Program-made: the position numbers and the translations under genes
Shown: positions 1-64,000 of the stretch, one piece after another
Position numbering within the stretch: position 1 is the first letter of the stretch
Layout of the letters: every line of letters starts with the position of its first letter
Notes under the pieces: generated by a model
Databases searched by the model: none
Seen by the model: the letters and a program-made list of their open reading frames with translations, nothing else
What the model was told of the DNA's origin: nothing
Source of the DNA: an uncultured virus (IMG/VR IMGVR_UViG_3300042397_001422)
Taxonomy: Duplodnaviria; Heunggongvirae; Uroviricota; Caudoviricetes
Direction: 5' to 3' (one strand)
Length of the DNA stretch: 64,000 nt
Virus record (IMG/VR): IMGVR_UViG_3300042397_001422

Positions 1-93
1 GAGCACGTATGGGGAGATTTAGATGGTGATGGTGAAGAAGAATGTTTAAAATGTGGCAAAATCAGAGATGAAGATGCCGAACAAGTAGGATAA
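1..93 (+). CDS. 3' end of a hypothetical protein (partial)
   Basis: Open frame from window edge, EHVWGDLDGDGEEECLKCGK...VG, ending in TAA at 91-93. Confidence 0.6.
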   Translation, partial: EHVWGDLDGDGEEECLKCGKIRDEDAEQVG

Positions 94-139
94 AATAAAG
101 GTTACATAGTTTCATAATTAAAAAAAAGGAAAAAAGACT

Positions 140-394
140 ATGGCTAAATTTACTGATATTTTCAAAGATTCAAATGATTTGAATGAGAAAACAATCGTAG
201 GGTTTGCATCATTTATTGTAATGACAGCATTTGCAGTTACTGATTTGGTAACTGGGTATTTAGGAAAAGAATTACTTGTAAATGAATTTATTTACAATTC
301 ATTTATGTACATAACATTAGGTGCTTTTGGTATCGCTGAAGTGGGTAAAATCTTTAATAAAAAAGAAGAACCAAAAGAAGAAGAATTGGGATAA
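140..394 (+). CDS. small two-TM membrane protein (holin-like size)
   Basis: Two hydrophobic segments and a charged C-terminus. Confidence 0.55.
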   Translation: MAKFTDIFKDSNDLNEKTIVGFASFIVMTAFAVTDLVTGYLGKELLVNEFIYNSFMYITLGAFGIAEVGKIFNKKEEPKEEELG

Positions 395-398
395 TTTA

Positions 399-426
399 AA
401 AAGGGAGATGATTTCTCCCTTTTTTT
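399..426 (+). terminator. intrinsic terminator
   Basis: AAAAGGGAGA-TGATT-TCTCCCTTTT followed by T run; near-identical copy at 7738. Confidence 0.8.
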
Positions 427-452
427 ATATTTATATAAAAATAAAATACAAT

Positions 453-1526
453 ATGGCAAAAGAACAAATCCCTGCAGGTTGGCAAGGTGGGTTTCCATCT
501 GAAAATCAAAAGCAAATGTTATATCCTACTACGGATTTATCTTCATTACCTATGTTGGGTAATATGGATAACATTAATTTACTACAAAGACAATGGGGTG
601 TTAAATGGCCAATGTTTAGTTGGAATACCCTAAATGGGGAAAAAGACCCAAAACGTTGTTATGTACAATTTGCTCCTTATATTTCTAGAATAGGATATAC
701 TAATGAAGGTAGAATTTATTCAATAATCTGTCCTCAGCAGGGGATGTGGGTTGGTGATGAAATTTGTATCAATGTTGAAGTAACAGTTACTGGACAAAAA
801 GGGTGGGTAAATGAAACTACAAAAGAAATAGCCGCAGATATGATGGTTGAGGGAAAAATTTGGCTAACACCAAGTGAACATCAAGGTAGTCATTTAAAAG
901 CAATTTGGCCATTATTAAAATATAGTGCTCATAAATACCCTATTGACAAAGAAAACGCAATTCGTGTTTCAACCCATTTACCAGGAAATCCTAAACAACC
1001 TGTATTTCAACTTGGAAAAGGTTTATCTTCAAGATTTAAAAATCCACAATTTGCTATAAAAGAAGAAGCATTTACAACAGGACATATCAATGTAGAAATA
1101 GGAGGAATAGTTCCTACAAACGATGCCAAACTAGATAAGTTCAATCAATATTTTTTAGATATTTTTAACTTAGCTACTGGTAATATGCTACAAAAGGGTA
1201 ATGTATTATCGTGGAACTTATTTTTTGATTCACCTGAATTAGTTTCAGTTTCTGAATGGCAAAATCACGCTGATTATTGGCGTACTTCTATAAACGCTCA
1301 TCATGGTTCTCCAGATGGTGAGGGAACAAGTCCAAGATATTTTGATGGAACATATTTTGACACTAAAAATTTCGCTATTAAAGAGGTTATTAAAGAAATT
1401 TTAAATCACGTAGTAAAAAACCCCACATTGAGAAAGGGTTTAATATTATTTGTAGAATATTGTCCTAAAACAATTTTGGATATATTTTTAAAAAAAAGTA
1501 AACAACCTAAAACAAATACACAATAA
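453..1526 (+). CDS. hypothetical protein
   Basis: Long ORF; start moved to ATG 453, downstream of the terminator. Confidence 0.7.
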   Translation: MAKEQIPAGWQGGFPSENQKQMLYPTTDLSSLPMLGNMDNINLLQRQWGVKWPMFSWNTLNGEKDPKRCYVQFAPYISRIGYTNEGRIYSIICPQQGMWVGDEICINVEVTVTGQKGWVNETTKEIAADMMVEGKIWLTPSEHQGSHLKAIWPLLKYSAHKYPIDKENAIRVSTHLPGNPKQPVFQLGKGLSSRFKNPQFAIKEEAFTTGHINVEIGGIVPTNDAKLDKFNQYFLDIFNLATGNMLQKGNVLSWNLFFDSPELVSVSEWQNHADYWRTSINAHHGSPDGEGTSPRYFDGTYFDTKNFAIKEVIKEILNHVVKNPTLRKGLILFVEYCPKTILDIFLKKSKQPKTNTQ

Positions 1527-1529
1527 ACT

Positions 1530-1772
1530 ATGGAAGACGAATTAATAGGAATCATTAAATTATTCGGTGGAAACTTTATTCCACGAGGATATATGGAATG
1601 TAATGGACAATTACTACCAATAAATCAATATCAAGCGGTGTATTCAATACTTGGTAATACATATGGTGGTAATTATCAATCAATGACATTTGCTCTACCT
1701 AAATTAACCCCTCCCAATGAGAATATGAAATATATTATGTGTGTGGAAGGTGTATACCCATCAAGACAATAA
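1530..1772 (+). CDS. phage tail collar domain protein
   Basis: IGIIKLFGGNFIPRGYMECNGQLLPINQYQAVYSILGNTYGG...TFALP signature. Confidence 0.85.
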   Translation: MEDELIGIIKLFGGNFIPRGYMECNGQLLPINQYQAVYSILGNTYGGNYQSMTFALPKLTPPNENMKYIMCVEGVYPSRQ

Positions 1773-1776
1773 TACT

Positions 1777-2520
1777 ATGACAAAAGAAGAAATATTATAC
1801 AATGTTGGTTTAACTGAAAAAGTTTATTCCGAACAAAAAGACATCGATTTTAAATCATTGGGTTTAAAATTAGTTAAGTGGATTGAGGATAAAAAATCCG
1901 ATACTCAGGGATTCGTTGCAACAAAAGATAAATCAATTTATATTGTTTGGAGAGGCAGTTCATCTAAAAAGGATTTCCAAAATGATGCATCAATTGATAA
2001 AGTTCCTTTCATTGAAGAAGGTGAAAAAGTTCATATTGGATTCAAATCATCGTGGGAAGCAGTTAAAGATAAAACATATCAGGCGTTAGATGTTGCACTT
2101 AAAAACTTAGGCCAAGAACATTCAATAGATAATATTATTGTTTGTGGTCATAGTTTGGGTGCTGCAGTTTCAACCTTATCTGCATATGAGATTTATTCGA
2201 TTTACAAATCAAATAAAATTATATGTTGCACCATTGGTAGTCCAAGAGTTGGAAATAAAATATTTAAACAAAACTTTGATAAATCACCGATAGAATCCCT
2301 AAGAATAGTTCATAATTTAGATGTTGTTACTCGTGCACCAAATATTGGATATCATCATGTTAATACCGAATTAAGGATTGATGATGAGGGTAATGTTAAA
2401 AAATGGATGGTTGATTGGAAAAGAGTAGGTGATTACCTTAAAGCAGTTTTCACTGGTCAGACAGTTAAAGACCATATGACAAGTAATTATATAAGTGCAT
2501 TAAATAAATGGAATCCATAA
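1777..2520 (+). CDS. class 3 lipase (alpha/beta hydrolase)
   Basis: WRGS, VHIGF, GHSLGAA, GSPRVGN, DVV and terminal DH motifs. Confidence 0.85.
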   Translation: MTKEEILYNVGLTEKVYSEQKDIDFKSLGLKLVKWIEDKKSDTQGFVATKDKSIYIVWRGSSSKKDFQNDASIDKVPFIEEGEKVHIGFKSSWEAVKDKTYQALDVALKNLGQEHSIDNIIVCGHSLGAAVSTLSAYEIYSIYKSNKIICCTIGSPRVGNKIFKQNFDKSPIESLRIVHNLDVVTRAPNIGYHHVNTELRIDDEGNVKKWMVDWKRVGDYLKAVFTGQTVKDHMTSNYISALNKWNP

Positions 2521-2529
2521 AAAAAATAT

Positions 2530-3249
2530 ATGAAACAATTATTAGTATTTTTGCTTGGTGTTTTACTAAGCAATGTTGCCATTGCCCAAACTGTGGGAAC
2601 AACGAAGACCGAAAATTACAAAGCAAGTTTCGAAACAAAAGTAGACATTAGTCAATTCTTAGATTATGAAGGTAAACAAATCCCAATACAGATTCTCAAA
2701 TGTGGTATTGGTGATGAAGTTTATGAGCAGTATCCTGAACTCAAAGAAAAGAAAGTGGGTTTGGGTGTGGCTAATATCACGATGGAATATTTGGAGAATC
2801 TTAACAGGTTTACGTTTACGGAGGATAAGACAGAAATTAAGAACCGCATGGTAAAGCAGTTTCAAGCTTCTCAATCTGGTATTTCGCAAGATAAGTTAGA
2901 TGGCAGAGGAAAAATTAGATTAGCACATTATTTTGTAGAAATTGAAGTGTATGATTTTTCAGTATCCGAAGATGAGACAGTAAATTTAAGTAATGGTGTT
3001 AAGAATAAAGTAGTAACTCGTTTGGGTTTACAAGTTCGTTTCACAAATGCAGAGACAGGAGAAATTATAGCAGCAAGTGGATTGGGTGAAGCGGTTACAA
3101 CAAGAGAATTATCACTCCTTTCAGATGCAACTGTGGATGAGGTTAAATTCAACCAATCAACCATTGGAACATCTACAAAGAAAGCATTGGATATAGCATG
3201 TGCAAGAATATTAGGTAGAATGATTAAAAAGGGTGTGTTCGAAAAATAA
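2530..3249 (+). CDS. secreted CsgG-like (curli assembly fold) protein
   Basis: Signal peptide; NRFTFTE, VYDF and LQVRFTNAETGEIIAA pattern. Confidence 0.6.
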   Translation: MKQLLVFLLGVLLSNVAIAQTVGTTKTENYKASFETKVDISQFLDYEGKQIPIQILKCGIGDEVYEQYPELKEKKVGLGVANITMEYLENLNRFTFTEDKTEIKNRMVKQFQASQSGISQDKLDGRGKIRLAHYFVEIEVYDFSVSEDETVNLSNGVKNKVVTRLGLQVRFTNAETGEIIAASGLGEAVTTRELSLLSDATVDEVKFNQSTIGTSTKKALDIACARILGRMIKKGVFEK

Positions 3250-3269
3250 AATCGATAATATTTAATAGT

Positions 3270-3971
3270 ATGATAAAGTTAAAGAAAATATTAAACGAAG
3301 CAACTGCATCTGATATTATAAAAGATTTAGATAAGGTAAGACATGAGTTAATTAAAAAAGTAGATGTCTTAATTGCTAAAAAGAAAAAACTTTATTCTAA
3401 TATGGATATAGAATCCCCAATGAGTGCGGATGAAAAACAATTAGATAAAGATATACAAAGTATATTCTCACAAATACAACAAATAATTCAACAAAAAAGA
3501 AGTATTAAAGAAGGTGTAGAAACTGATACAATAGAGTGTGCAGAATGTGGTTGGGATTGGGATTTAGAAGATGGCGGTGAAGAACCATATGTTTGTCATA
3601 AATGTGGATACGATAATTCAGATGAGTACGATGAATTGGATGTAGAGGATGATGATGAGGAGGATTTCTTAAATTACTTAAAAGGATATAAAACCGAACT
3701 AAAAGAAGCAAATTGTAATTGTGTTTATGAAGCAGAATACAAAGGTAGAGAAGTTAAGTTAGGCAAACCAATGCAAGGTGATGTTAAGAAGTTTAAAGTA
3801 TATGTAAAGAATCCTAAGACAGGTAAAGTTATTAAAGTAAACTTTGGTCAAAAGGGAATGGTAATTAAGAAAGATAATCCTGCTGCTAGAAAATCATTTA
3901 GAGCAAGAATGAATTGTGATTCACCGGGGCCAAGAACAAAAGCAAATTATTGGTCTTGTAGAAAGTGGTAA
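3270..3971 (+). CDS. phage hypothetical protein with zinc ribbon and basic Cys-containing C-terminal domain
   Basis: CAECG..CHKCG; C-terminal KKFKVYVKNPKTG..ARKSFRARMNC..YWSCRKW; N-terminal MIKLKKILNE. Confidence 0.65.
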   Translation: MIKLKKILNEATASDIIKDLDKVRHELIKKVDVLIAKKKKLYSNMDIESPMSADEKQLDKDIQSIFSQIQQIIQQKRSIKEGVETDTIECAECGWDWDLEDGGEEPYVCHKCGYDNSDEYDELDVEDDDEEDFLNYLKGYKTELKEANCNCVYEAEYKGREVKLGKPMQGDVKKFKVYVKNPKTGKVIKVNFGQKGMVIKKDNPAARKSFRARMNCDSPGPRTKANYWSCRKW

Positions 3972-3974
3972 TAT

Positions 3975-4002
3975 GATAATAATTTGTTAATATTGAATTA
4001 AC
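3975..4002 (+). promoter_or_regulatory. possible PhoB/OmpR-type direct-repeat box
   Basis: GATAAT (3975), GTTAAT (3986), ATTAAC (3997) at an 11-bp period upstream of the TBDR. Confidence 0.35.
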
Positions 4003-4053
4003 CTATTAAAAGAAGCGAGAGCATAATTATTGAGGAACTAACTTAAATAATTT

Positions 4054-6534
4054 ATGGCCCGTTTCTTTTTTATTTTGTTACTATTTCCATTTGTAGCGTT
4101 TTCTCAAACCTCCCAATTAAGTGGAGAAACAAAATCCAAAACCGAAAAAATATATTTTTCACATATTACATTTGAAGATGTGAATGGTAATAAGTTTTCT
4201 ACAATTTCTAATGAAAACGCTGAATACAAAATCAATCTAAAATTAGGTGTATATAAAATCAAAGCATCTTATGTTGGTTATACTACCTATACAACACAAA
4301 TAAACTTAATATCAGATACTACATTTGATATTATATTGTTGGATGATACAAAGCAATTATCAGAAGTCGTTGTTAGAGCAGCAAATCAAAAAGTAACTGA
4401 TGTAGCAGTAGTTAGAACAATCCGAAATAGTAATGTAGTATCCGATGGAGTATCCATAGAATTCATTAAAAAAACACCTGATAGAAATGTTGGTGATGCT
4501 CTTAAAAGAGTAAGTGGTGTAACAATCCAAAACGATAAGTTTGTATTAGTAAGAGGATTGGCGGATAGATACAATTCAGCTATCTTAAACAAAACCCTAC
4601 TACCATCAACCGAACCTGATAGGAGAGCATTTTCATTTGATATAATTCCAACAGCATTAATTGATAATATTATAGTTGCTAAATCAGCATCGGCAAATCA
4701 GCCAGGTGATTGGAGTGGTGGATTGGTTCAGATTACAACAAAAGAAGTTTCTGATAACTTTTTTAATATCTCATTGGGAAGTGGTTGGGGTTTAGTTTCA
4801 ACTTTAAAGGATTTTAAGTTAGTTCAAGCTACTGAATTCCCTTCCACATTCCCATCTACATACGGATACCGTGTTAGTAGTAATGGTGATAAAAGATTAT
4901 ACACAAAGCAATTCAGTAATCCAATAGTAGATGGGTTTACTTCATCCCCAAACTTAAATGGTGGATTATCATTTGGTGTAAAGAAAAACAAATTCAACGC
5001 TCTATTCAGTTCAACCCTTAGAAACACATATGGAATAAATTACATAGATAGAATCGATTACCAATCCTCAACCGAATTAGCATACGATTATAGAGATACA
5101 TTGTATACAAAAAGATTTTCCGCAAATGGTTTATTGAATTTAACTTATTTAGGTGAGAACCGATATAGTTGGAAAACATTAGTGAACTATCAAACGGATG
5201 ATTCTTATATGAATAGAAATGGTGAGAACTATGATAATGTTCAGAATGTTCATAGTAATTCATCTAACCACATAAATAATATTGTAGTTAATTCTCAATT
5301 CGATGGTAAACTTAAAACATGGGATTTTAATTTAGGGTATAATTTAATTTTAAGAGAACAACCTGATTATAGAGTTAATCCAATTACAAAATCATTAGGA
5401 GTAAACGAACCATATACTACGGCGTGGAGAGATACATATCGTTTTTGGAGTGTGATGGATGAAAACTCTTTTAGTGGTAACATTAACAAATCATTTGGTG
5501 ATATTAAGATTGGTGGTGGCTACTTAAAAAAGATTAGAGGATTTAATGCAAGAATATTCCGTTATCTTTCAACTGATATGTTAGATGAGATAACAAACAA
5601 TACAGACAAATACACTGCTGATTTTGATTTAGGTAGTGGGTATGTAATGTGGGATAAAGAATTTGGTTTATGGAAATTAAATACAGGTGTTAGAACCGAA
5701 TATAATTTATTTGGTGTATCTACTGCAGATTTTAGTGGAAGTAAAGTTAAAGTTAATAGAGAGTATTTAGATGTATTACCATCTCTAAATCTTTCATACA
5801 ATTTAGAAAAAATAAAGTATAGATTTTCATTAAGTAAAACATTAGCAAGACCGGAGTTTAGAGAAGTTGCTAATTTTGCTTATTATGATTTTGTAAGAAA
5901 TGCACAATTATTGGGTAATCCTAAATTAGAAAAATCTGACATATATAATTTAGATTTGAAATGGGAATTATATCCAAAAGCAGGAGAGAATATTTCAGTA
6001 TCCCTATTTGGTAAGAACTTCATAAAACCAATTGAACAAGTAGTAGCAGATGGGTCAGTTCCATCTAACTTATTATTAACTTACGCAAACCCTGATAACG
6101 CGTATCTTTATGGTGTTGAATTAGAATTTCGTAAAAAGGTAACTGAATGGTTTGATTTTTATACAAACGCTTCGGTAATGAATTCGGAAGTAAACGTGAA
6201 AGGAGTTAAAAGACAATTACAAGGACAATCAAATTATGTATTAAATGGTGGGGTTAATATCCACAAAAACAAAAACACACTTAACGTAACTTACAATAGA
6301 GTAGGCGATAGAATATCAGCAATAGGATTTCAAGGTTATCCAGACATTTTTGAAAATAGTAGAGATGTATTGGATGTGACCCTTTTACATAAATTAAATA
6401 AAGGTGAAATAAAATTGGCAATAGGTGATTTGTTTGGCCAACAATCAATCTATTATCAAAAATTACAAAACCGAAATTTGATAAAAACAAACAATGAACA
6501 AACAATTTCTTTAACATTAAATTTAACATTATGA
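4054..6534 (+). CDS. TonB-dependent outer membrane receptor
   Basis: Signal peptide, N-terminal beta-sandwich, plug (DALKRVSGV, VRGLADRYN), barrel motifs LPSLNLSY, ARPEFRE, GNPKL. Confidence 0.9.
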   Translation: MARFFFILLLFPFVAFSQTSQLSGETKSKTEKIYFSHITFEDVNGNKFSTISNENAEYKINLKLGVYKIKASYVGYTTYTTQINLISDTTFDIILLDDTKQLSEVVVRAANQKVTDVAVVRTIRNSNVVSDGVSIEFIKKTPDRNVGDALKRVSGVTIQNDKFVLVRGLADRYNSAILNKTLLPSTEPDRRAFSFDIIPTALIDNIIVAKSASANQPGDWSGGLVQITTKEVSDNFFNISLGSGWGLVSTLKDFKLVQATEFPSTFPSTYGYRVSSNGDKRLYTKQFSNPIVDGFTSSPNLNGGLSFGVKKNKFNALFSSTLRNTYGINYIDRIDYQSSTELAYDYRDTLYTKRFSANGLLNLTYLGENRYSWKTLVNYQTDDSYMNRNGENYDNVQNVHSNSSNHINNIVVNSQFDGKLKTWDFNLGYNLILREQPDYRVNPITKSLGVNEPYTTAWRDTYRFWSVMDENSFSGNINKSFGDIKIGGGYLKKIRGFNARIFRYLSTDMLDEITNNTDKYTADFDLGSGYVMWDKEFGLWKLNTGVRTEYNLFGVSTADFSGSKVKVNREYLDVLPSLNLSYNLEKIKYRFSLSKTLARPEFREVANFAYYDFVRNAQLLGNPKLEKSDIYNLDLKWELYPKAGENISVSLFGKNFIKPIEQVVADGSVPSNLLLTYANPDNAYLYGVELEFRKKVTEWFDFYTNASVMNSEVNVKGVKRQLQGQSNYVLNGGVNIHKNKNTLNVTYNRVGDRISAIGFQGYPDIFENSRDVLDVTLLHKLNKGEIKLAIGDLFGQQSIYYQKLQNRNLIKTNNEQTISLTLNLTL

Positions 6535-7733
6535 AAAAATTATTAGGTATTATTTTGGTATTAGGATTATTCAGTTGCCAAAAAGAATTAGGTGGTGATA
6601 TAACTCCTATCAATGTTCCAACTTCAACAACTTTGAGTGGTAACATTAACACAACAACAACTTTGACATCAGACAAAGTATGGACATTAAAAGGATATGT
6701 TTATGTAACTGATGGTGCTAAACTTATTATCCAACCGGGTACAACAATTATTTCTGATATTGCAGAGAAAGGTGCATTAATTATTGAAAGAGGTGCACAA
6801 CTTTTAGCAGAAGGAACTTCGGCAAAACCAATTGTATTTACATCAGGCAAAGCAGTAGGTGAAAGAACTCCTGGTGATTGGGGTGGTGTGGTATTATTAG
6901 GTAGGGCAACTACTAATAGAACTTCCGAACCAACTATTGAAGGTGGTATTGGTAGACCATATGGTGGCACTAACGATATAGATAATAGTGGTATTCTAAA
7001 ATATGTAAGAATTGAATACGCTGGTATCGCAGCAATGCCAAACTCTGAAATCAACGCCCTAACATTGGGTGGTGTTGGTAGTGGAACAATCATTGAGAAT
7101 GTTCAAACTATTTACGCTAACGATGATGCATTTGAATTCTTTGGTGGAACTGTAAATGCAAAGAACTTATACGCTTATGCAACTGCGGATGATGATTACG
7201 ATTTTGATTTTGGATATAGAGGTTCAGTATCTTATTCAGTATCAAAGAGAGACCCATTATTTGTAGATGCCGGTGATGCTGGAAATGGTGTAGAGTGTGA
7301 TAATGATGGAACAGGTACATCTGCACAACCATTCACACATCCTAAATTAGATAATATGATTTTAGTTGGACCATTTGATGTAACCGCATTAGCAAACCAC
7401 AATTTAGGTTTAAGATGGAGGAGAGCAACTCAATTCACAATTACTAACTCAAAGATTGTTGGATATCAAAAAGGTGGATTCTCAATGGAAAGTAATGAAA
7501 CTGCACAGGCATATAAAGATGGTGTAAGTAAGTTCCAAAATAATGAGATTCAGGCGTATGAACCATTATTAAACTTCAAATCAACATCAACTATATTTAC
7601 TGCAGCTGATATGAAGGTAAAAGCTTTATCAGAGGGTAACAAACAAGTATCTTATACAAAAGCTGAAATGGAAATATTATCCAAACCAATATGGATTAGT
7701 GGTTGGACTAGATTCCCAACAAAAGGTAATTAA
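6531..7733 (+). CDS. surface lipoprotein, beta-helix (pectin-lyase-like) TBDR partner
   Basis: Lipobox LFSC; PIVFTS, GDWGGVVLLG, DNSGILKYVRIEYAG, DDAFEFFGG. Confidence 0.75.
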   Translation: MKKLLGIILVLGLFSCQKELGGDITPINVPTSTTLSGNINTTTTLTSDKVWTLKGYVYVTDGAKLIIQPGTTIISDIAEKGALIIERGAQLLAEGTSAKPIVFTSGKAVGERTPGDWGGVVLLGRATTNRTSEPTIEGGIGRPYGGTNDIDNSGILKYVRIEYAGIAAMPNSEINALTLGGVGSGTIIENVQTIYANDDAFEFFGGTVNAKNLYAYATADDDYDFDFGYRGSVSYSVSKRDPLFVDAGDAGNGVECDNDGTGTSAQPFTHPKLDNMILVGPFDVTALANHNLGLRWRRATQFTITNSKIVGYQKGGFSMESNETAQAYKDGVSKFQNNEIQAYEPLLNFKSTSTIFTAADMKVKALSEGNKQVSYTKAEMEILSKPIWISGWTRFPTKGN

Positions 7734-7737
7734 TATC

Positions 7738-7765
7738 AAAAGGGAGATTTATTCTCCCTTTTTTT
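7738..7765 (+). terminator. intrinsic terminator after TBDR-lipoprotein operon
   Basis: AAAAGGGAGA-TTTAT-TCTCCCTTTT followed by T run. Confidence 0.8.
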
Positions 7766-7777
7766 ATATTTATACAT

Positions 7778-8011
7778 ATGATATATAAGGTTATAGATGT
7801 GCCGGTAAACGACCCATGTGAAGAATGCATTTCATGTATGAGGCTTAAATTAATGGAAATTGGATTCGTGAGTGGACAGGACATTGAGATACAAAAAAAA
7901 CAATGGGGGTTATATGTTATCAATCTGGTTTCAAAACAAGGACACGTTGAACAAACTATAGCATTAAGAGAAGAAGAATTTAATCGAATTTGTTTAAAAG
8001 AAAAAAATTAA
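7778..8011 (+). CDS. feoA: FeoA-domain protein
   Basis: RLKLMEIGFVSG...IALREEE, SH3-like FeoA pattern. Confidence 0.7.
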   Translation: MIYKVIDVPVNDPCEECISCMRLKLMEIGFVSGQDIEIQKKQWGLYVINLVSKQGHVEQTIALREEEFNRICLKEKN

Positions 8012-8033
8012 TATTAATAATTTAATAATACAT

Positions 8034-8062
8034 AAGTCCCCCAATAAAAATGGGGATTTTTT
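8034..8062 (+). terminator. probable terminator
   Basis: AGTCCCCCA...TGGGGATT followed by T run. Confidence 0.55.
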
Positions 8063-8074
8063 ATTTATACCTAT

Positions 8075-8794
8075 ATGCTAAAAGAAATACTTACTATCGT
8101 TATACCTTGTAAAAATGAAGGTATTAACATTTACGATTGTTTAGGTTTAATTTGTAAACAATCTGATATAGAAGGAACTAATGTAGTAATTGCAGATAGT
8201 TCCGATGATGCGGATTCACTTTATTGGTTAAGCAGGGCAAGAATCGATTTTGGGTTCTCCATAGTAATTCATACCATCAATGGTGGATATCCTGCTAAAG
8301 CCCGTCTAAATGGTTCACAATTGGTAAAAACACCATACGTTCTATTCTTAGATGCGGATGTGATGTTAAGAAATAAAAATCTATTAAAAAATATATGGGA
8401 AACTTCACTTGCATATTACGAAGTAGATTTAGTAACAACTCCATTTCAGACAGAAAAGGGATGGAATTGGGTTTTCCGTATTTTTGATAAATTTCAAAGA
8501 TTGAGCACATTATTAGGTACACCATTTGCAGTAGGAGGATTTCAGATATTTAATACCAAAACCTATTGGGAGATTGGTGGATATAATCCCGAAGAATTAT
8601 TTGCAGAAGATTACTCACTTTCATCTAAAATAAATCCAAAGAAATTTTGGATTCATAAAACAAAAGGAGTGTGGACATCTGCAAGGCGATTTAAAAATAA
8701 AGGAGTATTATGGATGTTTAAGATAATGATACTAAGTTATATAAACCGAAATAATCCTAACTTCTTTAAACACCACCACAACTATTGGACATGA
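8075..8794 (+). CDS. family 2 glycosyltransferase
   Basis: IVIPCKNE, LFLDAD, GGY..ED, TSARR. Confidence 0.85.
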   Translation: MLKEILTIVIPCKNEGINIYDCLGLICKQSDIEGTNVVIADSSDDADSLYWLSRARIDFGFSIVIHTINGGYPAKARLNGSQLVKTPYVLFLDADVMLRNKNLLKNIWETSLAYYEVDLVTTPFQTEKGWNWVFRIFDKFQRLSTLLGTPFAVGGFQIFNTKTYWEIGGYNPEELFAEDYSLSSKINPKKFWIHKTKGVWTSARRFKNKGVLWMFKIMILSYINRNNPNFFKHHHNYWT

Positions 8795-9507
8795 AATATC
8801 AAGCAATCATAGTATCAGATTTACACTTAGGTATAAAAGATTCTAAAACTGATGAATTCATAGAATTTATAGAATCACATCCTACGGAATTATTAATTCT
8901 TAATGGAGATATAATTGATGGTTGGGCATTGAATAGAGGTTCTAAATGGAGAAAATCGCATACCAAAGTAATCAGTAAGTTATTAAAGATTTCTAATAAA
9001 ACTCGTATTATTTGGATTAGAGGAAACCACGATGAATTTATTCAAGAATTTATGAATAATCACATTGGGTCAATTGAAATAAGAGAGGATTATATCCTAA
9101 ATGTGAACGAAAAAAAATACTATTGTTTTCATGGAGATGTCATCGATGTATTCATTACAAAATATAAATGGTTATCAAAGATAGGTGCAGTGGGATATGA
9201 TTTTGCACTTTGGTTAAATAGAGTTTACAACACATATCGTAAGTGGAGAAAACTACCTTACATATCCATCTCACAAAAGATTAAAAATTCAGTTAAGGTT
9301 GCAACAAATTATGTAAATGATTTTGAAACCACCGCATTATCAATGGCAACTAAAAAAGGATGTGATGGAGTTATATGTGGGCATATCCATCAACCAGAAG
9401 ACAGAATGATAAACGATAAGAGATATTTAAATAGTGGTGATTGGATTGAGAATATGAGTGCAATTTGTGTTGATGGAAATGGAATGTTATATTTATATAA
9501 AAGATAG
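8791..9507 (+). CDS. metallophosphoesterase, PlcP-like phospholipase C (LpxH-related family)
   Basis: SDLHLG, GDIIDGW, GNHDE, HGD, CGHIH, YLNSGDWIE. Confidence 0.8.
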   Translation: MKYQAIIVSDLHLGIKDSKTDEFIEFIESHPTELLILNGDIIDGWALNRGSKWRKSHTKVISKLLKISNKTRIIWIRGNHDEFIQEFMNNHIGSIEIREDYILNVNEKKYYCFHGDVIDVFITKYKWLSKIGAVGYDFALWLNRVYNTYRKWRKLPYISISQKIKNSVKVATNYVNDFETTALSMATKKGCDGVICGHIHQPEDRMINDKRYLNSGDWIENMSAICVDGNGMLYLYKR

Positions 9508-9511
9508 TCCT

Positions 9512-10339
9512 ATGAAAAGTATAATAACCTTATTGGTATTATTACCAACGTTAGCATTTTCACAAGTATCAACTTGGAGACAAAGTGGTGGAAGTGTTCC
9601 GGCATCATCACAAATATCACAATCAACTCAAACAAGAGTTCAACCATCTGTACCACAACAAAATAATGTGAGTAGCTGGAGAAACAATCCACCAGAAACA
9701 TCTAAACCAAACTATAATATAATTGCACGACCAAACAATTGGCGATGGGGTGGTAATAATTGGGGTTGGCAATGGAATAATTGGGGATGGTATCAACCAA
9801 TGCCTTACATTTGGTATGATGATTACGGATGGAGACAAAGAAGTGTAATTCATGTATACGAAAGTGGTAAAAGAGATACTATTAGAAAAGAAAGAGTTTA
9901 TACCTCATTTGGATTTGGGCATACTACTAATAAACAAGCAGCATTTTGGGGAATCGTTGGTGGTAAAAAATCATATTTCATTATGGATTATGTAATGACT
10001 TATGCAATAGACCAAAACCAATACTATCCATATGGTCAAATTAATAATGTTGACTTTCCACTTAGTAAAGAAGATTGGAAAAAAGAATCAACTTTATATG
10101 TAGGTGGTGGTAAACGAATTGGTAAAATAGGTATACATGGTATGATAGGATTTGGTAATGAAGTTATCAGATGGCAAGGTAAAGATGACTTAGGTGGTAT
10201 CTCATTTCCAAAATCAAATTCCTCATTCACTACATTTAAAGTTGGTGTTATAAAAGATTTCAAATTCGTTACATTAAAATTAGAAACTGACCCAATTAGA
10301 GGGTATTCTCAAATTTCAATCGGATTGAATAATAAGTAA
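9512..10339 (+). CDS. secreted, probable outer-membrane barrel protein with W/N-rich N-terminal segment
   Basis: Signal peptide; amphipathic strands in C-terminal half. Confidence 0.55.
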   Translation: MKSIITLLVLLPTLAFSQVSTWRQSGGSVPASSQISQSTQTRVQPSVPQQNNVSSWRNNPPETSKPNYNIIARPNNWRWGGNNWGWQWNNWGWYQPMPYIWYDDYGWRQRSVIHVYESGKRDTIRKERVYTSFGFGHTTNKQAAFWGIVGGKKSYFIMDYVMTYAIDQNQYYPYGQINNVDFPLSKEDWKKESTLYVGGGKRIGKIGIHGMIGFGNEVIRWQGKDDLGGISFPKSNSSFTTFKVGVIKDFKFVTLKLETDPIRGYSQISIGLNNK

Positions 10340-11862
10340 TGAAAAAATGGGTAGTAAACTTTATAATAATTTGTATTGTTCTATTTGCACAAAAAGTAAA
10401 TGGTCAAGTATTCACGCAATCATTTGTAGATAAATGTACTGGTGAAATAAAAATTGCAACCACAACTTATGTAAGAGGTAATGCAGTGGTTTCATTTTAT
10501 AATCAAGTTCGAACATTCACTCCCCTTGAAGTACAAAGTGGTATATTAAATGCATGGTTACAAACTACCTATTTGGCATATTCCACATTAGGGTGTCCAA
10601 CTAATGTAGTAGTTCAACAAACTGTCCAACAAGCAGTAACTCAGGCTGCAGCACAAGCAGCAGCCGCAGCAGCATCCGCCGCCGCACAAGCAGCAGCAGA
10701 TGCAGCAGCAAAAGCAGCATCGGATGCAGCAGCAAAAGCAGCAGCAGATGCAGCAGCAAAAGCAGCAAGTTCATCCGCGAGTGGTGCCGCATCATCATCC
10801 GCTTCTTCGGCAGCAACCTCATCTGCAACAGCAGCAACTTCATCAGTAGCAACTCCACCACCAACATCAACACCTCCACCTGCAAGTAGTAGTTCAACAC
10901 CTCCACCTGCAAGTAGTTCTTCATCATCAAGTAGTGGTGGGTCTTCATCAAGTTCATCATCATCTGGCTCATCTACGGAGAGTAAGACCGAAACTAAAAC
11001 TGAAGCTAAAACAGAATCGAAAACCGAAGAAAAGAAAACCGAAACTAAATCAGAGGAAAAGAAAGAGGAAACTAAGTCTGAAAGTAAAGAAGAGAAAAAA
11101 GAGGAAAGTAAATCGGAAGAAAAGAAAGAAGAAAAAAAGGAAGAAAAGAAAGAAGAAAAAAAGGAAGAGAAAAAAGAGGAAAAGAAAGAAAAGAAAAAAA
11201 CTGCAGTTACAAATCCAATGATGTTATCATCTGATTTAGCAGGAACTGAATCCGCAGATGGTGAATACGCAGTAATGATGTCAGTAGGTGTATCTAAATC
11301 ATCTCTAATGGGTGATAAATCATATTCCAGCTCTGCATTAATATGGTCTACATTTGACCAATTTGCACTATCATCAGGAGTTACTAAAATGGTAATAGCA
11401 GATGGTAAATTAAAAGCACTTAATAGTTACTCATTAACATCTGCATATCTTAAAGGTACGTTGATGGGATTAATGGGATATACATGGATTAAACCACACC
11501 CAACATTGGGTACATTTGGATATAACTTAGGTGCAATTATGTTAATGATGAAAGGTACTGAAATGAAATACAATACATCATTCTCAACCTCAGTAGTGGT
11601 ATTTTGGACTAAACCATATCAATACTCAAGAAAACTTACGATTTCACCTCAGATATTTGTAATGTCAGCACCTATTGCTTATAATTCACTAACAGGTGGA
11701 ACATCCGTAAGTAGAACACCTGGTGCTTTATTAGGAACTGCTATTGATTATAGAATTAGTAAAAGATTTGGATTTAACTTTGGATATAAAGCAAATATAG
11801 CGTTTGAACCAGAATTCAGTTTGTTGCATAATTTCCAAATTGGTTCTAAAATGACATTCTAA
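10339..11862 (+). CDS. secreted protein with Ala-, Ser- and EEKK-rich stalk and probable C-terminal beta-barrel
   Basis: Signal peptide; low-complexity repeats; alternating strands ending in Phe. Confidence 0.65.
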   Translation: MKKWVVNFIIICIVLFAQKVNGQVFTQSFVDKCTGEIKIATTTYVRGNAVVSFYNQVRTFTPLEVQSGILNAWLQTTYLAYSTLGCPTNVVVQQTVQQAVTQAAAQAAAAAASAAAQAAADAAAKAASDAAAKAAADAAAKAASSSASGAASSSASSAATSSATAATSSVATPPPTSTPPPASSSSTPPPASSSSSSSSGGSSSSSSSSGSSTESKTETKTEAKTESKTEEKKTETKSEEKKEETKSESKEEKKEESKSEEKKEEKKEEKKEEKKEEKKEEKKEKKKTAVTNPMMLSSDLAGTESADGEYAVMMSVGVSKSSLMGDKSYSSSALIWSTFDQFALSSGVTKMVIADGKLKALNSYSLTSAYLKGTLMGLMGYTWIKPHPTLGTFGYNLGAIMLMMKGTEMKYNTSFSTSVVVFWTKPYQYSRKLTISPQIFVMSAPIAYNSLTGGTSVSRTPGALLGTAIDYRISKRFGFNFGYKANIAFEPEFSLLHNFQIGSKMTF

Positions 11863-11892
11863 TACTTATAGTAATACAAACAACAAAATTTT

Positions 11893-12540
11893 ATGAAAAA
11901 ATTATTAAACATCAAAAACATTGCATTATTATTATTAATTGCAATTGTTGTATTCCAACAATGTGGTGGGAATAAAAACCAAACTGGTGAAATTGTAAAA
12001 GTAAATGGTAAAAAGTACGAACTTATTAAACATGAAATTGATACAATTGAAGTAGTTAAGACAAAAGTAGTAACTAAAAAAGGTGAAGATATTTACCACG
12101 AAACAATCGTTGAGAAAGAGGTTATAGTACCTGCAAATGTAGATACTAGTGCAATCCTAAAACAATACTATACAAAAGTATTATATAAAGATGTATTAGT
12201 ATTACCTGATTCATTAGGAACTGTTGCAGTAACTGATACTATCTCACAAAATAAAATATTTGGCAGAACTTTTAACGCAAATGTTAAACAAAGAACTATC
12301 AAAGAAACTACAATAGTAAAAGAATTACCTAAGAATCAAGTCTATTTTGGATTTGGTGGTCAATTTAACAAAGCTGATTTTATTAATGGTCTTAGTACTG
12401 GAGTGATATTAAAAACTAAAAAAGATAAAATATATCAAGTTAATGTAGGAGTTACTAACTCAACAATCGATGGAGTAAATGGTGAATTTAAACCATATGT
12501 TGGAGCAGGAGTTTATTGGAAAATCCGATTAAAAAAATAA
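11893..12540 (+). CDS. membrane-anchored or lipoprotein, possibly lysis-associated
   Basis: N-terminal hydrophobic segment ending in Cys; C-terminal YVGAGVYW strand. Confidence 0.5.
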   Translation: MKKLLNIKNIALLLLIAIVVFQQCGGNKNQTGEIVKVNGKKYELIKHEIDTIEVVKTKVVTKKGEDIYHETIVEKEVIVPANVDTSAILKQYYTKVLYKDVLVLPDSLGTVAVTDTISQNKIFGRTFNANVKQRTIKETTIVKELPKNQVYFGFGGQFNKADFINGLSTGVILKTKKDKIYQVNVGVTNSTIDGVNGEFKPYVGAGVYWKIRLKK

Positions 12541-12575
12541 TTCAATATTTATTGATATATTAAAATAATAGAAGT

Positions 12576-13928
12576 ATGAAAATGGATGATTTAAAAAAAG
12601 TAATTGCAAAATTGATTCGTGAAAATTTTCACCAATCAATATCAGAAGCAACATATGATTTCGGTAAAAAACAATATACCGATAAAAATATGACACCAAC
12701 CGAAATTTTGGATTTAGCAATGGCTTATGTTAATGAACCCATAACAAAATTAGTAGGTAAAACATTAGGACATAGAATATATGTAGCAAATGATTTAGCT
12801 AAATTAACTGGTACTACCCAATCAGATGTAAAGACTAGGGGTAAACAACCTGCACTTGTATTATTTTTATTAAAAAATAGTTTGGTTTCTAAAGAAGAAT
12901 ACGCTAAAATATATAAAGATTTATTAGCAAAACAAATTCAAGTTATTAAATATCTTAAAAATGCCTCTCCTGATATGAGAAATAGCAGTAGTGCAATGAG
13001 AGCAGCAGAAAAAGATGGTAGAGGTGAGTTTGGTGAATCAGTAAATGAAATGAGTAGAAACGATGTACATTTTAAAGAAATAATGAAAATGTATGATAGA
13101 GGTGGTTCATTCACAAAAAAGAAAGTTGCAGTAGTTGTATGTAGAAATTCAAAAGCATCAAGACGTGATATTGAAGAGGAACTATTAGATACAAATTATG
13201 AAGATATCGTACAATATCAAGATGAATTAAATATTAAAGAATCAGTAGAGGGTGATAGAATACAAAAACTTAATGATAGAATTAAAGCATTGAGAGATAA
13301 AATGAATTCAACCAAATCATCAACTCAAAAAAATCTAATCCAACAAAGATTAAAAAACGCTCTACAAACCCTTACTAAAATAAAGAGTGGGTTGGGAATC
13401 AAAAAAATAAATAACGAATCAGTAAACGAAGCTGCAAGTGTGGAAGCAATGGGAATTGCAGCACTAACAGGTCTTAGAGGAGATGCGGTTCAAAAGTTTA
13501 TTGATGATAATAATATTCATGCTAGAAAATTACTTGCATACCTTAAAATGAAAGGTCCACATACATTAAGTAATAGAATGGATATTTCAACTGCTATTGT
13601 AGGTAAAGCTAACAATAAATTTGCACAAGGTATTATCAAAGCATTTAGTGAATCGGTAAACGAAGCAAAATCTGATTACGAAGTATATCATGATTCATAC
13701 ACTTCAGCAATTAATGCAGCTAAAGCATATGCGGAGAAAAAAGGATACACTATTAACGATGATGATTCATTTACTAAAATAGGAATGGGTCCGAAGAAAC
13801 CATCGGAAGGAAAGACTAATAGATTCAGTATCGAATTAGTTAAAGATAATAGAGTACAAAAGAAAATGCTTCAAATCCAAGTATACGGAATGAAAAATAA
13901 ATACGAATTAAACTGCTATATAGGATAA
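12576..13928 (+). CDS. multi-segment protein with repeated ESVNE junctions (candidate head-internal protein)
   Basis: ESVNEM, ESVEG and two ESVNEA motifs separate small domains. Confidence 0.6.
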   Translation: MKMDDLKKVIAKLIRENFHQSISEATYDFGKKQYTDKNMTPTEILDLAMAYVNEPITKLVGKTLGHRIYVANDLAKLTGTTQSDVKTRGKQPALVLFLLKNSLVSKEEYAKIYKDLLAKQIQVIKYLKNASPDMRNSSSAMRAAEKDGRGEFGESVNEMSRNDVHFKEIMKMYDRGGSFTKKKVAVVVCRNSKASRRDIEEELLDTNYEDIVQYQDELNIKESVEGDRIQKLNDRIKALRDKMNSTKSSTQKNLIQQRLKNALQTLTKIKSGLGIKKINNESVNEAASVEAMGIAALTGLRGDAVQKFIDDNNIHARKLLAYLKMKGPHTLSNRMDISTAIVGKANNKFAQGIIKAFSESVNEAKSDYEVYHDSYTSAINAAKAYAEKKGYTINDDDSFTKIGMGPKKPSEGKTNRFSIELVKDNRVQKKMLQIQVYGMKNKYELNCYIG

Positions 13929-13932
13929 TCAT

Positions 13933-14232
13933 ATGATAAGTTTAAAAAATATAATGACTGGAATGGACTGGAACGGTCGTAAGGTGGAGTTGGGTAAGGT
14001 GTATAGTAATCCTTACGCAAATGCATTCAAACCTCTTAAAGAGGGTGAGGATTCCGATTACGAAGTATCTATGGCACAAAAACAATTAGATGATATAATC
14101 AAGTCTGCAACAGAATTAAAACAAAAAATGGGTGATTCGGAATTTAATGTAGCCGCATGGATACAAGACCATATTTCAAAATCCCAAAATTACATCAACC
14201 AAGCCAACTACGGGTTTGACAAGGAACAATAA
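13933..14232 (+). CDS. phage hypothetical protein
   Basis: ORF; EVSMA..QL..AWIQDHI pattern. Confidence 0.6.
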   Translation: MISLKNIMTGMDWNGRKVELGKVYSNPYANAFKPLKEGEDSDYEVSMAQKQLDDIIKSATELKQKMGDSEFNVAAWIQDHISKSQNYINQANYGFDKEQ

Positions 14233-14253
14233 TAAATTAAAGGTTCAAAAGTA

Positions 14254-14874
14254 ATGTCACACCAAATGGAAATATTTGCTACAATTATAATTGCTTTGAT
14301 AACAGCAGTAATCGGTCCAATCGTATTAGAGTGGGTTAAGGTTAAATTATCTAAGAAAGAAAAAGAAGACCCTATTAAAAAAGGATGTCAACAGGGACTT
14401 GTCATTGAAGAAGAAATCGAAAACATCAGAGAAGAACTTAATGGAGATAGAGTTTGGATATCAATGTTTCACAATGGAGGACATTTTCTACATACCAATA
14501 AATCTATTCAGAAATTTTCAGTAGTATACGAAGTAGAAAAAGCAGGAGTTGCCAAAATAGCACATACATTTACAAATATACCTCTTTCTCTATTTGCAAA
14601 ATCAATCGATGAAATGCTTAAAACTGGTTATATTTTTATTCCTAATTTTGAGGACCCAACCATAGCAACATTCGGATTAAAACCAGGTGCAGAAGCAGCA
14701 GGTACAAAGGCATCATATTGTATAGCACTTTTTGATATAAAAACTGAATCATGTATTGGTACAGTTGGAATTGATTATACCAAACCTAAAAAACTTACAA
14801 ACGAAGAGAAGGGGTTCTTTATGGAAAGAGCTAATCGTTTATCTGGGTACTTATCTAATTTCTTAAATAGTTAA
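14254..14874 (+). CDS. single-TM protein with GAF-like domain (candidate T4 gpT-like holin)
   Basis: N-terminal TM; DRVWISMFHNGG..KFSVVYE..IGTVGIDY. Confidence 0.5.
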   Translation: MSHQMEIFATIIIALITAVIGPIVLEWVKVKLSKKEKEDPIKKGCQQGLVIEEEIENIREELNGDRVWISMFHNGGHFLHTNKSIQKFSVVYEVEKAGVAKIAHTFTNIPLSLFAKSIDEMLKTGYIFIPNFEDPTIATFGLKPGAEAAGTKASYCIALFDIKTESCIGTVGIDYTKPKKLTNEEKGFFMERANRLSGYLSNFLNS

Positions 14875-14878
14875 TCAT

Positions 14879-15871
14879 ATGGATGATAAGGTTATAATAA
14901 TTAATAATACATTTAATTTAGATACCCATCCATTATTTGAAAATCAACCAATCGATGTAATTGAATCAATTTTAATGAATTCATCATTAATAGTATTTGA
15001 TTATCAAGAAGATTTACCACAACGTTTATGGGATATTATTTTATTTTGTGCTAAAAACAGTCTAAAAACATATATCAATGGATTTACACAGCCATTAAAA
15101 ATGTATTTTGATAAAACATATCCAAATAATAAAATATATTTTCCATCTATTGAAGCATCAAATTGGTATCATATGCATATCAATTCATTTACATTATTTG
15201 AAAAATCGGTTATAAATGAAAGAAAATACTTATTAAAATACTTTTCTGCATGTAGAAAGCCGTGGCGAGATTATGTTATACTATTCTTGCGTGATAATGG
15301 TTTAATTAATGAAAAAAATTTAATATGTTTTAGAAATAGAGGTAAAGACCATTTTAATTATTTACTATATAAAGACTATAATAGTGAAATAGAATACCCA
15401 AATTTAGATTATTTTTGGTTAGATAATCTTAATTTATGTCATCCAAGTCAAGAAAATATTATCCCGTGGGAAGACCAAAATGCACAAGATGTAGGATTAT
15501 TTGAAGCACATTTTAATTCTTATTTTGATATAATATCAGAAGCAGTTGTTCCATATAAAACCCATCCAAATGAAATAGGTGAAAATATATCATCGGTCTC
15601 TAAAAGAACAATTTTTCCATTATTATGTAGAAACGTGTTTCATATATACCCTGAGAATAAACCACTTGAAAATTATTTAAAAGAATTAGGTATAGAGTTT
15701 TTCTTCGAATCGGATAATGAATTTTGTGATAATATTACATCTGAATTTTATATGTTACCAACAACTCAAGAAAAATTAAATAATAATTTTGATATTGCTA
15801 TGACAATAATAAGTCATCATTTAAGTATGCACCTTAATAGACATCATAATTCACATACCCCAACTAATTAA
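14879..15871 (+). CDS. glycosyltransferase-like protein (TEK-motif family, divergent)
   Basis: YFDIISEA..SKRTIFP..LKELG; paralog of 21156, 25963 and 59283. Confidence 0.5.
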   Translation: MDDKVIIINNTFNLDTHPLFENQPIDVIESILMNSSLIVFDYQEDLPQRLWDIILFCAKNSLKTYINGFTQPLKMYFDKTYPNNKIYFPSIEASNWYHMHINSFTLFEKSVINERKYLLKYFSACRKPWRDYVILFLRDNGLINEKNLICFRNRGKDHFNYLLYKDYNSEIEYPNLDYFWLDNLNLCHPSQENIIPWEDQNAQDVGLFEAHFNSYFDIISEAVVPYKTHPNEIGENISSVSKRTIFPLLCRNVFHIYPENKPLENYLKELGIEFFFESDNEFCDNITSEFYMLPTTQEKLNNNFDIAMTIISHHLSMHLNRHHNSHTPTN

Positions 15872-15887
15872 AAAATTATTAAATAAA

Positions 15888-15919
15888 TTTGGAAATATAA
15901 GCTTTTTTTCGTATCTTTA
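15888..15919 (+). promoter_or_regulatory. Bacteroidota-type promoter
   Basis: TTTG-N20-TATCTTTA. Confidence 0.65.
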
Positions 15920-15954
15920 CTCATTAAAAAGGTTAGTAATATTTATATACATCT

Positions 15955-16482
15955 ATGATTTCAAGAAATTTATTTACTGAAAGTAAAAACCTACGAATAT
16001 TTGATTTTGATGATACCCTTGTCAAAACAAACTCTTATATCTACGTCACCCATGCAAATGGAATGAAAAGTAAATTAACTCCTGGTCAATATGCGGTGTA
16101 TACTGAAAAACCTGGTGATGTTTACGATTTTAAAGATTTTGAACAGGTAAAAGAACCACAAGAGATACAAAAGATAACTAAAATTCTTAGAGGTATCGTT
16201 CAAAAAAGTAAAGAGGTAGTGTATATCCTAACAGCACGAGCAGCTTATCAACCAATCAAAAAATATTTAAACGATATTGGTATAAATTCTAAAAAGATTT
16301 ATGTAGTTGCACTTGCATCTAATAATCCAAAAGATAAAGCAGATTGGATTGAAAATATGATTGATAAGGAGGGGTATGATGATATTTATTTTGTGGATGA
16401 TTCAGAGAAAAATGTATCAGCAGCAAAACAAATGTTGAAAACAAAGAACGTAAAGTGGAGAGTTCAGCATATAAAACATTAA
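15955..16482 (+). CDS. HAD-superfamily hydrolase
   Basis: FDFDDTL, LTAR, K, FVDD motifs. Confidence 0.8.
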   Translation: MISRNLFTESKNLRIFDFDDTLVKTNSYIYVTHANGMKSKLTPGQYAVYTEKPGDVYDFKDFEQVKEPQEIQKITKILRGIVQKSKEVVYILTARAAYQPIKKYLNDIGINSKKIYVVALASNNPKDKADWIENMIDKEGYDDIYFVDDSEKNVSAAKQMLKTKNVKWRVQHIKH

Positions 16483-16544
16483 AAGTTTATATTTATATCA
16501 AATAGTTATATTGACTATTATAAAACTAAAAAAGGAAAACACAA

Positions 16545-16733
16545 ATGGCAACAAATTACAAAATTACATTATCAGGAAGTACTGAATCAGTTGAAGGTAC
16601 TCAAACATTTACAACATTAGAAGAATGCCAAGCATGGTTAGATGTTCATCAAGTTTATTATGCAGATGATGATGCAGACAAACCAGCTACCGATTCTTGT
16701 AAATATATATTATTCACTACTGAATCTGAATAA
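16545..16733 (+). CDS. hypothetical protein
   Basis: ORF with A-rich leader. Confidence 0.55.
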   Translation: MATNYKITLSGSTESVEGTQTFTTLEECQAWLDVHQVYYADDDADKPATDSCKYILFTTESE

Positions 16734-16736
16734 TAA

Positions 16737-17252
16737 ATGCCAGCAGTATCAAAAGCACAACAACGATTTATGGGAATGGTTCATGCCGCTCAAAAAGGTG
16801 GTGAACCTGCAAGTCCAGAAGTTGCAAAGGTGGCAAAAGATATGACTGATAAAGATGCTAAGGATTTTGCATCAACCACACATAAAGGGTTACCTAATCA
16901 TATTAAAAAAGAAATTCTTAATAGATTAAAAACCGAATATGGTTTAATGTTACCAAACCATCATGTACAACCTGCAGCTGTTGCTATGGGATTAGATGAT
17001 GAAGATGAACAATATGGAGAAAATCGAATTATGAAGTTGAAAAAAATTATGGAAGGTGCTGATGAAATAAACACAGCAGTAATTCCGGCGGCAATCAAAA
17101 TAAAATTTGAAAAAGCATTAGAACTAATGAATGGTAAAGAATTATCATACAACCAAAAAATTAAATTATTAGCAAAAATAATTGATGGATTGGGTATTGA
17201 TAAAATGGAGTTAGGTAGAATTAGTAGTAAATTAAAATCAAATTTAGATTAG
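16737..17252 (+). CDS. phage protein with DUF3008-like N-terminus
   Basis: MPAVSKAQQRFMG...DFASTTHKGLP. Confidence 0.6.
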   Translation: MPAVSKAQQRFMGMVHAAQKGGEPASPEVAKVAKDMTDKDAKDFASTTHKGLPNHIKKEILNRLKTEYGLMLPNHHVQPAAVAMGLDDEDEQYGENRIMKLKKIMEGADEINTAVIPAAIKIKFEKALELMNGKELSYNQKIKLLAKIIDGLGIDKMELGRISSKLKSNLD

Positions 17253-17266
17253 AATAGGAGATTTAT

Positions 17267-18103
17267 ATGTTATTAAAAAAGGGTGATAATAACGAAAGTG
17301 TAAAGTTAATGCAAGAAAAGTTGGGGATATCCCCAGCAGTTACTAATTTCGGTCCTAAAACCGAAGAGGCAGTAAAAGCATTTCAATTAAAAAATGGATT
17401 AACACCCGATGGTATAGTTGGTGATAAAACATGGGGAATGATTATGGGTGAAAGTGTTGAAGTAACACCACAGCCGGTAGTATCAACTCCATCCGTAAGT
17501 GGATTGAAATTAGATAAACTTAAAGGACATGTTCCTCAAGTTGTAATCGATTCAATCCCCGAAGTTGCAACTAAATTTGGAATCAATACTCCATTAAGAG
17601 TTGCACACTTTCTTGCACAATGTGGACATGAGAGTGGTGGATTCCGTTTAACAAAAGAAAACCTAAACTATTCTGCAAAGGGATTGATGGGTATATTTAA
17701 AAAGTATTTCCCAACTGAAGCCCTGGCTAAAGCATACGAAAGACAACCTGCAAAGATTGCAAACAAAGTTTACTCAAATAGAATGGGTAATGGAACTGAA
17801 GCAAGTGGTGATGGTGCAAAGTTTTGTGGTAGAGGATATATTCAATTAACAGGAAAAGAAAACTATACCGCATTTGGTAAATCAATCGGAGTAGATGTAT
17901 GTGCTAATCCAGAGTTAGTAGCATCACAATATGCACTTGCATCAGCAGCATGGTTCTTTTCTAAAAATGGATTACATAAGATAGCAGATGAAGGAGCAAG
18001 TGATGCAGTAGTAACAAAAATTACTAAAAGAGTAAATGGTGGAACGATTGGATTACCGGATAGAATAAAACACTTTAAAGAATATTATTCTTTATTGGCA
18101 TAA
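17267..18103 (+). CDS. endolysin: peptidoglycan-binding domain plus GH19
   Basis: AVKAFQ..GLTPDGIVGDKTW; AHFLAQCGHES, ENLNYS, GRGYIQLTG..NY, VNGG. Confidence 0.9.
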   Translation: MLLKKGDNNESVKLMQEKLGISPAVTNFGPKTEEAVKAFQLKNGLTPDGIVGDKTWGMIMGESVEVTPQPVVSTPSVSGLKLDKLKGHVPQVVIDSIPEVATKFGINTPLRVAHFLAQCGHESGGFRLTKENLNYSAKGLMGIFKKYFPTEALAKAYERQPAKIANKVYSNRMGNGTEASGDGAKFCGRGYIQLTGKENYTAFGKSIGVDVCANPELVASQYALASAAWFFSKNGLHKIADEGASDAVVTKITKRVNGGTIGLPDRIKHFKEYYSLLA

Positions 18104-18119
18104 AAAAAAGAAATAAGTT

Positions 18120-18590
18120 ATGATATATTGGTTTACTGGTCAGCCTTGTGCTGGTAAGACTGTATTAGGAAGTAAGTTACATAAGTTTTTACAAACTGAA
18201 AAACGTAATTGGAGAAAATCAGTTTTTCATGTTGATGGAGACCATTTACGAGATATCTATCAGAATAAAGATTATTCAGAACAAGGTAGACGTACTAACA
18301 TTAAAAATGCACAAGCATTAGTAGAATACTTACATACATGCGAATGTGATGTAGTAGTATCATTAGTAGCCCCATATTTAGATTTAAGAGAAGAATTCAA
18401 AGATAAAATCGGTAACGATATTGTTGAAATATTTGTACATACTACCGAAGCAAGAGAAAGAGACCATTTTCACGTTTCTAACTACGAACAACCGCAAGTG
18501 AACTTTATTGATATTAATACTACAAAGGATTCACCGGATACCTCATTTTCAAAATTAATAAATAATCTTAATAAAATCAACAAGTTATAA
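18120..18590 (+). CDS. cysC: adenylylsulfate (APS) kinase
   Basis: WFTGQPCAGKT, DGD, DYS..GR..N, YEQP. Confidence 0.85.
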   Translation: MIYWFTGQPCAGKTVLGSKLHKFLQTEKRNWRKSVFHVDGDHLRDIYQNKDYSEQGRRTNIKNAQALVEYLHTCECDVVVSLVAPYLDLREEFKDKIGNDIVEIFVHTTEARERDHFHVSNYEQPQVNFIDINTTKDSPDTSFSKLINNLNKINKL

Positions 18591-18988
18591 TGAAAAAGTA
18601 TTTAGCACAGGCTGCTTTTAAATCATCATCAAATGATGTAAAGTATTCAATGTATATTGGAAGATGGCAACCCTGGCATGAAGGTCATCGTTGGTTAATC
18701 GACCAACGATTGAATGAGGGTAAAAAAGTTCTTATTTGTATTAGAGATGTAGAAGCAGATGAGAAAAACCCGTGGACTCCATTAGAAGTATTACAAAATC
18801 TTACACATGAATTGTTGGATATCATCCAAGAAGGTAAAGTTAAAATTATTATCATACCCGATATTGAATCAATTAATATTGGCAGGGGTGTAGGATATGA
18901 TGTGATAGAACATTGTCCTCCAGATGAGATAAAGGAAATATCTGCAACTGCTATCAGAGAACAACTGAAAACAGATGGTAAGTTATGA
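18590..18988 (+). CDS. HxGH nucleotidyltransferase (cytidylyltransferase-like)
   Basis: GRWQPWHEGH, NPW, ISATAIR. Confidence 0.8.
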   Translation: MKKYLAQAAFKSSSNDVKYSMYIGRWQPWHEGHRWLIDQRLNEGKKVLICIRDVEADEKNPWTPLEVLQNLTHELLDIIQEGKVKIIIIPDIESINIGRGVGYDVIEHCPPDEIKEISATAIREQLKTDGKL

Positions 18989-19200
18989 CCGTAGATAAAA
19001 GGAGACACATTGCTAAAACCATCTCATATCGAATTTTAAGTACCTTAATCGGATTCTTATTGATGTGGTGGATAAGTGGTTCAATTAAAGTTGGAACTGC
19101 ATTTGGAGTGGCAGAATTAGTTTATAAACCTATTCAGTATTACTTACACGAAAGAATATGGTATCGTTGGATTAAATACGGACTAAAAAAAAATAAATAA
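18985..19200 (+). CDS. DUF2061-like small membrane protein
   Basis: KTISYR...YYLHERIW. Confidence 0.7.
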   Translation: MTVDKRRHIAKTISYRILSTLIGFLLMWWISGSIKVGTAFGVAELVYKPIQYYLHERIWYRWIKYGLKKNK

Positions 19201-19202
19201 CA

Positions 19203-20123
19203 ATGTTAAAAAACGTATATTGTTTTGGTACTTCATATACTGAAGGGGGTGGATTTGAATTTTCCGAAAAGGATTTAAAATTATCAAGATTATATGACCA
19301 TTTGGGAATTGAGTTAAATCAATTCAATTTCTCCTGGCCAGGTCAACTTCAATCATTATTAGGAAATGATATAAAAATACATAATTTAGCTAAATCTGGC
19401 TATGGTAATGAACGAACTCATAGAGTTTTTTTTGATTTAATAGAACAAAAAGATAATATTTCTAAAGATAGTATTTTTTTATTTGAAATAGCTTCGTTGG
19501 GTAGGAAAGAATATTATTTAAATGATTTAAATGAGTATATAATATGTAATTATAGTATTAAGGATGGTAATGATACAGGTGTCATGCATGGAATTGCAAG
19601 TACTTATTTTTATGATACACCGGAAATAACTAAAACAATAATTGATAATGAAGAATTATTTAATCAAATTATAAAAAAAACCATAAATTTTAATATAGAA
19701 CATAAATTATATGAAAGGAATTTTATATTACTTTTATCATTTTTAGAATTACATAATTTTAAATATTTTATTTTAGGTAATATAAATTTTAATCCAAAAT
19801 ACAATAGATATACTCCAGATTATATTAGTAAAACTATATGGTTTCCATCTAAAACTAATAAAACTAAAAAAGGTGATTTCGTACAATTTTTTAATGAATA
19901 TAATTTAACCCTAACTGAAGAAACTAAAGGTGTAATAAAAGATGGCCATTCTGGATATGTAGGAAACAAACTCACAGCTGAAATTATATATAATCATTTA
20001 ATAGATGTAAATGTTATTGACTCAAATAAAGTAGAACTAACTGATTATACTAAAGATTATATATTTGAACCATCAGGTAAAACTCCAATGGATAACTTTC
20101 TTGAACCTATAAATAAAAACTAA
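19203..20123 (+). CDS. SGNH/GDSL-like hydrolase or acyltransferase paralog
   Basis: FGTSYTEG, NLAKSGYGN, DGH. Confidence 0.6.
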   Translation: MLKNVYCFGTSYTEGGGFEFSEKDLKLSRLYDHLGIELNQFNFSWPGQLQSLLGNDIKIHNLAKSGYGNERTHRVFFDLIEQKDNISKDSIFLFEIASLGRKEYYLNDLNEYIICNYSIKDGNDTGVMHGIASTYFYDTPEITKTIIDNEELFNQIIKKTINFNIEHKLYERNFILLLSFLELHNFKYFILGNINFNPKYNRYTPDYISKTIWFPSKTNKTKKGDFVQFFNEYNLTLTEETKGVIKDGHSGYVGNKLTAEIIYNHLIDVNVIDSNKVELTDYTKDYIFEPSGKTPMDNFLEPINKN

Positions 20124-20127
20124 ATAT

Positions 20128-21156
20128 ATGATAATACCTAATGTAAAAAGTGAATACGGCAAATTAAAAGAAATAATAGTTGGAGTTGCTAAAAATGCAC
20201 AAATACCAACAGTTAAAGATAAATCCTTACATTGTATAGATTACGCACATTTATCAGATGCCGAATTTGAAAAAATTCCAACAGGTAATTATCCACAACA
20301 ATTAATAGATGAAACCGAAGAAGATTTAAATAATCTAGCAGATACTCTTAAAGATATGGGTGTTGTAGTACATAGACCAGTTGATAGAGATTTTTCTGAA
20401 AAGAAAGGTAATGATTTATGGCAAGTAGATGGGTACTATAATTATTGTCCTAGAGATTCGATGTTAGTGATTGAAGATAAAGTATTAGCAACACCTATGA
20501 CATTACGTCAAAGACAATTTGAAGCAGAAACATGTAAACCATTAATACATCCAGACCATTGGATTGATTTACCTAAACCAAAATTAGGGGATGAAATGTA
20601 TAATCGAAATGATTTGAGTAGACCAACGTTAATGGACGGACCAGAACCAATATTCGATGCAGCTAACATAATTAAAAGTGGATATGATATCCTATATTTA
20701 GTTAGTAATACAGGTAACAAAGCCGGTGCAACATTTTTAGGTGATTATTTAAGACAAAACTTTGACCCAAAATATAAAGTTCACACTGCAGAAAATGTTT
20801 ATGCATATATTCACATAGATACTACATTTGTATTTCTAAGAGAAGGATTGGTATTATTAAATCCATCGCGAGTTAATGATAAAAATATGCCTAATTTTTT
20901 AAGAGATTGGGATAAAGTTTGGGCGCCAGAACCATACCCAACTCAAGTATTAGAAGATTGGTGTCCGGCATCACCTTGGCTTGGTATGAATATACTTTCC
21001 ATTGATGAAAAGACTGTGATGGTTGAAGAACATCAAACACTCCTTATGAAAACATTAAAGAAGTATGGAATTGATTCTATACCTATAAAGATGAGACATA
21101 GTAGGACATTTAGTGGAGGACCGCATTGTGTTACACTTGATTTAATTCGTGAGTAA
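20128..21156 (+). CDS. amidinotransferase (glycine/inosamine-phosphate family)
   Basis: SEYGKLKEIIVG, CPRD, FDAA, HIDT, GGPHCVTLD. Confidence 0.9.
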   Translation: MIIPNVKSEYGKLKEIIVGVAKNAQIPTVKDKSLHCIDYAHLSDAEFEKIPTGNYPQQLIDETEEDLNNLADTLKDMGVVVHRPVDRDFSEKKGNDLWQVDGYYNYCPRDSMLVIEDKVLATPMTLRQRQFEAETCKPLIHPDHWIDLPKPKLGDEMYNRNDLSRPTLMDGPEPIFDAANIIKSGYDILYLVSNTGNKAGATFLGDYLRQNFDPKYKVHTAENVYAYIHIDTTFVFLREGLVLLNPSRVNDKNMPNFLRDWDKVWAPEPYPTQVLEDWCPASPWLGMNILSIDEKTVMVEEHQTLLMKTLKKYGIDSIPIKMRHSRTFSGGPHCVTLDLIRE

Positions 21157-22304
21157 TGAAATCCATTTTAGAATATACATCGAGGGCAACTAGATTAATA
21201 GATTTTTTTTATAATTCTTTTATCACAAGAATCAATAATGTGATAAAAGATGAAAAGTTCGATATTATTTTTATTGGTTCTAACGATTTAAATAATTGTG
21301 ATTCTATATTAGAATATGCAAATTTAGATACTACTTATTACATTGATTCTGTAACTGAATCTTCGGGATTTTATGGTGTCTATGAAAACGTATTACAATT
21401 TAAAAAAAAATACAAAATAGCATCTGATAAAATCGTAATGATTTGTGATGTTATAAGTGATAATGATTTTGATAAGTTAACGGAGTTTAAGATATTCAAT
21501 TCAAAATACTTTCCATTCTACGCGTATCTAACATTTACTCATGATTCCTTTTCAGTATTCAATGGGCATCAATTACAAGTATTAGAAAATCTATCATTTA
21601 CTATTGATAGAAAAAAATTATTTACTTCAAGAAATGGTAGACATAATGAATTTCGTGCATATACCTTGTACAAACTATTCAAAGATAATTTAATAAATGA
21701 TGGTTTAGTTTCTGCATTTTTTTATGGTAGTAATAATACGATTCATAACGAACATAAAGATATTACATACTTTCACCAATATATCGATAAACCTTATTGG
21801 GATACTAATGTAGCATCAAAGTTACCAATTAAAATAGATAATTTCTTTTTAGGTTGGGATGAAAACCAAAACGCTAACATATCAGGTGATTTACATCATA
21901 ATGACATTTTTAAAGATGCGTATGTAGATTTAGTAACTGAAAATATACATTATAGTCCAACCATATTTGAATATAATACTCTTACTGAAAAATCATTAAA
22001 ACCATTTTTATTTTATCAACTACCACTATTCGTTACATATCCATATAATTTAAAATGTTTAAGAGATATGGGATTTGATTTGTTTGATGATATACTTGAT
22101 AACTCGTATGATTTAGAATTAGACCCTAAAGTTAGAATCGATAAAATAATTACCAATTTGATTAATTTAAAATCAGTTGATTTAAATGATTATTTTAAAA
22201 ATAATAAAATTAGATTTATAAACAATAGGAATTTAATATTAAAGTTAGCTTTTTCAAATGGTCTTAATGACACATTCAAATTAATTAATTTTCTTAATAT
22301 TTAA
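21156..22304 (+). CDS. glycosyltransferase-like protein (TEK-motif family)
   Basis: LVTEN..LTEKSLKP..LRDMGFDLFDD..SYD. Confidence 0.55.
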   Translation: MKSILEYTSRATRLIDFFYNSFITRINNVIKDEKFDIIFIGSNDLNNCDSILEYANLDTTYYIDSVTESSGFYGVYENVLQFKKKYKIASDKIVMICDVISDNDFDKLTEFKIFNSKYFPFYAYLTFTHDSFSVFNGHQLQVLENLSFTIDRKKLFTSRNGRHNEFRAYTLYKLFKDNLINDGLVSAFFYGSNNTIHNEHKDITYFHQYIDKPYWDTNVASKLPIKIDNFFLGWDENQNANISGDLHHNDIFKDAYVDLVTENIHYSPTIFEYNTLTEKSLKPFLFYQLPLFVTYPYNLKCLRDMGFDLFDDILDNSYDLELDPKVRIDKIITNLINLKSVDLNDYFKNNKIRFINNRNLILKLAFSNGLNDTFKLINFLNI

Positions 22305-22336
22305 ATATAGTATACTTATATAAAATGTAGATTACT

Positions 22337-22906
22337 ATGGAAAATATGAATAATGAGGAAAAAGTATTTCCTAACTTTGACCCAACTAAGAATCTTTCTT
22401 TGGCTGGTAATAGTAGGAGGATGAAAAGAGGATTAGGTGCTAAACCTATAATGGAATCCGAAATCAAAGATGCACAATCAAAGGCTCGTTCCGCAATGGA
22501 AGCCGCAAGAGTGTTAGGTATATCATACAACACCTATAAAAAATACGCAAGACAATATGGTATTTTTGAAAATTTAAAGAATCCGGATGGTAAAGGAATT
22601 CGTAAAGGATTTAATATCAAAAGAGGTAAATTTTCATTAGATGATATTGTTGCAGGCAAATACCCAGATTATCCAATTTGGAAATTAAAACAAAGATTAC
22701 TACTAAATGGTTATATGTTAGAAAAGTGTAATAGTTGTGGGTTTGAGGAAAAAAGAATTACTGATGGTAAAGTTCCGTTAGTGTTAGATTTTGCTGATGG
22801 TAATAGATGTAATCACAAATATGATAATTTAAGAATGTTATGTTTTAATTGTTCATTTCTATTAAACGGAAATTTAACAGGCCCCAAAAAAGAATACGAA
22901 TATTAA
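22337..22906 (+). CDS. HTH plus HNH-like zinc-binding protein
   Basis: SAMEAARVLGISYNTY; CNSC..LDFADGN..NLRMLCFNC. Confidence 0.7.
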   Translation: MENMNNEEKVFPNFDPTKNLSLAGNSRRMKRGLGAKPIMESEIKDAQSKARSAMEAARVLGISYNTYKKYARQYGIFENLKNPDGKGIRKGFNIKRGKFSLDDIVAGKYPDYPIWKLKQRLLLNGYMLEKCNSCGFEEKRITDGKVPLVLDFADGNRCNHKYDNLRMLCFNCSFLLNGNLTGPKKEYEY

Positions 22907-23214
22907 TGAGTTTTATCATTGGAAAAAGCTGTGATGGATGCATAGATACTAGCTGTGTTACTGTATGCCCGGTAGATTGTATTAACGGCCCAATTATAAT
23001 AGATGGGTTGGGTAGAGAAGTATTTGGGATGAGTGATGCGGAAAAGGTTGGTAAACAAATGTATATAAACCCAATCGAATGTATCAAATGTGGAGCATGT
23101 ATACCTGAATGTCCTGTTGATGCAATATATAGAGATGAAGATGAGGCCATTGTATTTAAAGATACTGAGTCTATTCACAAAAATTATGAATTTTACGGAT
23201 TAAAATATGAATAA
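22906..23214 (+). CDS. dicluster ferredoxin (FdxA-like)
   Basis: CDGC..CVTVCPVDCI..CIKCGACIPECPV. Confidence 0.9.
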   Translation: MSFIIGKSCDGCIDTSCVTVCPVDCINGPIIIDGLGREVFGMSDAEKVGKQMYINPIECIKCGACIPECPVDAIYRDEDEAIVFKDTESIHKNYEFYGLKYE

Positions 23215-24091
23215 ATATTTAGTTGCAGGTGGATGTTCTTATACAGGTGGAGGTGGGTTTAATAATCCACAAATATTTAATTTAGAGTTTCCTAATATAG
23301 ATGTAACTCAATTTGAAATATATCATACTGAAATAGATTGGTTATGTCCTAAATTTAGAGAATTTATCAAACCATATCTTTGGCCATCGTTATTGAGTGA
23401 TATGTTAAATTATAAAGAATCTTATAATTTAGCAGGAGGTGGTAAGGGTATCTATACCTCAATAAATTCCATATACCATTTCATATACAAATGGCAATCA
23501 GATAGTAAAGACGTAACCGAATTAGAAATATGGTTTCAAATTCCAAATCATAATAGAGTAGAAACTTATATAAACAACATAGATAAACATCGATGTGTTC
23601 TTACCGAATTTGATGATTCTAGTGATATTAAGAAAACTTTTATTAATAATTTTTTTGATGAAGATTTTAATTTATTAATTTCATTACATGAAGTATACAA
23701 ATTAAAAAAGTATTGTGATTCATTAGGAATTGTTTTATATATTATTCCGTGGAGTAATGATAGTATGTTTAAAAATGGTTTGGATTATATTAAATTAAGA
23801 CAACGTATTGATAAATATTCTAATGATACAAACAAACAACATTTTTATAAATTACACACAAATATATATGATGTAACTTATTACGATATTGATTTAATAT
23901 TGGATGAATTAAATATAATATCAGTTGAAAATAACGATGCGTTATCCAATTATTTGGAAAGAAACTTTGATTCCTATTATTTTGAAAGCAAATATCCAAA
24001 TATTAGCAGTGATAGACATATGACAAGTGAAGGGCATATTGAATACGCTAAATTATTAAAAAAAATAGTTAAAATAAATTTGGAAAATTGA
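23207..24091 (+). CDS. SGNH/GDSL-like paralog
   Basis: GGCSYTGG, NLAGGG, DRH..GH. Confidence 0.6.
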   Translation: MNKYLVAGGCSYTGGGGFNNPQIFNLEFPNIDVTQFEIYHTEIDWLCPKFREFIKPYLWPSLLSDMLNYKESYNLAGGGKGIYTSINSIYHFIYKWQSDSKDVTELEIWFQIPNHNRVETYINNIDKHRCVLTEFDDSSDIKKTFINNFFDEDFNLLISLHEVYKLKKYCDSLGIVLYIIPWSNDSMFKNGLDYIKLRQRIDKYSNDTNKQHFYKLHTNIYDVTYYDIDLILDELNIISVENNDALSNYLERNFDSYYFESKYPNISSDRHMTSEGHIEYAKLLKKIVKINLEN

Positions 24092-24110
24092 GAAAGATTT
24101 CGTATCTTTG
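24079..24110 (+). promoter_or_regulatory. Bacteroidota-type promoter (consensus match)
   Basis: TTTG-N20-TATCTTTG. Confidence 0.8.
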
Positions 24111-24143
24111 GACTTATAATTAATAATTTAAACAAAAAAACGT

Positions 24144-24356
24144 ATGAACAAGTATTTTGAAGTTGCAGTTGAAGTGGTGGTTGCCACACTTAAAAATGGT
24201 AAAGAAAAGAAAAATAAAGAAATTTATTTAGTAGATGCACAATCAGTAACCGAAGCGGAAGCAAGAGTTGTTAAGGATTTTGAAAAAGCAGGTGTTCAAA
24301 TTGATTACAAAGTAAGTGGTGCTAAAGAAAGTAGAGTACTAAGAGTAATTGAATAG
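24144..24356 (+). CDS. DUF4494-like protein
   Basis: YLVDAQSVTEAEAR. Confidence 0.6.
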   Translation: MNKYFEVAVEVVVATLKNGKEKKNKEIYLVDAQSVTEAEARVVKDFEKAGVQIDYKVSGAKESRVLRVIE

Positions 24357-24357
24357 T

Positions 24358-24624
24358 ATGGGAAAACAATTAGAAATCATACAAGAAGAGGTTAAAACAA
24401 AAATTGCTAAGAGAGTTCCACCTGGAGATAGGTGGCAACCTCTTGACAACCCTCAAGTCACACTACAATCCCTAACTGAAGTATTGGAGTATGTTTACCA
24501 AAAGACCGGTAACACGCAGTTCTATATGGATGCTAGAGAGGGATTCACTTACATTATAGATACCGAAGAGAGAGTTATACAACCAGAACCAGAGAAAAAA
24601 TGGTCATTATATGGTGAAGAATAA
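24358..24624 (+). CDS. hypothetical protein
   Basis: ORF packed in gene run. Confidence 0.6.
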   Translation: MGKQLEIIQEEVKTKIAKRVPPGDRWQPLDNPQVTLQSLTEVLEYVYQKTGNTQFYMDAREGFTYIIDTEERVIQPEPEKKWSLYGEE

Positions 24625-24674
24625 CTTTTAAAATTTTATATTTATATTTATTAACAAACCAAAAACCAAAAATT

Positions 24675-24935
24675 ATGGGATTATTCGCATTCATTAAGAA
24701 TCTTTTCTCTAAAGCAGAACAGATTGAAAATTCAGTTGAAAAATTTGTAAACGAAGTGGAAGTAATTGCACCGGAAGCAAAGAAAGTAACTGATAAAGTT
24801 AAAACTGGAATTGCTAAAGCAAAAAAAGTAACTAAACAAGGACAAGAAATTGCTACTCAAAACGAAACTGCAATTAATGTAGTAGAGACAGTTGCTAAAT
24901 CAGTAAAGGCTAAAAAAACTGCTACTAAGAAATAA
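24675..24935 (+). CDS. hypothetical Lys/Ala-rich protein
   Basis: ORF with amphipathic N-terminus. Confidence 0.6.
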   Translation: MGLFAFIKNLFSKAEQIENSVEKFVNEVEVIAPEAKKVTDKVKTGIAKAKKVTKQGQEIATQNETAINVVETVAKSVKAKKTATKK

Positions 24936-24944
24936 GGAGAACTT

Positions 24945-25826
24945 ATGAGTATTAAGAAATTAATTGCAGAAGCAATTATAGTTGATAATATGTTTGATAT
25001 GGAATCTGAAATGATATCCATAAAGGAATCTATCATTGAACATTTAATACTTGAAGGTGTAGATGACCCCGGCATCCTAAAATGTGTATTTATGGCAGGT
25101 GGACCAGGAAGTGGTAAATCTTTCATTGCAAATGAGATTTTTGGGGTATCACATAAAACAATGTCAGCAGTATCTGCTGGTGGGTTAAAATTAATTAACT
25201 CTGATAGTCTATTTGAAAAAGGATTAAAGGATAACGGAATCAATTCAAAAGATTTAGGTACGATTGAAAAAGAAAATCCGGAACTTTGGGATATGATTGC
25301 AGGAGAAGATAATAAAAATTCAATTAGAAACCATGCAAAAGACTTAACCAATAAACAAAGAGCTTTTTATGAAGCAGGTAGGTTGGGTATGATTATCGAT
25401 GGTACTGGTGATGAGGTTACTAAAATAAAGAAAAAGAAAGAACATGCAGAAAGTTTAGGATACGATTGTTATATGGTATTCGTAAATACTTCGCTGGAGG
25501 TTGCGTTAAAGAGAAATGCAGAAAGGGATAGGACATTATCCGATGATTTAGTAAATAAAATCTGGAAGGATTGTCAAAATAACTTAGGTGCATTTCAAGG
25601 TATGTTTGGTGGAAATTTTATAATTGTTGACAACACTAGTTATAGTAAAAACATTTATAATTTTAAGGATAAAAAAGCCGGAAAGGTTGTAACATCTGAT
25701 AAACCCATCGCACGAAATATTCAAACATCTATTGACCAATTTCTACGCAAACCTATTTACAACCCAATAGGAAAACAGTGGGTATTAAATGCTAGGGCAT
25801 TGAAATCCGCAGGGTTTATCAAATAA
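24945..25826 (+). CDS. P-loop kinase (zeta toxin/AAA_33-like)
   Basis: GGPGSGKS, INSD, IIDGTG, RNAER. Confidence 0.75.
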   Translation: MSIKKLIAEAIIVDNMFDMESEMISIKESIIEHLILEGVDDPGILKCVFMAGGPGSGKSFIANEIFGVSHKTMSAVSAGGLKLINSDSLFEKGLKDNGINSKDLGTIEKENPELWDMIAGEDNKNSIRNHAKDLTNKQRAFYEAGRLGMIIDGTGDEVTKIKKKKEHAESLGYDCYMVFVNTSLEVALKRNAERDRTLSDDLVNKIWKDCQNNLGAFQGMFGGNFIIVDNTSYSKNIYNFKDKKAGKVVTSDKPIARNIQTSIDQFLRKPIYNPIGKQWVLNARALKSAGFIK

Positions 25827-25951
25827 TGGCAAAAGGAAAATCCTTAACTACATCAAAAGTAACATTCGGAAAAAGAAAATCCGGTAAGGCATCTAAAACT
25901 ACTAATAGACACGATAGAAAAGAAAAGAATTATCGTGGTCAAGGTAGATAA
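25826..25951 (+). CDS. 41-aa basic protein (not in ORF track)
   Basis: MAKGKS...KNYRGQGR; TAATG overlap with upstream stop. Confidence 0.6.
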   Translation: MAKGKSLTTSKVTFGKRKSGKASKTTNRHDRKEKNYRGQGR

Positions 25952-25962
25952 ATTTAATTAAA

Positions 25963-27168
25963 TTGGTTACACACATCATAACTGAAAATAGAACAGATTT
26001 TTTATTTGTATATCGTTTATTAAAACCATATGTGAATAAAATATATGTAGATAGTTTACAGCATTCAGAACCATATAGATTTTTAGCTGAAGTTGATTCT
26101 CATAAATTTGATGTATATATTACAAATGAAATAAATCATTTTGTTGAAACTAATCCATTAAAATTACCTTCTTTTCAAAATTCAATAATTATCACCTACA
26201 TTGATGGTAGCATTGATGGGTATGATAAATTCAATCGATTAAAGACTCAGGGCTTTGGTAAAATCATTTCATTAGAAAATGATGGTGAAATATATCACCA
26301 TTCCAAACTCAAAGTAAAATGCTTAGAGATGGGATTATTATTATTGAGTTCAAATTTAGATTCAATTACACATTCTGATGAATTTATTAAAAAAGAATTT
26401 GGGTTTAATATTGATGTTGAGACTCGTTCTCATAAAAATTTCATACAAAATGCTTATTCTGGATTTCTTAGATACCAATCATTAATTCACTTAGAGGAAC
26501 GATGGTATTCTAAAAAAGAAAACATAGCACATAATTTCGATATAGCTTTATATCATAGAGATGGATACAAAGGTTGGAGAGATGAAATTTCTAAATACTT
26601 ACTTTCTAATTCAGAACATCTTAACGTAAAAAAAATAAGTGATTTAAGACACCTAAATGTGCTTGAATACGATGTGAACTCAGAGGATACATTACAATCA
26701 GTAGATAGGATTTTTTTAAATCTTAATAAAGTAAACTTACATAATACATATTTCAACGATATGTATGATGCTAAAATGCATATTACATTTGAAACTTGTT
26801 TAGAAGAGCCGGAAGTATTCATAACTGAAAAAACTTTTAAAGAATATTACTACGGATTTCCATTTTATAATTGTTGTTCGTACACAATGACAAAAGAGTT
26901 GGAACGTTTGGGGTTCTTTTCATATGATATGTTGCAACAAAGTAATTTACATAACTTCGTACAAAATCATAGTTTAATTTATAGTTTACAACAAGATTGT
27001 ATTACTAGATTTAAACAATTTGTAGATACATATGTTACTACATCTAAAGTAAATGAACTATGGGATACTCATAGAGATAAATTTCAAAACAATATTTCAA
27101 ATCTATATCACTTAATAAGTGAGAAGAACGAACATAGAACTGATTTAATAAATAAACTATTTTTATGA
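25963..27168 (+). CDS. glycosyltransferase-like protein (TEK-motif family)
   Basis: ITFET..FITEKTFK..LERLGF. Confidence 0.55.
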   Translation: MVTHIITENRTDFLFVYRLLKPYVNKIYVDSLQHSEPYRFLAEVDSHKFDVYITNEINHFVETNPLKLPSFQNSIIITYIDGSIDGYDKFNRLKTQGFGKIISLENDGEIYHHSKLKVKCLEMGLLLLSSNLDSITHSDEFIKKEFGFNIDVETRSHKNFIQNAYSGFLRYQSLIHLEERWYSKKENIAHNFDIALYHRDGYKGWRDEISKYLLSNSEHLNVKKISDLRHLNVLEYDVNSEDTLQSVDRIFLNLNKVNLHNTYFNDMYDAKMHITFETCLEEPEVFITEKTFKEYYYGFPFYNCCSYTMTKELERLGFFSYDMLQQSNLHNFVQNHSLIYSLQQDCITRFKQFVDTYVTTSKVNELWDTHRDKFQNNISNLYHLISEKNEHRTDLINKLFL

Positions 27169-28028
27169 AAGGTATAATATTCGCAGGATGTTCGTTCACA
27201 TGGGGTGAAGCATTAGAATTATATTCCGAATACCCAACGATTCGGTACGATTATTATAAACAAGAGCATAAGGGATATTACTTTCCAGAAGCAGTTATGT
27301 ATCAGAAACCTGGTCATATCAAGTTTATAGAATCAAATCGGTTTGCTAGAAAAGTAGCACAACACTTTAATACATTTGATTTAGTATATCCAAAGAATGG
27401 TGGAAGTTTGACTACTATGCGTAAGTTTATATCATCATCATTATTAGAGTATGAGGGTGATATTGAATATATAGTATTACAATTTACTGAAATTTTAAGA
27501 GATGTCTATATTCACGATAAATGTACAAATGATTGTTGCAGTATTTCGGTAAGAGAAATTCTAAATGACAGAATTAGTTACGAATGTAATGAACTTAGTT
27601 TGGATGAATATAAAAAGTATAAATCATATGAATTATACAATCGTTATTTTAATGGTAAGACTCCAATAGATATCGACAATGAATACTCAATTACCGAATT
27701 AATAAAGACATTAAAATTCCTATTAGATATTCAGAAAACTGGTATAAAAATAAAATTATTAGGAACTTGGACAAATGATATTCAAAAATATGAGAACTTA
27801 AAAAATATAGATTTAGAATTATATAATTTTTACAAAGAAAATCTGGTATCTATTGAGTCGGATGGTAAAGAATATGAAACTATTTTTTCAGTATACAATT
27901 CTAAATCGGAATATAGAATAGCAACTGATTTACCCTGGTCTAATAATGACCATCCAAGCTTAAAATTTCATAATTTAATTTCAAATTCTATAATTAAAAA
28001 TATAGAAAATGATATATATATAAAATAA
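27165..28028 (+). CDS. SGNH/GDSL-like paralog
   Basis: AGCSFTWG, NGGS, DHPS. Confidence 0.6.
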   Translation: MKGIIFAGCSFTWGEALELYSEYPTIRYDYYKQEHKGYYFPEAVMYQKPGHIKFIESNRFARKVAQHFNTFDLVYPKNGGSLTTMRKFISSSLLEYEGDIEYIVLQFTEILRDVYIHDKCTNDCCSISVREILNDRISYECNELSLDEYKKYKSYELYNRYFNGKTPIDIDNEYSITELIKTLKFLLDIQKTGIKIKLLGTWTNDIQKYENLKNIDLELYNFYKENLVSIESDGKEYETIFSVYNSKSEYRIATDLPWSNNDHPSLKFHNLISNSIIKNIENDIYIK

Positions 28029-28041
28029 ATTAAAAAGATAT

Positions 28042-28203
28042 ATGGATGATTTAACAACGCTTATTGGAAAATATTGTAATATTTTAGAAGATGCAATAGA
28101 TGAGCAAGATTGGAGACAGGTAAAACTTGTCTTAAAGGAGATGGATGCCCTATATGAAGATTTGGAAAGAAAATCTAATGGGTTTACTTCGGATGAATAT
28201 TAA
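28042..28203 (+). CDS. hypothetical protein (53 aa)
   Basis: Short ORF read manually, fills intergenic gap. Confidence 0.5.
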   Translation: MDDLTTLIGKYCNILEDAIDEQDWRQVKLVLKEMDALYEDLERKSNGFTSDEY

Positions 28204-28217
28204 AAAATAAATAAGTT

Positions 28218-28397
28218 ATGACCTATATTACTGCACATCTACCGGAGTTAAAAAAATTAAAATCGGAATTAGAAGAAAATCCTAATGCGATTAAACGGTA
28301 TTTAAAGTATGAAGGGTTTTCTAGTACACATAGTGGTTCTATTGATTATCTTGATATGAAGATAGAAGAATATTACAAATCAAAACAAAATGATTAA
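28218..28397 (+). CDS. hypothetical protein (59 aa)
   Basis: Short ORF overlapping the MTase start. Confidence 0.5.
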   Translation: MTYITAHLPELKKLKSELEENPNAIKRYLKYEGFSSTHSGSIDYLDMKIEEYYKSKQND

Positions 28398-29718
28398 ACC
28401 TTTCTCTATTTTAGACACTCGTACAAAAGAGTGGCAAGATAGAAAGAGATGGTGGATTAATACCTATAAAATTCAATCCGAATTAGGTAGAGAACAAACT
28501 ATTTCCAAAACAAATTTTTGGGATACTGAAGAACCTTCCGTATCAATATTTGATGCTACATTATGTGAATTGATGTATGATTGGTTTTGTCCCAAAGGTG
28601 GAACTATATTAGACCCATTTGCAGGAGGTAGTGTTAGAGGAATAGTTGCATCAGAAATGGGATACCATTACACAGGTATTGATATATCAGAAACTCAAAT
28701 CCTTGCAAATCAAAAACAATCTGAAAAACCAAATTGGATAGTAGGTGATAGTGCAACGATATTGGAAACACTTGATGATGAAACCTATGATTTTGTATTT
28801 ACATGTCCACCTTACTACGATTTAGAAATATATTCTGATAATGAAAACGATTTATCAAATATGGATGATGAGGATTTTGATGATGCATATGCACACATTT
28901 TAACTGAGTCCTATTCTAAACTAAAAGATAATAGATTCTTTTGTATAGTTCTATCAGAAACCCGTGAGGTATCTAAGACAGGGAATTATAAAATTGGTAA
29001 GTATCGAAACTTAGTTGCTAAAACAATAATGGGATGTGAGGAAATTGGTTTTAGTTTTTATAACGATATGGTGTTATTTAACTCACAACATCAGGCATCT
29101 AAAATATCCAAAACATATTTTGATAGAAATCGAAAAATAGCATCGGTTCATCAAAACGTATTAGTATTTGTAAAGGGTAATCCTGATTTAGCAACTGAAG
29201 ATATTAATTGGGATGGTTCGTATAAATGTATTGTAGATGGGATTAGATATAAATCATTCAGAGAAGCAGCAATATCAATAGACCCAAATGAATTAGTTGC
29301 AACGGAGATAGAACGTAGATGCAAATCTACTAAATCAAAATACAAAGATTGGCAAATAGTAGGAGCAGAAACCAAACCCACAATTCGATATGAGGTGGAT
29401 GGTATTCCATTTGAAACTCCTAAACAAATAGCAGAACTAATTGGTGGAGATTTTAGTGAACAACGAGCTCGTAATTTTATAGATTCCGGTAACTTAAAAT
29501 ACCGTCATTGGAAAAAAACTGATGAATGGGATATTACATATGATGAAATGGAAAAACTATGGAACGGCACAATTCGTATAGAAGTGCCGATAATTAGTTG
29601 TGAAGGTATGGAGTTTTATTCCTTATTAGAAGCAGCAAATCACTTTAAATGTTCAGATGAAAGAATACGTCAGAAATTAAAATCTGATAAATATTTGGAT
29701 TTCCTTTATATTGATTAG
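28390..29718 (+). CDS. DNA amino-methyltransferase with C-terminal NUMOD1-like repeats
   Basis: DPFAGG (SAM binding), TCPPY (catalytic); three similar C-terminal modules. Confidence 0.8.
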   Translation: MIKPFSILDTRTKEWQDRKRWWINTYKIQSELGREQTISKTNFWDTEEPSVSIFDATLCELMYDWFCPKGGTILDPFAGGSVRGIVASEMGYHYTGIDISETQILANQKQSEKPNWIVGDSATILETLDDETYDFVFTCPPYYDLEIYSDNENDLSNMDDEDFDDAYAHILTESYSKLKDNRFFCIVLSETREVSKTGNYKIGKYRNLVAKTIMGCEEIGFSFYNDMVLFNSQHQASKISKTYFDRNRKIASVHQNVLVFVKGNPDLATEDINWDGSYKCIVDGIRYKSFREAAISIDPNELVATEIERRCKSTKSKYKDWQIVGAETKPTIRYEVDGIPFETPKQIAELIGGDFSEQRARNFIDSGNLKYRHWKKTDEWDITYDEMEKLWNGTIRIEVPIISCEGMEFYSLLEAANHFKCSDERIRQKLKSDKYLDFLYID

Positions 29719-29778
29719 GATGATACTTATATAAAAGGTTACGCATTATTCACGAAACTAACTTATAAATGAACGACG

Positions 29779-30012
29779 GTGATAGTAAAAAAACTAAACA
29801 AATTAAAGGAAAAGGAGCATCGCTTGATGCTTTACAAAGATACATCACTAATGTTAGCGATGTTCTTTCTACCACTTGGTTACGATGCACTATTCAAACT
29901 AATGATGGAACTGACAGGTTCGTATTGGGGAGCAGACGTTATCTTTTACTCAATTTCAGGCTCTTTTTGGTTGGTGTATATATTTCTTACGAGATACTTA
30001 AATAAAAAATAA
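29779..30012 (+). CDS. small membrane protein
   Basis: Two hydrophobic segments. Confidence 0.5.
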   Translation: MIVKKLNKLKEKEHRLMLYKDTSLMLAMFFLPLGYDALFKLMMELTGSYWGADVIFYSISGSFWLVYIFLTRYLNKK

Positions 30013-30015
30013 ATT

Positions 30016-30420
30016 ATGGCATACGGAGATAAAGTAATAGACCATTTCAATAACCCACGTAACGTAGGTACTTTGGATAAAAGTAAATCCAACGTAGGTA
30101 CGGGATTAGTGGGTGCACCTGAATGTGGTGATGTAATGAGACTACAAATAGAAGTTAATGATAATATCATAACTGATGCCAAATTCAAAACCTTTGGATG
30201 TGGTTCTGCAATAGCAGCATCATCCCTAGCAACGGAATGGTTGAAAGGAATGTCAATAGATGATGCAATCAAAATGGATAATATGGAATTGGTAGAGGAA
30301 CTATCCCTACCACCAGTTAAGATACATTGTTCAGTATTGGCAGAAGATGCGATAAAAGAAGCAATAAAAGATTATAGACAAAAGCAAGGATTACAGGAAT
30401 TAATCCTTGAAGGAATCTAA
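30016..30420 (+). CDS. iscU: Fe-S cluster scaffold IscU
   Basis: DHFNNPRNVG, APECGDVM, FKTFGCGSAIA, LPPVKIHC. Confidence 0.95.
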   Translation: MAYGDKVIDHFNNPRNVGTLDKSKSNVGTGLVGAPECGDVMRLQIEVNDNIITDAKFKTFGCGSAIAASSLATEWLKGMSIDDAIKMDNMELVEELSLPPVKIHCSVLAEDAIKEAIKDYRQKQGLQELILEGI

Positions 30421-30439
30421 AAATAAAAAAATATAAATT

Positions 30440-30748
30440 ATGAGTTTTATCATTGGTAGGGCTTGTGTTGATTGTATGGATACTGCATGTGCAAGTGCAT
30501 GTCCAGTTGATTGTATTCATGGACCTATTGATATGGAAGGTTCAGGCGGTGAAATTGAAAGAGATGGTAGAGCAGCATTTCCCGGTGGGCAAATGTATAT
30601 CAACCCAGATACTTGTATAAATTGTGGAGCGTGTGTGCCGGAGTGTCCCGTTTCTGCTATCTATGAAGATGAAGATATCGCAATTGGGGCAGGAGATGAA
30701 GACTCCGTACATAAGAACTATGGTTTCTTTGGATTAAAATACAACTAA
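30440..30748 (+). CDS. dicluster ferredoxin (paralog of 22906)
   Basis: CVDC..CASACPVDCI..CINCGACVPECPV. Confidence 0.9.
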   Translation: MSFIIGRACVDCMDTACASACPVDCIHGPIDMEGSGGEIERDGRAAFPGGQMYINPDTCINCGACVPECPVSAIYEDEDIAIGAGDEDSVHKNYGFFGLKYN

Positions 30749-30777
30749 TTTAATCTTATCTTAAAAAAATTATATAT

Positions 30778-30800
30778 AACCTATTGATAACCAATAGGTT
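30778..30800. repeat. TTG-N5-CAA palindrome (operator and/or terminator)
   Basis: AACCTATTG-ATAAC-CAATAGGTT followed by T run. Confidence 0.6.
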
Positions 30801-30829
30801 ATTTTTTTTTTAAAATAATTGGTAAAATA

Positions 30830-30868
30830 TTTGGAAATGTGGTAAATAATGTGTAGTTTAGCTTTATA
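30830..30868 (+). promoter_or_regulatory. phage-variant promoter
   Basis: TTTG-N20-TAGTTTAG-CTTTATA. Confidence 0.7.
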
Positions 30869-30931
30869 ACAATGAGAGATAACACCCCTAATAGTAAGAC
30901 CCAAAATAATTTAAAAATAAATGGGTAAAAA

Positions 30932-30970
30932 TTTGGAAATACCGATTTTTATTAGTAGTTTAGCTTTGTA
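30932..30970 (+). promoter_or_regulatory. phage-variant promoter
   Basis: TTTG-N20-TAGTTTAG-CTTTGTA. Confidence 0.7.
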
Positions 30971-30998
30971 ATAATTGATAACACTAAAACATAAACAT

Positions 30999-33092
30999 AT
31001 GAGTAAATATTCTTATAAACCCCACGCCTCTTACTGGTTACGCGATTGGGAAGATGATGACATCTTAGTTACCAACATGAATGATGTTGAGCGTAAATCA
31101 CATGACCTTTATAAATTAGCCACTGCAAAGAGGGCGATTTCAAACTTCGTAAACATTGTTACTAACAAATCAATTCCTGTGAAATTCTCCGGTAAGGGTA
31201 ATTCCTATACTGATGGTAAAGCAGTGGTAATTGGTTCTAATGTAGTTGAACCAAAGGATTTTGACGTGGCAGTTGGATTGGCGTTACACGAGGGTTCTCA
31301 CATTAAATTATCTAACTTTGAATTATTGAGAGATATTCATTCAATGATTCCCGCTTCGGTTTCTGATTCCGCAATTAAAAAAGGGATTATGAATCCGATA
31401 TCAATCGTAAAAGATATTTGGAACTATGTTGAAGATAGACGAATTGACTGGTATGTATTTAATCAGGCACCTGGTTATAGAGAGTATTATCGTTCAATGT
31501 ATGATAAGTACTTTAATGACCCTTTAATTGATAAGGCATTGAAAAGTGATGAATATAATGAGGAAACTATTGAATCATATATGTTCAGAATTATCAACCT
31601 CCATAATAAAAACGCTGACCTTAATAAGTTGAACGGTCTTAAAGCCATTTACAAATTGGTTGGGTTGGGTAATATCAGCCGTTTACAATCTACAAAAGAT
31701 GCGTTTGATGTTGCATTGAGTATCTTTGAAGAGATTTTAACTAACTTACCTATCGCAACTAAAGCACAAGACCAATCTAACTCTACACAAGGTGAAACCG
31801 GTGAGGGAGAAAATGGAGACGAAGAAGGTGAAGGTGGTGGTGGTTCTGGTCAATCAAATGATGAATCGGATGAATCTGATTCTGATTCTGAAAATGGTAA
31901 AACTGAAATGGTGGGTGATGAAGATGAAAATTCAATGGGAGGTTCATCAATGTCTGCATCATCTCCGATGGAAGGTGGTAAGCCATCTACCTCTGATTCA
32001 GATGGTAGTTCAAAATCGGCTACCGAATTATCAGAAACTCAAAAAAAGTTATTAAAAAAGAAAATAGATAAACAAAAAGATTTCTTACGTGGTAATATCC
32101 ATAAGAAGGGTATTAGTAATAGAGAATTGACAGACCTTAACTCAATTGAAGAATCTGGTTCTGAAATTAAATCGGTGGGTGTGGATATGCCAAATGGTTG
32201 GGGTAACCCACAACGAGGTGTTGAATGTATTGTGGTTAATAAATTAACTACGGCATTGATGAATACCGACACGTTCCCTCTTAGTTATGTAAATTGGGAA
32301 ACTAAGGAATTTCACAAATATAATCAGGCTGCAATTGACAACGGAATTCGTATCGGAACTTTGTTAGGTAAGAGATTACAGGTACGAGGTGAAGATAGAA
32401 CGACGGTCTTTAATAGACAAAAAGTTGGTCGTATTGATAAGAGAATGATTTCATCATTAGGATTCGGAAACGAAAACGTTTTCCAATTTACTGAGATTGA
32501 TTCATACAAAAAGGCTAACTTGCACGTTTCGATTGATGCATCTGGTTCAATGAGTGGTAGAAAATGGGTGGAAACTCTTACCAACGTAACCGCGTTATGT
32601 AAGGCAGTTGATATGATTCAAAATCTATCAATTCAGATTTCAATCAGAACCACAACCGATTCAAAACCTTATGTGGTTATTGCTTATGATTCACGAGTTG
32701 ATAAGATTTCAAAAGTGAAAGCTTTATTCCCTGGCTTAAATGCAGGGGGTACTACACCGGAAGGATTATGTTACGAAGCAATTATGAAATTGTTAGTTCC
32801 ATCTAATAACGATATGGATTCGTATTTCTTAAACATATCCGATGGTGAACCTTACTTTAATGGAAGTAAGTTTGATTATCATGGTGGACCTGCTTACAAA
32901 CATACTCAAAAGATGGTTAGACAAATTGAAGGGATGGGTATTAAAACACTTTCTTACTTCGTAGAGGAAGGTAGTTCAGGTAGAATTTCATCGGCATTTA
33001 AAACGATGTATGGTAAGGGTGCTGAATGTATTGATGTGACAAACGTTTCACAAATCACCAAAACAATGAATTCACTCTTTCTTTCTAAATAA
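30999..33092 (+). CDS. metallopeptidase-like plus VWA domain protein (MoxR partner, CobT-like)
   Basis: HEGSH, VEDRRI, acidic linker, DASGS MIDAS, GGTT, ISDG. Confidence 0.85.
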   Translation: MSKYSYKPHASYWLRDWEDDDILVTNMNDVERKSHDLYKLATAKRAISNFVNIVTNKSIPVKFSGKGNSYTDGKAVVIGSNVVEPKDFDVAVGLALHEGSHIKLSNFELLRDIHSMIPASVSDSAIKKGIMNPISIVKDIWNYVEDRRIDWYVFNQAPGYREYYRSMYDKYFNDPLIDKALKSDEYNEETIESYMFRIINLHNKNADLNKLNGLKAIYKLVGLGNISRLQSTKDAFDVALSIFEEILTNLPIATKAQDQSNSTQGETGEGENGDEEGEGGGGSGQSNDESDESDSDSENGKTEMVGDEDENSMGGSSMSASSPMEGGKPSTSDSDGSSKSATELSETQKKLLKKKIDKQKDFLRGNIHKKGISNRELTDLNSIEESGSEIKSVGVDMPNGWGNPQRGVECIVVNKLTTALMNTDTFPLSYVNWETKEFHKYNQAAIDNGIRIGTLLGKRLQVRGEDRTTVFNRQKVGRIDKRMISSLGFGNENVFQFTEIDSYKKANLHVSIDASGSMSGRKWVETLTNVTALCKAVDMIQNLSIQISIRTTTDSKPYVVIAYDSRVDKISKVKALFPGLNAGGTTPEGLCYEAIMKLLVPSNNDMDSYFLNISDGEPYFNGSKFDYHGGPAYKHTQKMVRQIEGMGIKTLSYFVEEGSSGRISSAFKTMYGKGAECIDVTNVSQITKTMNSLFLSK

Positions 33093-33097
33093 TATAT

Positions 33098-33120
33098 AAG
33101 TCATTGGTTTTCAATGGCTT
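33098..33120. repeat. TTG-N5-CAA palindrome
   Basis: AAGTCATTG-GTTTT-CAATGGCTT. Confidence 0.6.
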
Positions 33121-33162
33121 GTTTTTATTCATAAAAAAACTTTAAAAATAAATGGCAATATA

Positions 33163-33201
33163 TTTGGAAATCTCAATAAAAGGTCGTATATTAGCTTTGT
33201 A
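33163..33201 (+). promoter_or_regulatory. phage-variant promoter
   Basis: TTTG-N20-TATATTAG-CTTTGTA. Confidence 0.7.
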
Positions 33202-33229
33202 ATAATTGATAACATTAAAACTTAAAACA

Positions 33230-34447
33230 ATGAAAAAAAATCTCGATTTAAATGTGGTAGGGTTCGTTGCTAACGAAATCTACAAAGTAGAAAAATTTGG
33301 TAGTACTTTCAAAATGATTGACACTGCCGGTAACAAGGTTGGTACATTAGGTACATCCTTAACCCGTAAACAAGCCTTCAACGAAGGTAAAGCGGTTCAA
33401 GCCTATGTAGATAAGACAGGTAAAAAAACCTATCGTAAAGTAGATATGGGTGTATATAACGCGATGATTATCCCAATGAATACCGCAGATGGTGGTATCC
33501 AAATTGAGGAATCCGCAGACCACAATGCAGTTAAGGATTTCATCCACAAGGGTTCGGTATCGTTAAAACCACGTGAGTTGGTGATGACAGACCTTAAGTG
33601 GAAATATTTAATACGTTCAGCAGTTCGTGCTAAGAATATTATGATGACCGGCCCTGCTGGTTGTGGTAAAACATTAGCCGCAAAGGCGTTGGTTAAATCA
33701 TTAGAGAGACCTGATTTCTATTTCAACTTAGGTGCCACTCAAGACCCGAGAGCAACCTTAATTGGTAATACTCACTTTGACCAAGGCAAGGGAACGTTCT
33801 TCTCTGAATCTGCTTTCGTTAAAGCGATTAAGACACCAAACGCAGTTATCTTATTGGATGAGTTAAGTAGAGCTCACCCAGATGCTTGGAATATCTTAAT
33901 GAGTGTTTTAGACCAAGGTCAAAGATACTTACGATTGGACGAGGCAGAAGGTTCACCAATTGTAAATGTTGCAGACGGAGTTACCTTTATCGCAACTGCC
34001 AATATTGGTTCTGAATATACCTCTACTCGTGTTATTGACCGAGCAATGTTAGACCGTTTCGTAACAATTGAAATGGATGTGTTGAATGATGTACAGGAAT
34101 TTGAATTACTTAAATATATGTTCCCAGAAGTTGCTGAAGATGATTTGAAAGCAATCTCTGAGATTTCTCACCACACAAGAACTCAATCAATGAGTGATAG
34201 TGGAAAGTTATCCTCAATGGTTTCTACCAGAGCATCGGTTGAAATGGCGAGTTTGGTTTATGATGGATTCAATTTGTTTGAAGCTGCAGAGATTTCAATC
34301 TTCCCTTTCTTCTCTAACGATGGTGGGGTTGATTCTGAAAGAACTTATGTTAAGCAATTAGTTCAAAAGTACGAAAAGGATGAAAATGGTTCTCCGCTTT
34401 TCGAAGCGAAGACTGAAGATAATGTGGATGAGATTCCACAGTTTTAG
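33230..34447 (+). CDS. MoxR/CbbQ/CobS-type AAA+ ATPase
   Basis: GPAGCGKT, LLDE, ATAN, DRAMLDRF, STR. Confidence 0.9.
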   Translation: MKKNLDLNVVGFVANEIYKVEKFGSTFKMIDTAGNKVGTLGTSLTRKQAFNEGKAVQAYVDKTGKKTYRKVDMGVYNAMIIPMNTADGGIQIEESADHNAVKDFIHKGSVSLKPRELVMTDLKWKYLIRSAVRAKNIMMTGPAGCGKTLAAKALVKSLERPDFYFNLGATQDPRATLIGNTHFDQGKGTFFSESAFVKAIKTPNAVILLDELSRAHPDAWNILMSVLDQGQRYLRLDEAEGSPIVNVADGVTFIATANIGSEYTSTRVIDRAMLDRFVTIEMDVLNDVQEFELLKYMFPEVAEDDLKAISEISHHTRTQSMSDSGKLSSMVSTRASVEMASLVYDGFNLFEAAEISIFPFFSNDGGVDSERTYVKQLVQKYEKDENGSPLFEAKTEDNVDEIPQF

Positions 34448-34470
34448 GGTTAATCATTATTACAACTGAA

Positions 34471-34502
34471 TGGGGGGAGTTTCTCCCCTCCTTCTTTTAT
34501 TT
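34471..34502 (+). terminator. probable terminator
   Basis: GGGGGGAG..CTCCCCTCC followed by T-rich tail. Confidence 0.55.
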
Positions 34503-34522
34503 AACCTTAAAATAACTAGATT

Positions 34523-34732
34523 ATGGTGAAGAATGAAATGACCGAAGAACGAAAACAAGCATTACAAACATTAATAGCTTGGTATTGGGTAGATGGACTA
34601 AATCATATTAGTAAAGCGGATTATCAATTTTTATATGATTTATATGACCACTCACTTGGATTTTATGGCGATGATGTTCAACTTAGATTAAATGCAATTA
34701 GAGACGTTTATTTAAATTATAAATCAATATGA
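34523..34732 (+). CDS. hypothetical protein
   Basis: ORF in packed run. Confidence 0.55.
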   Translation: MVKNEMTEERKQALQTLIAWYWVDGLNHISKADYQFLYDLYDHSLGFYGDDVQLRLNAIRDVYLNYKSI

Positions 34733-35064
34733 AAACATTAGGAACTAAATACGGAATTAATATTACAAAGCCCTGGAATCAGGATATGTATACTCATAAC
34801 GAAAAGATTGGTGAGATAATGAAAACCAATATTAAAAAGGCTTTGATAAAAGCATATAGTGAAGATGATGAGAAATCATTAAGAGAAATTTCTAAGGCAG
34901 TAGTTGCACATGGATATGGTAGCGGATATGAGATTGATGATATATATGATGAAACTATATTAGGAATTGAGAATTCTGAAAACTATTGGTTGAATCAAGA
35001 GTATCCAGATTTAGTAAGAGATGGATATGTACCAGAACTATCAGAGGATATGGTTGGCTATTAA
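34729..35064 (+). CDS. hypothetical protein
   Basis: ATGA overlap with upstream ORF. Confidence 0.6.
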   Translation: MKTLGTKYGINITKPWNQDMYTHNEKIGEIMKTNIKKALIKAYSEDDEKSLREISKAVVAHGYGSGYEIDDIYDETILGIENSENYWLNQEYPDLVRDGYVPELSEDMVGY

Positions 35065-35075
35065 AAAACAATTAT

Positions 35076-35279
35076 ATGAATACCCATTATTTAAAAGAAA
35101 TCATTAAACTTGCAAGAGAAGGCAAAGAATCTTTATTAGTTAGAAAAGAAATCATAATGGATGACGATACTACTGATGAAGAATTGGGTACGATTATTCG
35201 TATGATGTATAGAGCAAAAGTAAATACTGCAGATGAAACAATCACCCAAACCCAAAATATCATTAACAATGCCTCTTAA
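35076..35279 (+). CDS. hypothetical protein
   Basis: Start moved to ATG 35076. Confidence 0.55.
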   Translation: MNTHYLKEIIKLAREGKESLLVRKEIIMDDDTTDEELGTIIRMMYRAKVNTADETITQTQNIINNAS

Positions 35280-35451
35280 AAAAGATTTAAAGAACTTACA
35301 ATTAGCATTACAGGAAGTAGAATCAACTAATCCAACTAATTGGTTTGGTAAACTATTTAAAAAATTTAAAATTACTAACCTTAATATGCTAATTTTAAAA
35401 ACAAAATCGAAACTGCAAGATTTAAAAATTCAAAAACAATATAATAAATGA
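35269..35451 (+). CDS. hypothetical protein
   Basis: Start moved to ATG 35269. Confidence 0.5.
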   Translation: MPLKKDLKNLQLALQEVESTNPTNWFGKLFKKFKITNLNMLILKTKSKLQDLKIQKQYNK

Positions 35452-35568
35452 GTAAACCTATAAACGAAAACTGGCTAGAAAAGTTGGTAAAAAATTACCA
35501 CGTACCAAAACAAGAAGAAATTAAATCAAACAAGATTCTAACCGAATCACAAATAAAAATTATCCAAA

Positions 35569-35877
35569 ATGGGAAAGATAAAGGAAAACCTAGTAAACAA
35601 TCTTAGTGAAGATGACTTCTACACACTACAAGAAATGAGTGATGAAGAACAACGATATCAAGAATGGATTAATTCAGATGAATATATCCAATTTGTAAAC
35701 GAACAATTAGCAGAAAGTAAACCAGTGTTTTCAACTGAAGATATAAAAAATGCATTAGATTGGGCTAAATCTGCAATTAACGTAGAACCAACTGATATTG
35801 GTAAAGATGTATACGATATTCTATTTATTGAAAAAGTAGAAGAACATTTAAATAAAATTCGTTATGATAAATTTTAA
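35569..35877 (+). CDS. hypothetical protein
   Basis: ORF in packed run. Confidence 0.6.
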   Translation: MGKIKENLVNNLSEDDFYTLQEMSDEEQRYQEWINSDEYIQFVNEQLAESKPVFSTEDIKNALDWAKSAINVEPTDIGKDVYDILFIEKVEEHLNKIRYDKF

Positions 35878-36361
35878 GGATTACATACAAACAATTCCTG
35901 ATTTTCCAAAGGAAGGAATTATGTATAGAGATATCCAACCATTACTTGCTAATCAAAATGTATTTAAAGAGGCAATTAAAAGAATGGGTACGTTGGTAGA
36001 GATACCTGATTATTGGGTGGCAGTAGAAGCAAGAGGATTTCTTTTTGCATCTGCACTATCTTATAAGTTTGGTGGGGGTATCCGAATGATACGCAAGAAA
36101 GGGAAATTGCCAACTAAAGATAATTGGGGATTACCATACAATTTGGAATATGGCACTGATATGTTAGAAATGTCTAAGTTTGGTAATGATGGTTCAACCG
36201 CAGTTATAGTAGATGATGTCCTTGCAACAGGTGGTACAATTGATACTGCCGAATTATTATGTAAGGCAGAGGGGTTGAAAGTTATCGGTAAATTATGTTT
36301 GGTGGATATTGGTATTGTAGATAGACCAGATGTTAAAAGTTTAATATACTATGAAGATTAA
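35864..36361 (+). CDS. apt: adenine phosphoribosyltransferase
   Basis: PDFPKEGI.YRDI, EARGF, RKKGKLP, LEYG, IVDDVLATGGT. Confidence 0.92.
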   Translation: MINFKDYIQTIPDFPKEGIMYRDIQPLLANQNVFKEAIKRMGTLVEIPDYWVAVEARGFLFASALSYKFGGGIRMIRKKGKLPTKDNWGLPYNLEYGTDMLEMSKFGNDGSTAVIVDDVLATGGTIDTAELLCKAEGLKVIGKLCLVDIGIVDRPDVKSLIYYED

Positions 36362-36911
36362 GTTATTCGTTGCATTAGAAACCGAACTCCCAAAGGAACT
36401 TCTACCAGAAGGAGTGGAGGTATTTTATACCGGAGTGGGTAAGGTTAATGCTGCAATAAAAGCAACCGAAGTCCTCTCCCCTACATATGAAGTATACAAT
36501 ACTAATACAATGGTGTTAAACTATGGTTCTGCCGGCTCAAAATCCACACCAACCCATTCTTTGGTAGAGTGTAAGGTATTTGTTCAAGAGGATATGGATG
36601 GTAGACCATTTTCACCCCTAAAAACTACTCCCTTTGATAAGGAAATGTATCCACAAATAGGTGATGAACCGATTATATTTGGGGCAGGAGGGTATCTTTG
36701 TCATACACAAGACCACTTTGAACAAAACCCTAAAAATGGGGTATTTGATATGGAAGCATATGCTTTGGCAAAGGTTTGTAAGATATATGGGTATGATTTT
36801 AAGGCTTATAAATTCATATCAGATGATGGCAATCCAGATGATTGGGAAGAGAATCACCATTTAGGAGCTGAATTATTTCTAAAAGAATTGAATAAATATT
36901 TGGTAGATTGA
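36351..36911 (+). CDS. MTA/SAH nucleosidase-like (PNP/UDP family)
   Basis: GVGKVNAA, NYGSAG, DMEAYA, KFISD. Confidence 0.85.
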   Translation: MKIKLFVALETELPKELLPEGVEVFYTGVGKVNAAIKATEVLSPTYEVYNTNTMVLNYGSAGSKSTPTHSLVECKVFVQEDMDGRPFSPLKTTPFDKEMYPQIGDEPIIFGAGGYLCHTQDHFEQNPKNGVFDMEAYALAKVCKIYGYDFKAYKFISDDGNPDDWEENHHLGAELFLKELNKYLVD

Positions 36912-36930
36912 GAATAAATTCGTATATTTA
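36899..36930 (+). promoter_or_regulatory. Bacteroidota-type promoter
   Basis: TTTG-N20-TATATTTA. Confidence 0.6.
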
Positions 36931-37025
36931 CATATAAATAAAAACATCAAATGAGATTATGGTTCACGTCCCACCATAGTTAAGTTTGAATAATTGTTAA
37001 TCAACGGGACTAAAAAAACAACAAT

Positions 37026-37196
37026 ATGAAAAAAGTACTATTTGCACTTTTCATCGCAGCAGGTTTAACTGCATGTGGTGGTAACGCTTCGACTGAAGCT
37101 ACAACTGATTCAACGACCGTAGTAACCGATTCTTCTGCAGTAGCAGCTGATTCTACTTCTACACCAGTAGTTGATTCTACTTCAGCAGTGAAGTAA
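37026..37196 (+). CDS. 56-aa Ser/Thr-rich lipoprotein (not in ORF track)
   Basis: MKKVLFALFIAAGLTAC lipobox; repeated DST/DSS motifs. Confidence 0.75.
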   Translation: MKKVLFALFIAAGLTACGGNASTEATTDSTTVVTDSSAVAADSTSTPVVDSTSAVK

Positions 37197-37199
37197 TTA

Positions 37200-37242
37200 A
37201 GTGGAGCTTTAGGAGTGTAGGGTTCGAATCCCTACTCCACTC
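37200..37242 (+). ncRNA. tRNA-like element with acceptor stem and T-arm only
   Basis: AGTGGAG/CTCCACT 7-bp stem; TAGGG-TTCGAAT-CCCTA; 11-nt linker with no anticodon arm. Confidence 0.65.
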
Positions 37243-37270
37243 AAATTTTTAAAATTTATACTAAAAAGTT

Positions 37271-37534
37271 ATGAAAACATTTAAAGATATCCAATTCAAA
37301 ATAAACCCAATGGGTTCTGATTTTGGAATTGTAAGCAGAACTCAATTCGATAATGGGTATGAAGTATCCGTAGTAAAAAGCCCACATTCATATGGTGGTG
37401 ATAAGGGATTATACGAATTGGCTATTTTCAAAGATGGTGAGATATGTTATGATACTCCAATTACGGATGATGTAATTGGTTATCTAAGACCAGAGGATGT
37501 AACCGATGTAATGGAACGCGTTGAAAAATTATAA
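37271..37534 (+). CDS. phage hypothetical protein
   Basis: FDNGYEVSV..SYGG..GLYELA. Confidence 0.65.
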   Translation: MKTFKDIQFKINPMGSDFGIVSRTQFDNGYEVSVVKSPHSYGGDKGLYELAIFKDGEICYDTPITDDVIGYLRPEDVTDVMERVEKL

Positions 37535-37537
37535 TCC

Positions 37538-38059
37538 ATGTCAGGCAAAGTAATTTTTATAGATGTTGATGGCCCTTTGGCTTGGGGGACGTGGGATGAA
37601 GGTAAAGTAAAAATAATGAAGGGAACTTCGCATGAATTTACAATACCATACCCGTGGGTTAAAGAAGATTGTGATGCACTCGCTGAAATTATAAAACAAA
37701 CCGATGCACGATTAGTAGTATCATCAGATTGGAGAAAGCATTATACTCTTGCTGATTTGGCTATGATATTCGAATACTATGGTATTGGTAGATGGAATTT
37801 ATTAGATACCACCACCCACTTTAATCCTAAAAAGAAAATGAGTTCATCAGGCGAATGGGATAGAGCGTGTGAGATTGAGACATGGGTTAAATCATTCAAA
37901 CCTACTAATTGGATTTCTATTGATGATATGCAATTAAATTATGGTTACAAATCATTAGGTATCGCACAATTTCATCACGTACAAGTTAGTGGTGATTGGG
38001 GTAATGGTGGTAAATTGAGAGATAAGATTGATGAATGTGTTAAAAAATTAAATAGATGA
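37538..38059 (+). CDS. HAD-family protein (HAD_SAK_2-like)
   Basis: FIDVDG, VSSDWR, R..EI..W, SIDD. Confidence 0.75.
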   Translation: MSGKVIFIDVDGPLAWGTWDEGKVKIMKGTSHEFTIPYPWVKEDCDALAEIIKQTDARLVVSSDWRKHYTLADLAMIFEYYGIGRWNLLDTTTHFNPKKKMSSSGEWDRACEIETWVKSFKPTNWISIDDMQLNYGYKSLGIAQFHHVQVSGDWGNGGKLRDKIDECVKKLNR

Positions 38060-38547
38060 GTTACAATAAATTCAGATGGTATACGAAGGGAAGACCAAAT
38101 AAACCACTTCATTCAGATGCCCCACTTTTATTAAAGATACGAAATGGTGACTTTGATTATTCTTATATGTTTAGTGAAGCTAGGGAAGTTAAAGAGAGTG
38201 CCAAGAAAGCTAGTGAGGATGCTTATAATAATTATGGGGGTACGGATATCAAAAATCGTAATGAGGCTTCTTTGGAGGCTGGAAGGATGAAGCGAATTAA
38301 GGCTATCAAATTAGAATTGGAAGCCTTTGCAGATGAAAATAGAATCCTTTGGAAATTACGAAAAGAATTAAAAGAAGAGTTTGGTAAAGACCTTTGGGAA
38401 AAATCATTAGAACGTCAGAGAGGTAAGGGTACATTAGAAAATTTATACTATTGGTATAAGAAACAGGTTAAAGAAGCAACCACTAAATCTGAAATAGATA
38501 TCCAATTTAAAAGGGCTAACACACGAGGATTATCACACCTATTTTAG
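38056..38547 (+). CDS. hypothetical protein
   Basis: ATGA overlap with upstream ORF. Confidence 0.6.
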   Translation: MSYNKFRWYTKGRPNKPLHSDAPLLLKIRNGDFDYSYMFSEAREVKESAKKASEDAYNNYGGTDIKNRNEASLEAGRMKRIKAIKLELEAFADENRILWKLRKELKEEFGKDLWEKSLERQRGKGTLENLYYWYKKQVKEATTKSEIDIQFKRANTRGLSHLF

Positions 38548-38767
38548 TGTAAAAATTAAATGTTGGATATATATTATAGGAATATGATATAATCAAACTG
38601 ATATGAAAAAACTACTAAAGGTGATAAATTCAATGTCTAACATATTGCAAATAGATGCAACTAGAAAATATATAGATTTGTATTATAAACAATTTGGAGA
38701 AACTCGTAAGGATGTAATAGAATATTATTTTCGTAATAAAAAGAAAAATTTGAAGAACTAAGGTCTA

Positions 38768-39100
38768 ATGGACGAACCAAGAGAGATATTAACAATTTAC
38801 ATAGGTAATTCTGATATTTTTGAATGGGCAACTGATAGAGGTAAATCAGTATTGATGTCCGAATTATTGGTTGGTTGTGAAGAATTATTATATAATGAGT
38901 TAAATGAAGTTAAGTGTCTAAGAGTTGAATCATTTGTAAGAGGGAAACATATGGCATATGATTTTTCAATTTACAAGGATGGATATGATGAAACGTTAGA
39001 AAAAATAATGGACTGGGCATTAGAACATGAGGAATATGAAATGTGTCAGAGAGTTACTGAACTAAAAAATTATACAAATAAACAAATAAATGAATTTTAA
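38768..39100 (+). CDS. hypothetical protein with UVR-like C-terminal motif
   Basis: EEYEMCQRV..L. Confidence 0.55.
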   Translation: MDEPREILTIYIGNSDIFEWATDRGKSVLMSELLVGCEELLYNELNEVKCLRVESFVRGKHMAYDFSIYKDGYDETLEKIMDWALEHEEYEMCQRVTELKNYTNKQINEF

Positions 39101-39168
39101 ATTCATAATGTAGCAAAAAATATATTTTTAATATTTAAAGATATAAGATACATTTAATTTATATTGTT

Positions 39169-39909
39169 ATGAAGATTTTAGTTATAGGCGATAATTGCAC
39201 GGATGTGTTTATTTATGGTCGTTGCGAACGATTAAGTCCAGAAGCACCAATACCCGTCTTTGAACCCTCAAAGACCATTACCAACGATGGAATGGCAGGA
39301 AACGTAGTTGCAAATCTACGCAAGTTGGGAGTGGAAAAAATTGAATTAATATCTAACCACGAACAAATTACAAAGACTCGATATGTAGAGGAAAAATCAA
39401 ATCAAATGCTTTTAAGAGTGGATTCTAATGATAAAGTTAGAAACACCTTTGATGTAAAGAAAGTAGATTTTGATTCATATGATGCAGTAGTAGTTGCGGA
39501 TTATGATAAGGGATTCCTAACCCTAAAAGATATTCAAGATATTTCAGAAAGAGCCAAGTTATCATTCATTGATACTAAAAAAGTAATAGAACATAATTAC
39601 TTTGAAAATTACACATTTGTTAAAATGAACGAAGTGGAGTGGGAAAACTGCTTGAAACATGGTGCAGTATATGATGAGTGGGAAAGTAAATTAATAGTTA
39701 CCATGTCTGAAAGAGGATGTATGTATCAACGAAAGAGATACTCAGTTGATAATTCAATTGAAGTACGTGATTTAAGTGGAGCAGGTGATACCTGGATGGC
39801 ATCATTTGTTTTTAGGTATATAGAAACATTGGATGTATCTGAATCAATAGAATTTGCAAATCAAAAAGCAACTCTTGTAGTACAAAAGAGAGGCGTATCA
39901 ACTATATAA
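39169..39909 (+). CDS. PfkB-family sugar kinase, RfaE/HldE kinase-like
   Basis: RLSPEAPIPV, GMAGNV, DYDKG, DLSGAGDT. Confidence 0.85.
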   Translation: MKILVIGDNCTDVFIYGRCERLSPEAPIPVFEPSKTITNDGMAGNVVANLRKLGVEKIELISNHEQITKTRYVEEKSNQMLLRVDSNDKVRNTFDVKKVDFDSYDAVVVADYDKGFLTLKDIQDISERAKLSFIDTKKVIEHNYFENYTFVKMNEVEWENCLKHGAVYDEWESKLIVTMSERGCMYQRKRYSVDNSIEVRDLSGAGDTWMASFVFRYIETLDVSESIEFANQKATLVVQKRGVSTI

Positions 39910-39912
39910 AAA

Positions 39913-40317
39913 ATGACAGAACGAAAGTATTTACCTACACTAGCAGAATTGATAGATAGATTATCAATCTCACAATTAAAAGAAGTATTCATTGCAGACC
40001 ATAAATCGGAATATGCAAAAGAAATAGATGAAATTGTTCATGATATTGAATTAATTTTAAGCGAAACTGATGGTAGATTAACAGGTGAACAAGTGAGGGC
40101 AATTGTAGTTCTTGCACAAATGAATTTACATATTTGGCATAACGAATCCAATGTGAGAAATGGAGTATCTGGTGCAAACGCGTTGACCCTAACTCATGGA
40201 TTGAATGGTATCAGAAACACTGCAAAGAATAAGATACAAGAAGTGGTAGGTGGTAGAAAGGATTATAAGATAGATTGTTTGGCATCTGATTTTAAAGACT
40301 GGGAAATTAGTTGGTAG
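39913..40317 (+). CDS. hypothetical helical protein
   Basis: TLAELIDRLSI..LK, N..IWH.E. Confidence 0.65.
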   Translation: MTERKYLPTLAELIDRLSISQLKEVFIADHKSEYAKEIDEIVHDIELILSETDGRLTGEQVRAIVVLAQMNLHIWHNESNVRNGVSGANALTLTHGLNGIRNTAKNKIQEVVGGRKDYKIDCLASDFKDWEISW

Positions 40318-40318
40318 T

Positions 40319-41137
40319 ATGAATATATTAATTTCTGGATGTAGTTTTACTGCTCCTCAAAATGGATGGTCTTCAAATTTCTCAAAAAAAGACCCAAAAT
40401 TTAATATATCAAATATAGCACATCATGGTGCAGGGAATACCTATATACGGAGACAAATTCAAGCTGAAATATTTCGAAAAAGTAGAATAAATAATAATAA
40501 AAAATATGATTTTGTGATAATTCAATGGTCTACAATTGATAGATGGGATTATCCAATTTCATTTATGTCTGAAGATGATGCCCCACTAATTAAATTAAAT
40601 TTACATAATGATGATTGGGTTGGTAAAGTTGGTTATACTAGAAATGGTACATCATTAGAAGGTAAATCTAAAATATTTTATGAAAATTTATATTCTAAAT
40701 ATGGTCAGTTATTAAATACATTAGATGATATCTATTATACTCAATTATTTTTAGAGAATTTGGGAATACCTTATTTAATGTTTTCAATTGCAAACTTTTT
40801 AACAACTGAAGCATCATTTGATATGATAAAAAGTATTGGAGATATTAAAGGTGATTTACAAAAACAAAAAATAAACAAACTGGAAATTGAAAAATTGATG
40901 AATTATTCTGAAGAATCAGATTCATTGGAAATTATAAAAAAGAAAATAAATTGGGATAAATTTATTTGGAGTAGTGATTTTAAAATTGATAATATAGGTG
41001 ATGGCTTTACTGAATATTTAATAAATAAAGGCGAACCTTTTAAACAAACTGGAAATCATCCTGATGAAACACAACATACCAATTTTTTTAACGATATAAT
41101 ATACCCAAAATTTATTTCTGAAATTAATAGTATTTAA
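40319..41137 (+). CDS. SGNH/GDSL-like paralog
   Basis: SGCSFT, GAGN, QWS..R, NHP. Confidence 0.6.
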   Translation: MNILISGCSFTAPQNGWSSNFSKKDPKFNISNIAHHGAGNTYIRRQIQAEIFRKSRINNNKKYDFVIIQWSTIDRWDYPISFMSEDDAPLIKLNLHNDDWVGKVGYTRNGTSLEGKSKIFYENLYSKYGQLLNTLDDIYYTQLFLENLGIPYLMFSIANFLTTEASFDMIKSIGDIKGDLQKQKINKLEIEKLMNYSEESDSLEIIKKKINWDKFIWSSDFKIDNIGDGFTEYLINKGEPFKQTGNHPDETQHTNFFNDIIYPKFISEINSI

Positions 41138-41138
41138 T

Positions 41139-41924
41139 ATGATTAACAAAAAAGTAGAATGGGATAGAAATAAAGAGGAAGGATTTCCTCGAGTTACAAT
41201 TGATAACTTTTTAGACCAGGAAACCTGCATGAAACTTTATGAGGAATGCGTGAATGCTCCCAAAGGTGGATGGACAGTATTTACCAGAGCAGGTTCTCGT
41301 ATGGAAGAGTTCAATGACCTAATTTCACTACCAACCGCACATAGAGTTACATACGATATAATGCATTCAGGCGAGTTCTTATATCAACTTGAAAATATGA
41401 CAGGAATTGTAGGATTATTACCTGACCCACATTTAGTTGGTGCAGGATATTCTATTTTAAGAAAGGGAACGATATTATCTCCACACTTTGATTTCAATTG
41501 GAATGATAGATTACGATTACATAGAAAACTTACAGGGATATTATATATCACACCGAATTGGAAATCAGAATGGGGTGGACACAACGTAGAGTGGACATCA
41601 AACCCTGAATTAGACCCAGATGCAAAAATAGTTGAATCCATTGCACCACTATTTAATCGTTTTATTATTTCTGAAAATGTAACAAAAGGGCCAGTTCACT
41701 CAGTAAGTAAAGTTGATTGTCCTGATGATGTATATGGTAGATGTGCGATACGTTTCTTTTATTACATTTCAACATCCGAACCAGATAAAGAAAATCCACC
41801 ACATAGAAGTACCTATACTACAAATGATTACTCACACCATAAACTGCATGAAGATGCCGAATGGAGTGGGCATTTTGTTGGTAAAGGAGGCGAAGATTAT
41901 GGGTATACTCCTAAAAATACATAA
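41139..41924 (+). CDS. 2OG-Fe(II) oxygenase
   Basis: IDNFL, HFD, WGG, P.FNR, HS, R. Confidence 0.85.
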   Translation: MINKKVEWDRNKEEGFPRVTIDNFLDQETCMKLYEECVNAPKGGWTVFTRAGSRMEEFNDLISLPTAHRVTYDIMHSGEFLYQLENMTGIVGLLPDPHLVGAGYSILRKGTILSPHFDFNWNDRLRLHRKLTGILYITPNWKSEWGGHNVEWTSNPELDPDAKIVESIAPLFNRFIISENVTKGPVHSVSKVDCPDDVYGRCAIRFFYYISTSEPDKENPPHRSTYTTNDYSHHKLHEDAEWSGHFVGKGGEDYGYTPKNT

Positions 41925-41927
41925 TTG

Positions 41928-42740
41928 ATGAATAAAACAAATCTGATAGTAGGTGGATGTTCATTCTCCGAAGGACATAATTTAGGTAATAATGGAAGTT
42001 GGGCATATTGGATATCCCAACAAACTGGTCAAACACTTCACAATTTAGCAAAAGGTGGGGTAGGGAATGAATTCATCACCCAAAAAGTATTATCATTTTT
42101 AATTAGTAATCAAGAAATAGCAAAAGATTCAGTAGTAATGATTGGTTGGTCCGAACCAACTAGACAAATGGTATTTTTTGAACCACACGAAGGTTTGGGT
42201 TGTTTTCATTCGATGCAACCGGAAGATTTCATTGATGAGAATAAAGAAAATGATATTTGGCAAGGTGATATACTTACACCACATGGATGGGTGAGAAAGA
42301 ATAAAGATTCACTCTGGCCATTTTTTTCTTCGTTGCGTTATTGTATATTTAAAACATATTATAATATGATTACGCTTAAAACTTATTTGGAAGCAAACAA
42401 TATTCCTTATATTTTTTTTGATGCAATTAATCCAACCAAAATATTAATAGATAATTCATTAAGACAGTTTAAAATAAGAAAATACCCAAATGATATAAAA
42501 TATTCAGTAGAAAATATTGGAGATTTTTCAAGTATACTGAATGATGGGGTAGTTGATTACATTTACAATAAAAATTTTATATCATTTGATGGATTAAGTA
42601 TTAATGAATGGTTATGGAAAAATGGTAAGAATGAATATGAAACTCTTACTAATGGAAATAATGGTCATCCAAATGAATTAGCATCAAAGGAATTGGCAAG
42701 TTACATATTAAACGAATATGCGAGATTATACAATAAATGA
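41928..42740 (+). CDS. SGNH/GDSL-like paralog
   Basis: GGCSFSEG, NLAKGGVGN, GWS..R, GHP. Confidence 0.6.
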   Translation: MNKTNLIVGGCSFSEGHNLGNNGSWAYWISQQTGQTLHNLAKGGVGNEFITQKVLSFLISNQEIAKDSVVMIGWSEPTRQMVFFEPHEGLGCFHSMQPEDFIDENKENDIWQGDILTPHGWVRKNKDSLWPFFSSLRYCIFKTYYNMITLKTYLEANNIPYIFFDAINPTKILIDNSLRQFKIRKYPNDIKYSVENIGDFSSILNDGVVDYIYNKNFISFDGLSINEWLWKNGKNEYETLTNGNNGHPNELASKELASYILNEYARLYNK

Positions 42741-43341
42741 TAGTTGGGATTGGGTTACCCATTTTGAAAATGAAATAGCAGATTACTGTGGTTCAAAATA
42801 TGGAATTGCATGCGATTCAAATTCTAATGCAATTCGCTTGGTATTACACTATTTGGGTATAGTTGGTCAAGAAATTGGAATACCGGCAAGAACGTATGTA
42901 TCCGTCCCAAACCAAATTATCCTATCTGGTAACAAACCTATATTCGAAGATTACGAATGGGATGGGTTATATAAATTTGATGGTGTCCCAATAGTAGATG
43001 CAGCAACTGCGTTTCATCAAGGAATGTATGATGGTGAAAATTATATGATATTATCGTTTCATATTAAAAAAATCCTAAACATTGGACAAGGTGGTATGAT
43101 ACTTACCGATGATGAGAAATTCAATGAGTGGGCAAGACCGATGATATACGATGGTCGGCATAAATACAAATTATATAAAGAGGATGAGTTTGATTGTATA
43201 GGTTGGCATATGTATATGTCACCAGAACAAGCACAGAGAGGATTAGAAATATTTCATTCATCAAAGATACATTCAAATAATCCACATTGTGGTGGTAGTT
43301 GGTTGTACAACGATTTGAGTACACAAAAAATATATCAGTAA
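42718..43341 (+). CDS. DegT/DnrJ/EryC1/StrS-like PLP protein (short form)
   Basis: FENEIA.Y.G, VDAA, SFHIKK, GQGGMILTDD; only 207 aa. Confidence 0.75.
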   Translation: MRDYTINDSWDWVTHFENEIADYCGSKYGIACDSNSNAIRLVLHYLGIVGQEIGIPARTYVSVPNQIILSGNKPIFEDYEWDGLYKFDGVPIVDAATAFHQGMYDGENYMILSFHIKKILNIGQGGMILTDDEKFNEWARPMIYDGRHKYKLYKEDEFDCIGWHMYMSPEQAQRGLEIFHSSKIHSNNPHCGGSWLYNDLSTQKIYQ

Positions 43342-44060
43342 TGAGTAAAATACTATACACACATGGTGATTCCGTAGTATGGGGTGCTGAGTTAGAGAAT
43401 AAAGAAACCGAAAGGTTTTCGCATCACATAGCAAAACACTTTGATTGGATAGATTGCAACAATGCAACTGCCGGAGTTTCAAATGATTATATATATCGTC
43501 AAACAATTAGAGATGTATCTCGTTGGATATTTGATAGAAATATATGGAGTGAAGAAACTGGTTGGGTATATTCGGATGAACTTATTGTATCAATTGGATG
43601 GACATCCCCAACAAGATTTGAATGGTGGACAGGTGATTCATATCAACAAGAACGATTATGGGTGGGATATGATAAATGGGGTGAGAATGATAAAGATAGA
43701 ACAACCGAAGACCAATTCGTATTACATCAGACAGAAGATATTCCATCATATATCAGAACATTTAATCAGATAATTAGTTTATCTGCTTTTTTAGATAAAC
43801 ACAATATACCATACTATTTTTTTAATACATTTTACGATTATAGATTACCAGAAGAACCTGAAGATAAAATAGATAAATTTGGTAAACGTACTAATCAATT
43901 AGATTTGAAAGTATTGTGGAATATGTTACCTGATGAATTTACATTTGGTACTATGTATGATTATATTAAATTTATGGGTGAAGGATTCTTACCACGTAAT
44001 CACCCAACAGCAGAAGCACATTTAGAATGTGCAAAATTTATAATAAATGAATTGGAATAA
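43341..44060 (+). CDS. SGNH/GDSL-like paralog
   Basis: HGDSVVWG, GVSN, GWT..R, NHP. Confidence 0.6.
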   Translation: MSKILYTHGDSVVWGAELENKETERFSHHIAKHFDWIDCNNATAGVSNDYIYRQTIRDVSRWIFDRNIWSEETGWVYSDELIVSIGWTSPTRFEWWTGDSYQQERLWVGYDKWGENDKDRTTEDQFVLHQTEDIPSYIRTFNQIISLSAFLDKHNIPYYFFNTFYDYRLPEEPEDKIDKFGKRTNQLDLKVLWNMLPDEFTFGTMYDYIKFMGEGFLPRNHPTAEAHLECAKFIINELE

Positions 44061-45285
44061 TTACAAATACATAATTACATCTGGTTGTAGTTATAGTGTT
44101 TTAATTGAAAACACAATACATACCCATACGCATTATGAAAAAATACATAGTGAATTCGGTGAATTAGAAAAAAGTGCATTAGACAATGGTTTAACAAACC
44201 CAAAAATTATTCAAACAAATAGTGATGATAATATTATTAATATTGATGTAAGTTTACCATCACAAACATCAGAATGGATTTTACATTCTACTCAATATGC
44301 TATTCAAAAATTAATACAATTAGGAGTTAAATTGGAAAACATTTATTGTTTTGTGGAGTGGACTCAGTATAATAGATATTCCATACCACATGATAGTTAT
44401 ATAAAAATATCAGATGTAAAAGTAAATAGTTTTTTAAAAGTATATAGTAAAGATACTAAATTGAATATTAATTATATAAAAAATCAATTTAAATTTGGAA
44501 GACTTGATGAATTAATAAACGTAGGAGTTATTGAAAATAGATTATATTTATCTGCCAATCAATTAATACCTACCAATTTTAAAAATTTACCAACTGAATG
44601 GGAACTTTGGTACGAAACACATAAAACTAGATATCATAAAACAAGTAATATAGAATTATTAACAAAATATTTAAGTAATATTATATCATTACAATCTTAT
44701 TTAAAATCATTAAATATTCAATATAATTTTTGTAATATGCAATGTGAGTTTGCTGGATGGGTTACAAATGGGTTTGAATATGAACAAAAAATAAAACTTG
44801 GCCGGAAATATCATCCATATTATTTGAATGGAAAAGATGAAATAATATATAATAATCAATATATAGAAACCATTAAATTAGGAGAACCTGTTGAAATTGT
44901 ATATCCACAGATAACACACTTATATAACCTAATTGATTTTACTAATTGGTGGTTCTATGAATCAGATAATTCTTCTCGTGGTGGTATTGATGAATATATG
45001 TTTGATACATATGGAATTCACGCTTATACAAAAATAAAAAATGATACTCAATTACCTACTCAAGAATTTATAGGTGGACCAAATTGGCATCCAACTGAAT
45101 TACTATATACTTTATTACATGATAAAATATGTTTTAATAATCCCTTTTTTAAAATAAATCCAAAATGGATTACTTTTATAAATGATAAATTAAATGAAGA
45201 TATTAATTATGATGGTATTAGTAAAAATAATTTAACATATTCTACTAAGTACATCAATAATTTTATAAAATATGAATCTAAATAA
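44047..45285 (+). CDS. SGNH-like paralog (long form)
   Basis: SGCSY, VEWTQ..R, GGIDEY, WHP. Confidence 0.55.
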   Translation: MNWNNYKYIITSGCSYSVLIENTIHTHTHYEKIHSEFGELEKSALDNGLTNPKIIQTNSDDNIINIDVSLPSQTSEWILHSTQYAIQKLIQLGVKLENIYCFVEWTQYNRYSIPHDSYIKISDVKVNSFLKVYSKDTKLNINYIKNQFKFGRLDELINVGVIENRLYLSANQLIPTNFKNLPTEWELWYETHKTRYHKTSNIELLTKYLSNIISLQSYLKSLNIQYNFCNMQCEFAGWVTNGFEYEQKIKLGRKYHPYYLNGKDEIIYNNQYIETIKLGEPVEIVYPQITHLYNLIDFTNWWFYESDNSSRGGIDEYMFDTYGIHAYTKIKNDTQLPTQEFIGGPNWHPTELLYTLLHDKICFNNPFFKINPKWITFINDKLNEDINYDGISKNNLTYSTKYINNFIKYESK

Positions 45286-46471
45286 CTACAAATATATCGT
45301 AGCAAGTGGTTGTAGTTATGCAACTACACTCAGTAGTTTAGAAGTTAAAAATTTAGATGTTAAATTAGATACATCAGATAATTTAATTTTTATTGAAGTT
45401 GGATGTGCAAGTCAGAGTTCTGATTGGGCTTACGATAGTGTAATACACACAATAGAAACCCTTTTTAAATTAGGAGTTAAGCCTGAGAATATTTATTGTT
45501 TTGTAGAATGGACTCAAATTGAAAGAATTACTATTAATCAAGCTGCATATTCACATCAACTTTTAAATAATAATATTGCTAAAGAAAAATATAAAAATAG
45601 ACATTTTTATATTAAAGGTAATAATAATGAAATAATTCAACAATTATACGATTCAATCAATATTAAGTGTTTACAAGATGTGCATAATATAATGTCAATA
45701 GATGGGCTATTTTATATAAACCCATTACATACCGACCCAACTGATATTTCGAAATTAAATGATATTGATTTTGAATTTTATTTTAATATAGGACTAGAAT
45801 ATGAATTAAGAATTCCATTTGAAGTGCGTGTTAAAAAATACTTAGATAACATATTAAATTTACAACGATATTTAAAATCTAATTTAATTGATTATAATTT
45901 TGCTATGATGCAATCACAATTTAGTGCATGGGCTAGTGGTAATAATGATAATATAGTTCACAAATATGAATCATATTTAAATAAACCAATGATAATTAAT
46001 GATGGAATACTTAAACAAAATATCAAATTTAAAAAGAATTTAGATATATCTGAAAAAGATGATTTGGTTAATATATTTCCACAATTTAATTCATTATTTA
46101 ATAAAATTGATTTATCCAATTGGTGGTTTTATAACAAAGGTGGATATCGTTATGGTGGTATTGATGAATATGCATTAGAGGAATATGGTGTGTATGGATA
46201 CTTATCCGCTTGTCAAGATGCAAGATTTGATATGGAGTTAAATCCAGAAAGATTTATAGCATCGTTTGGATACCACCCACATCCATTTGTTCATGTTTTA
46301 TTAGTAAACGAGATGTTATTTAATAATAAATTCTTTAAAGTATCTGATGAAACCATTACTAAAATTAAAGATATGGTAACTGAAGATATTAATTCTAAGA
46401 ATAAAACAAAACATAATTTAGCAATTTCAAAAGTTGAGTATGACAAATGGATTAATAACACCATTATTTAA
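45272..46471 (+). CDS. SGNH-like paralog, tandem duplicate of 44047
   Basis: SGCSY, ENIYCFVEWTQ, NWWFY, GGIDEY, YHP. Confidence 0.55.
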   Translation: MNLNNYKYIVASGCSYATTLSSLEVKNLDVKLDTSDNLIFIEVGCASQSSDWAYDSVIHTIETLFKLGVKPENIYCFVEWTQIERITINQAAYSHQLLNNNIAKEKYKNRHFYIKGNNNEIIQQLYDSINIKCLQDVHNIMSIDGLFYINPLHTDPTDISKLNDIDFEFYFNIGLEYELRIPFEVRVKKYLDNILNLQRYLKSNLIDYNFAMMQSQFSAWASGNNDNIVHKYESYLNKPMIINDGILKQNIKFKKNLDISEKDDLVNIFPQFNSLFNKIDLSNWWFYNKGGYRYGGIDEYALEEYGVYGYLSACQDARFDMELNPERFIASFGYHPHPFVHVLLVNEMLFNNKFFKVSDETITKIKDMVTEDINSKNKTKHNLAISKVEYDKWINNTII

Positions 46472-46488
46472 AAAGTATATATTTATAT

Positions 46489-47478
46489 ATGATGAATAGT
46501 AAATTACTAAATGTAGGTTGGTCAGCAATGATTTATAAAATCGGTACTGATTATTGGATAACAAATCCCAAAGTTGGTTCTAGGTTTTTAACAAATTTTA
46601 GTCAATTAAATGGTAACTCACAATATACTGCACTCAGTATAACGCCGGTTTTTTATCAATATGATAATTTTCGTATAGAAAATAAATTTGATGTTGTGGA
46701 TTTCAAACCCAATTCAGATTCTATCATTATAAAGGGTAATTATTTTAACTGGCAAATACTTGCTGTTAATGAATGGAATAAACCAGTTACTAAAGATGAA
46801 TTAATTGATATTTTAGGTAAAACAAATTTTGGATTGATACGCAATCCATTAGAACGTTTAAAATCAGGTGTATCTCAAATGTTAGTAGAATGGTTTTTTG
46901 AAAGTATAAAACTATACAAACAAAATAAATCTATCGAAGAGTGTAAATTATTAACTGGTAATTTAAATGAACATCTATTTGACATCAATTGGAATATATT
47001 TTATAATCCATTTTCAGACGATATCATAAATAATACTAAGATAAATTTGGATACGATTAATAGATACCCAAATAAAATAACGGCAGAATGGAAGTTAGAA
47101 TGGCAAAAATTTTGTAAATTAACATTTGATTCTATTCATCCAAATGACCTTTCTTATTTAATCGAAACGAATAACCATACTCAAACATTTTTATATTTGC
47201 AATACCAATTTTTAATGGATATTGATGTATTTAAAAATATGAAAATAATAGATATAAATAAATTAAATGAATCTAAAGATTTAATTTTATCTAGTATAAG
47301 TGATATACACGTTAGAGAGAATCTAAATCATTTTTTTGGAAATCCGTATTATCAAGAATCAAATATTGTATTTAAAGATATAAACTGGCAACCAATATAC
47401 GATTGGTTGGCTAACTACAAATTATACACATTAGAAATTCAAACATTTTATAACTTATTACATAATATAAATGAGTAG
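46489..47478 (+). CDS. sulfotransferase-like protein (Sulfotransfer_2-type motifs)
   Basis: PKVGSRF, IRNPLERLKS, HTQ. Confidence 0.55.
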   Translation: MMNSKLLNVGWSAMIYKIGTDYWITNPKVGSRFLTNFSQLNGNSQYTALSITPVFYQYDNFRIENKFDVVDFKPNSDSIIIKGNYFNWQILAVNEWNKPVTKDELIDILGKTNFGLIRNPLERLKSGVSQMLVEWFFESIKLYKQNKSIEECKLLTGNLNEHLFDINWNIFYNPFSDDIINNTKINLDTINRYPNKITAEWKLEWQKFCKLTFDSIHPNDLSYLIETNNHTQTFLYLQYQFLMDIDVFKNMKIIDINKLNESKDLILSSISDIHVRENLNHFFGNPYYQESNIVFKDINWQPIYDWLANYKLYTLEIQTFYNLLHNINE

Positions 47479-47794
47479 TATAACAATTAATATTATAGAC
47501 AGAGTAAATAATTTACACACATTAGAAGCTCCAACAAACATGAGTATGAATTTGATGGAATTCCTAAGAGCCAATGAGTTTGGAATAGAAGGAACTTGTT
47601 CAGGACTTGGAATGTGTTCTACTTGTCATGTTTATATAAACTCTGATAATGAGTTAGTAAAAATGGGTACGATTGAAGATATGATGTTAGATGATGTTGG
47701 TGATTTAAGAACGGCAAAATCAAGATTGTCATGTCAATTACATTTGACTGATAAATTAAATGGACTTGTATTAGAACTACCAAAACTAAATTAA
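47471..47794 (+). CDS. 2Fe-2S ferredoxin (adrenodoxin/Isc-Fdx type)
   Basis: CSGLGMCSTCHV..SRLSCQ. Confidence 0.9.
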   Translation: MSSITINIIDRVNNLHTLEAPTNMSMNLMEFLRANEFGIEGTCSGLGMCSTCHVYINSDNELVKMGTIEDMMLDDVGDLRTAKSRLSCQLHLTDKLNGLVLELPKLN

Positions 47795-47796
47795 AA

Positions 47797-48831
47797 ATGT
47801 CAATAGATTTATCGGGTTATAATATAGAGTTTGATTACACCCTAATTCCTATGGGGAGTCGATACTGGATAACAAACGCCAAAGTTGGAAGTAGATATCT
47901 ATCACAATATGTAAGTGATACAGATACTATAAAATATATAAAAATAACCCCAACAAGTGAGAATTCATTAGAGGATAAAAATAATATAGAATTATCAGGA
48001 GTTAAATTTTTAGTAACTATTAAAGATTCTAATCATAACGAAATAAAACTTACAAAAGATGAATTAAAATTTATAATGAATCGATGCTCAGTTTGGGTTA
48101 TTCGAAATCCATTTGATAGATTCATTACCGGATTAATTCAAAAAACAAAACAATTTTTTGAAGAATTATATACCGCTTACAATACCCCGTCTACCTTAGA
48201 TTGGACTAAATGTGAATTGTGTCCTGGTATAGCATCTCACTCAACCTATCCAATAGACTATACTTTTTTATTTGAAAATTATAAATTAATTAATACAGAA
48301 CGTATAAATGAAAATGATACAATCACTATTAAATGGTTTAGTATATGGAAAGATTTTTGTTATGAATTATTTACCGATATATTAAAATACAACGTAGTAA
48401 ATAGAAGTTTCACAGGTGATATACATACTCAGCCATATCTATATAAATCACACATGTTGTTTACTGAATTTAATATTTTATCTAATTTAGAAATAATAGA
48501 TATAAACGATTTAGATTCTAGAAATGATTTATTTGAATTAGAATTAGGTAAAGCTGAGTTTGAAAAGACTAAACTAAGATTACGCGAATGGTACTCAAAG
48601 ACACCTGCAAAACATAAAGCCAAACGTTCATTATTGGGTAACGATATCATTTCAGATTATGGTGTTGTAACTAGAACTGAAGAAGAATATGTAAATTTTA
48701 TTAGAGAATCAAATAATATGTTTAAAAATATAGAACTTAAAGAATTAACTGATTATTTTAAAGATTCTGCTATATATTCAATGGAAATGGTCACCTACTT
48801 AATGTTACTAAAAAATAAACCACCTCAATAG
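47797..48831 (+). CDS. sulfotransferase-like paralog
   Basis: AKVGSRY, IRNPFDRFIT, DIHTQP. Confidence 0.55.
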   Translation: MSIDLSGYNIEFDYTLIPMGSRYWITNAKVGSRYLSQYVSDTDTIKYIKITPTSENSLEDKNNIELSGVKFLVTIKDSNHNEIKLTKDELKFIMNRCSVWVIRNPFDRFITGLIQKTKQFFEELYTAYNTPSTLDWTKCELCPGIASHSTYPIDYTFLFENYKLINTERINENDTITIKWFSIWKDFCYELFTDILKYNVVNRSFTGDIHTQPYLYKSHMLFTEFNILSNLEIIDINDLDSRNDLFELELGKAEFEKTKLRLREWYSKTPAKHKAKRSLLGNDIISDYGVVTRTEEEYVNFIRESNNMFKNIELKELTDYFKDSAIYSMEMVTYLMLLKNKPPQ

Positions 48832-48832
48832 A

Positions 48833-49822
48833 ATGTCTATACATATAAATTTAATACCTATGGGTAATTCATATTGGATTACCGCTACTAAGGTTGGTAG
48901 TATCTATTTAAATAATTTTTCAAATTCTGAAAGTGGGTATTTGAGATTATCTTTTTACGAGTATAATCCGGAACATGAACTTGAAAAGGATATGCTAATA
49001 TGTGAGTTACCAAATGGATTTATAGGTAATATAACAATTGAAGATTTTAATCATAATGTAATCACCAATCAATATACACAAGATGATATCATTAATATTT
49101 TTAATAAGGTATCGGTGATTGTAATACGAAACCCAAAAGATAGGTTTCGTTCTGGTATGATTCATAAATTGGCTGAGTTTTTTGTGGAAATTCAAACAGC
49201 ATATATTAATAACACATTAAATAATGTGCAATATCATAGTGAATTTAGTTTTGATTTAACTAACTATCCAATAGATTATAAGTTATTAACAAACCCAACC
49301 GACTCAGTAACCTCATCTATAAATTTTAATGATGAGTGGTCTAAAGAATGGGAAAGGTTTAATGAGTATTTTTTAAACGATTTATTTTTAAAATCAAGAA
49401 TAGATGACGTAATATTATCAGATTTACATACTCAACCAGTATTTCATTTAGCATATTTATTATTACATCAATTTAAAAATTGGGAAACTATTAAAGTAAT
49501 TGATATAAATGATATAGATTCACATCCTGCAATATTTATAGATGAGTTGGGTATTGAAGAGTATACTAATAGATACAATTTATTTCATAATTCAAATCAA
49601 TGGAATGTAAAGAATGCCGACATAGACCATACTAATATGCTTAAACGTGTATCCAATAAACGATTTTATTTCTTTTCAAATTCGATTGAACGATACTTTG
49701 AAACATCCAGTATTTTTTTGTATGAAAAACTAATATTTAATATTCTAAATAAAAAAAATATAAATTATGAAAAAACTATTAATAAAGATATTATACAAAC
49801 TTTGGATAATATTAGTGAATAA
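48833..49822 (+). CDS. sulfotransferase-like paralog
   Basis: TKVGSIY, IRNPKDRFRS, DLHTQP. Confidence 0.55.
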   Translation: MSIHINLIPMGNSYWITATKVGSIYLNNFSNSESGYLRLSFYEYNPEHELEKDMLICELPNGFIGNITIEDFNHNVITNQYTQDDIINIFNKVSVIVIRNPKDRFRSGMIHKLAEFFVEIQTAYINNTLNNVQYHSEFSFDLTNYPIDYKLLTNPTDSVTSSINFNDEWSKEWERFNEYFLNDLFLKSRIDDVILSDLHTQPVFHLAYLLLHQFKNWETIKVIDINDIDSHPAIFIDELGIEEYTNRYNLFHNSNQWNVKNADIDHTNMLKRVSNKRFYFFSNSIERYFETSSIFLYEKLIFNILNKKNINYEKTINKDIIQTLDNISE

Positions 49823-49885
49823 AAATTTATTTCCTAAATTGTGTGAAAAACTCAATTTATATATAAACACACTAGAATCAAAATA

Positions 49886-50692
49886 ATGCAATCAATATTA
49901 TTTAGTGGGAGTTCGTTTACACAAGGTATTGGATTAGAATTGGAGTTATCCAAAAGATTTAATGATTCTGATTGGTTAAAGCAAAATGGAGTAGTATTGC
50001 CACATCAATGGTGTAACGAAGATTTTAATAATATACGAAAGTTCCGTTGGTCTAAATTAGTTTGTAACGAATTGGGTTATAATGAAATTGTTGGTAATGA
50101 TACCCATAAAGATTGGATGTATAATTCAACGGATATATTATCTAAATTATTAGATACTAATTCAACGGATATAAATCATATAAAACATATTATTATTGAA
50201 CCACAAATGTTGCGGTTTATATCCAAAGATAAAGTACAATATACACCAACCGAAATGGTTCACCTATTAGGTGACCCAAAAACTGACCCTGTATTGAGAG
50301 AACAAATTCATGGATTCATTGAAACATTTGATGAAGAACAATCCGCAAAGGATTATATAGATTTATTTTGTTCGGTAAGAGATAAACACCCACACATACA
50401 TTTTCATTTACTATTGATGTATGCATTCATACCCGTCATTTCAAAGGAATTCGAAGAAAAAATAGAAAATAATATAATAACTATGACTATTAATGGTCAA
50501 ACTTCTACTAATATTCACACCTTACTAACTAACAATAAATTATTAATAAGGGATAATGCGTTTTGTTATACCCATAACGAAGGTAACTGGGATGAAGGTG
50601 GTTATCAAGATTTACACCCATCAGTAGAAGGTCATCAAATTATGGCAGAAAATATTATAAATCGTATATTTAAAATAGATTCACAAATATAA
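49886..50692 (+). CDS. SGNH/GDSL-like paralog
   Basis: SGSSFTQG, DLHPS.EGH. Confidence 0.6.
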   Translation: MQSILFSGSSFTQGIGLELELSKRFNDSDWLKQNGVVLPHQWCNEDFNNIRKFRWSKLVCNELGYNEIVGNDTHKDWMYNSTDILSKLLDTNSTDINHIKHIIIEPQMLRFISKDKVQYTPTEMVHLLGDPKTDPVLREQIHGFIETFDEEQSAKDYIDLFCSVRDKHPHIHFHLLLMYAFIPVISKEFEEKIENNIITMTINGQTSTNIHTLLTNNKLLIRDNAFCYTHNEGNWDEGGYQDLHPSVEGHQIMAENIINRIFKIDSQI

Positions 50693-50701
50693 AAATAAGT
50701 T

Positions 50702-50884
50702 ATGAACACAAATTCCAAACCCATCCCACGTAGATTCGAAAGACAACTACTACCATTGCAAAATGAGTTACATCTGAAAAAATCAGATAAAGAGTTATTA
50801 GAATATCAATTGAATAAATTGAATATTGAGATTGACCAATTAGAGCATCAAATCGAAACTATCCAAAAAGAAATTGAAGCGTGA
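50702..50884 (+). CDS. coiled-coil hypothetical protein
   Basis: Heptad Leu pattern. Confidence 0.5.
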   Translation: MNTNSKPIPRRFERQLLPLQNELHLKKSDKELLEYQLNKLNIEIDQLEHQIETIQKEIEA

Positions 50885-51185
50885 GGATTACTTAACGAAA
50901 ACCTTTCCATTGAGTGATGGAACGACCTACACACAAAACATAGACAAACACATGGGAGTATATGAAGATGGTAACAATAGAGTTTACCAATTGCAAATCC
51001 TTAATATACAAGGAGATAATGAAAGATTAAAAGCAGAGATTCAACAATTACATGCGGAAGCAGTAGAGTTGAGAGATGAGATTCGTCAATTAAGAGAAGA
51101 TGCAGAAAGATGGAGAAACCATCAAGAATTTGTTTCTCAATATATACCTTATTCAACCGGTGATGATACTGAATTTTTATTGTAA
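50874..51185 (+). CDS. coiled-coil hypothetical protein
   Basis: ORF; start uncertain. Confidence 0.55.
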   Translation: MKREDYLTKTFPLSDGTTYTQNIDKHMGVYEDGNNRVYQLQILNIQGDNERLKAEIQQLHAEAVELRDEIRQLREDAERWRNHQEFVSQYIPYSTGDDTEFLL

Positions 51186-51341
51186 CCCATATGGCACGAA
51201 TAGACCCCAATAATATAGAGAAGTGGGAGTATACCGAAACTCCTGTAAAAATAAAATTAAAACCCCGTCCAAAAACTAAAGAGGCAACTGATAAGAAAAA
51301 AGATACATGGATAGGAGTTAACAAAAAACAACGATGGTAAT

Positions 51342-51533
51342 ATGAAAAAATATTATAGAAGTGAATTGGATAAAAAGATATGGGGAGTATGTAGTGGATT
51401 AGCAAGATACACTAATAGTGATGTTGCAATTTGGAGAGTATTATTTCTCGCATCGATATTCACACCATTTCCGGCAATCCTATTTTATTGTATTGCAACC
51501 ATAGTAACGGAATCAATTGAGTATTTAGATTAA
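51342..51533 (+). CDS. pspC: PspC domain protein
   Basis: YRS..DKKIWGVCSGLARY..D..WR followed by TM. Confidence 0.85.
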   Translation: MKKYYRSELDKKIWGVCSGLARYTNSDVAIWRVLFLASIFTPFPAILFYCIATIVTESIEYLD

Positions 51534-51581
51534 ACCCCAATTGGTCTAACTAATACGAAGGCCGCAACGAATCCGACCGGT

Positions 51582-51695
51582 ATGATAAAGAATAAAAAAG
51601 AATATAAGAGGGATGGGGAATATGCAATGAGGGCAGTAGTGGTAGTATTGATAATATCTTTACTACTAATGTTTTTAACCCCACTCAATCCGTAA
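51582..51695 (+). CDS. 37-aa single-TM peptide
   Basis: MIKNKKEYKRDGEYAMRAVVVVLIISLLLMFLTPLNP; flanked by complementary arms. Confidence 0.45.
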   Translation: MIKNKKEYKRDGEYAMRAVVVVLIISLLLMFLTPLNP

Positions 51696-51938
51696 CATCG
51701 ATTTGGTCAATTCGTTCGGCCGGAGTCGTCAACTAGGATTTTTTTGATAGTAATATGAATGTAAGTATAAACGATATTAAAGAAATAGGAGTACAACATG
51801 GTATCCTATTAAGTGAGGAGCAACTCCATAAGGTACTAAGTGAATACAATAGAATAGTAATGGATAAAGCGGAAAGTTGGGATGAGTTAATAAACCACCT
51901 AATCATAAATCTAAAAGAACAAAATAAATAATAAGGTT

Positions 51939-52133
51939 ATGAAATGGCTAGTAAAATTTGTAGAGAATCACTTATGGTTCGTAGAGAGGAGTAATCAATT
52001 TATGAGAGGAACGCCTCGAATCCAATACCTCCTTCGATATCCCCTTGCATGGGTAAGATTTATGTACTCCGCGATGGGAAGGGATGCGAAGGAATTAACG
52101 ACACGTAAAAGGAATAGGAATACACATGGGTAA
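51939..52133 (+). CDS. hypothetical protein
   Basis: ORF with A-rich leader. Confidence 0.45.
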   Translation: MKWLVKFVENHLWFVERSNQFMRGTPRIQYLLRYPLAWVRFMYSAMGRDAKELTTRKRNRNTHG

Positions 52134-52297
52134 ACAAAACGAACTATGTACGATATGTGGGACACTCATTCAAATCGTAGGGGAATGTCCGACGTGTTGG
52201 GAGAGGTCAAATAAATAAGGAATTGCGTAACACTAAAGAGGATAATGACTCACATAGTAGTAACTAAGTAGGGGATACACATCAATGGGACAAGGAT

Positions 52298-52335
52298 AAG
52301 GATACACTCAGATGAAATGAGGATATCCTTTTTTT
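52298..52335 (+). terminator. possible terminator
   Basis: AAGGATA..CTCA-GATGAAA-TGAG..TATCCTT followed by T run. Confidence 0.45.
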
Positions 52336-52411
52336 ATGTCCATACGATAGGACACCCAGTACACACAATAAGGATAGCGTAGGGAGTCCACATAGTATAA
52401 AAGAAAGAGTA

Positions 52412-52625
52412 CACACCCTTCACTCATGGTATTTAGCTCACACTGCTGGGGGTACTCGAGAGTGCTGAGAGGTGAGGATATCGAGGGGTTTTAAGGGGAT
52501 TCTATGCCCATGCGGTGAAATTATACCACCCCATTGGAGTTAACCCCTCGATATCCTCCTAAGCGGGTCTTATCACTATTGTGGATGGGGCTTCTTAGTT
52601 AAGTAGTTGCACAATGAAGGGCGTG
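52412..52625. other. multibranch structured element (ncRNA or ssDNA structure)
   Basis: Perfect 17-bp inverted repeat 52474-52490/52542-52558; closing stem 52412-52422/52615-52625. Confidence 0.5.
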
Positions 52626-52740
52626 GAACAATAATTTATGACACATTTTCCCACAACCTCCCACCCTATGACACTATATCCATATATACTCATAGCCACT
52701 ACACCTTTGTTTGCACATAAAAAAATTTTCTATCGCTTAT

Positions 52741-52781
52741 TTTTACACACGTTATTCACATTTGTATACGAGTTATCCACA
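52741..52781 (+). promoter_or_regulatory. DnaA-box cluster
   Basis: TTTTACACA, TTATTCACA and TTATCCACA all match TTWTNCACA. Confidence 0.55.
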
Positions 52782-52904
52782 TTTGTGATTCGGACATTAT
52801 GTCATAGTGCCAATTCACTCCGGATTGCAATATCCGCAACGGGATGGGGGATTCCTTGAACGCATTGCAAATCGCTCAAATCGGACACATTGTCATCCTT
52901 TTTA

Positions 52905-52936
52905 TTTGGAAATGTGGATTTTTTTCCGTACCTTTA
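52905..52936 (+). promoter_or_regulatory. Bacteroidota-type promoter
   Basis: TTTG-N20-TACCTTTA. Confidence 0.6.
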
Positions 52937-53103
52937 TAGGGTGGGTGGGCGGAGTGCGTTGGACTGTAACGACCCAGTTTGGTTTCCTTCGTGACTGCAT
53001 AAGGGATTCAGGGTCAATTCGTTATCACATTTGTATTTTATGGGGATTCTTTTGTTATATAATTTGCATTATGTTAACCAGGTTGTATTATTTTGGGAAA
53101 ATA

Positions 53104-53126
53104 AAGCGGTTGATACTCAATCGCTT
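53104..53126. repeat. TTG-N5-CAA palindrome
   Basis: AAGCGGTTG-ATACT-CAATCGCTT. Confidence 0.6.
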
Positions 53127-53168
53127 AGCACTGGAAGACATCCTGTCAGTAAAATAAATGGGAAATAA

Positions 53169-53207
53169 TTTGGAAATGTGAAATATTATGTGTAGATTAG
53201 CTTTATA
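53169..53207 (+). promoter_or_regulatory. phage-variant promoter
   Basis: TTTG-N20-TAGATTAG-CTTTATA. Confidence 0.7.
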
Positions 53208-53219
53208 ACAATGAGAGAT

Positions 53220-53450
53220 ATGAAATACAACCCTAATTCCCTTTACTACCGATTGAATCCAAATCATCTGGAGTATCTATTAAGTACTGAACCTTCTTTT
53301 CCTTATACCATCAGTATGGTACTGGATGAGTTAAGAACCGAAGTCAATTGGACGAGGTTGAGTTATGATAGTGTATGTAACCTAGTGAACTTCCTTTCAC
53401 TATCTGATTACTCTCCTTCTACTATTGATAAACTTTTTACAAACAAATAA
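53220..53450 (+). CDS. hypothetical protein
   Basis: ORF after promoter; start 53211 or 53220. Confidence 0.6.
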   Translation: MKYNPNSLYYRLNPNHLEYLLSTEPSFPYTISMVLDELRTEVNWTRLSYDSVCNLVNFLSLSDYSPSTIDKLFTNK

Positions 53451-53462
53451 ACCCCATATATT

Positions 53463-53894
53463 ATGATTAGTGTAAATAAAACGAATTTGGTCTTTGATGA
53501 TATCGCGAATGAATTGTTCGAAGATAAGTTAATGAGTACCCATTGGAGTGAAGTAAATAAAAGATACTTACTCCGAATCTATCACCCACTAAAGAATGTG
53601 ATGGAGTATCTATCTAAACCGAAGTGGACGAATGTAATCTACGAGATGGGTGAGAGTTCTCCTGGTTATTACTCTTGTGTATATAAGAGTCTTAAAGAGA
53701 TTGGTGTTCTTACCTATAACCCTACTGAACGAATGTTAGAGAAAGGTCCTAATTGGGATAGATTCTATTCTGATGCGGATTGGAGTTGGTTCTATATGAA
53801 TACATCATCTGGTATGAGGTCTTATGAAATCTTTAATAAGGTGGGACATAGAGTCAATAAGAGATATCGTTCTAATTACCGAAACTCTAACTAA
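53463..53894 (+). CDS. hypothetical protein
   Basis: ORF in cassette. Confidence 0.6.
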   Translation: MISVNKTNLVFDDIANELFEDKLMSTHWSEVNKRYLLRIYHPLKNVMEYLSKPKWTNVIYEMGESSPGYYSCVYKSLKEIGVLTYNPTERMLEKGPNWDRFYSDADWSWFYMNTSSGMRSYEIFNKVGHRVNKRYRSNYRNSN

Positions 53895-53925
53895 CTGATA
53901 GTCAGAGAGATTGATTTCAAATAAA

Positions 53926-53964
53926 TTTGGTAGTCTCCCTTATTATTTGTATATTAGCTTTGTA
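53926..53964 (+). promoter_or_regulatory. phage-variant promoter
   Basis: TTTG-N20-TATATTAG-CTTTGTA. Confidence 0.7.
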
Positions 53965-53994
53965 ATGAGAGAGAAACCCCTAACCCCTAATCCT

Positions 53995-54243
53995 ATGAAC
54001 ATAACCCCTAACACTATGAGCCGTCTGAAATCCCTAATGAACCTAGTCAATATCACCGAAGGTGGACCGGGTATGAAACCTAATGAATTTCAAGCGTACT
54101 GCGAACTGGCAGGAATACAAACAGTTTCGTTGGTCACATCCCCTACTGATTTTAATAAAGGGATATACCACGTCACTCTACCTGAATATGGTTACCGATG
54201 TGCGTACGCAGTGAATGGTCAACCGGTCGTAATAACTAATTAA
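53995..54243 (+). CDS. hypothetical protein, paralog of 54260
   Basis: GMKPNEFQAYC..TDFNKGIYHVTLPEY; start uncertain. Confidence 0.6.
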   Translation: MNITPNTMSRLKSLMNLVNITEGGPGMKPNEFQAYCELAGIQTVSLVTSPTDFNKGIYHVTLPEYGYRCAYAVNGQPVVITN

Positions 54244-54259
54244 CCCTAAAAACAAATAT

Positions 54260-54469
54260 ATGAGAGTATCATTAAAAAACTTAATCGCTGCAACTACTGG
54301 TATGAATCCGGTCGAATTCGAAGCCTATTGTGACAATAACCAAATTCAAATCGAATGGTTGGATGTTACCCTAACGGATTTCAATGATGGGTTCTACAAT
54401 GTATCCCTACCCGATTACAACGATATAAACGTATTCGCTAGTAATGGTTCAGCAGTAGAGTTTCCCTAA
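54260..54469 (+). CDS. hypothetical protein, paralog of 53995
   Basis: GMNPVEFEAYC..TDFNDGFYNVSLPDY. Confidence 0.6.
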   Translation: MRVSLKNLIAATTGMNPVEFEAYCDNNQIQIEWLDVTLTDFNDGFYNVSLPDYNDINVFASNGSAVEFP

Positions 54470-54518
54470 CCCATTGGTAGTCAACCCGTTAAGCTAACTC
54501 GTTGATACTCAATCAAGA
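54468..54518. repeat. two tandem TTG-N5-CAA motifs
   Basis: AACCCATTG-GTAGT-CAACCCGTT and AACTCGTTG-ATACT-CAATC. Confidence 0.5.
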
Positions 54519-54542
54519 ACTTTTAAAAAACCAGGTCAATAA

Positions 54543-54581
54543 TTTGGAAATACGGAAAAACTGCCGTATCTTAGCTTTATA
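54543..54581 (+). promoter_or_regulatory. phage-variant promoter
   Basis: TTTG-N20-TATCTTAG-CTTTATA. Confidence 0.7.
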
Positions 54582-54593
54582 ACAATGAGAGAT

Positions 54594-54698
54594 ATGAACA
54601 CACACATTACAATTTTAGAAGCGGTATTAATCGCAGTAGTAACCATCGTTGGATACGCCTTTTTTAAAACCACGTTAGAACACATTAAACACAAGTAA
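54594..54698 (+). CDS. small TM peptide
   Basis: MNTHITILEAVLIAVVTIVGYAFFKTTLEHIKHK. Confidence 0.5.
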   Translation: MNTHITILEAVLIAVVTIVGYAFFKTTLEHIKHK

Positions 54699-54699
54699 T

Positions 54700-54900
54700 A
54701 TGAAATTGAATTTAACCCCTGAACATGTGGAGGTGCTTAAGATAGCCTTATCCGAAATGTTCAATAGTGATACATGGATTAGAGACCGTGAAGAGAGTGA
54801 GATAAATAGAATAGCTGAAAGAGCTGGATATCTATTGGGTGTCATTGAATCACATACTCCACTACCCAAATCCCTATTCACCTTAAACGAAAACCGATAA
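54700..54900 (+). CDS. hypothetical protein
   Basis: ORF in cassette. Confidence 0.55.
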   Translation: MKLNLTPEHVEVLKIALSEMFNSDTWIRDREESEINRIAERAGYLLGVIESHTPLPKSLFTLNENR

Positions 54901-54991
54901 TATGAGTAGACGTATTCAGTCCTATGTGGACGTAATAACAATGGAACAACCTACCCTATGGGAAGTAATCCAAAAAATAGTTACCCAAATA

Positions 54992-55023
54992 TTTGGTAGT
55001 ATCAAATAATTGTCGTATCTTTA
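54992..55023 (+). promoter_or_regulatory. Bacteroidota-type promoter
   Basis: TTTG-N20-TATCTTTA. Confidence 0.65.
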
Positions 55024-55098
55024 CTAAGTAAACAACATTAATAAATGGGGTAAAGGCTGGGACCCCTATTCAACACCGGCCGTTAAATCATAAACACT

Positions 55099-55320
55099 AT
55101 GGCAAAAATGTCAAAGAAAGCAGGGACAACTTCAAAGAAGGCATCTGCAAAGAGAAAAACTCAGTATGAGTCAGTTCAATCAAACATCCAAAAAATCACT
55201 AGCCCTACTGGTAACGTAAGTTACAGAGTACGTGTAGCTGTTGAGGGTGAGAAATTTTCAGTATCTACGAAGTCTTTGAATAAGGCACGTATTGCTAGAA
55301 AAGAATTATTGGCTGCTTAA
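55099..55320 (+). CDS. small basic nucleic-acid-binding protein (AP2-like topology)
   Basis: Lys-rich tail; SYRVRV..G..F..SL.KAR.AR. Confidence 0.55.
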   Translation: MAKMSKKAGTTSKKASAKRKTQYESVQSNIQKITSPTGNVSYRVRVAVEGEKFSVSTKSLNKARIARKELLAA

Positions 55321-55346
55321 TTAGCATCTAATGGTTAGGTAATAAC

Positions 55347-55376
55347 AAATGGGACTGTAATAGGTCCCATTTTTTT
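55347..55376 (+). terminator. intrinsic terminator
   Basis: AAATGGGAC-N8-GTCCCATTT followed by T run. Confidence 0.75.
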
Positions 55377-55386
55377 ACACATTAAA

Positions 55387-55424
55387 TTTGGAAATACGGA
55401 TTTTTATTCGTATCTTAGCTTTAT
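55387..55424 (+). promoter_or_regulatory. phage-variant promoter
   Basis: TTTG-N20-TATCTTAG-CTTTAT. Confidence 0.75.
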
Positions 55425-55642
55425 AAGAATAGGTCATCCGATTGAGTGTTCTCTAGGATGCCGGAAGATATAGTTGTAAATCCCGCGGGTATTACCACAC
55501 GGGTGTCTATTACCCTACTCATAGCTAAGGGGTTGGTTATGAAGTAGTTAAAAAAGGGAGGCCTCTCATTCTCTCCTATCCTGAAATGTTCATTCTGAAC
55601 TACCCATCTCGAGATTAGCCTCCGCGAGATGGGTTATTTTTT
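55425..55642 (+). ncRNA. candidate structured non-coding RNA
   Basis: Lies between its own promoter and terminator; several hairpins; no convincing ORF. Confidence 0.6.
55602..55642 (+). terminator. intrinsic terminator
   Basis: ACCCATCTCG-N13-CGAGATGGGT followed by TATTTTTT. Confidence 0.75.
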
Positions 55643-55675
55643 GCCTAAAATAGTTTAAAAATAAATGGTTAAATA

Positions 55676-55714
55676 TTTGGAAATGTGGATTATTCTTTGT
55701 AGATTAGCTTTATA
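55676..55714 (+). promoter_or_regulatory. phage-variant promoter
   Basis: TTTG-N20-TAGATTAG-CTTTATA. Confidence 0.7.
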
Positions 55715-55727
55715 AACAATGAGAGAT

Positions 55728-56183
55728 ATGACAAATTTAATTGAGTTGACAACAGGAACAATGGCGGGTGGAGTATTCTATGGTACTATCCGTATTAATG
55801 GTAATCGAATCACAGTTGGTAACCTAATGGAAACCGGTGTTGATTATAAGTTCCGAATGATTACTAAAGCAAGAGCTGGATTCCCTATCATTGCAGAAGT
55901 TACTTGTAAGGTGGAGGCGTTACCATACTATCTATCTAAACACACTACCTATGTGGAATTCTTCAAAGAGAGTGAGTTAGGGTATAAGGGGAGTTGGTTC
56001 TCCGTTCTGACTACCAAAGGTGGTAAATGGAATAGTATTGATAAGAGCCTCTTAGAGAGTTTGACAGTAGGTGATATGCATGGTGCGTTCCCTAAGATGG
56101 TTGACTGGAACATATGGAAAGCGATGAACACGAAGTTCCATAGTTGTAAGTCCTTCGTTTACAATACTCCTAAGGCGGCATAA
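55728..56183 (+). CDS. hypothetical protein
   Basis: ORF after promoter; start 55719 or 55728. Confidence 0.65.
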   Translation: MTNLIELTTGTMAGGVFYGTIRINGNRITVGNLMETGVDYKFRMITKARAGFPIIAEVTCKVEALPYYLSKHTTYVEFFKESELGYKGSWFSVLTTKGGKWNSIDKSLLESLTVGDMHGAFPKMVDWNIWKAMNTKFHSCKSFVYNTPKAA

Positions 56184-56220
56184 AATGTTGATAACTTTCT
56201 GAAAAATAATTGGTAAAACA

Positions 56221-56259
56221 TTTGGTAATACCGATTATTCTTCGTATGTTAGCTTTGTA
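56221..56259 (+). promoter_or_regulatory. phage-variant promoter
   Basis: TTTG-N20-TATGTTAG-CTTTGTA. Confidence 0.7.
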
Positions 56260-56288
56260 ATAAGAGATAAACAATTAAAATATAAAAC

Positions 56289-56867
56289 ATGAAAAGTAAG
56301 AAAATCGCAATCGTAGTAAATGGAGTTAAAGTTGAGTTACCTGCAGAGGTCATCAGAATGAGAAATGATGGTGTTACCCCCTATATCTATGGTAGTCCAG
56401 TAATCGCCGGTAAGATAGTTAAATCATATACCAAGTCCAAATACCCTAACATCCTGATATGGTGTAAATCATCATCCTTCGCTAATGGTAACTCATTAGA
56501 TGTGGATATGTGTATGCCAGACGGGTCTGAAGTTGAAGTGAGTATCTACGCTGATATCAGAACCATCGCCAACTCATTTGAGTATGGTAAGTTTAATGGT
56601 TGGACAGATTGTTACGATTCATACGAAGTAAGTGGTATGAAGACTGAGAATGGTACTGAAATCGAGGCAGGTGTGAAATATGTTCATGTTGGTAATAAGG
56701 CGCCTTTCGGAACATATCCTGATGTGATTCGTATGTTGACCGATATGATTGCCGGTAAGTACGTTTGGGGACCGATATCCTTAGAGAAGGCGATTGAGAA
56801 GGTTAAGAGTTACAAAGTAACCGATGCCACTATCGAGAAAGCCTTACCTTACTTAAAGGTTGCGTAA
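56289..56867 (+). CDS. LPD29-like domain protein
   Basis: KYP..S.SFANGNSLDV..FEYGKFNGWTDCY. Confidence 0.5.
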   Translation: MKSKKIAIVVNGVKVELPAEVIRMRNDGVTPYIYGSPVIAGKIVKSYTKSKYPNILIWCKSSSFANGNSLDVDMCMPDGSEVEVSIYADIRTIANSFEYGKFNGWTDCYDSYEVSGMKTENGTEIEAGVKYVHVGNKAPFGTYPDVIRMLTDMIAGKYVWGPISLEKAIEKVKSYKVTDATIEKALPYLKVA

Positions 56868-56875
56868 CACTAATA

Positions 56876-57223
56876 ATGAAAATGACTCAAATTATAAAAC
56901 ATAAACCCAATAGTATGAACGGATTAAAAGAATTAGAAGCTGGTATATGGAAGTATAAGAACGTAAAGATACTCTATACACCATCAGAGAAGTACCCCGA
57001 TATGGTCTACATCGAGAAGGGACCAGCAAAAATGAAATCTATTATAGATAGGAGATACATCACCTTAGAGAAAGCAATCATCGCAGTAGATGTGCAAGGA
57101 GCAGAGAATCTGATAAGAGGAGGAAAGAGGGAAGCGATTCGCGAACTGGAAGAGTTAGGTCTCTCAAGTTCTATGACTCCGGAGGAAGTAGCGGAGAATC
57201 CACAAGTAGACCTCTTAGGCTAA
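56876..57223 (+). CDS. hypothetical protein
   Basis: ORF in cassette. Confidence 0.6.
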   Translation: MKMTQIIKHKPNSMNGLKELEAGIWKYKNVKILYTPSEKYPDMVYIEKGPAKMKSIIDRRYITLEKAIIAVDVQGAENLIRGGKREAIRELEELGLSSSMTPEEVAENPQVDLLG

Positions 57224-57435
57224 GTATGTAACAATATGTATCACACTGCACTAGGAGGGAGGGGAGCTGTAGCTTACCCCGCCCCTTGAGGTTTCTTGTA
57301 ACTCAAGAAAAGGCGAAGAGGCCCGAAGGGGCTCGGATACGTTTTTTTATCGAGGCGAGCTTTTTCACTCTAGGAAAAAATAGGCTGGTTACCCCTATGG
57401 GGTGATATAGTATATCAAAGAATAAATGAGTCAAT

Positions 57436-57822
57436 ATGAGTATGAATACAGCAAATACATTAGGAATTATTAAAAAGGTAATGAGTAGTGGAAATACAAT
57501 ACCAATAGTAACAGTTACTAGTGGTCCAACCGGAACACGTACTCCAAACGGAAACTACCGATTAACCGAACGCCATAAGGCAGGTATTGAAAAGATGATT
57601 TGGCATTTTGATTCCTTACATAACTTTGGCAAGGCGTTCGAAGTCCATATTGGGTTTCGAGAAGATGGTCATACACCCCATTTGATTACCCTAAATGGTT
57701 CAGCGATTGTCAAACATTTAGGGGGAGTCTTAGATTTCGAGGTCTATGGGGAAGATGGTAGGGATATCCTTAATGGGATTCGGGAGTGTTATTCCAATGA
57801 TAGGCTTCAAATGGGAAGTTAA
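57436..57822 (+). CDS. hypothetical protein
   Basis: ORF. Confidence 0.55.
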   Translation: MSMNTANTLGIIKKVMSSGNTIPIVTVTSGPTGTRTPNGNYRLTERHKAGIEKMIWHFDSLHNFGKAFEVHIGFREDGHTPHLITLNGSAIVKHLGGVLDFEVYGEDGRDILNGIRECYSNDRLQMGS

Positions 57823-57844
57823 GGGTGGGTACTTCTTTTTTAGA

Positions 57845-57876
57845 TTTGGAAATATGGAATACTTTTCGTATCTTTG
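57845..57876 (+). promoter_or_regulatory. Bacteroidota-type promoter (consensus match)
   Basis: TTTG-N20-TATCTTTG. Confidence 0.8.
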
Positions 57877-57894
57877 GTATAAATAATTAATAAT

Positions 57895-58110
57895 ATGAGT
57901 AACGAAATAACAAATGAAAGTGGTATCATTAAGATAGAAGTCACAAAGGATGGTAAAGTAGTAACGGCACAAATGTATGTAGACCACTACTTAGAACATA
58001 CAAAAACCAATAGTGGAATAGGTGATTCAATGATACAAAGTGTCCTAAGTGAATTAGATATCCATTATGTATTACCGACAAACGAAACAATAAATAGGAA
58101 TACGATATGA
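57895..58110 (+). CDS. hypothetical protein
   Basis: ORF directly after promoter. Confidence 0.6.
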   Translation: MSNEITNESGIIKIEVTKDGKVVTAQMYVDHYLEHTKTNSGIGDSMIQSVLSELDIHYVLPTNETINRNTI

Positions 58111-58445
58111 TAGGTTTAAGAGAGTTGAGATTGGAGGTACTGAGATTAATAGATATGTATCCCAAACAGGCAGATGAGTTAAGGGATTTATATCACCTTG
58201 CTGTATCTGAGATTGAGGAGGGTGGTTCGGAGAGTAATGAGTGTTCTCTTGCTTGGAGGGATATGTTGGAGTTGGTAGGTGAGTAAGTGGGTAGAGAGGA
58301 GTATTAGTATTATAGGTTTCCTTATAGGGGTTGTCTTAGGTATACTCTTTGTCTTATGGGGATTGAGTAATTACTTAGTTCTTATCCTTACTACTATGGG
58401 TAAGTGAGTCATTAGTATCATTAGTGTTACGCAAAACGAATTGGT

Positions 58446-58703
58446 ATGAAACATGAAGTATTAAAACCAATACAAAAGGAATGGTTGGGTTGGTTGATAA
58501 AAGATGAATGGGATTGGATGATTCGAACTAAGGTTCAGGCGAGTAACCATCGCCAACAATTAGCTTGGACTTATACGTCGGGAGTATATGATGCATCCAC
58601 CAAAGGGCTTCTTACTTATATCTTAGAAGAGTTTAATGAGGATTCACAAGTTAAACATCGATGGTATCTTAAAAAGGAATGGGATAAAGCAAATGTAATA
58701 TGA
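58446..58703 (+). CDS. hypothetical protein
   Basis: ORF overlapping clpS start. Confidence 0.55.
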   Translation: MKHEVLKPIQKEWLGWLIKDEWDWMIRTKVQASNHRQQLAWTYTSGVYDASTKGLLTYILEEFNEDSQVKHRWYLKKEWDKANVI

Positions 58704-58969
58704 TTGAATTAGATGAAATAGAATTAGATGAAGTAGTTGGTACGGGATTAGAATCTAACCTCATTATTTGGAACGATGATTATAATACCTTTGAATGGGT
58801 TATCCTGTGTCTTATTAAGTTATTAGGACATGAGGCGACACAAGCGGAACAATGTGCAATGATTATTCACAATACCGGCAAGTGTTCCGTAAAGAGGGGT
58901 TCATATGAGGATTTGGTTAAATACAAAGATGCCTTAGTATTGAGGGGATTAAATGTAACGATTGAATAA
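58700..58969 (+). CDS. clpS: Clp protease adaptor ClpS
   Basis: NDDYNTFEWVI..QAEQCAMIIH..GK. Confidence 0.85.
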   Translation: MIELDEIELDEVVGTGLESNLIIWNDDYNTFEWVILCLIKLLGHEATQAEQCAMIIHNTGKCSVKRGSYEDLVKYKDALVLRGLNVTIE

Positions 58970-59283
58970 TGAGTAGGAAAATCCGGTTAGACGACCCCAA
59001 TAAGCTAACAGCTAGACATATACTACTTGATGGTAGTAGTGTACAAATTGCGTATAGGGGTGAGAATACTGAATACTACCTATACCATATAGCGTGGTCA
59101 CATAGTACTGATTACAATGAGATAATGATATATAAGGATTACACCAATAGAAGGGGTGTCCTAATTTCGTTTGAGGATAGAAAGAAGAAATCAAATACGA
59201 ATCAACTCATTACGATTCCGAATTTAAAGGATAGGGATAAATTATTAAGTAAGATGATATCATTTCAGAAATCAGCAGTATAA
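58969..59283 (+). CDS. hypothetical protein
   Basis: TAATG coupling on both sides. Confidence 0.6.
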   Translation: MSRKIRLDDPNKLTARHILLDGSSVQIAYRGENTEYYLYHIAWSHSTDYNEIMIYKDYTNRRGVLISFEDRKKKSNTNQLITIPNLKDRDKLLSKMISFQKSAV

Positions 59284-60449
59284 TGGAAATGGATTTTTGG
59301 TATACCGATATAATGGAAGGTTCTGGTGTTAGGGAGATGCTTGAACGAATGGATATAGGTATTCGTTTTAAGAATGTGAATACTGATATCATAGACCCGA
59401 GCAAACTAAACTTCTTAGTCTTTGTATGGGAAACCAGTCCCAAGCTTCCATATACAACCAATACTATATCAGATGAGTTCCTAAACCTATTGGATAGGAT
59501 ACAACATCAGAACTTTTACTTTATGGGGGATTTCTCTAGAGAGACACATCAGAGGGTAGATAAATTGAGTGTATCCTTTTTGAATGCGTTAAAATTAAAG
59601 GGAATTGATATCAATCGCTTGATTGTTGTAAAGAATGATTCCTCTAGAATTGGGGTACATAAAATACGATATGATAATTACGCATTGAATACTTTCTTTT
59701 TCCCACATTTTTTCTTATCAACCTATAATCATATGAAGGAGTATATTGGAGAGGTTGGTATTAACACTACCATCCAACCGGATAAGGAGTTCTTATGTTT
59801 AAACCGAAGGATGTATCATCACAAATACCGAATCATAGAAGAGTTGTTTAATAGGGGATTGTTGGGAGATACTCGTTTCACGTGGGTAGATAACTTTGTA
59901 CCCCCTAATAAGATAAGTAAGAAACTAATATCAGAACTGAATATAAACATAGATGAGTTTGATGGTATCCAATTGGAAGGGGATGTAATGTATGGTAGTA
60001 AGTTATCATACCACGATGAATTCCTATTCACCATAAACCCAGAATGGTATTACCGAAGTAAAGTAGATATCGTAACGGAAACGATATTAGATGAAGATGC
60101 AATACACCTAACGGAAAAAACATTTAAGGCAATATACTTAGGAAGACCATTTGTTATATCAGCATCTAAAGGACACCTCAAAGCCCTAAGGGAGATGGGG
60201 TTCAAAACATTCGATTCCATAATCAATGAGGATTATGATGATATGAGTGGTGGAGATAAAATAACTAAAATTATAGATAGTGCCGTAGAATTAGCAAGAG
60301 TGTGGGATTCACCGGAGGTGGTATCCATCTGCAGACATAATCAGGAGTTATACTTTAATTCAGAGTATCGTAAACAAATATGTAAAGACCTTTTCATAGA
60401 TAGGCTTTATGAGATTGGTAATATAACTAAACCTAAAAGTTTAATCTAA
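59283..60449 (+). CDS. glycosyltransferase-like protein (TEK-motif family)
   Basis: FLCLNRR..HK, IVTET..LTEKTFK..LREMGFKTFD..EDYD. Confidence 0.55.
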   Translation: MEMDFWYTDIMEGSGVREMLERMDIGIRFKNVNTDIIDPSKLNFLVFVWETSPKLPYTTNTISDEFLNLLDRIQHQNFYFMGDFSRETHQRVDKLSVSFLNALKLKGIDINRLIVVKNDSSRIGVHKIRYDNYALNTFFFPHFFLSTYNHMKEYIGEVGINTTIQPDKEFLCLNRRMYHHKYRIIEELFNRGLLGDTRFTWVDNFVPPNKISKKLISELNINIDEFDGIQLEGDVMYGSKLSYHDEFLFTINPEWYYRSKVDIVTETILDEDAIHLTEKTFKAIYLGRPFVISASKGHLKALREMGFKTFDSIINEDYDDMSGGDKITKIIDSAVELARVWDSPEVVSICRHNQELYFNSEYRKQICKDLFIDRLYEIGNITKPKSLI

Positions 60450-60853
60450 TGGGAGTAAAAATAAAAGGGTGGGAGAAATTGAGTGGTATTACATATAGAG
60501 GTTATTGTATAGTTAACCCAATACACAATGCGTATGAAACGGAATACCTTGCGGATGTATTGAATCTAAACTTACCACAAAAACCAAAGTGGGAATTATC
60601 CTTACATATCAACAATCCAAACCCACATGAGCATATCATTTGGTTGGGCAATCCTAAAAATAAACTACATACTCAAATACAAGTCCAAACCGATGCGATT
60701 CGGACAATAACTGGGTTCAGACAAAATTGGGAATTATTGGTAGATAGATTGATAGATTTAGAAAACCTATCGGCACCAATATCATCATCATTCTCTATAT
60801 CAGCACAACTATATAATATGATAAACAGCCTACCTCACTGGATGAGGAAATAG
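60449..60853 (+). CDS. hypothetical protein
   Basis: TAATG coupling. Confidence 0.6.
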   Translation: MGVKIKGWEKLSGITYRGYCIVNPIHNAYETEYLADVLNLNLPQKPKWELSLHINNPNPHEHIIWLGNPKNKLHTQIQVQTDAIRTITGFRQNWELLVDRLIDLENLSAPISSSFSISAQLYNMINSLPHWMRK

Positions 60854-60874
60854 AAGAACTACAAAAACGATAAT

Positions 60875-61144
60875 ATGGAAATACTGGGTTACTTAGGGGC
60901 AATATTCTTAGGAGTATGTGCGTTCCCTGAAATGATAAGAACAATTAAAGATGGGAGGTGCCACTTAGGTTGGCCGTTCCTTATGATGTGGTATTTGGGT
61001 GAAGTGTTTATGTTTATATACATTATACCATTAAGAGATATGCCACTCCTTTTTAACTACGCATTCAATATCCTAATACTGAGTGTAATGGTTGTATATA
61101 AAATAAAACAATATGTTAACAATACGAAACATAGAAAAAATTAA
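60875..61144 (+). CDS. PQ-loop/SemiSWEET-like 3-TM protein
   Basis: LGYLG..AFPEMIRTIK; three TMs; P.L.NY..N. Confidence 0.7.
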   Translation: MEILGYLGAIFLGVCAFPEMIRTIKDGRCHLGWPFLMMWYLGEVFMFIYIIPLRDMPLLFNYAFNILILSVMVVYKIKQYVNNTKHRKN

Positions 61145-61469
61145 TAACACCCATATAATAGGAACTGATTATCATATCACGAGGGTTACTACCCCCATAC
61201 CGGAATCCTATCATATGGCCATTAAATCGGATACCTATAACCATTATATGAGGTTGGTATTAAATAGGGTATTAGAACATAATTTCGTTGGTGAATTCTA
61301 TACCTTACAATTGATGGATGATACCACCGGCCCTAATGCAGTATTCCCACCTATGACATACCCAACATTTGGGTTTAGTCCTAAAAATATGAAAACCCCT
61401 AATGAGTTTATGAAGTCCATAGAGGATTACTTTAAGCATCTAATAGATGAGAACTACTTAAAAACTTAA
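61113..61469 (+). CDS. hypothetical protein
   Basis: ORF; N-terminus resembles 60449. Confidence 0.55.
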   Translation: MLTIRNIEKINNTHIIGTDYHITRVTTPIPESYHMAIKSDTYNHYMRLVLNRVLEHNFVGEFYTLQLMDDTTGPNAVFPPMTYPTFGFSPKNMKTPNEFMKSIEDYFKHLIDENYLKT

Positions 61470-61475
61470 AATAAA

Positions 61476-61512
61476 TTTGGAAATACGGATTTTTATTCGT
61501 ATCTTAGCTTTA
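61476..61512 (+). promoter_or_regulatory. phage-variant promoter, ~40-nt identical to the 55387 copy
   Basis: AAATTTGGAAATACGGATTTTTATTCGTATCTTAGCTTTA. Confidence 0.75.
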
Positions 61513-61525
61513 AATAATAACCACT

Positions 61526-61720
61526 ATGTCAATAGATATTATAACAGGAACAAAGACGTATGACGAGTTTGTTGAAGTATTTGAAAGGAAGAGGTCGGAT
61601 TTCATGCACATAGCACAATCCCCATTTATAAGACAATCTATATTTATGGCAAAACCCATATCCAAAGAAGATTGGGAGATGTTAAGGGATGTAACCAAAC
61701 CAAAACCAAAAAAGAAATAA
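61526..61720 (+). CDS. hypothetical protein
   Basis: ORF after promoter. Confidence 0.55.
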   Translation: MSIDIITGTKTYDEFVEVFERKRSDFMHIAQSPFIRQSIFMAKPISKEDWEMLRDVTKPKPKKK

Positions 61721-61907
61721 TGGAACGTGCAGACTTATTAACAGGTATCACCTTAGTATCCTTTGGATTAGTTATGTGGGCATTAGTTCTATGGGAGAAG
61801 TACTTTCCCGATGATGATAAAAGATTCCCGCGTAAGAGAAACGAACAACTACATAAGTGGTTCGAAGAACAAAGAAAAAAAATTAAACCTTAAACGACGT
61901 TGCGTAT

Positions 61908-62522
61908 ATGAACCCCACAAGCATTACTACTCCTACACTACATAGTATACTAAGTAGTACACTACAATACCCTACACCTACCTATACCCCAGCACGGAGT
62001 ACTAGAAAGGAGTTAGCGAGTATAGAACCCTATTACATATCATATGCTGAACTGACACCGGAATATACTACGGGTCTATTAAGGCTTCGTGATTGGGTTA
62101 TGGGGAATACCCGATACACGACTGAAGACCGTTTCGTTATCTGGCGTGAATTAGATATGATAATCACTGCCGGTAAGTATTGGAACACTTATTCGGACTT
62201 CCTTAATAGGGTTCGGGCGGATTACTATCGGATAACTGGTGGTGAGAAACTAGTGAAGGGCGAATGGGGATGGGTGGGGCAAGAGCTACTGGACTTTGTG
62301 GAATGTAATGCGGGTGGCGTATTGGGGAATGGGGTTCGATTTACTGATATGCAGAACTACTATCAATTGAAAATAAGAGGTTTTAGCGACAAAGAAAGGG
62401 GAGGTTCATTTATACATCACCTACATAATTTGAAGCGACAAGACCCAAATCGAAGATGTGGTAGATATTTAGTAAAGGGGACTGATGGATTATGGAGAGT
62501 AAATTATTGTTCAACAATATAA
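61908..62522 (+). CDS. hypothetical protein
   Basis: ORF of 204 aa. Confidence 0.6.
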   Translation: MNPTSITTPTLHSILSSTLQYPTPTYTPARSTRKELASIEPYYISYAELTPEYTTGLLRLRDWVMGNTRYTTEDRFVIWRELDMIITAGKYWNTYSDFLNRVRADYYRITGGEKLVKGEWGWVGQELLDFVECNAGGVLGNGVRFTDMQNYYQLKIRGFSDKERGGSFIHHLHNLKRQDPNRRCGRYLVKGTDGLWRVNYCSTI

Positions 62523-62669
62523 GAAGATGGAAACGGAAATAATAATAATGGTAGTATGGTTTAGTGGAGTTATAGGATTTACCTATATGATGGTAAAGAT
62601 GGGTAACACCATTGGGGATAACAACGAGGCCGATTGGGATTTAGATGAAAACAATTAAAAACAAATAAT

Positions 62670-63329
62670 ATGAATAACAAAAGTATAACGGACTTTATAA
62701 AGCCCACAATCATTACGGCACAACAATATGGTACAAGGGTATCGGTTGAGATAGACCATAGTGATACCGATTTAGATGAATTGATGGAGGCCTTTCAAAC
62801 CCTCATTGTAGGATTGGGATATCACCAAACAGCATTTAAAAATTGGGTATACGATGCGGCAGATGAGTATAGGGAAACTGATACCGAAGATTTAAAAAAA
62901 GCATTAAATGATTGGAAGGAAGATGATGTTGCCGAGGTTGTCTTTCATAGAGATGTAAAGGAATCGGTTAGAACTCGTCTGACAGAAATGATGGAAGATG
63001 ATGAGCAGTTAGGATTATATGATGCTGCATTCGCCGAACATAATGCACACGAAGAGGGGTTTGATATAGAATCCAATAATGGTGGGTTCGATGGTAACCC
63101 CCATAAACAAGATACCGGTGCTGTATTCTTTACGGTCCCTGTAAACTTTTATACTGATGATAAGGGTGATAAGGTTTATGATTACGAAGGAATGGCCGAT
63201 GAATTCGAAGAACAACTATCTAAATTAGATACAAGTGCAGTAGTAATGGTTTCGGTAGAAACCCAACCGCTAAATAAGGAATTAATAAAGGCAACAAAGA
63301 AATATAAAAAGAAACTTAAAACACAATAG
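62670..63329 (+). CDS. acidic hypothetical protein
   Basis: ORF of 219 aa. Confidence 0.6.
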   Translation: MNNKSITDFIKPTIITAQQYGTRVSVEIDHSDTDLDELMEAFQTLIVGLGYHQTAFKNWVYDAADEYRETDTEDLKKALNDWKEDDVAEVVFHRDVKESVRTRLTEMMEDDEQLGLYDAAFAEHNAHEEGFDIESNNGGFDGNPHKQDTGAVFFTVPVNFYTDDKGDKVYDYEGMADEFEEQLSKLDTSAVVMVSVETQPLNKELIKATKKYKKKLKTQ

Positions 63330-63332
63330 ATT

Positions 63333-63677
63333 ATGGCTTGGGATGATATGTTTAATTCAGATGAACACGAAACTAATGAATGGGTAACCGGAGATAAAAA
63401 CTTTGAAGCTCTTAATTCCCTACGCGATAAGTTATTCGAACATTCTATTCATATGTTAATGGATACGAGATTCAGAACTGAGTTGATGTCCGATACCTCA
63501 ATATCAATGGAGGAAAAGATATCAGATATAACTGAAATGTTAGAATGGGCAACGGAGGTGGAATGGTATGAGGAGTGTGCGGTATTGTATAAAATGATTA
63601 AACAAATTAAGGAATCACCCTATTCATATGAACCAACTGAAAGGAGTAAATTCGAATCAAGTATAAACTTTAACTAA
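63333..63677 (+). CDS. hypothetical protein with UVR-like motif
   Basis: EWYEECAVL. Confidence 0.55.
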   Translation: MAWDDMFNSDEHETNEWVTGDKNFEALNSLRDKLFEHSIHMLMDTRFRTELMSDTSISMEEKISDITEMLEWATEVEWYEECAVLYKMIKQIKESPYSYEPTERSKFESSINFN

Positions 63678-64000
63678 TGAATAATGTAGTAACCAAACCA
63701 ACTGCCTTAAATCACGATGATACTTACGATAGAATTGTTGCTAAGGCGTTTTTAGAAGATAGGGGTTGGTATGGTATTGAGTATGGTGGATATTGGGATT
63801 TAGATTTAATTGCTCCACAATATAAAAGAGGATGTGATGTTGAGATGAATAAATACAATCACTACGAACAATTTAAATCAGAGGGTATATTCAGATTACC
63901 TGCACGTAAGATACGTTATTGGAATGATACAGGTGATTACGGAGATTGGAAAGTAGATTATATTCAATTTAGTGATAACTCTACAACTGAGTTATTGTGG
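63677..64000 (+). CDS. hypothetical protein (partial, runs off window)
   Basis: TAATG-coupled ATG; open to window end. Confidence 0.55.
   Translation, partial: MNNVVTKPTALNHDDTYDRIVAKAFLEDRGWYGIEYGGYWDLDLIAPQYKRGCDVEMNKYNHYEQFKSEGIFRLPARKIRYWNDTGDYGDWKVDYIQFSDNSTTELLW

Follow-up and report, generated by a model that had tools for sequence, protein, structure and literature searches.

A conserved GT2 glycosyltransferase–metallophosphoesterase gene pair as a candidate phage-borne lipid-renovation module

Two overlapping genes on the plus strand form a unit at positions 8075–9507 of the window, by which we mean the whole 64,000-nucleotide stretch of viral DNA that was analysed. The first (8075–8794) encodes a GT2 glycosyltransferase of 239 residues and the second (8791–9507) a metallophosphoesterase (MPE). 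The longest form of the MPE reading frame (8785–9507, plus strand) begins at a TTG and would give 240 residues; the ATG at 8791 is the likely start because most relatives are 238 residues long, the length of the protein read from this codon. In the junction sequence GGACATGAAAT the MPE ATG (8791–8793) overlaps the GT2 TGA (8792–8794), so that the ATGA overlap described in the initial annotation (8791–8794, plus strand) can be read directly, an arrangement that suggests translational coupling. The motifs it listed (SDLHLG, GDIIDGW, GNHDE, HGD, CGHIH and YLNSGDWIE) are likewise all present in the MPE translation, together with the insert YDFALWLNRVYNTYRKWRKLPYISISQKIKNSVKV. Both are real genes rather than chance reading frames, because they are conserved across viral loci and their catalytic blocks are invariant; neither protein has lost a catalytic residue.

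A terminator-like hairpin with a T run lies 20 nt 5′ of the GT2 start (8039–8055, plus strand) and may form the 5′ boundary of the unit. The consensus scan that located it returned 5 sites against 3.3 expected from shuffles, which makes the hairpin weak evidence, and a promoter scan gave results at chance level (47 sites, 47.9 expected). Both genes are also partly covered by RNA-library contigs from four freshwater runs, and two of these contigs span the junction at 8791; we do not take these contigs as transcription because such libraries can hold DNA.

That the pair is phage-encoded is borne out by contig identity, strand layout and PHROG matches. The MPE of the window is 100% identical to MPEs on IMG/VR viral contigs of 229,287 and 237,724 bp, the plus strand holds all long non-overlapping reading frames of the window and PHROG matches within it include an endolysin (E 5.5e-72), an HNH endonuclease and a DNA methyltransferase. 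A relative's 287,455-bp contig, to which CheckV assigns 100% completeness, encodes both the GT2–MPE pair and a terminase large subunit. A DNA similarity search of the window against a phage collection gave no match. The best phage-collection protein match, MT836169 ('UNVERIFIED Bacteriophage sp.'), is not counted as a phage because its gene order (TyrRS, MPE, PF13528 transferase, ppk) is a bacterial arrangement.

Two genes that precede the pair have counterparts in cellular genomes. A TonB-dependent-transporter-like outer-membrane protein of 826 residues (4054–6534, plus strand; PF13715, PF07715 and PF14905) is followed by a 400-residue lipoprotein of unknown family (6531–7733, plus strand; no Pfam match), the partner of the transporter in a syntenic block. 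Two Bacteroidota genomes (L241 and L242) encode a transporter homologue just 5′ of a PlcP-like gene, and the Emticicia-type loci L135 and L089 encode one at most 6 kb away from such a gene. The lipoprotein is 38–45% identical to proteins whose genes stand between these two in L241 and L242 and lie near the PlcP-like gene in L135 and L089. The order transporter–lipoprotein–PlcP in the window mirrors these cellular Bacteroidota loci; only 4 of the 80 viral loci have the transporter. Proteins with signal peptides are also encoded near the pair.

The MPE matches PF00149 (E 8.8e-15) and PF12850 and scores below the cut-off of both NCBIfam LpxH models (60.6 bits against a cut-off of 134 for NF003743, and 42.8 against 190.35 for TIGR01854). 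Its five blocks (SDLHLG, GDIIDGW, GNHDE, HGD and GHIH) are all invariant in 42 PlcP-like-side sequences. Block III reads GNHD, at residues 78–81 of the 238-residue protein (80–83 when counted from the TTG start), and has no LpxH-type Arg, the residue described in LpxH as binding the lipid X phosphate (PMC5016852). The initial annotation took GNHD, as opposed to GNRD, as diagnostic. This rule is documented for proteobacterial LpxH (PMC5016852, PMC3087551) and does not separate the two sides of the family here: GNHD also occurs in 20 of 23 LpxH-side rows of our alignment, in which GNRD is restricted to E. coli and two Emticicia rows.

The helical insert, put forward as a second mark of PlcP, does not set it apart from LpxH either. 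The protein consists of an MPE core interrupted by a helical insertion (about 80 residues), which an AF2 model (pLDDT 85) places in helices at residues 116–188, with low confidence in the lid region (pLDDT 56–81). All of the top 24 Foldseek matches to the model are LpxH structures (TM about 0.6), although the insertion itself aligns poorly (rmsd about 13 Å), and LpxH is also the best match in a search of solved structures by MPE sequence (E 5.8e-6). The insert is an LpxH-type lid and, because it is common to LpxH, cannot be PlcP-specific. LpxG is described as having no conserved LpxH-type insertion (PMC5016852), whereas the modelled phage protein has one. Aromatic content of the insert, noted for PaLpxH2 in the same source, was considered as a discriminator and rejected since it does not separate the groups (phage, 0.151; cellular PlcP-like, 0.132–0.140; Bacteroidota LpxH-side, 0.148; E. 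coli LpxH, 0.078).

Family placement comes instead from a maximum-likelihood tree of 93 rows, among which validated PlcP enzymes (S. meliloti, Phaeobacter, SAR11 and P. aeruginosa) and LpxG are not represented. Its main split (SH-aLRT 100) separates 24 LpxH-side rows, comprising E. coli LpxH and second paralogues of Bacteroidota, from 69 others. The latter include the phage MPE, homologues from pelagiphage Mosig and Synechococcus phage S-SRM01, and relatives from Bacteroidota and Verrucomicrobiota. The phage MPE clade is monophyletic (25 rows, support 96) and falls within a subclade that unites it more closely with the Bacteroidota and Verrucomicrobiota relatives (support 93). Clustering with LpxH, the outcome that the initial annotation had set against its own reading, is not observed: a fully supported split lies between the MPE and E. 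coli LpxH. Sequence identity follows the same division, at 44–52% to the closest, transferase-linked cellular group versus 23–27% to LpxH-side paralogues. Genomes of Emticicia and Bacteroides hold both types, and model NF003743 gives the phage-like copy 35–40 bits and the other copy 75–94. Of 81 Bacteroidota genomes sampled, 72 gave some match, but matches of 34% identity or more with E <= 1e-40, taken as strong, came from only 26.

In summary of the relationship to LpxH (PDB 5k8k, 5b49 and 8qjz), the phage protein has the same MPE core and helical lipid-binding insertion, and these enzymes are its best solved-structure matches, but it differs in its block III His, sub-cut-off model scores, poorly aligning insertion and opposite position in the tree. 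Judged by sequence, the MPE and LpxH are not orthologues. It is probably best labelled LpxH2/PlcP-like, on the grounds of its position outside the LpxH side of the tree, its gene context and the literature. The proposal that it is a PlcP is partly supported, by tree position, glycosyltransferase-linked relatives and a coupled gene pair, but not by the GNHD and insert arguments.

The cellular scan, whose matches are contigs of Bacteroidota and Verrucomicrobiota and one other contig, shows how closely relatives of the MPE are tied to glycosyltransferases. A GT-B enzyme is fused or immediately adjacent in 31 of the 36 non-redundant PlcP-like-side loci scanned: all 14 Verrucomicrobiota loci consist of a single GT4–MPE reading frame, and 17 of 22 Bacteroidota loci have a PF13528/PF04101 (GT28-like) or GT4 gene directly downstream. 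This is the PlcP–glycosyltransferase pattern. Polyphosphate kinase (ppk) follows in two loci (L107 and L097). In Flavobacterium johnsoniae, a 'PlcP' (pf12850) and a pf04101 glycosyltransferase are listed as induced by phosphate depletion, the genes so listed being Fjoh_4577 and Fjoh_0541 (PMC8115612). Among cellular sequences, the Bacteroidota PlcP-like plus GT28-like loci (L082–L160) and the Verrucomicrobiota GT4–PlcP fusions (L172–L196) come nearest to the phage MPE, sharing its side of the tree and a tight coupling to a glycosyltransferase. They differ in that the phage GT2 is absent from the 79 cellular loci and that the phage clade forms a branch of its own. Our literature searches found no characterised products of the Bacteroidota and Verrucomicrobiota transferases.

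Among viruses the module is common, with 388 stretches encoding an MPE relative in the viral scan. Across 80 viral loci the MPE is 67–100% identical, and in 75 of them a GT2 (40–100% identical) lies immediately upstream on the same strand, with gaps of −6 to +287 nt. A phage-type GT2 adjoins the MPE in none of the 79 cellular loci, and the pair is therefore phage-specific. The other five viral loci have no GT2 in the stored flank and place the MPE beside primase, nuclease or thymidylate synthase genes; an adjacent transferase is also absent at the homologue in Mosig, S-SRM01 and a 595-kb phage. Because these viral loci keep the MPE without GT2, glycolipid synthesis is not obligatory. The Mosig homologue adjoins the phosphate ABC transporter gene pstS.

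The GT2 matches PF00535 (E 3.2e-13). Against PF13506, the model for GT21 enzymes of the Pgt or ceramide glucosyltransferase type, the window protein scores 21.5 bits, just under the cut-off of 21.7, and 14 of 24 phage GT2 representatives match that model at E <= 0.001 (best 4.6e-10). A DAD motif (D93 and D95), E178–D179 and R204–R205 are invariant in all 24. The AF2 model (pLDDT 95.1) has a GT-A fold, and membership of GT2/GT-A is indicated by this fold, the DXD motif and Z scores of 17–19 to many GT2 structures. An identity as Agt (GT4, GT-B) was considered and rejected, there being no GT4 Pfam matches and the model fold being GT-A. The protein has no transmembrane segment (maximum KD19 hydropathy 0.93) and one strongly amphipathic helix at residues 126–146 (hydrophobic moment 0.71 at 126–143); together with the PF13506 matches of its relatives, these features are compatible with a lipid acceptor. 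The acceptor itself is not readable from structure, since Foldseek and VIA-align both return generic GT-A enzymes whose scores are nearly tied. In the ESM Atlas most neighbours are viral clusters, and their automatic names (for example WcaA, mftF-like and diaponeurosporenoate glycosyltransferase) are leads only. A profile search of 81 Bacteroidota genomes detected no close cellular homologue (best score, 68 bits).

Diacylglycerol transferases with a GT-A fold are already known in both GT2 and GT21. Mycoplasma genitalium MG517 is described as a GT2 enzyme of this kind (PMC6506492) and the processive rhizobial Pgt as a GT21 enzyme (PMC8231724; Devers 2011, cited in PMC4796936), and some marine bacteria are reported to have plcP beside a gene of the Pgt type (neighbourhood types 3 and 5; PMC4796936). 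Likened by description rather than by sequence, the phage GT2 shares with MG517 and Pgt the GT-A fold, the lack of a transmembrane segment and an amphipathic helix for monotopic membrane binding, but it is shorter (239 residues) and has a borderline GT21 score. A partner other than GT4, which the initial annotation singled out as notable, is for this reason less novel than it seemed, all the more so as GT28-like partners dominate in Bacteroidota.

The closest functional precedent is PlcP–Agt lipid renovation, described in Proteobacteria including S. meliloti, Phaeobacter sp. MED193, SAR11 HTCC7211 and P. aeruginosa PA3219/PA3218 (PMC4796936, PMC8528852, PMC9239053). The resemblance, one of family features and gene context, lies in an LpxH-related MPE with a block III His and a helical insert, a neighbouring glycosyltransferase and links to phosphate scarcity. 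The phage system differs in being phage-borne, in having the transferase gene first and in pairing the MPE with a 239-residue GT-A GT2 in place of a GT-B GT4. On balance, we judge it somewhat more likely than not that the pair represents a phage-borne form of bacterial PlcP–glycosyltransferase lipid renovation. In such a pathway the MPE, as a metallophosphoesterase of the Mn2+ type whose LpxH-like lid binds lipid, would act as a phospholipase C on the inner side of the host membrane and convert glycerophospholipids to diacylglycerol and a phospho-head group. The co-translated GT2, peripherally associated with the membrane, would transfer a sugar from a nucleotide sugar to the diacylglycerol, and the resulting phosphorus-free glycolipid would keep the bilayer intact. 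The freed phospho-head group could then enter the phosphate pool from which phage DNA is built in lake water poor in phosphorus. No phosphatase for the head group was identified in the window, where a HAD-like gene (15955–16482) is a lead only.

Phosphorus is often limiting for bacteria and for the phages that build DNA inside them, and known phage responses work via uptake, for example through pstS. A bacterial envelope holds about 2e7 phospholipid molecules and a 230-kb dsDNA genome 4.6e5 phosphorus atoms; by these rough figures the lipid pool would cover about 45 genomes. Like pstS and similar phosphate-stress genes of phages, the pair would raise phosphorus supply during infection, and Mosig has a PlcP-like homologue alongside pstS; unlike such genes, the pair would draw on the membrane lipid pool and not on external phosphate. 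Such a phosphorus source for a phage is not described as far as our literature searches reach, and they found no paper on a phage PlcP.

It is also conceivable, though unlikely, that the same chemistry, a conversion of phospholipid to glycolipid or some other change of membrane lipid head groups, serves envelope properties and not phosphorus supply. Possible purposes would be to exclude superinfecting phages, mask receptors, time lysis or resist factors of the host or of competitors. Surface-modifying glycosyltransferases are common in phages. Structural matches of the GT2 include TarP, a prophage enzyme, genes near the pair encode outer-membrane or secreted proteins (the TonB-dependent transporter, the lipoprotein and the signal-peptide proteins) and lipid remodelling has been tied to phage attachment in published accounts (PMC9804370, PMC9938194). 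However, relatives sit with phosphate-related genes (ppk in cells, pstS in Mosig), PlcP targets inner-membrane phospholipids and not surface receptors, and the five viral loci that keep the MPE without GT2 place it beside genes of DNA metabolism.

An explanation of similarly low probability is that the substrates of the two enzymes are not phospholipid and diacylglycerol. The MPE could, for example, hydrolyse a different diphosphate linked to a lipid or nucleotide, such as CDP-diacylglycerol, undecaprenyl-diphosphate sugars or UDP-sugars, and the GT2 might glycosylate a polyprenyl phosphate or a polysaccharide. VIA-align ranks PcManGT, a DPMS-like mannosyltransferase, first among the matches of the GT2 (Z 19.1 over 218 aligned residues) and also lists DPMS, ArnC and GtrB; the fold does not reveal the acceptor, and the 81 Bacteroidota genomes searched offer no close orthologue from which a function could be borrowed. 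Against this, polyprenyl-phosphate GT2 enzymes normally have C-terminal transmembrane helices, of which the phage protein has none, unrelated GT2 enzymes score within about 1 Z unit of PcManGT, and the GT4 or GT28-like lipid transferases joined to MPE relatives point to diacylglycerol. That the MPE is a true LpxH (UDP-2,3-diacylglucosamine diphosphatase), with the pair increasing or changing lipid A/LPS synthesis in the host, is very improbable: relatives bear LpxH names at JGI, LpxH heads the NCBIfam and PDB matches, such genes are filed as 'lpxH' under LPS biosynthesis in viral surveys (PMC9611531, PMC10653327) and the PlcP-like gene of one cellular locus (L173) adjoins that of Kdo transferase, a lipid A-core enzyme, but the model scores, the block III His, the fully supported separation both from E. 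coli LpxH and from the LpxH-side paralogues found alongside the phage-like type in single genomes, and the low identity to those paralogues all argue otherwise.

Returning to the PlcP–glycosyltransferase reading, a broader and more tentative proposal, to which we give somewhat less than even credence, is that large freshwater phages whose hosts are of Bacteroidota type possess a lipid module that mines phosphorus. Its phospholipase C, of the PlcP type, may have been captured from the host, in this lineage along with the phosphate-island-like transporter and lipoprotein, and then re-paired with a phage-specific GT2 diacylglycerol transferase; the module would turn host phospholipid, with the phosphorus of some 45 phage genomes on the rough figures above, into glycolipid and phosphate. 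If so, many viral 'lpxH' auxiliary genes now assigned to LPS biosynthesis would be mis-annotated lipid-renovation genes, and a phage pair that liquidates host membrane phospholipid would represent a new class of auxiliary metabolic function. The GT2 would add a candidate compact type of lipid glycosyltransferase, and viral infection would be tied to the cycling of lipid and phosphorus in lakes. The idea is directly testable, as it concerns two small soluble or peripheral proteins. The DNA itself is contained in lake-water metagenomes of many studies.

The glycosyltransferase gene of the pair (GT2) occupies positions 8075–8794 on the + strand (239-aa ORF; PF00535) and is directly followed on the same strand by the metallophosphoesterase gene (MPE; PF00149 and PF12850), whose ORF runs from TTG 8785 (240 aa). 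The likely start of MPE is ATG 8791, because most of its relatives are 238 aa in length. The ATGA overlap described in the initial annotation is seen in the sequence at this codon, where it is shared with the GT2 stop codon, and all of the MPE motifs quoted there are found in the translation. A terminator-like hairpin (8039–8055) precedes the pair, in a scan that as a whole was near chance.

Two features that had been taken to place MPE with PlcP, the phospholipase C of bacterial lipid renovation (LpxH2 type), rather than with the lipid A enzyme LpxH, do not discriminate between them. A His-to-Arg change in block III is described as LpxH-specific (PMC5016852, PMC3087551); in our data set the GNRD/GNHD rule fails outside Proteobacteria, with GNHD present in 20 of the 23 rows on the LpxH side of the tree and GNRD in only three. 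GNHD therefore fits a PlcP-type placement without proving it. Likewise, the helical insert is an LpxH-type lid. Ranks 1–24 of the structures matching the AF2 model of MPE (pLDDT 85, only 56–81 in the lid) are LpxH, at a TM score of ~0.6 and high rmsd, and a comparison of lid aromatic content between groups gave no discrimination. Two NCBIfam LpxH models cover MPE end to end, with scores far under their cut-offs (60.6/134 and 42.8/190 bits).

Placement comes instead from phylogeny. From 215 input sequences (duplicates L164–L167 and L171 left out; Escherichia coli LpxH taken from L170), identity thinning left 93 rows, made up of 25 of 82 phage sequences, 23 of 79 named cellular ones, 17 of 25 strong hits from sampled Bacteroidota, 22 of 23 LpxH-side sequences, four intermediate rows and the homologues from the cultured phages Mosig and S-SRM01. 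A single deep split, supported at 100, divides the IQ-TREE tree (quick search, support by SH-aLRT only). E. coli LpxH and weak Bacteroidota paralogues make up one side (24 rows); the other (69 rows) holds the phage clade, the Mosig and S-SRM01 homologues and all glycosyltransferase-linked relatives. E. coli LpxH forms a very long branch and drew a long-branch warning, but the split is also carried by 23 Bacteroidota rows. The phage MPEs are monophyletic (support 96) and lie across the split from E. coli LpxH, in agreement with the earlier view that MPE is not an LpxH. We consider it highly probable that MPE is a PlcP/LpxH2-type enzyme rather than LpxH.

The nearest cellular relatives are from Emticicia (~50% identity), followed by Verrucomicrobiota and Bacteroidales (44–48%). 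Emticicia and Bacteroides have two LpxH-like genes per genome: the phage-like copy scores 35–40 bits on the LpxH model and the second copy, located elsewhere, 75–94 bits. Among 81 Bacteroidota genomes searched, 72 gave some match but only 26 a strong match (identity at least 34%, E ≤ 1e-40); other matches were 22–32% identical.

Genomic context of these relatives follows the PlcP–glycosyltransferase pathway pattern. The PlcP-like side comprises 40 non-redundant cellular loci, of which 36 were evaluated (L152, L153, L193 and L195 left out), and a GT-B glycosyltransferase is fused to or immediately beside the MPE relative in 31. Every one of the 14 non-redundant Verrucomicrobiota loci scanned (among L090–L158; e.g. 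L106:4861–6864 and L121:4447–6804) has GT4 and MPE in a single ORF of about 650–785 aa, a natural fusion of both pathway steps. In Bacteroidota, a PF13528/PF04101 or GT4 gene lies directly downstream in 17 of 22 loci. A polyphosphate kinase gene comes next in L107 and L097. At L173:109–1377 (Bacteroidota genome G075), a Kdo transferase gene (PF04413) stands directly upstream of the PlcP-like gene, the only lipid A-related neighbor seen. Besides L173, the exceptions to the pattern are CdsA beside L175 and unrelated neighbors at L177 and L196; no transferase adjacent to the MPE relative was found in the L193 genome. Published accounts report plcP homologues in Flavobacteria and Verrucomicrobia, with several neighborhood types that include non-Agt transferases (PMC4796936), and tabulate strong induction under phosphate depletion of a Flavobacterium 'PlcP' (pf12850) with a pf04101 transferase (PMC8115612).

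The window is phage DNA. Its MPE is 100% identical to those of two IMG/VR contigs, 229 and 238 kb long, every long non-overlapping ORF is coded on one strand, and PHROG matches include an endolysin, an HNH endonuclease and a DNA methyltransferase. A related 287-kb contig (L014; CheckV 100% complete) has both the pair and a terminase large subunit. The DNA is found in lake-water metagenomes of many studies. MPE relatives are encoded in 388 viral stretches, from which 80 loci were kept; in 75 of these the gene is directly preceded, on its own strand, by a GT2 homologue (gaps of −6 to +287 nt), with identities across paired loci of 67–100% for MPE and 40–100% for GT2. GT2 was not found in the other five, even by a profile from the phage GT2 alignment, and their MPE neighbors are primase, PD-(D/E)XK nuclease or thymidylate synthase genes.

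Phage-type GT2 is absent from 79 of 79 cellular loci. The one remaining locus of the 80 genome loci scanned, L081 (PLXT01000052.1), is on a contig from a Methanobacterium MAG bin and carries the GT2–MPE pair and an intein-containing gene; it is probably phage DNA in a misfiled-looking record, because its ORFs share one strand and the tree places it within the phage clade. Conversely, a scaffold labeled 'UNVERIFIED Bacteriophage sp.' (L243, MT836169.1) looks misfiled, its TyrRS–MPE–transferase–ppk order being bacterial. The pelagiphage Mosig homologue (38% identical) adjoins a phosphate ABC transporter gene, and no adjacent transferase is present at the homologues of S-SRM01 and a 595-kb uncultured phage.

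The AF2 model of GT2 (pLDDT 95.1) matches generic GT-A enzymes with near-tied scores. The protein has DXD and ED motifs, two invariant arginines and a strongly amphipathic helix (residues 126–146), with no transmembrane segment in the sequence. A GT21 model matches 14 of 24 phage GT2 representatives, and the 81 Bacteroidota genomes yielded no close cellular homologue. The fold is compatible with a putative diacylglycerol acceptor, because MG517 (GT2, PMC6506492) and Pgt (GT21, PMC8231724) are described as GT-A-fold diacylglycerol transferases.

In the proposed mechanism, MPE would act as a phospholipase C on phospholipid, GT2 would glycosylate the resulting diacylglycerol, and the phage would gain phosphorus from this activity. 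Taken as a whole this is the best-supported reading, and one that we infer with a slight leaning in its favor. Our literature searches found no description of a phage PlcP; surveys file viral 'lpxH' under LPS biosynthesis (PMC9611531, PMC10653327).

Upstream of the pair lie a full-length TonB-dependent-transporter-like outer-membrane protein (4054–6534, 826 aa; signal peptide, CarboxypepD_reg, Plug and barrel domains) and, directly after it, a lipoprotein (6531–7733, 400 aa). Both are homologous and syntenic to genes beside PlcP-like genes in Bacteroidota. Two Bacteroidota genomes also have the order transporter, lipoprotein, PlcP-like gene, and in Emticicia-type loci the genes are near the PlcP-like gene, a pattern that points to acquisition of a host block by the window's sub-lineage; the transporter is present in only 4 of 80 viral loci. 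A transporter–lipoprotein pair of the same Pfam make-up (lipoprotein 'FI') is reported as phosphate-depletion-induced in Flavobacterium (PMC8115612), and the window genes may be related to it. A 77-aa ORF (7778–8011) between the lipoprotein gene and GT2 has a weak, below-cut-off FeoA match (E 9e-4), and genome G012 (L241) has a FeoB gene a few kb away from its PlcP-like gene.

Several other window genes are recorded here. A second lipid-degrading gene of this region, 5.5 kb upstream of the pair, encodes a class 3 lipase (1741–2520; PF01764, E 7.7e-28; phrog_21992 esterase/lipase). An HAD-like/polynucleotide-kinase-type protein (15955–16482; PF13419, DUF2608, phrog_415) is, speculatively, a candidate phosphatase that might free phosphate from phospho-head groups. 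A 507-aa signal-peptide protein (10339–11862) with long low-complexity Ala/Ser and Lys/Glu repeat tracts has homologues in 29 of 80 viral loci. The region 39169–50692 comprises a run of sugar/nucleotide-modification-type genes (PfkB kinase, 2OG-Fe(II) oxygenase, DegT aminotransferase fragment, DUF6071) and, after them, several family-less ORFs of 330–410 aa; GC is low (0.24–0.26) at 44–50 kb. Finally, 28390–29718 encodes a DNA methyltransferase (PF01555) that carries a fused I-TevI-type DNA-binding domain (PF20987).

Follow-up and report, generated by a model that had tools for sequence, protein, structure and literature searches.

Within the genome of an uncultured freshwater jumbo phage we find a well-delimited, narrowly distributed candidate small RNA (sRNA): an element on the + strand, bounded by a promoter and a terminator of its own, with no believable open reading frame (ORF) and lying beneath contigs from environmental RNA. 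Taken together, these four features make a regulatory sRNA, from a family not yet described, the probable interpretation. The more specific reading that we favour, with confidence just short of even, is that of a lineage-specific phage sRNA of ~215 nt (roughly 55428–55642) that would act in trans by base-pairing. The anatomy of the element—promoter, helices and terminator—is confirmed; the wider proposal of a standalone, structured and regulatory RNA, made in a sequence-only reading of the same DNA, is plausible.

The phage, its probable host and the promoter-to-terminator cassette

Positions refer throughout to the window, that is, the whole 64-kb stretch of DNA that was analysed, a stretch taken from an IMG/VR viral contig of 229 kb (related contigs measure 47–271 kb). 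The window has a GC content of 31.8%, and every long ORF lies on its + strand. Few of the encoded proteins match phage families, and those that do are auxiliary: a methyltransferase, an AAA ATPase, NifU, ferredoxins, ClpS, PspC, a tail collar protein and a lysin. The phage also carries a SusC-like TonB-dependent receptor (4054–6531) with 62–64% identity to proteins from Aquirufa species and metagenome-assembled genomes, so that the host is probably Aquirufa; a freshwater genus of the Cytophagales (Bacteroidota). A host of this phylum also fits the scarcity of Shine-Dalgarno (SD)-like 4-mers, found upstream of 3/87 phage genes as compared with 10.7% of random sites, the A-rich leaders, and the −7 box described below. 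As context for the present phage, large aquatic Bacteroidota phages lacking their own RNA polymerase have been described (PMC12619734).

Working along the + strand towards the element, we first meet ORF73 (55099..55320), a gene for a small, lysine-rich (basic) protein that could be placed in no family, and then its intrinsic terminator (55347..55376), in which AAAUGGGAC pairs with GUCCCAUUU ahead of a U-run. The hairpin folds at −13.9 kcal/mol (z −4.85), a value equalled by none of 200 shuffles, thus bearing out the terminator that had been placed at 55347 from the letters; in one near-identical strain (L036) the stem is retained despite changes to the loop and to inner letters of the stem.

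The element's promoter cassette follows (55387..55427) and consists of an upstream block, TTTGGAAAT (55387–55395), a spacer containing the palindrome ATACGG..CGTAT, and the 12-mer TTAGCTTTATAA (55415–55426), the latter incorporating a −7 box, TAGCTTTA (55416–55423), which resembles TAnnTTTG. In the Flavobacterium psychrophilum study, TAnnTTTG is given as the Bacteroidota sigma-A −7 consensus, positioned at −12 to −5 (PMC9723704); from the position of the box, transcription of the element is predicted to start near A55428. A promoter had been claimed at 55387, and counting shows it to be one copy of a repeated cassette: allowing up to one mismatch, the window contains 11 copies of the 12-mer against 1.41 expected, a number reached by none of 100 shuffles. 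Ten of the eleven copies are on the + strand, nine of these form the full cassette with upstream block, and each of the other eight full cassettes directly precedes an ORF. Nothing can be learned from a plain sigma-70 scan, which finds 16 sites where 18.1 are expected. The ‘early’ timing proposed for the element is predicted from this shared promoter class only.

At the far end lies the element's terminator (55602..55642), made up of a stem of 10–11 bp, a 13-nt loop and a U-run (55637–55642). Its stem-loop (55602–55634) folds at −16.5 kcal/mol (z −4.6), again with none of 200 shuffles as good, and the hairpin proposed by the sequence-only reading therefore stands; so does the accompanying statement that the element fills a whole promoter-to-terminator cassette in the manner of the neighbouring genes. 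A further cassette (55677..55718) then drives ORF154 (55719–56183, + strand), a strain-variable gene whose mRNA would start (A)AUGAGAGAUAUG.

Fold and strain variation

All of the five helices originally described, together with their coordinates, occur in the minimum-free-energy fold. Hairpin 1 (55432..55462) is formed by GGTCATCC and GGATGCC—GGUCAUCC and GGAUGCC in the RNA—and encloses an inner GAG/CUC helix; it scores z −2.5, with 3/200 shuffles as good. Hairpin 2 (55482..55503; CCCG-GGGU/ACC-CGGG) has a z of −1.5 and is matched by 14 of 200 shuffles, hence is not significant alone. The heptamer UAUUACC appears both at 55490–55496 and at 55507–55513. Hairpin 3 (55515..55547) combines 14 bp, two of them G-U, with an apical loop of GGGG, and scores z −3.65 (1/200). 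A linker formed by a run of A residues (55550..55555), A6 or A3 depending on the strain as judged from strain comparison and from two RNA contigs (X16 and X18), leads into hairpin 4 (55555..55577; AGGGAGG/UCUC-UCC), which presents an SD-like GGGAGG and an 8-nt loop; with a z of −0.7, its weak helix is unsupported on its own. Hairpin 5 (55588..55600; GUUCA/UGAAC) is present in the fold, directly ahead of the terminator.

The description of the element as a structured RNA holds up in part. Three hairpins (1, 3 and the terminator) outdo their shuffles, and the minimum free energy of the element ranks third among 160 phage windows of 218 nt. For the full 218 nt, z is only −2.0 (7/200 shuffles as good), for the body without the terminator it falls to −0.88 (44/200), and the reverse strand, at −3.44, has a better z than the + strand. 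The element had also been called GC-richer, which is correct, if mild: its GC fraction is ~0.43 against 0.32 for the window, with neighbouring genes at 0.35–0.43.

These values bear on the possibility that the element is a transcribed but functionless spacer, left behind as early-region modules recombine at promoter/terminator cassettes; such a leftover would consist of a promoter, unrelated or decayed sequence, and a terminator, carried in one narrow clade. We consider this unlikely, if far from negligible. A body that does not fold above shuffles is what a spacer would give, whereas three individual hairpins that do so are not.

Comparison between strains also cuts both ways. Identity of the element ranges from 97.2 to 99.5%, against 96–100% for its flanks; the exception is ORF154, at 78–80%. 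The notion that the element is better conserved than its surroundings was thus rejected by the per-region comparison, in which ORF154 alone is divergent. Conservation no higher than that of the flanks favours a spacer, as does the module exchange seen next door, where the divergent ORF154 sits between cassettes that are 96–100% identical. In the same vein, an insertion of 85 nt in one strain (L035) sits immediately behind 55647—exactly past the terminator—and adds a second hairpin and U-run. Against a spacer, the element is intact in 6/6 variants, and none of the four substitutions that fall in stems breaks a pair.

Among these six variants we see five substitutions in total, four in stems and one in a loop, plus the single indel of the A-run linker; four of the substitutions and the indel come from five DNA sequences, the fifth substitution from the X18 RNA contig. 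In hairpin 1, C55439>U (L036) converts a C-G to a U-G pair, while T55450>A, found in strain DNA, lies in the loop. In hairpin 3, G55535>A (L002) turns U-G into U-A. In the terminator stem, position 55627 is A in the window (U-A) and G in all four other strains (U-G). Finally, A55592>G in hairpin 5, the change contributed by X18, replaces A-U with G-U. All four stem changes are transitions, and only on the + strand do they leave their pairs intact, as G-U or A-U; on the reverse strand the same changes would produce A-C mismatches. By a rough reckoning, which assumes that pairing survives about one transition in two and never a transversion, the chance of all four keeping their pairs is ~0.01–0.06.

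Standard pairs are found in 335/335 pair cells, albeit among five sequences that are 97–99.5% alike and with a shuffle control that has no power. No pair is changed on both sides in these near-identical sequences, and the three pairs changed on one side in DNA are still paired; covariation is absent because there is no distant homolog to provide it. The pair-keeping changes are suggestive of structure in the + strand RNA, rather than decisive.

Coding potential, distribution and environmental RNA

Two ORFs of at least 25 aa are found in the cassette, both of 33 aa, one per strand. The sole + strand frame (MPEDIVV...) runs for 29 codons from AUG 55458, or for 33 from GUG 55446, and ends at 55547; the element could then be the gene for a small protein, an explanation that we find quite improbable. 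The one substitution that falls within the frame (55535, UUG>UUA) is synonymous, as would be expected of a coding sequence, but a single change has no statistical weight. The start, moreover, is a poor one. Scored with a matrix derived from 87 phage starts, its context reaches −6.37, below 85/87 genes and below the mean of −3.04 for 1598 ATGs that are not starts; its surroundings fold at −6.5 kcal/mol, more stably than 87/87 real starts (mean −1.55), and hairpin 1 holds the AUG (55458–55460) in its 3′ arm. Some 95 nt of further RNA separate the stop codon from the terminator. When 50,697 phage records were searched by tblastn for the peptide, only a match at E=8 came back, and Pfam holds no family for it. 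These observations, whilst not proof, suggest that the element has no credible ORF and is non-coding. Nor does a decayed gene appear to lie within it: tblastx comparison with relatives, and with the remainder of the window, gave a best E of 0.8 and no such trace, which counts against the functionless spacer.

The statement that the element belongs to no known RNA family is supported by the covariance models of Rfam 15 (4227 models), none of which matches at gathering score anywhere in the 64 kb. Relaxing the threshold to E <=10 over 55300–55720 yields five matches that all fall well short of threshold, with SraG on the minus strand scoring highest at 21.9 as against 50 bits; there are none at E <=1 across 51000–58600. 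ARAGORN finds no tRNA or tmRNA genes in the window.

Searches for the element by sequence return very little beyond the phage's own lineage. By blastn, there is no match in 50,697 GenBank phage records, and an exact 23-mer is absent from 185,579 species genomes. In IMG/VR, two exact 15-mers occur at at least 11 and at least 6 loci, of which the real ones are the phage's own contig and one relative, the others being chance; a 22-mer picks out three further near-identical strains among JGI metagenome contigs. The element is thus present in its own contig and in four near-identical strains, namely one IMG/VR contig (L002/L013/L027) and three metagenome contigs (L034–L036), with one more variant in an RNA-library contig (X18).

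A covariance model (R1), built from two sequences and recovering the element itself at 279 bits, has no hits in nine related jumbo-phage records (two of them >=96% complete), in the rest of the window, or in five Aquirufa genomes; its one hit in 141 host-order genomes spans 32 nt at E 0.418. At the syntenic site in relatives, homologs of ORF73 (present in 3/4 related records, 52–53% identity) have a terminator, a promoter and then a protein gene behind them, and the element is absent. Missing from relatives and from syntenic sites, the cassette is, on these sequence comparisons, marked as a recent, clade-specific module and the element, if real, as a candidate for a new and very narrowly distributed family. 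The functionless spacer is also favoured by restriction of the element to near-identical strains and by its absence from 9/9 related records as well as the syntenic sites. Separately, we note four points that stand against the favoured reading: the body's z of −0.88, the better z of the reverse strand, the equal conservation of the flanks, and the existence of relatives without the element.

The same searches speak to whether the element might instead be a protein-binding or ‘decoy’ RNA, one that either soaks up an RNA-binding protein of host or phage or imitates a host RNA. Its several hairpins, repeated UAUUACC, and purine-rich and pyrimidine-rich tracts would suit such a role, and it adjoins the gene for the small basic protein ORF73, with which it is co-covered in RNA libraries. 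We nevertheless judge this highly unlikely, given that there is no Rfam likeness (including to 6S, Y-like, tRNA or tmRNA), that neither the five Aquirufa nor the 141 host-order genomes provide a homolog, that no exact 23-mer is shared with the species genomes, and that relatives have ORF73 homologs without the RNA.

Turning to expression, we find all or part of a 1.1-kb stretch (55100–56200) in 20 public runs, six of which are recorded as RNA and hold 18–35% of the sampled words. For four RNA runs from four studies, picked for containing the element stretch, contigs were compared with 51000–58600. The element lies under contigs in all four metatranscriptomes, an observation that tells against a functionless spacer, though the contigs show neither strand nor ends. 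They cover 54943–55435 and 55463–55613 (X15), 55328–55573 (X16), 55420–55592 (X17, whose edge is not evidence of a transcript start) and 55237–55647 (X18). Contigs of the three small libraries leave most of the 7.6 kb bare, which argues against uniform carry-over of DNA, bearing in mind that the runs were preselected for this stretch; library DNA is a possible source of contigs, and the bare parts carry no evidential weight in themselves.

Contigs in 4/4 runs thus place the region among RNA, but a discrete species of 215 nt does not emerge from them, and the independent transcript of the sequence-only reading stays a candidate. In three of the four runs contigs bridge the upstream terminator and promoter spacer; ORF73, under RNA contigs in 4/4 runs, is contiguous with the element in three, and read-through from it likely contributes to the cover. 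At the other end, the X18 contig extends past 55647 by 42 nt that do not resemble the window and probably represent an insertion of the L035 type.

Possible modes of action and relation to known systems

The sequence-only reading had pointed to complementarity between GGAGGC (55557–55562) and the terminator loop, as a possible pseudoknot or termination switch, and this is real as complementarity: the hexamer matches GCCUCC (55618–55623), both 6-mers are invariant between strains, and the duplex is worth −10.4 kcal/mol. Opening costs 1.42 kcal/mol at the loop site and 5.86 kcal/mol at GGAGGC, which is otherwise paired.

Such a pairing is one of two routes by which the element could serve in cis, as a leader or attenuator of ORF154; of two tandem promoters, the first would give transcripts that stop at the terminator unless relieved. 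By the other route, the SD-like AAGGGAGG would load a ribosome onto a short frame (AUU 55568 or AUG 55586 to UAG 55616–55618) that enters the terminator's 5′ arm. In the resulting read-through RNA, CUCUCAUU could mask the start of ORF154 (AAUGAGAG at 55718–55725). We regard attenuation as very improbable overall. It would draw on the strength of the GGAGGC/GCCUCC duplex and the readily opened loop site, on the rarity of GGGAGG (five + strand copies in 64 kb), on the overlap of the short frame with the terminator arm, on the occurrence elsewhere in the window of tandem promoters without an intervening terminator (30858, 30960), and on the one RNA contig that passes the terminator by 42 nt. Against this, ORF154 has a full cassette of its own, giving a leaderless mRNA; the second hairpin and U-run in L035 insulate rather than couple; neither the host phylum nor the phage uses SD sequences; the GGAGGC site is costly to open; and no antiterminator helix was found by inspection.

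The arrangement does share with leader-peptide attenuators such as His_leader an SD-like site, a downstream gene, and a short frame overlapping a terminator's 5′ arm, but differs from them in having a full promoter between terminator and ORF154 and in belonging to a phylum without SD-led initiation. The Rfam His_leader model (RF00514) scores 13.8 bits on the element, against a gathering cut-off of 49.

Returning to the favoured reading of a trans-acting sRNA, the element would act by base-pairing through exposed pyrimidine-rich loops, in the way that Bacteroidota intergenic sRNAs do. Our candidate ‘seed’ is CUCUCAUU, located in the loop of hairpin 4 (55563–55570) and complementary to AAUGAGAG. 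The loop is predicted to be accessible: 0.64 kcal/mol suffices to open it, and it is unpaired with a probability of 0.89. As to its potential partners, five of the nine promoter cassettes have AUGAGAGA within 2–3 nt downstream, encoding N-termini of MRD or MRE, so that the five mRNAs would have no leader, or almost none, and begin alike with (A)AUGAGAG; leaderless mRNAs make up only 5.5% in the F. psychrophilum data set (PMC9723704). Across the 64 kb, AATGAGAG occurs six times on the + strand, five of these at promoter-proximal starts, and just once on the minus strand, at 55563–55570; the seed loop itself.

We propose that the loop would pair with AAUGAGAG in at least five early mRNAs without leaders, covering their extreme 5′ end and start codon and thereby damping or timing their translation. 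As a mechanism this is rather improbable: in what is a post hoc comparison, the length of the perfect 8-nt match is equalled by 212/5000 shuffles (~4%) and its duplex energy by 108/1000. Extended to a class-wide ‘anti-leader’, with one RNA timing or shutting off a whole temporal class of genes via a CUCUCAUU clamp on AAUGAGAG, the idea is decidedly improbable; here, pairing between GGGAGG and the GCCUCC of the terminator loop would switch the seed, within the molecule, between a free and a hidden state.

A separate point against the favoured reading concerns design, in that the sRNA has the same promoter class as its proposed targets, an odd choice for shut-off. Other approaches to targets were set aside. 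A second motif, AACCCCUAA, lying opposite the hairpin-3 loop, was dropped as mostly coding for an N-terminal ‘..NP..’; duplexfold over gene starts was dropped since unrealistic long-loop duplexes dominate; and k-mer counts are dominated by A/T-rich words.

Among known systems, the closest points of comparison are the intergenic sRNAs of Bacteroides, for which the high-confidence criterion described is a transcription start site together with a Rho-independent terminator (PMC7366714). Set beside that description, the element has a Rho-independent terminator, a predicted promoter and no credible ORF. GibS of Bacteroides thetaiotaomicron is reported in the same source to pair with start-codon regions (PMC7366714). 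The element resembles sRNAs of the GibS type, as presented there, in being intergenic, with a predicted start of its own and a Rho-independent terminator, without a credible ORF, and in a phylum without Hfq or ProQ; it would resemble GibS, too, in pairing across target start codons, its own targets being candidates only. It differs in being phage-encoded and in showing no similarity of sequence or model. Where GibS is described as ~35% GC, largely unstructured and equipped with a long single-stranded 5′ region, the element is more structured, has a GC of ~0.43–0.44, and carries its candidate seed in an 8-nt hairpin loop.

Phages of other hosts provide a second set of parallels. Transcriptome maps of the Pseudomonas phages phiKZ and PAK_P3 reportedly include sRNAs. 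Phage lambda encodes the regulatory sRNA LPR1/PreS, for which host targets have been validated (bioRxiv 10.1101/2024.10.31.621285). In common with these, the element would be a small non-coding phage transcript, thought to base-pair during infection; it has no homology to them and belongs to a different host phylum. The phiKZ, PAK_P3 and lambda transcripts are experimental, whereas expression of the element rests on metatranscriptome contigs; and whilst LPR1/PreS has host targets, the targets proposed here are the phage's own leaderless early mRNAs.

The regulatory RNAs of Bacteroidota phages, and of environmental jumbo phages, are almost unexplored, a non-exhaustive literature search having found none. 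If real, the element described here would represent a new sRNA family expressed in lakes, with an anatomy clean enough for direct tests. Should the class-wide ‘anti-leader’ also prove true, it would provide a simple means of controlling a whole class of leaderless mRNAs, in a phylum that initiates translation without Shine-Dalgarno pairing.

Sequence on either side of the candidate RNA

Upstream of the candidate non-coding RNA (55428–55642, + strand), ORF73 (55099–55320) encodes a small, lysine-rich product that matched no Pfam or PHROG family, and is conserved at a level of 52–53% in related jumbo phages; its cover by RNA contigs is the deepest within the 7.6 kb compared, depth here not being valid as a ranking. 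At the opposite end, the contig of one near-identical strain (L035) has 85 additional nucleotides (1364–1448) inserted immediately downstream of the terminator of the candidate RNA (after window position 55647); this insert holds a second hairpin and then a U-run, and a contig from X18, one of the RNA runs compared, seems to run on into similar sequence.

The next gene downstream, ORF154 (55719–56183), is a hot spot of strain-level diversity: nucleotide identity between strains falls to 78–80%, with flanks at 96–100%, and the conserved promoter cassettes form the exact borders of the divergence. Amino-acid identity with the copy in a second strain's contig (L002) is 71%, the changes often being non-synonymous (mismatches by codon position ∼23/18/41)—a pattern that looks like that of an early gene under allele replacement or fast evolution.

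Other GC-richer stretches

Besides the candidate RNA, three GC-richer stretches (51534–51740, 52134–52640 and 57224–57435) have strong folds and no convincing ORF; none gave an Rfam match at E-values up to 1. The two most stable of 160 windows of 218 nt are those at 52401 (−76.2 kcal/mol) and 57201 (−69.7 kcal/mol), RNA contigs reach into 51540–52098, and 57224–57345 contains a purine tract, GGAGGGAGGGGAG, with a hairpin and U-run at its end. Searches of viral contigs by exact match are not exhaustive, since one 15-mer missed a relative's contig that contains that very 15-mer; a second 15-mer recovered it.

The repeated promoter cassette

The cassette is a conserved element of ∼60 nt with at least nine copies on the + strand of the window, concentrated at 53–58 kb; its 12-mer starts at 30858, 30960, 33191, 53197, 53954, 54571, 55415, 55704 and 56249, with a variant near 57843. 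Each runs in the order AAAAATAAATGG, TTTGG[AT]AAT, a variable palindromic spacer and TTAGCTTT[AG]TAA. The spacers are of two types, ATACGG..CGTAT and ATGTGG..TGTAGA, and may be operator sites. From TTTG to the −7 box is ∼25 nt, a longer distance than that separating the −33 element of the host from its −7 box. Two cassettes at 30858–30975 lie in tandem, ∼100 nt apart with no terminator in between, the first (30858) being followed by an 18-codon frame (MRDNTPNSKTQNNLKING).

Host and early mRNAs

An unusual auxiliary gene at 4054–6531 codes for a SusC-like outer-membrane receptor of the TonB-dependent type, with CarboxypepD_reg, Plug and beta-barrel domains; the receptor is 62–64% identical to Aquirufa proteins and thus offers a clue to the host. 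In five cases (30870, 53211, 53968, 54585 and 55719, all + strand) AUGAGAGA begins only 2–3 nt after a cassette, the encoded N-termini being MRD or MRE, and because of this short distance the five early mRNAs are probably leaderless. Such starts would be unusual for the host phylum, in which leaderless mRNAs make up ∼5% (PMC9723704).
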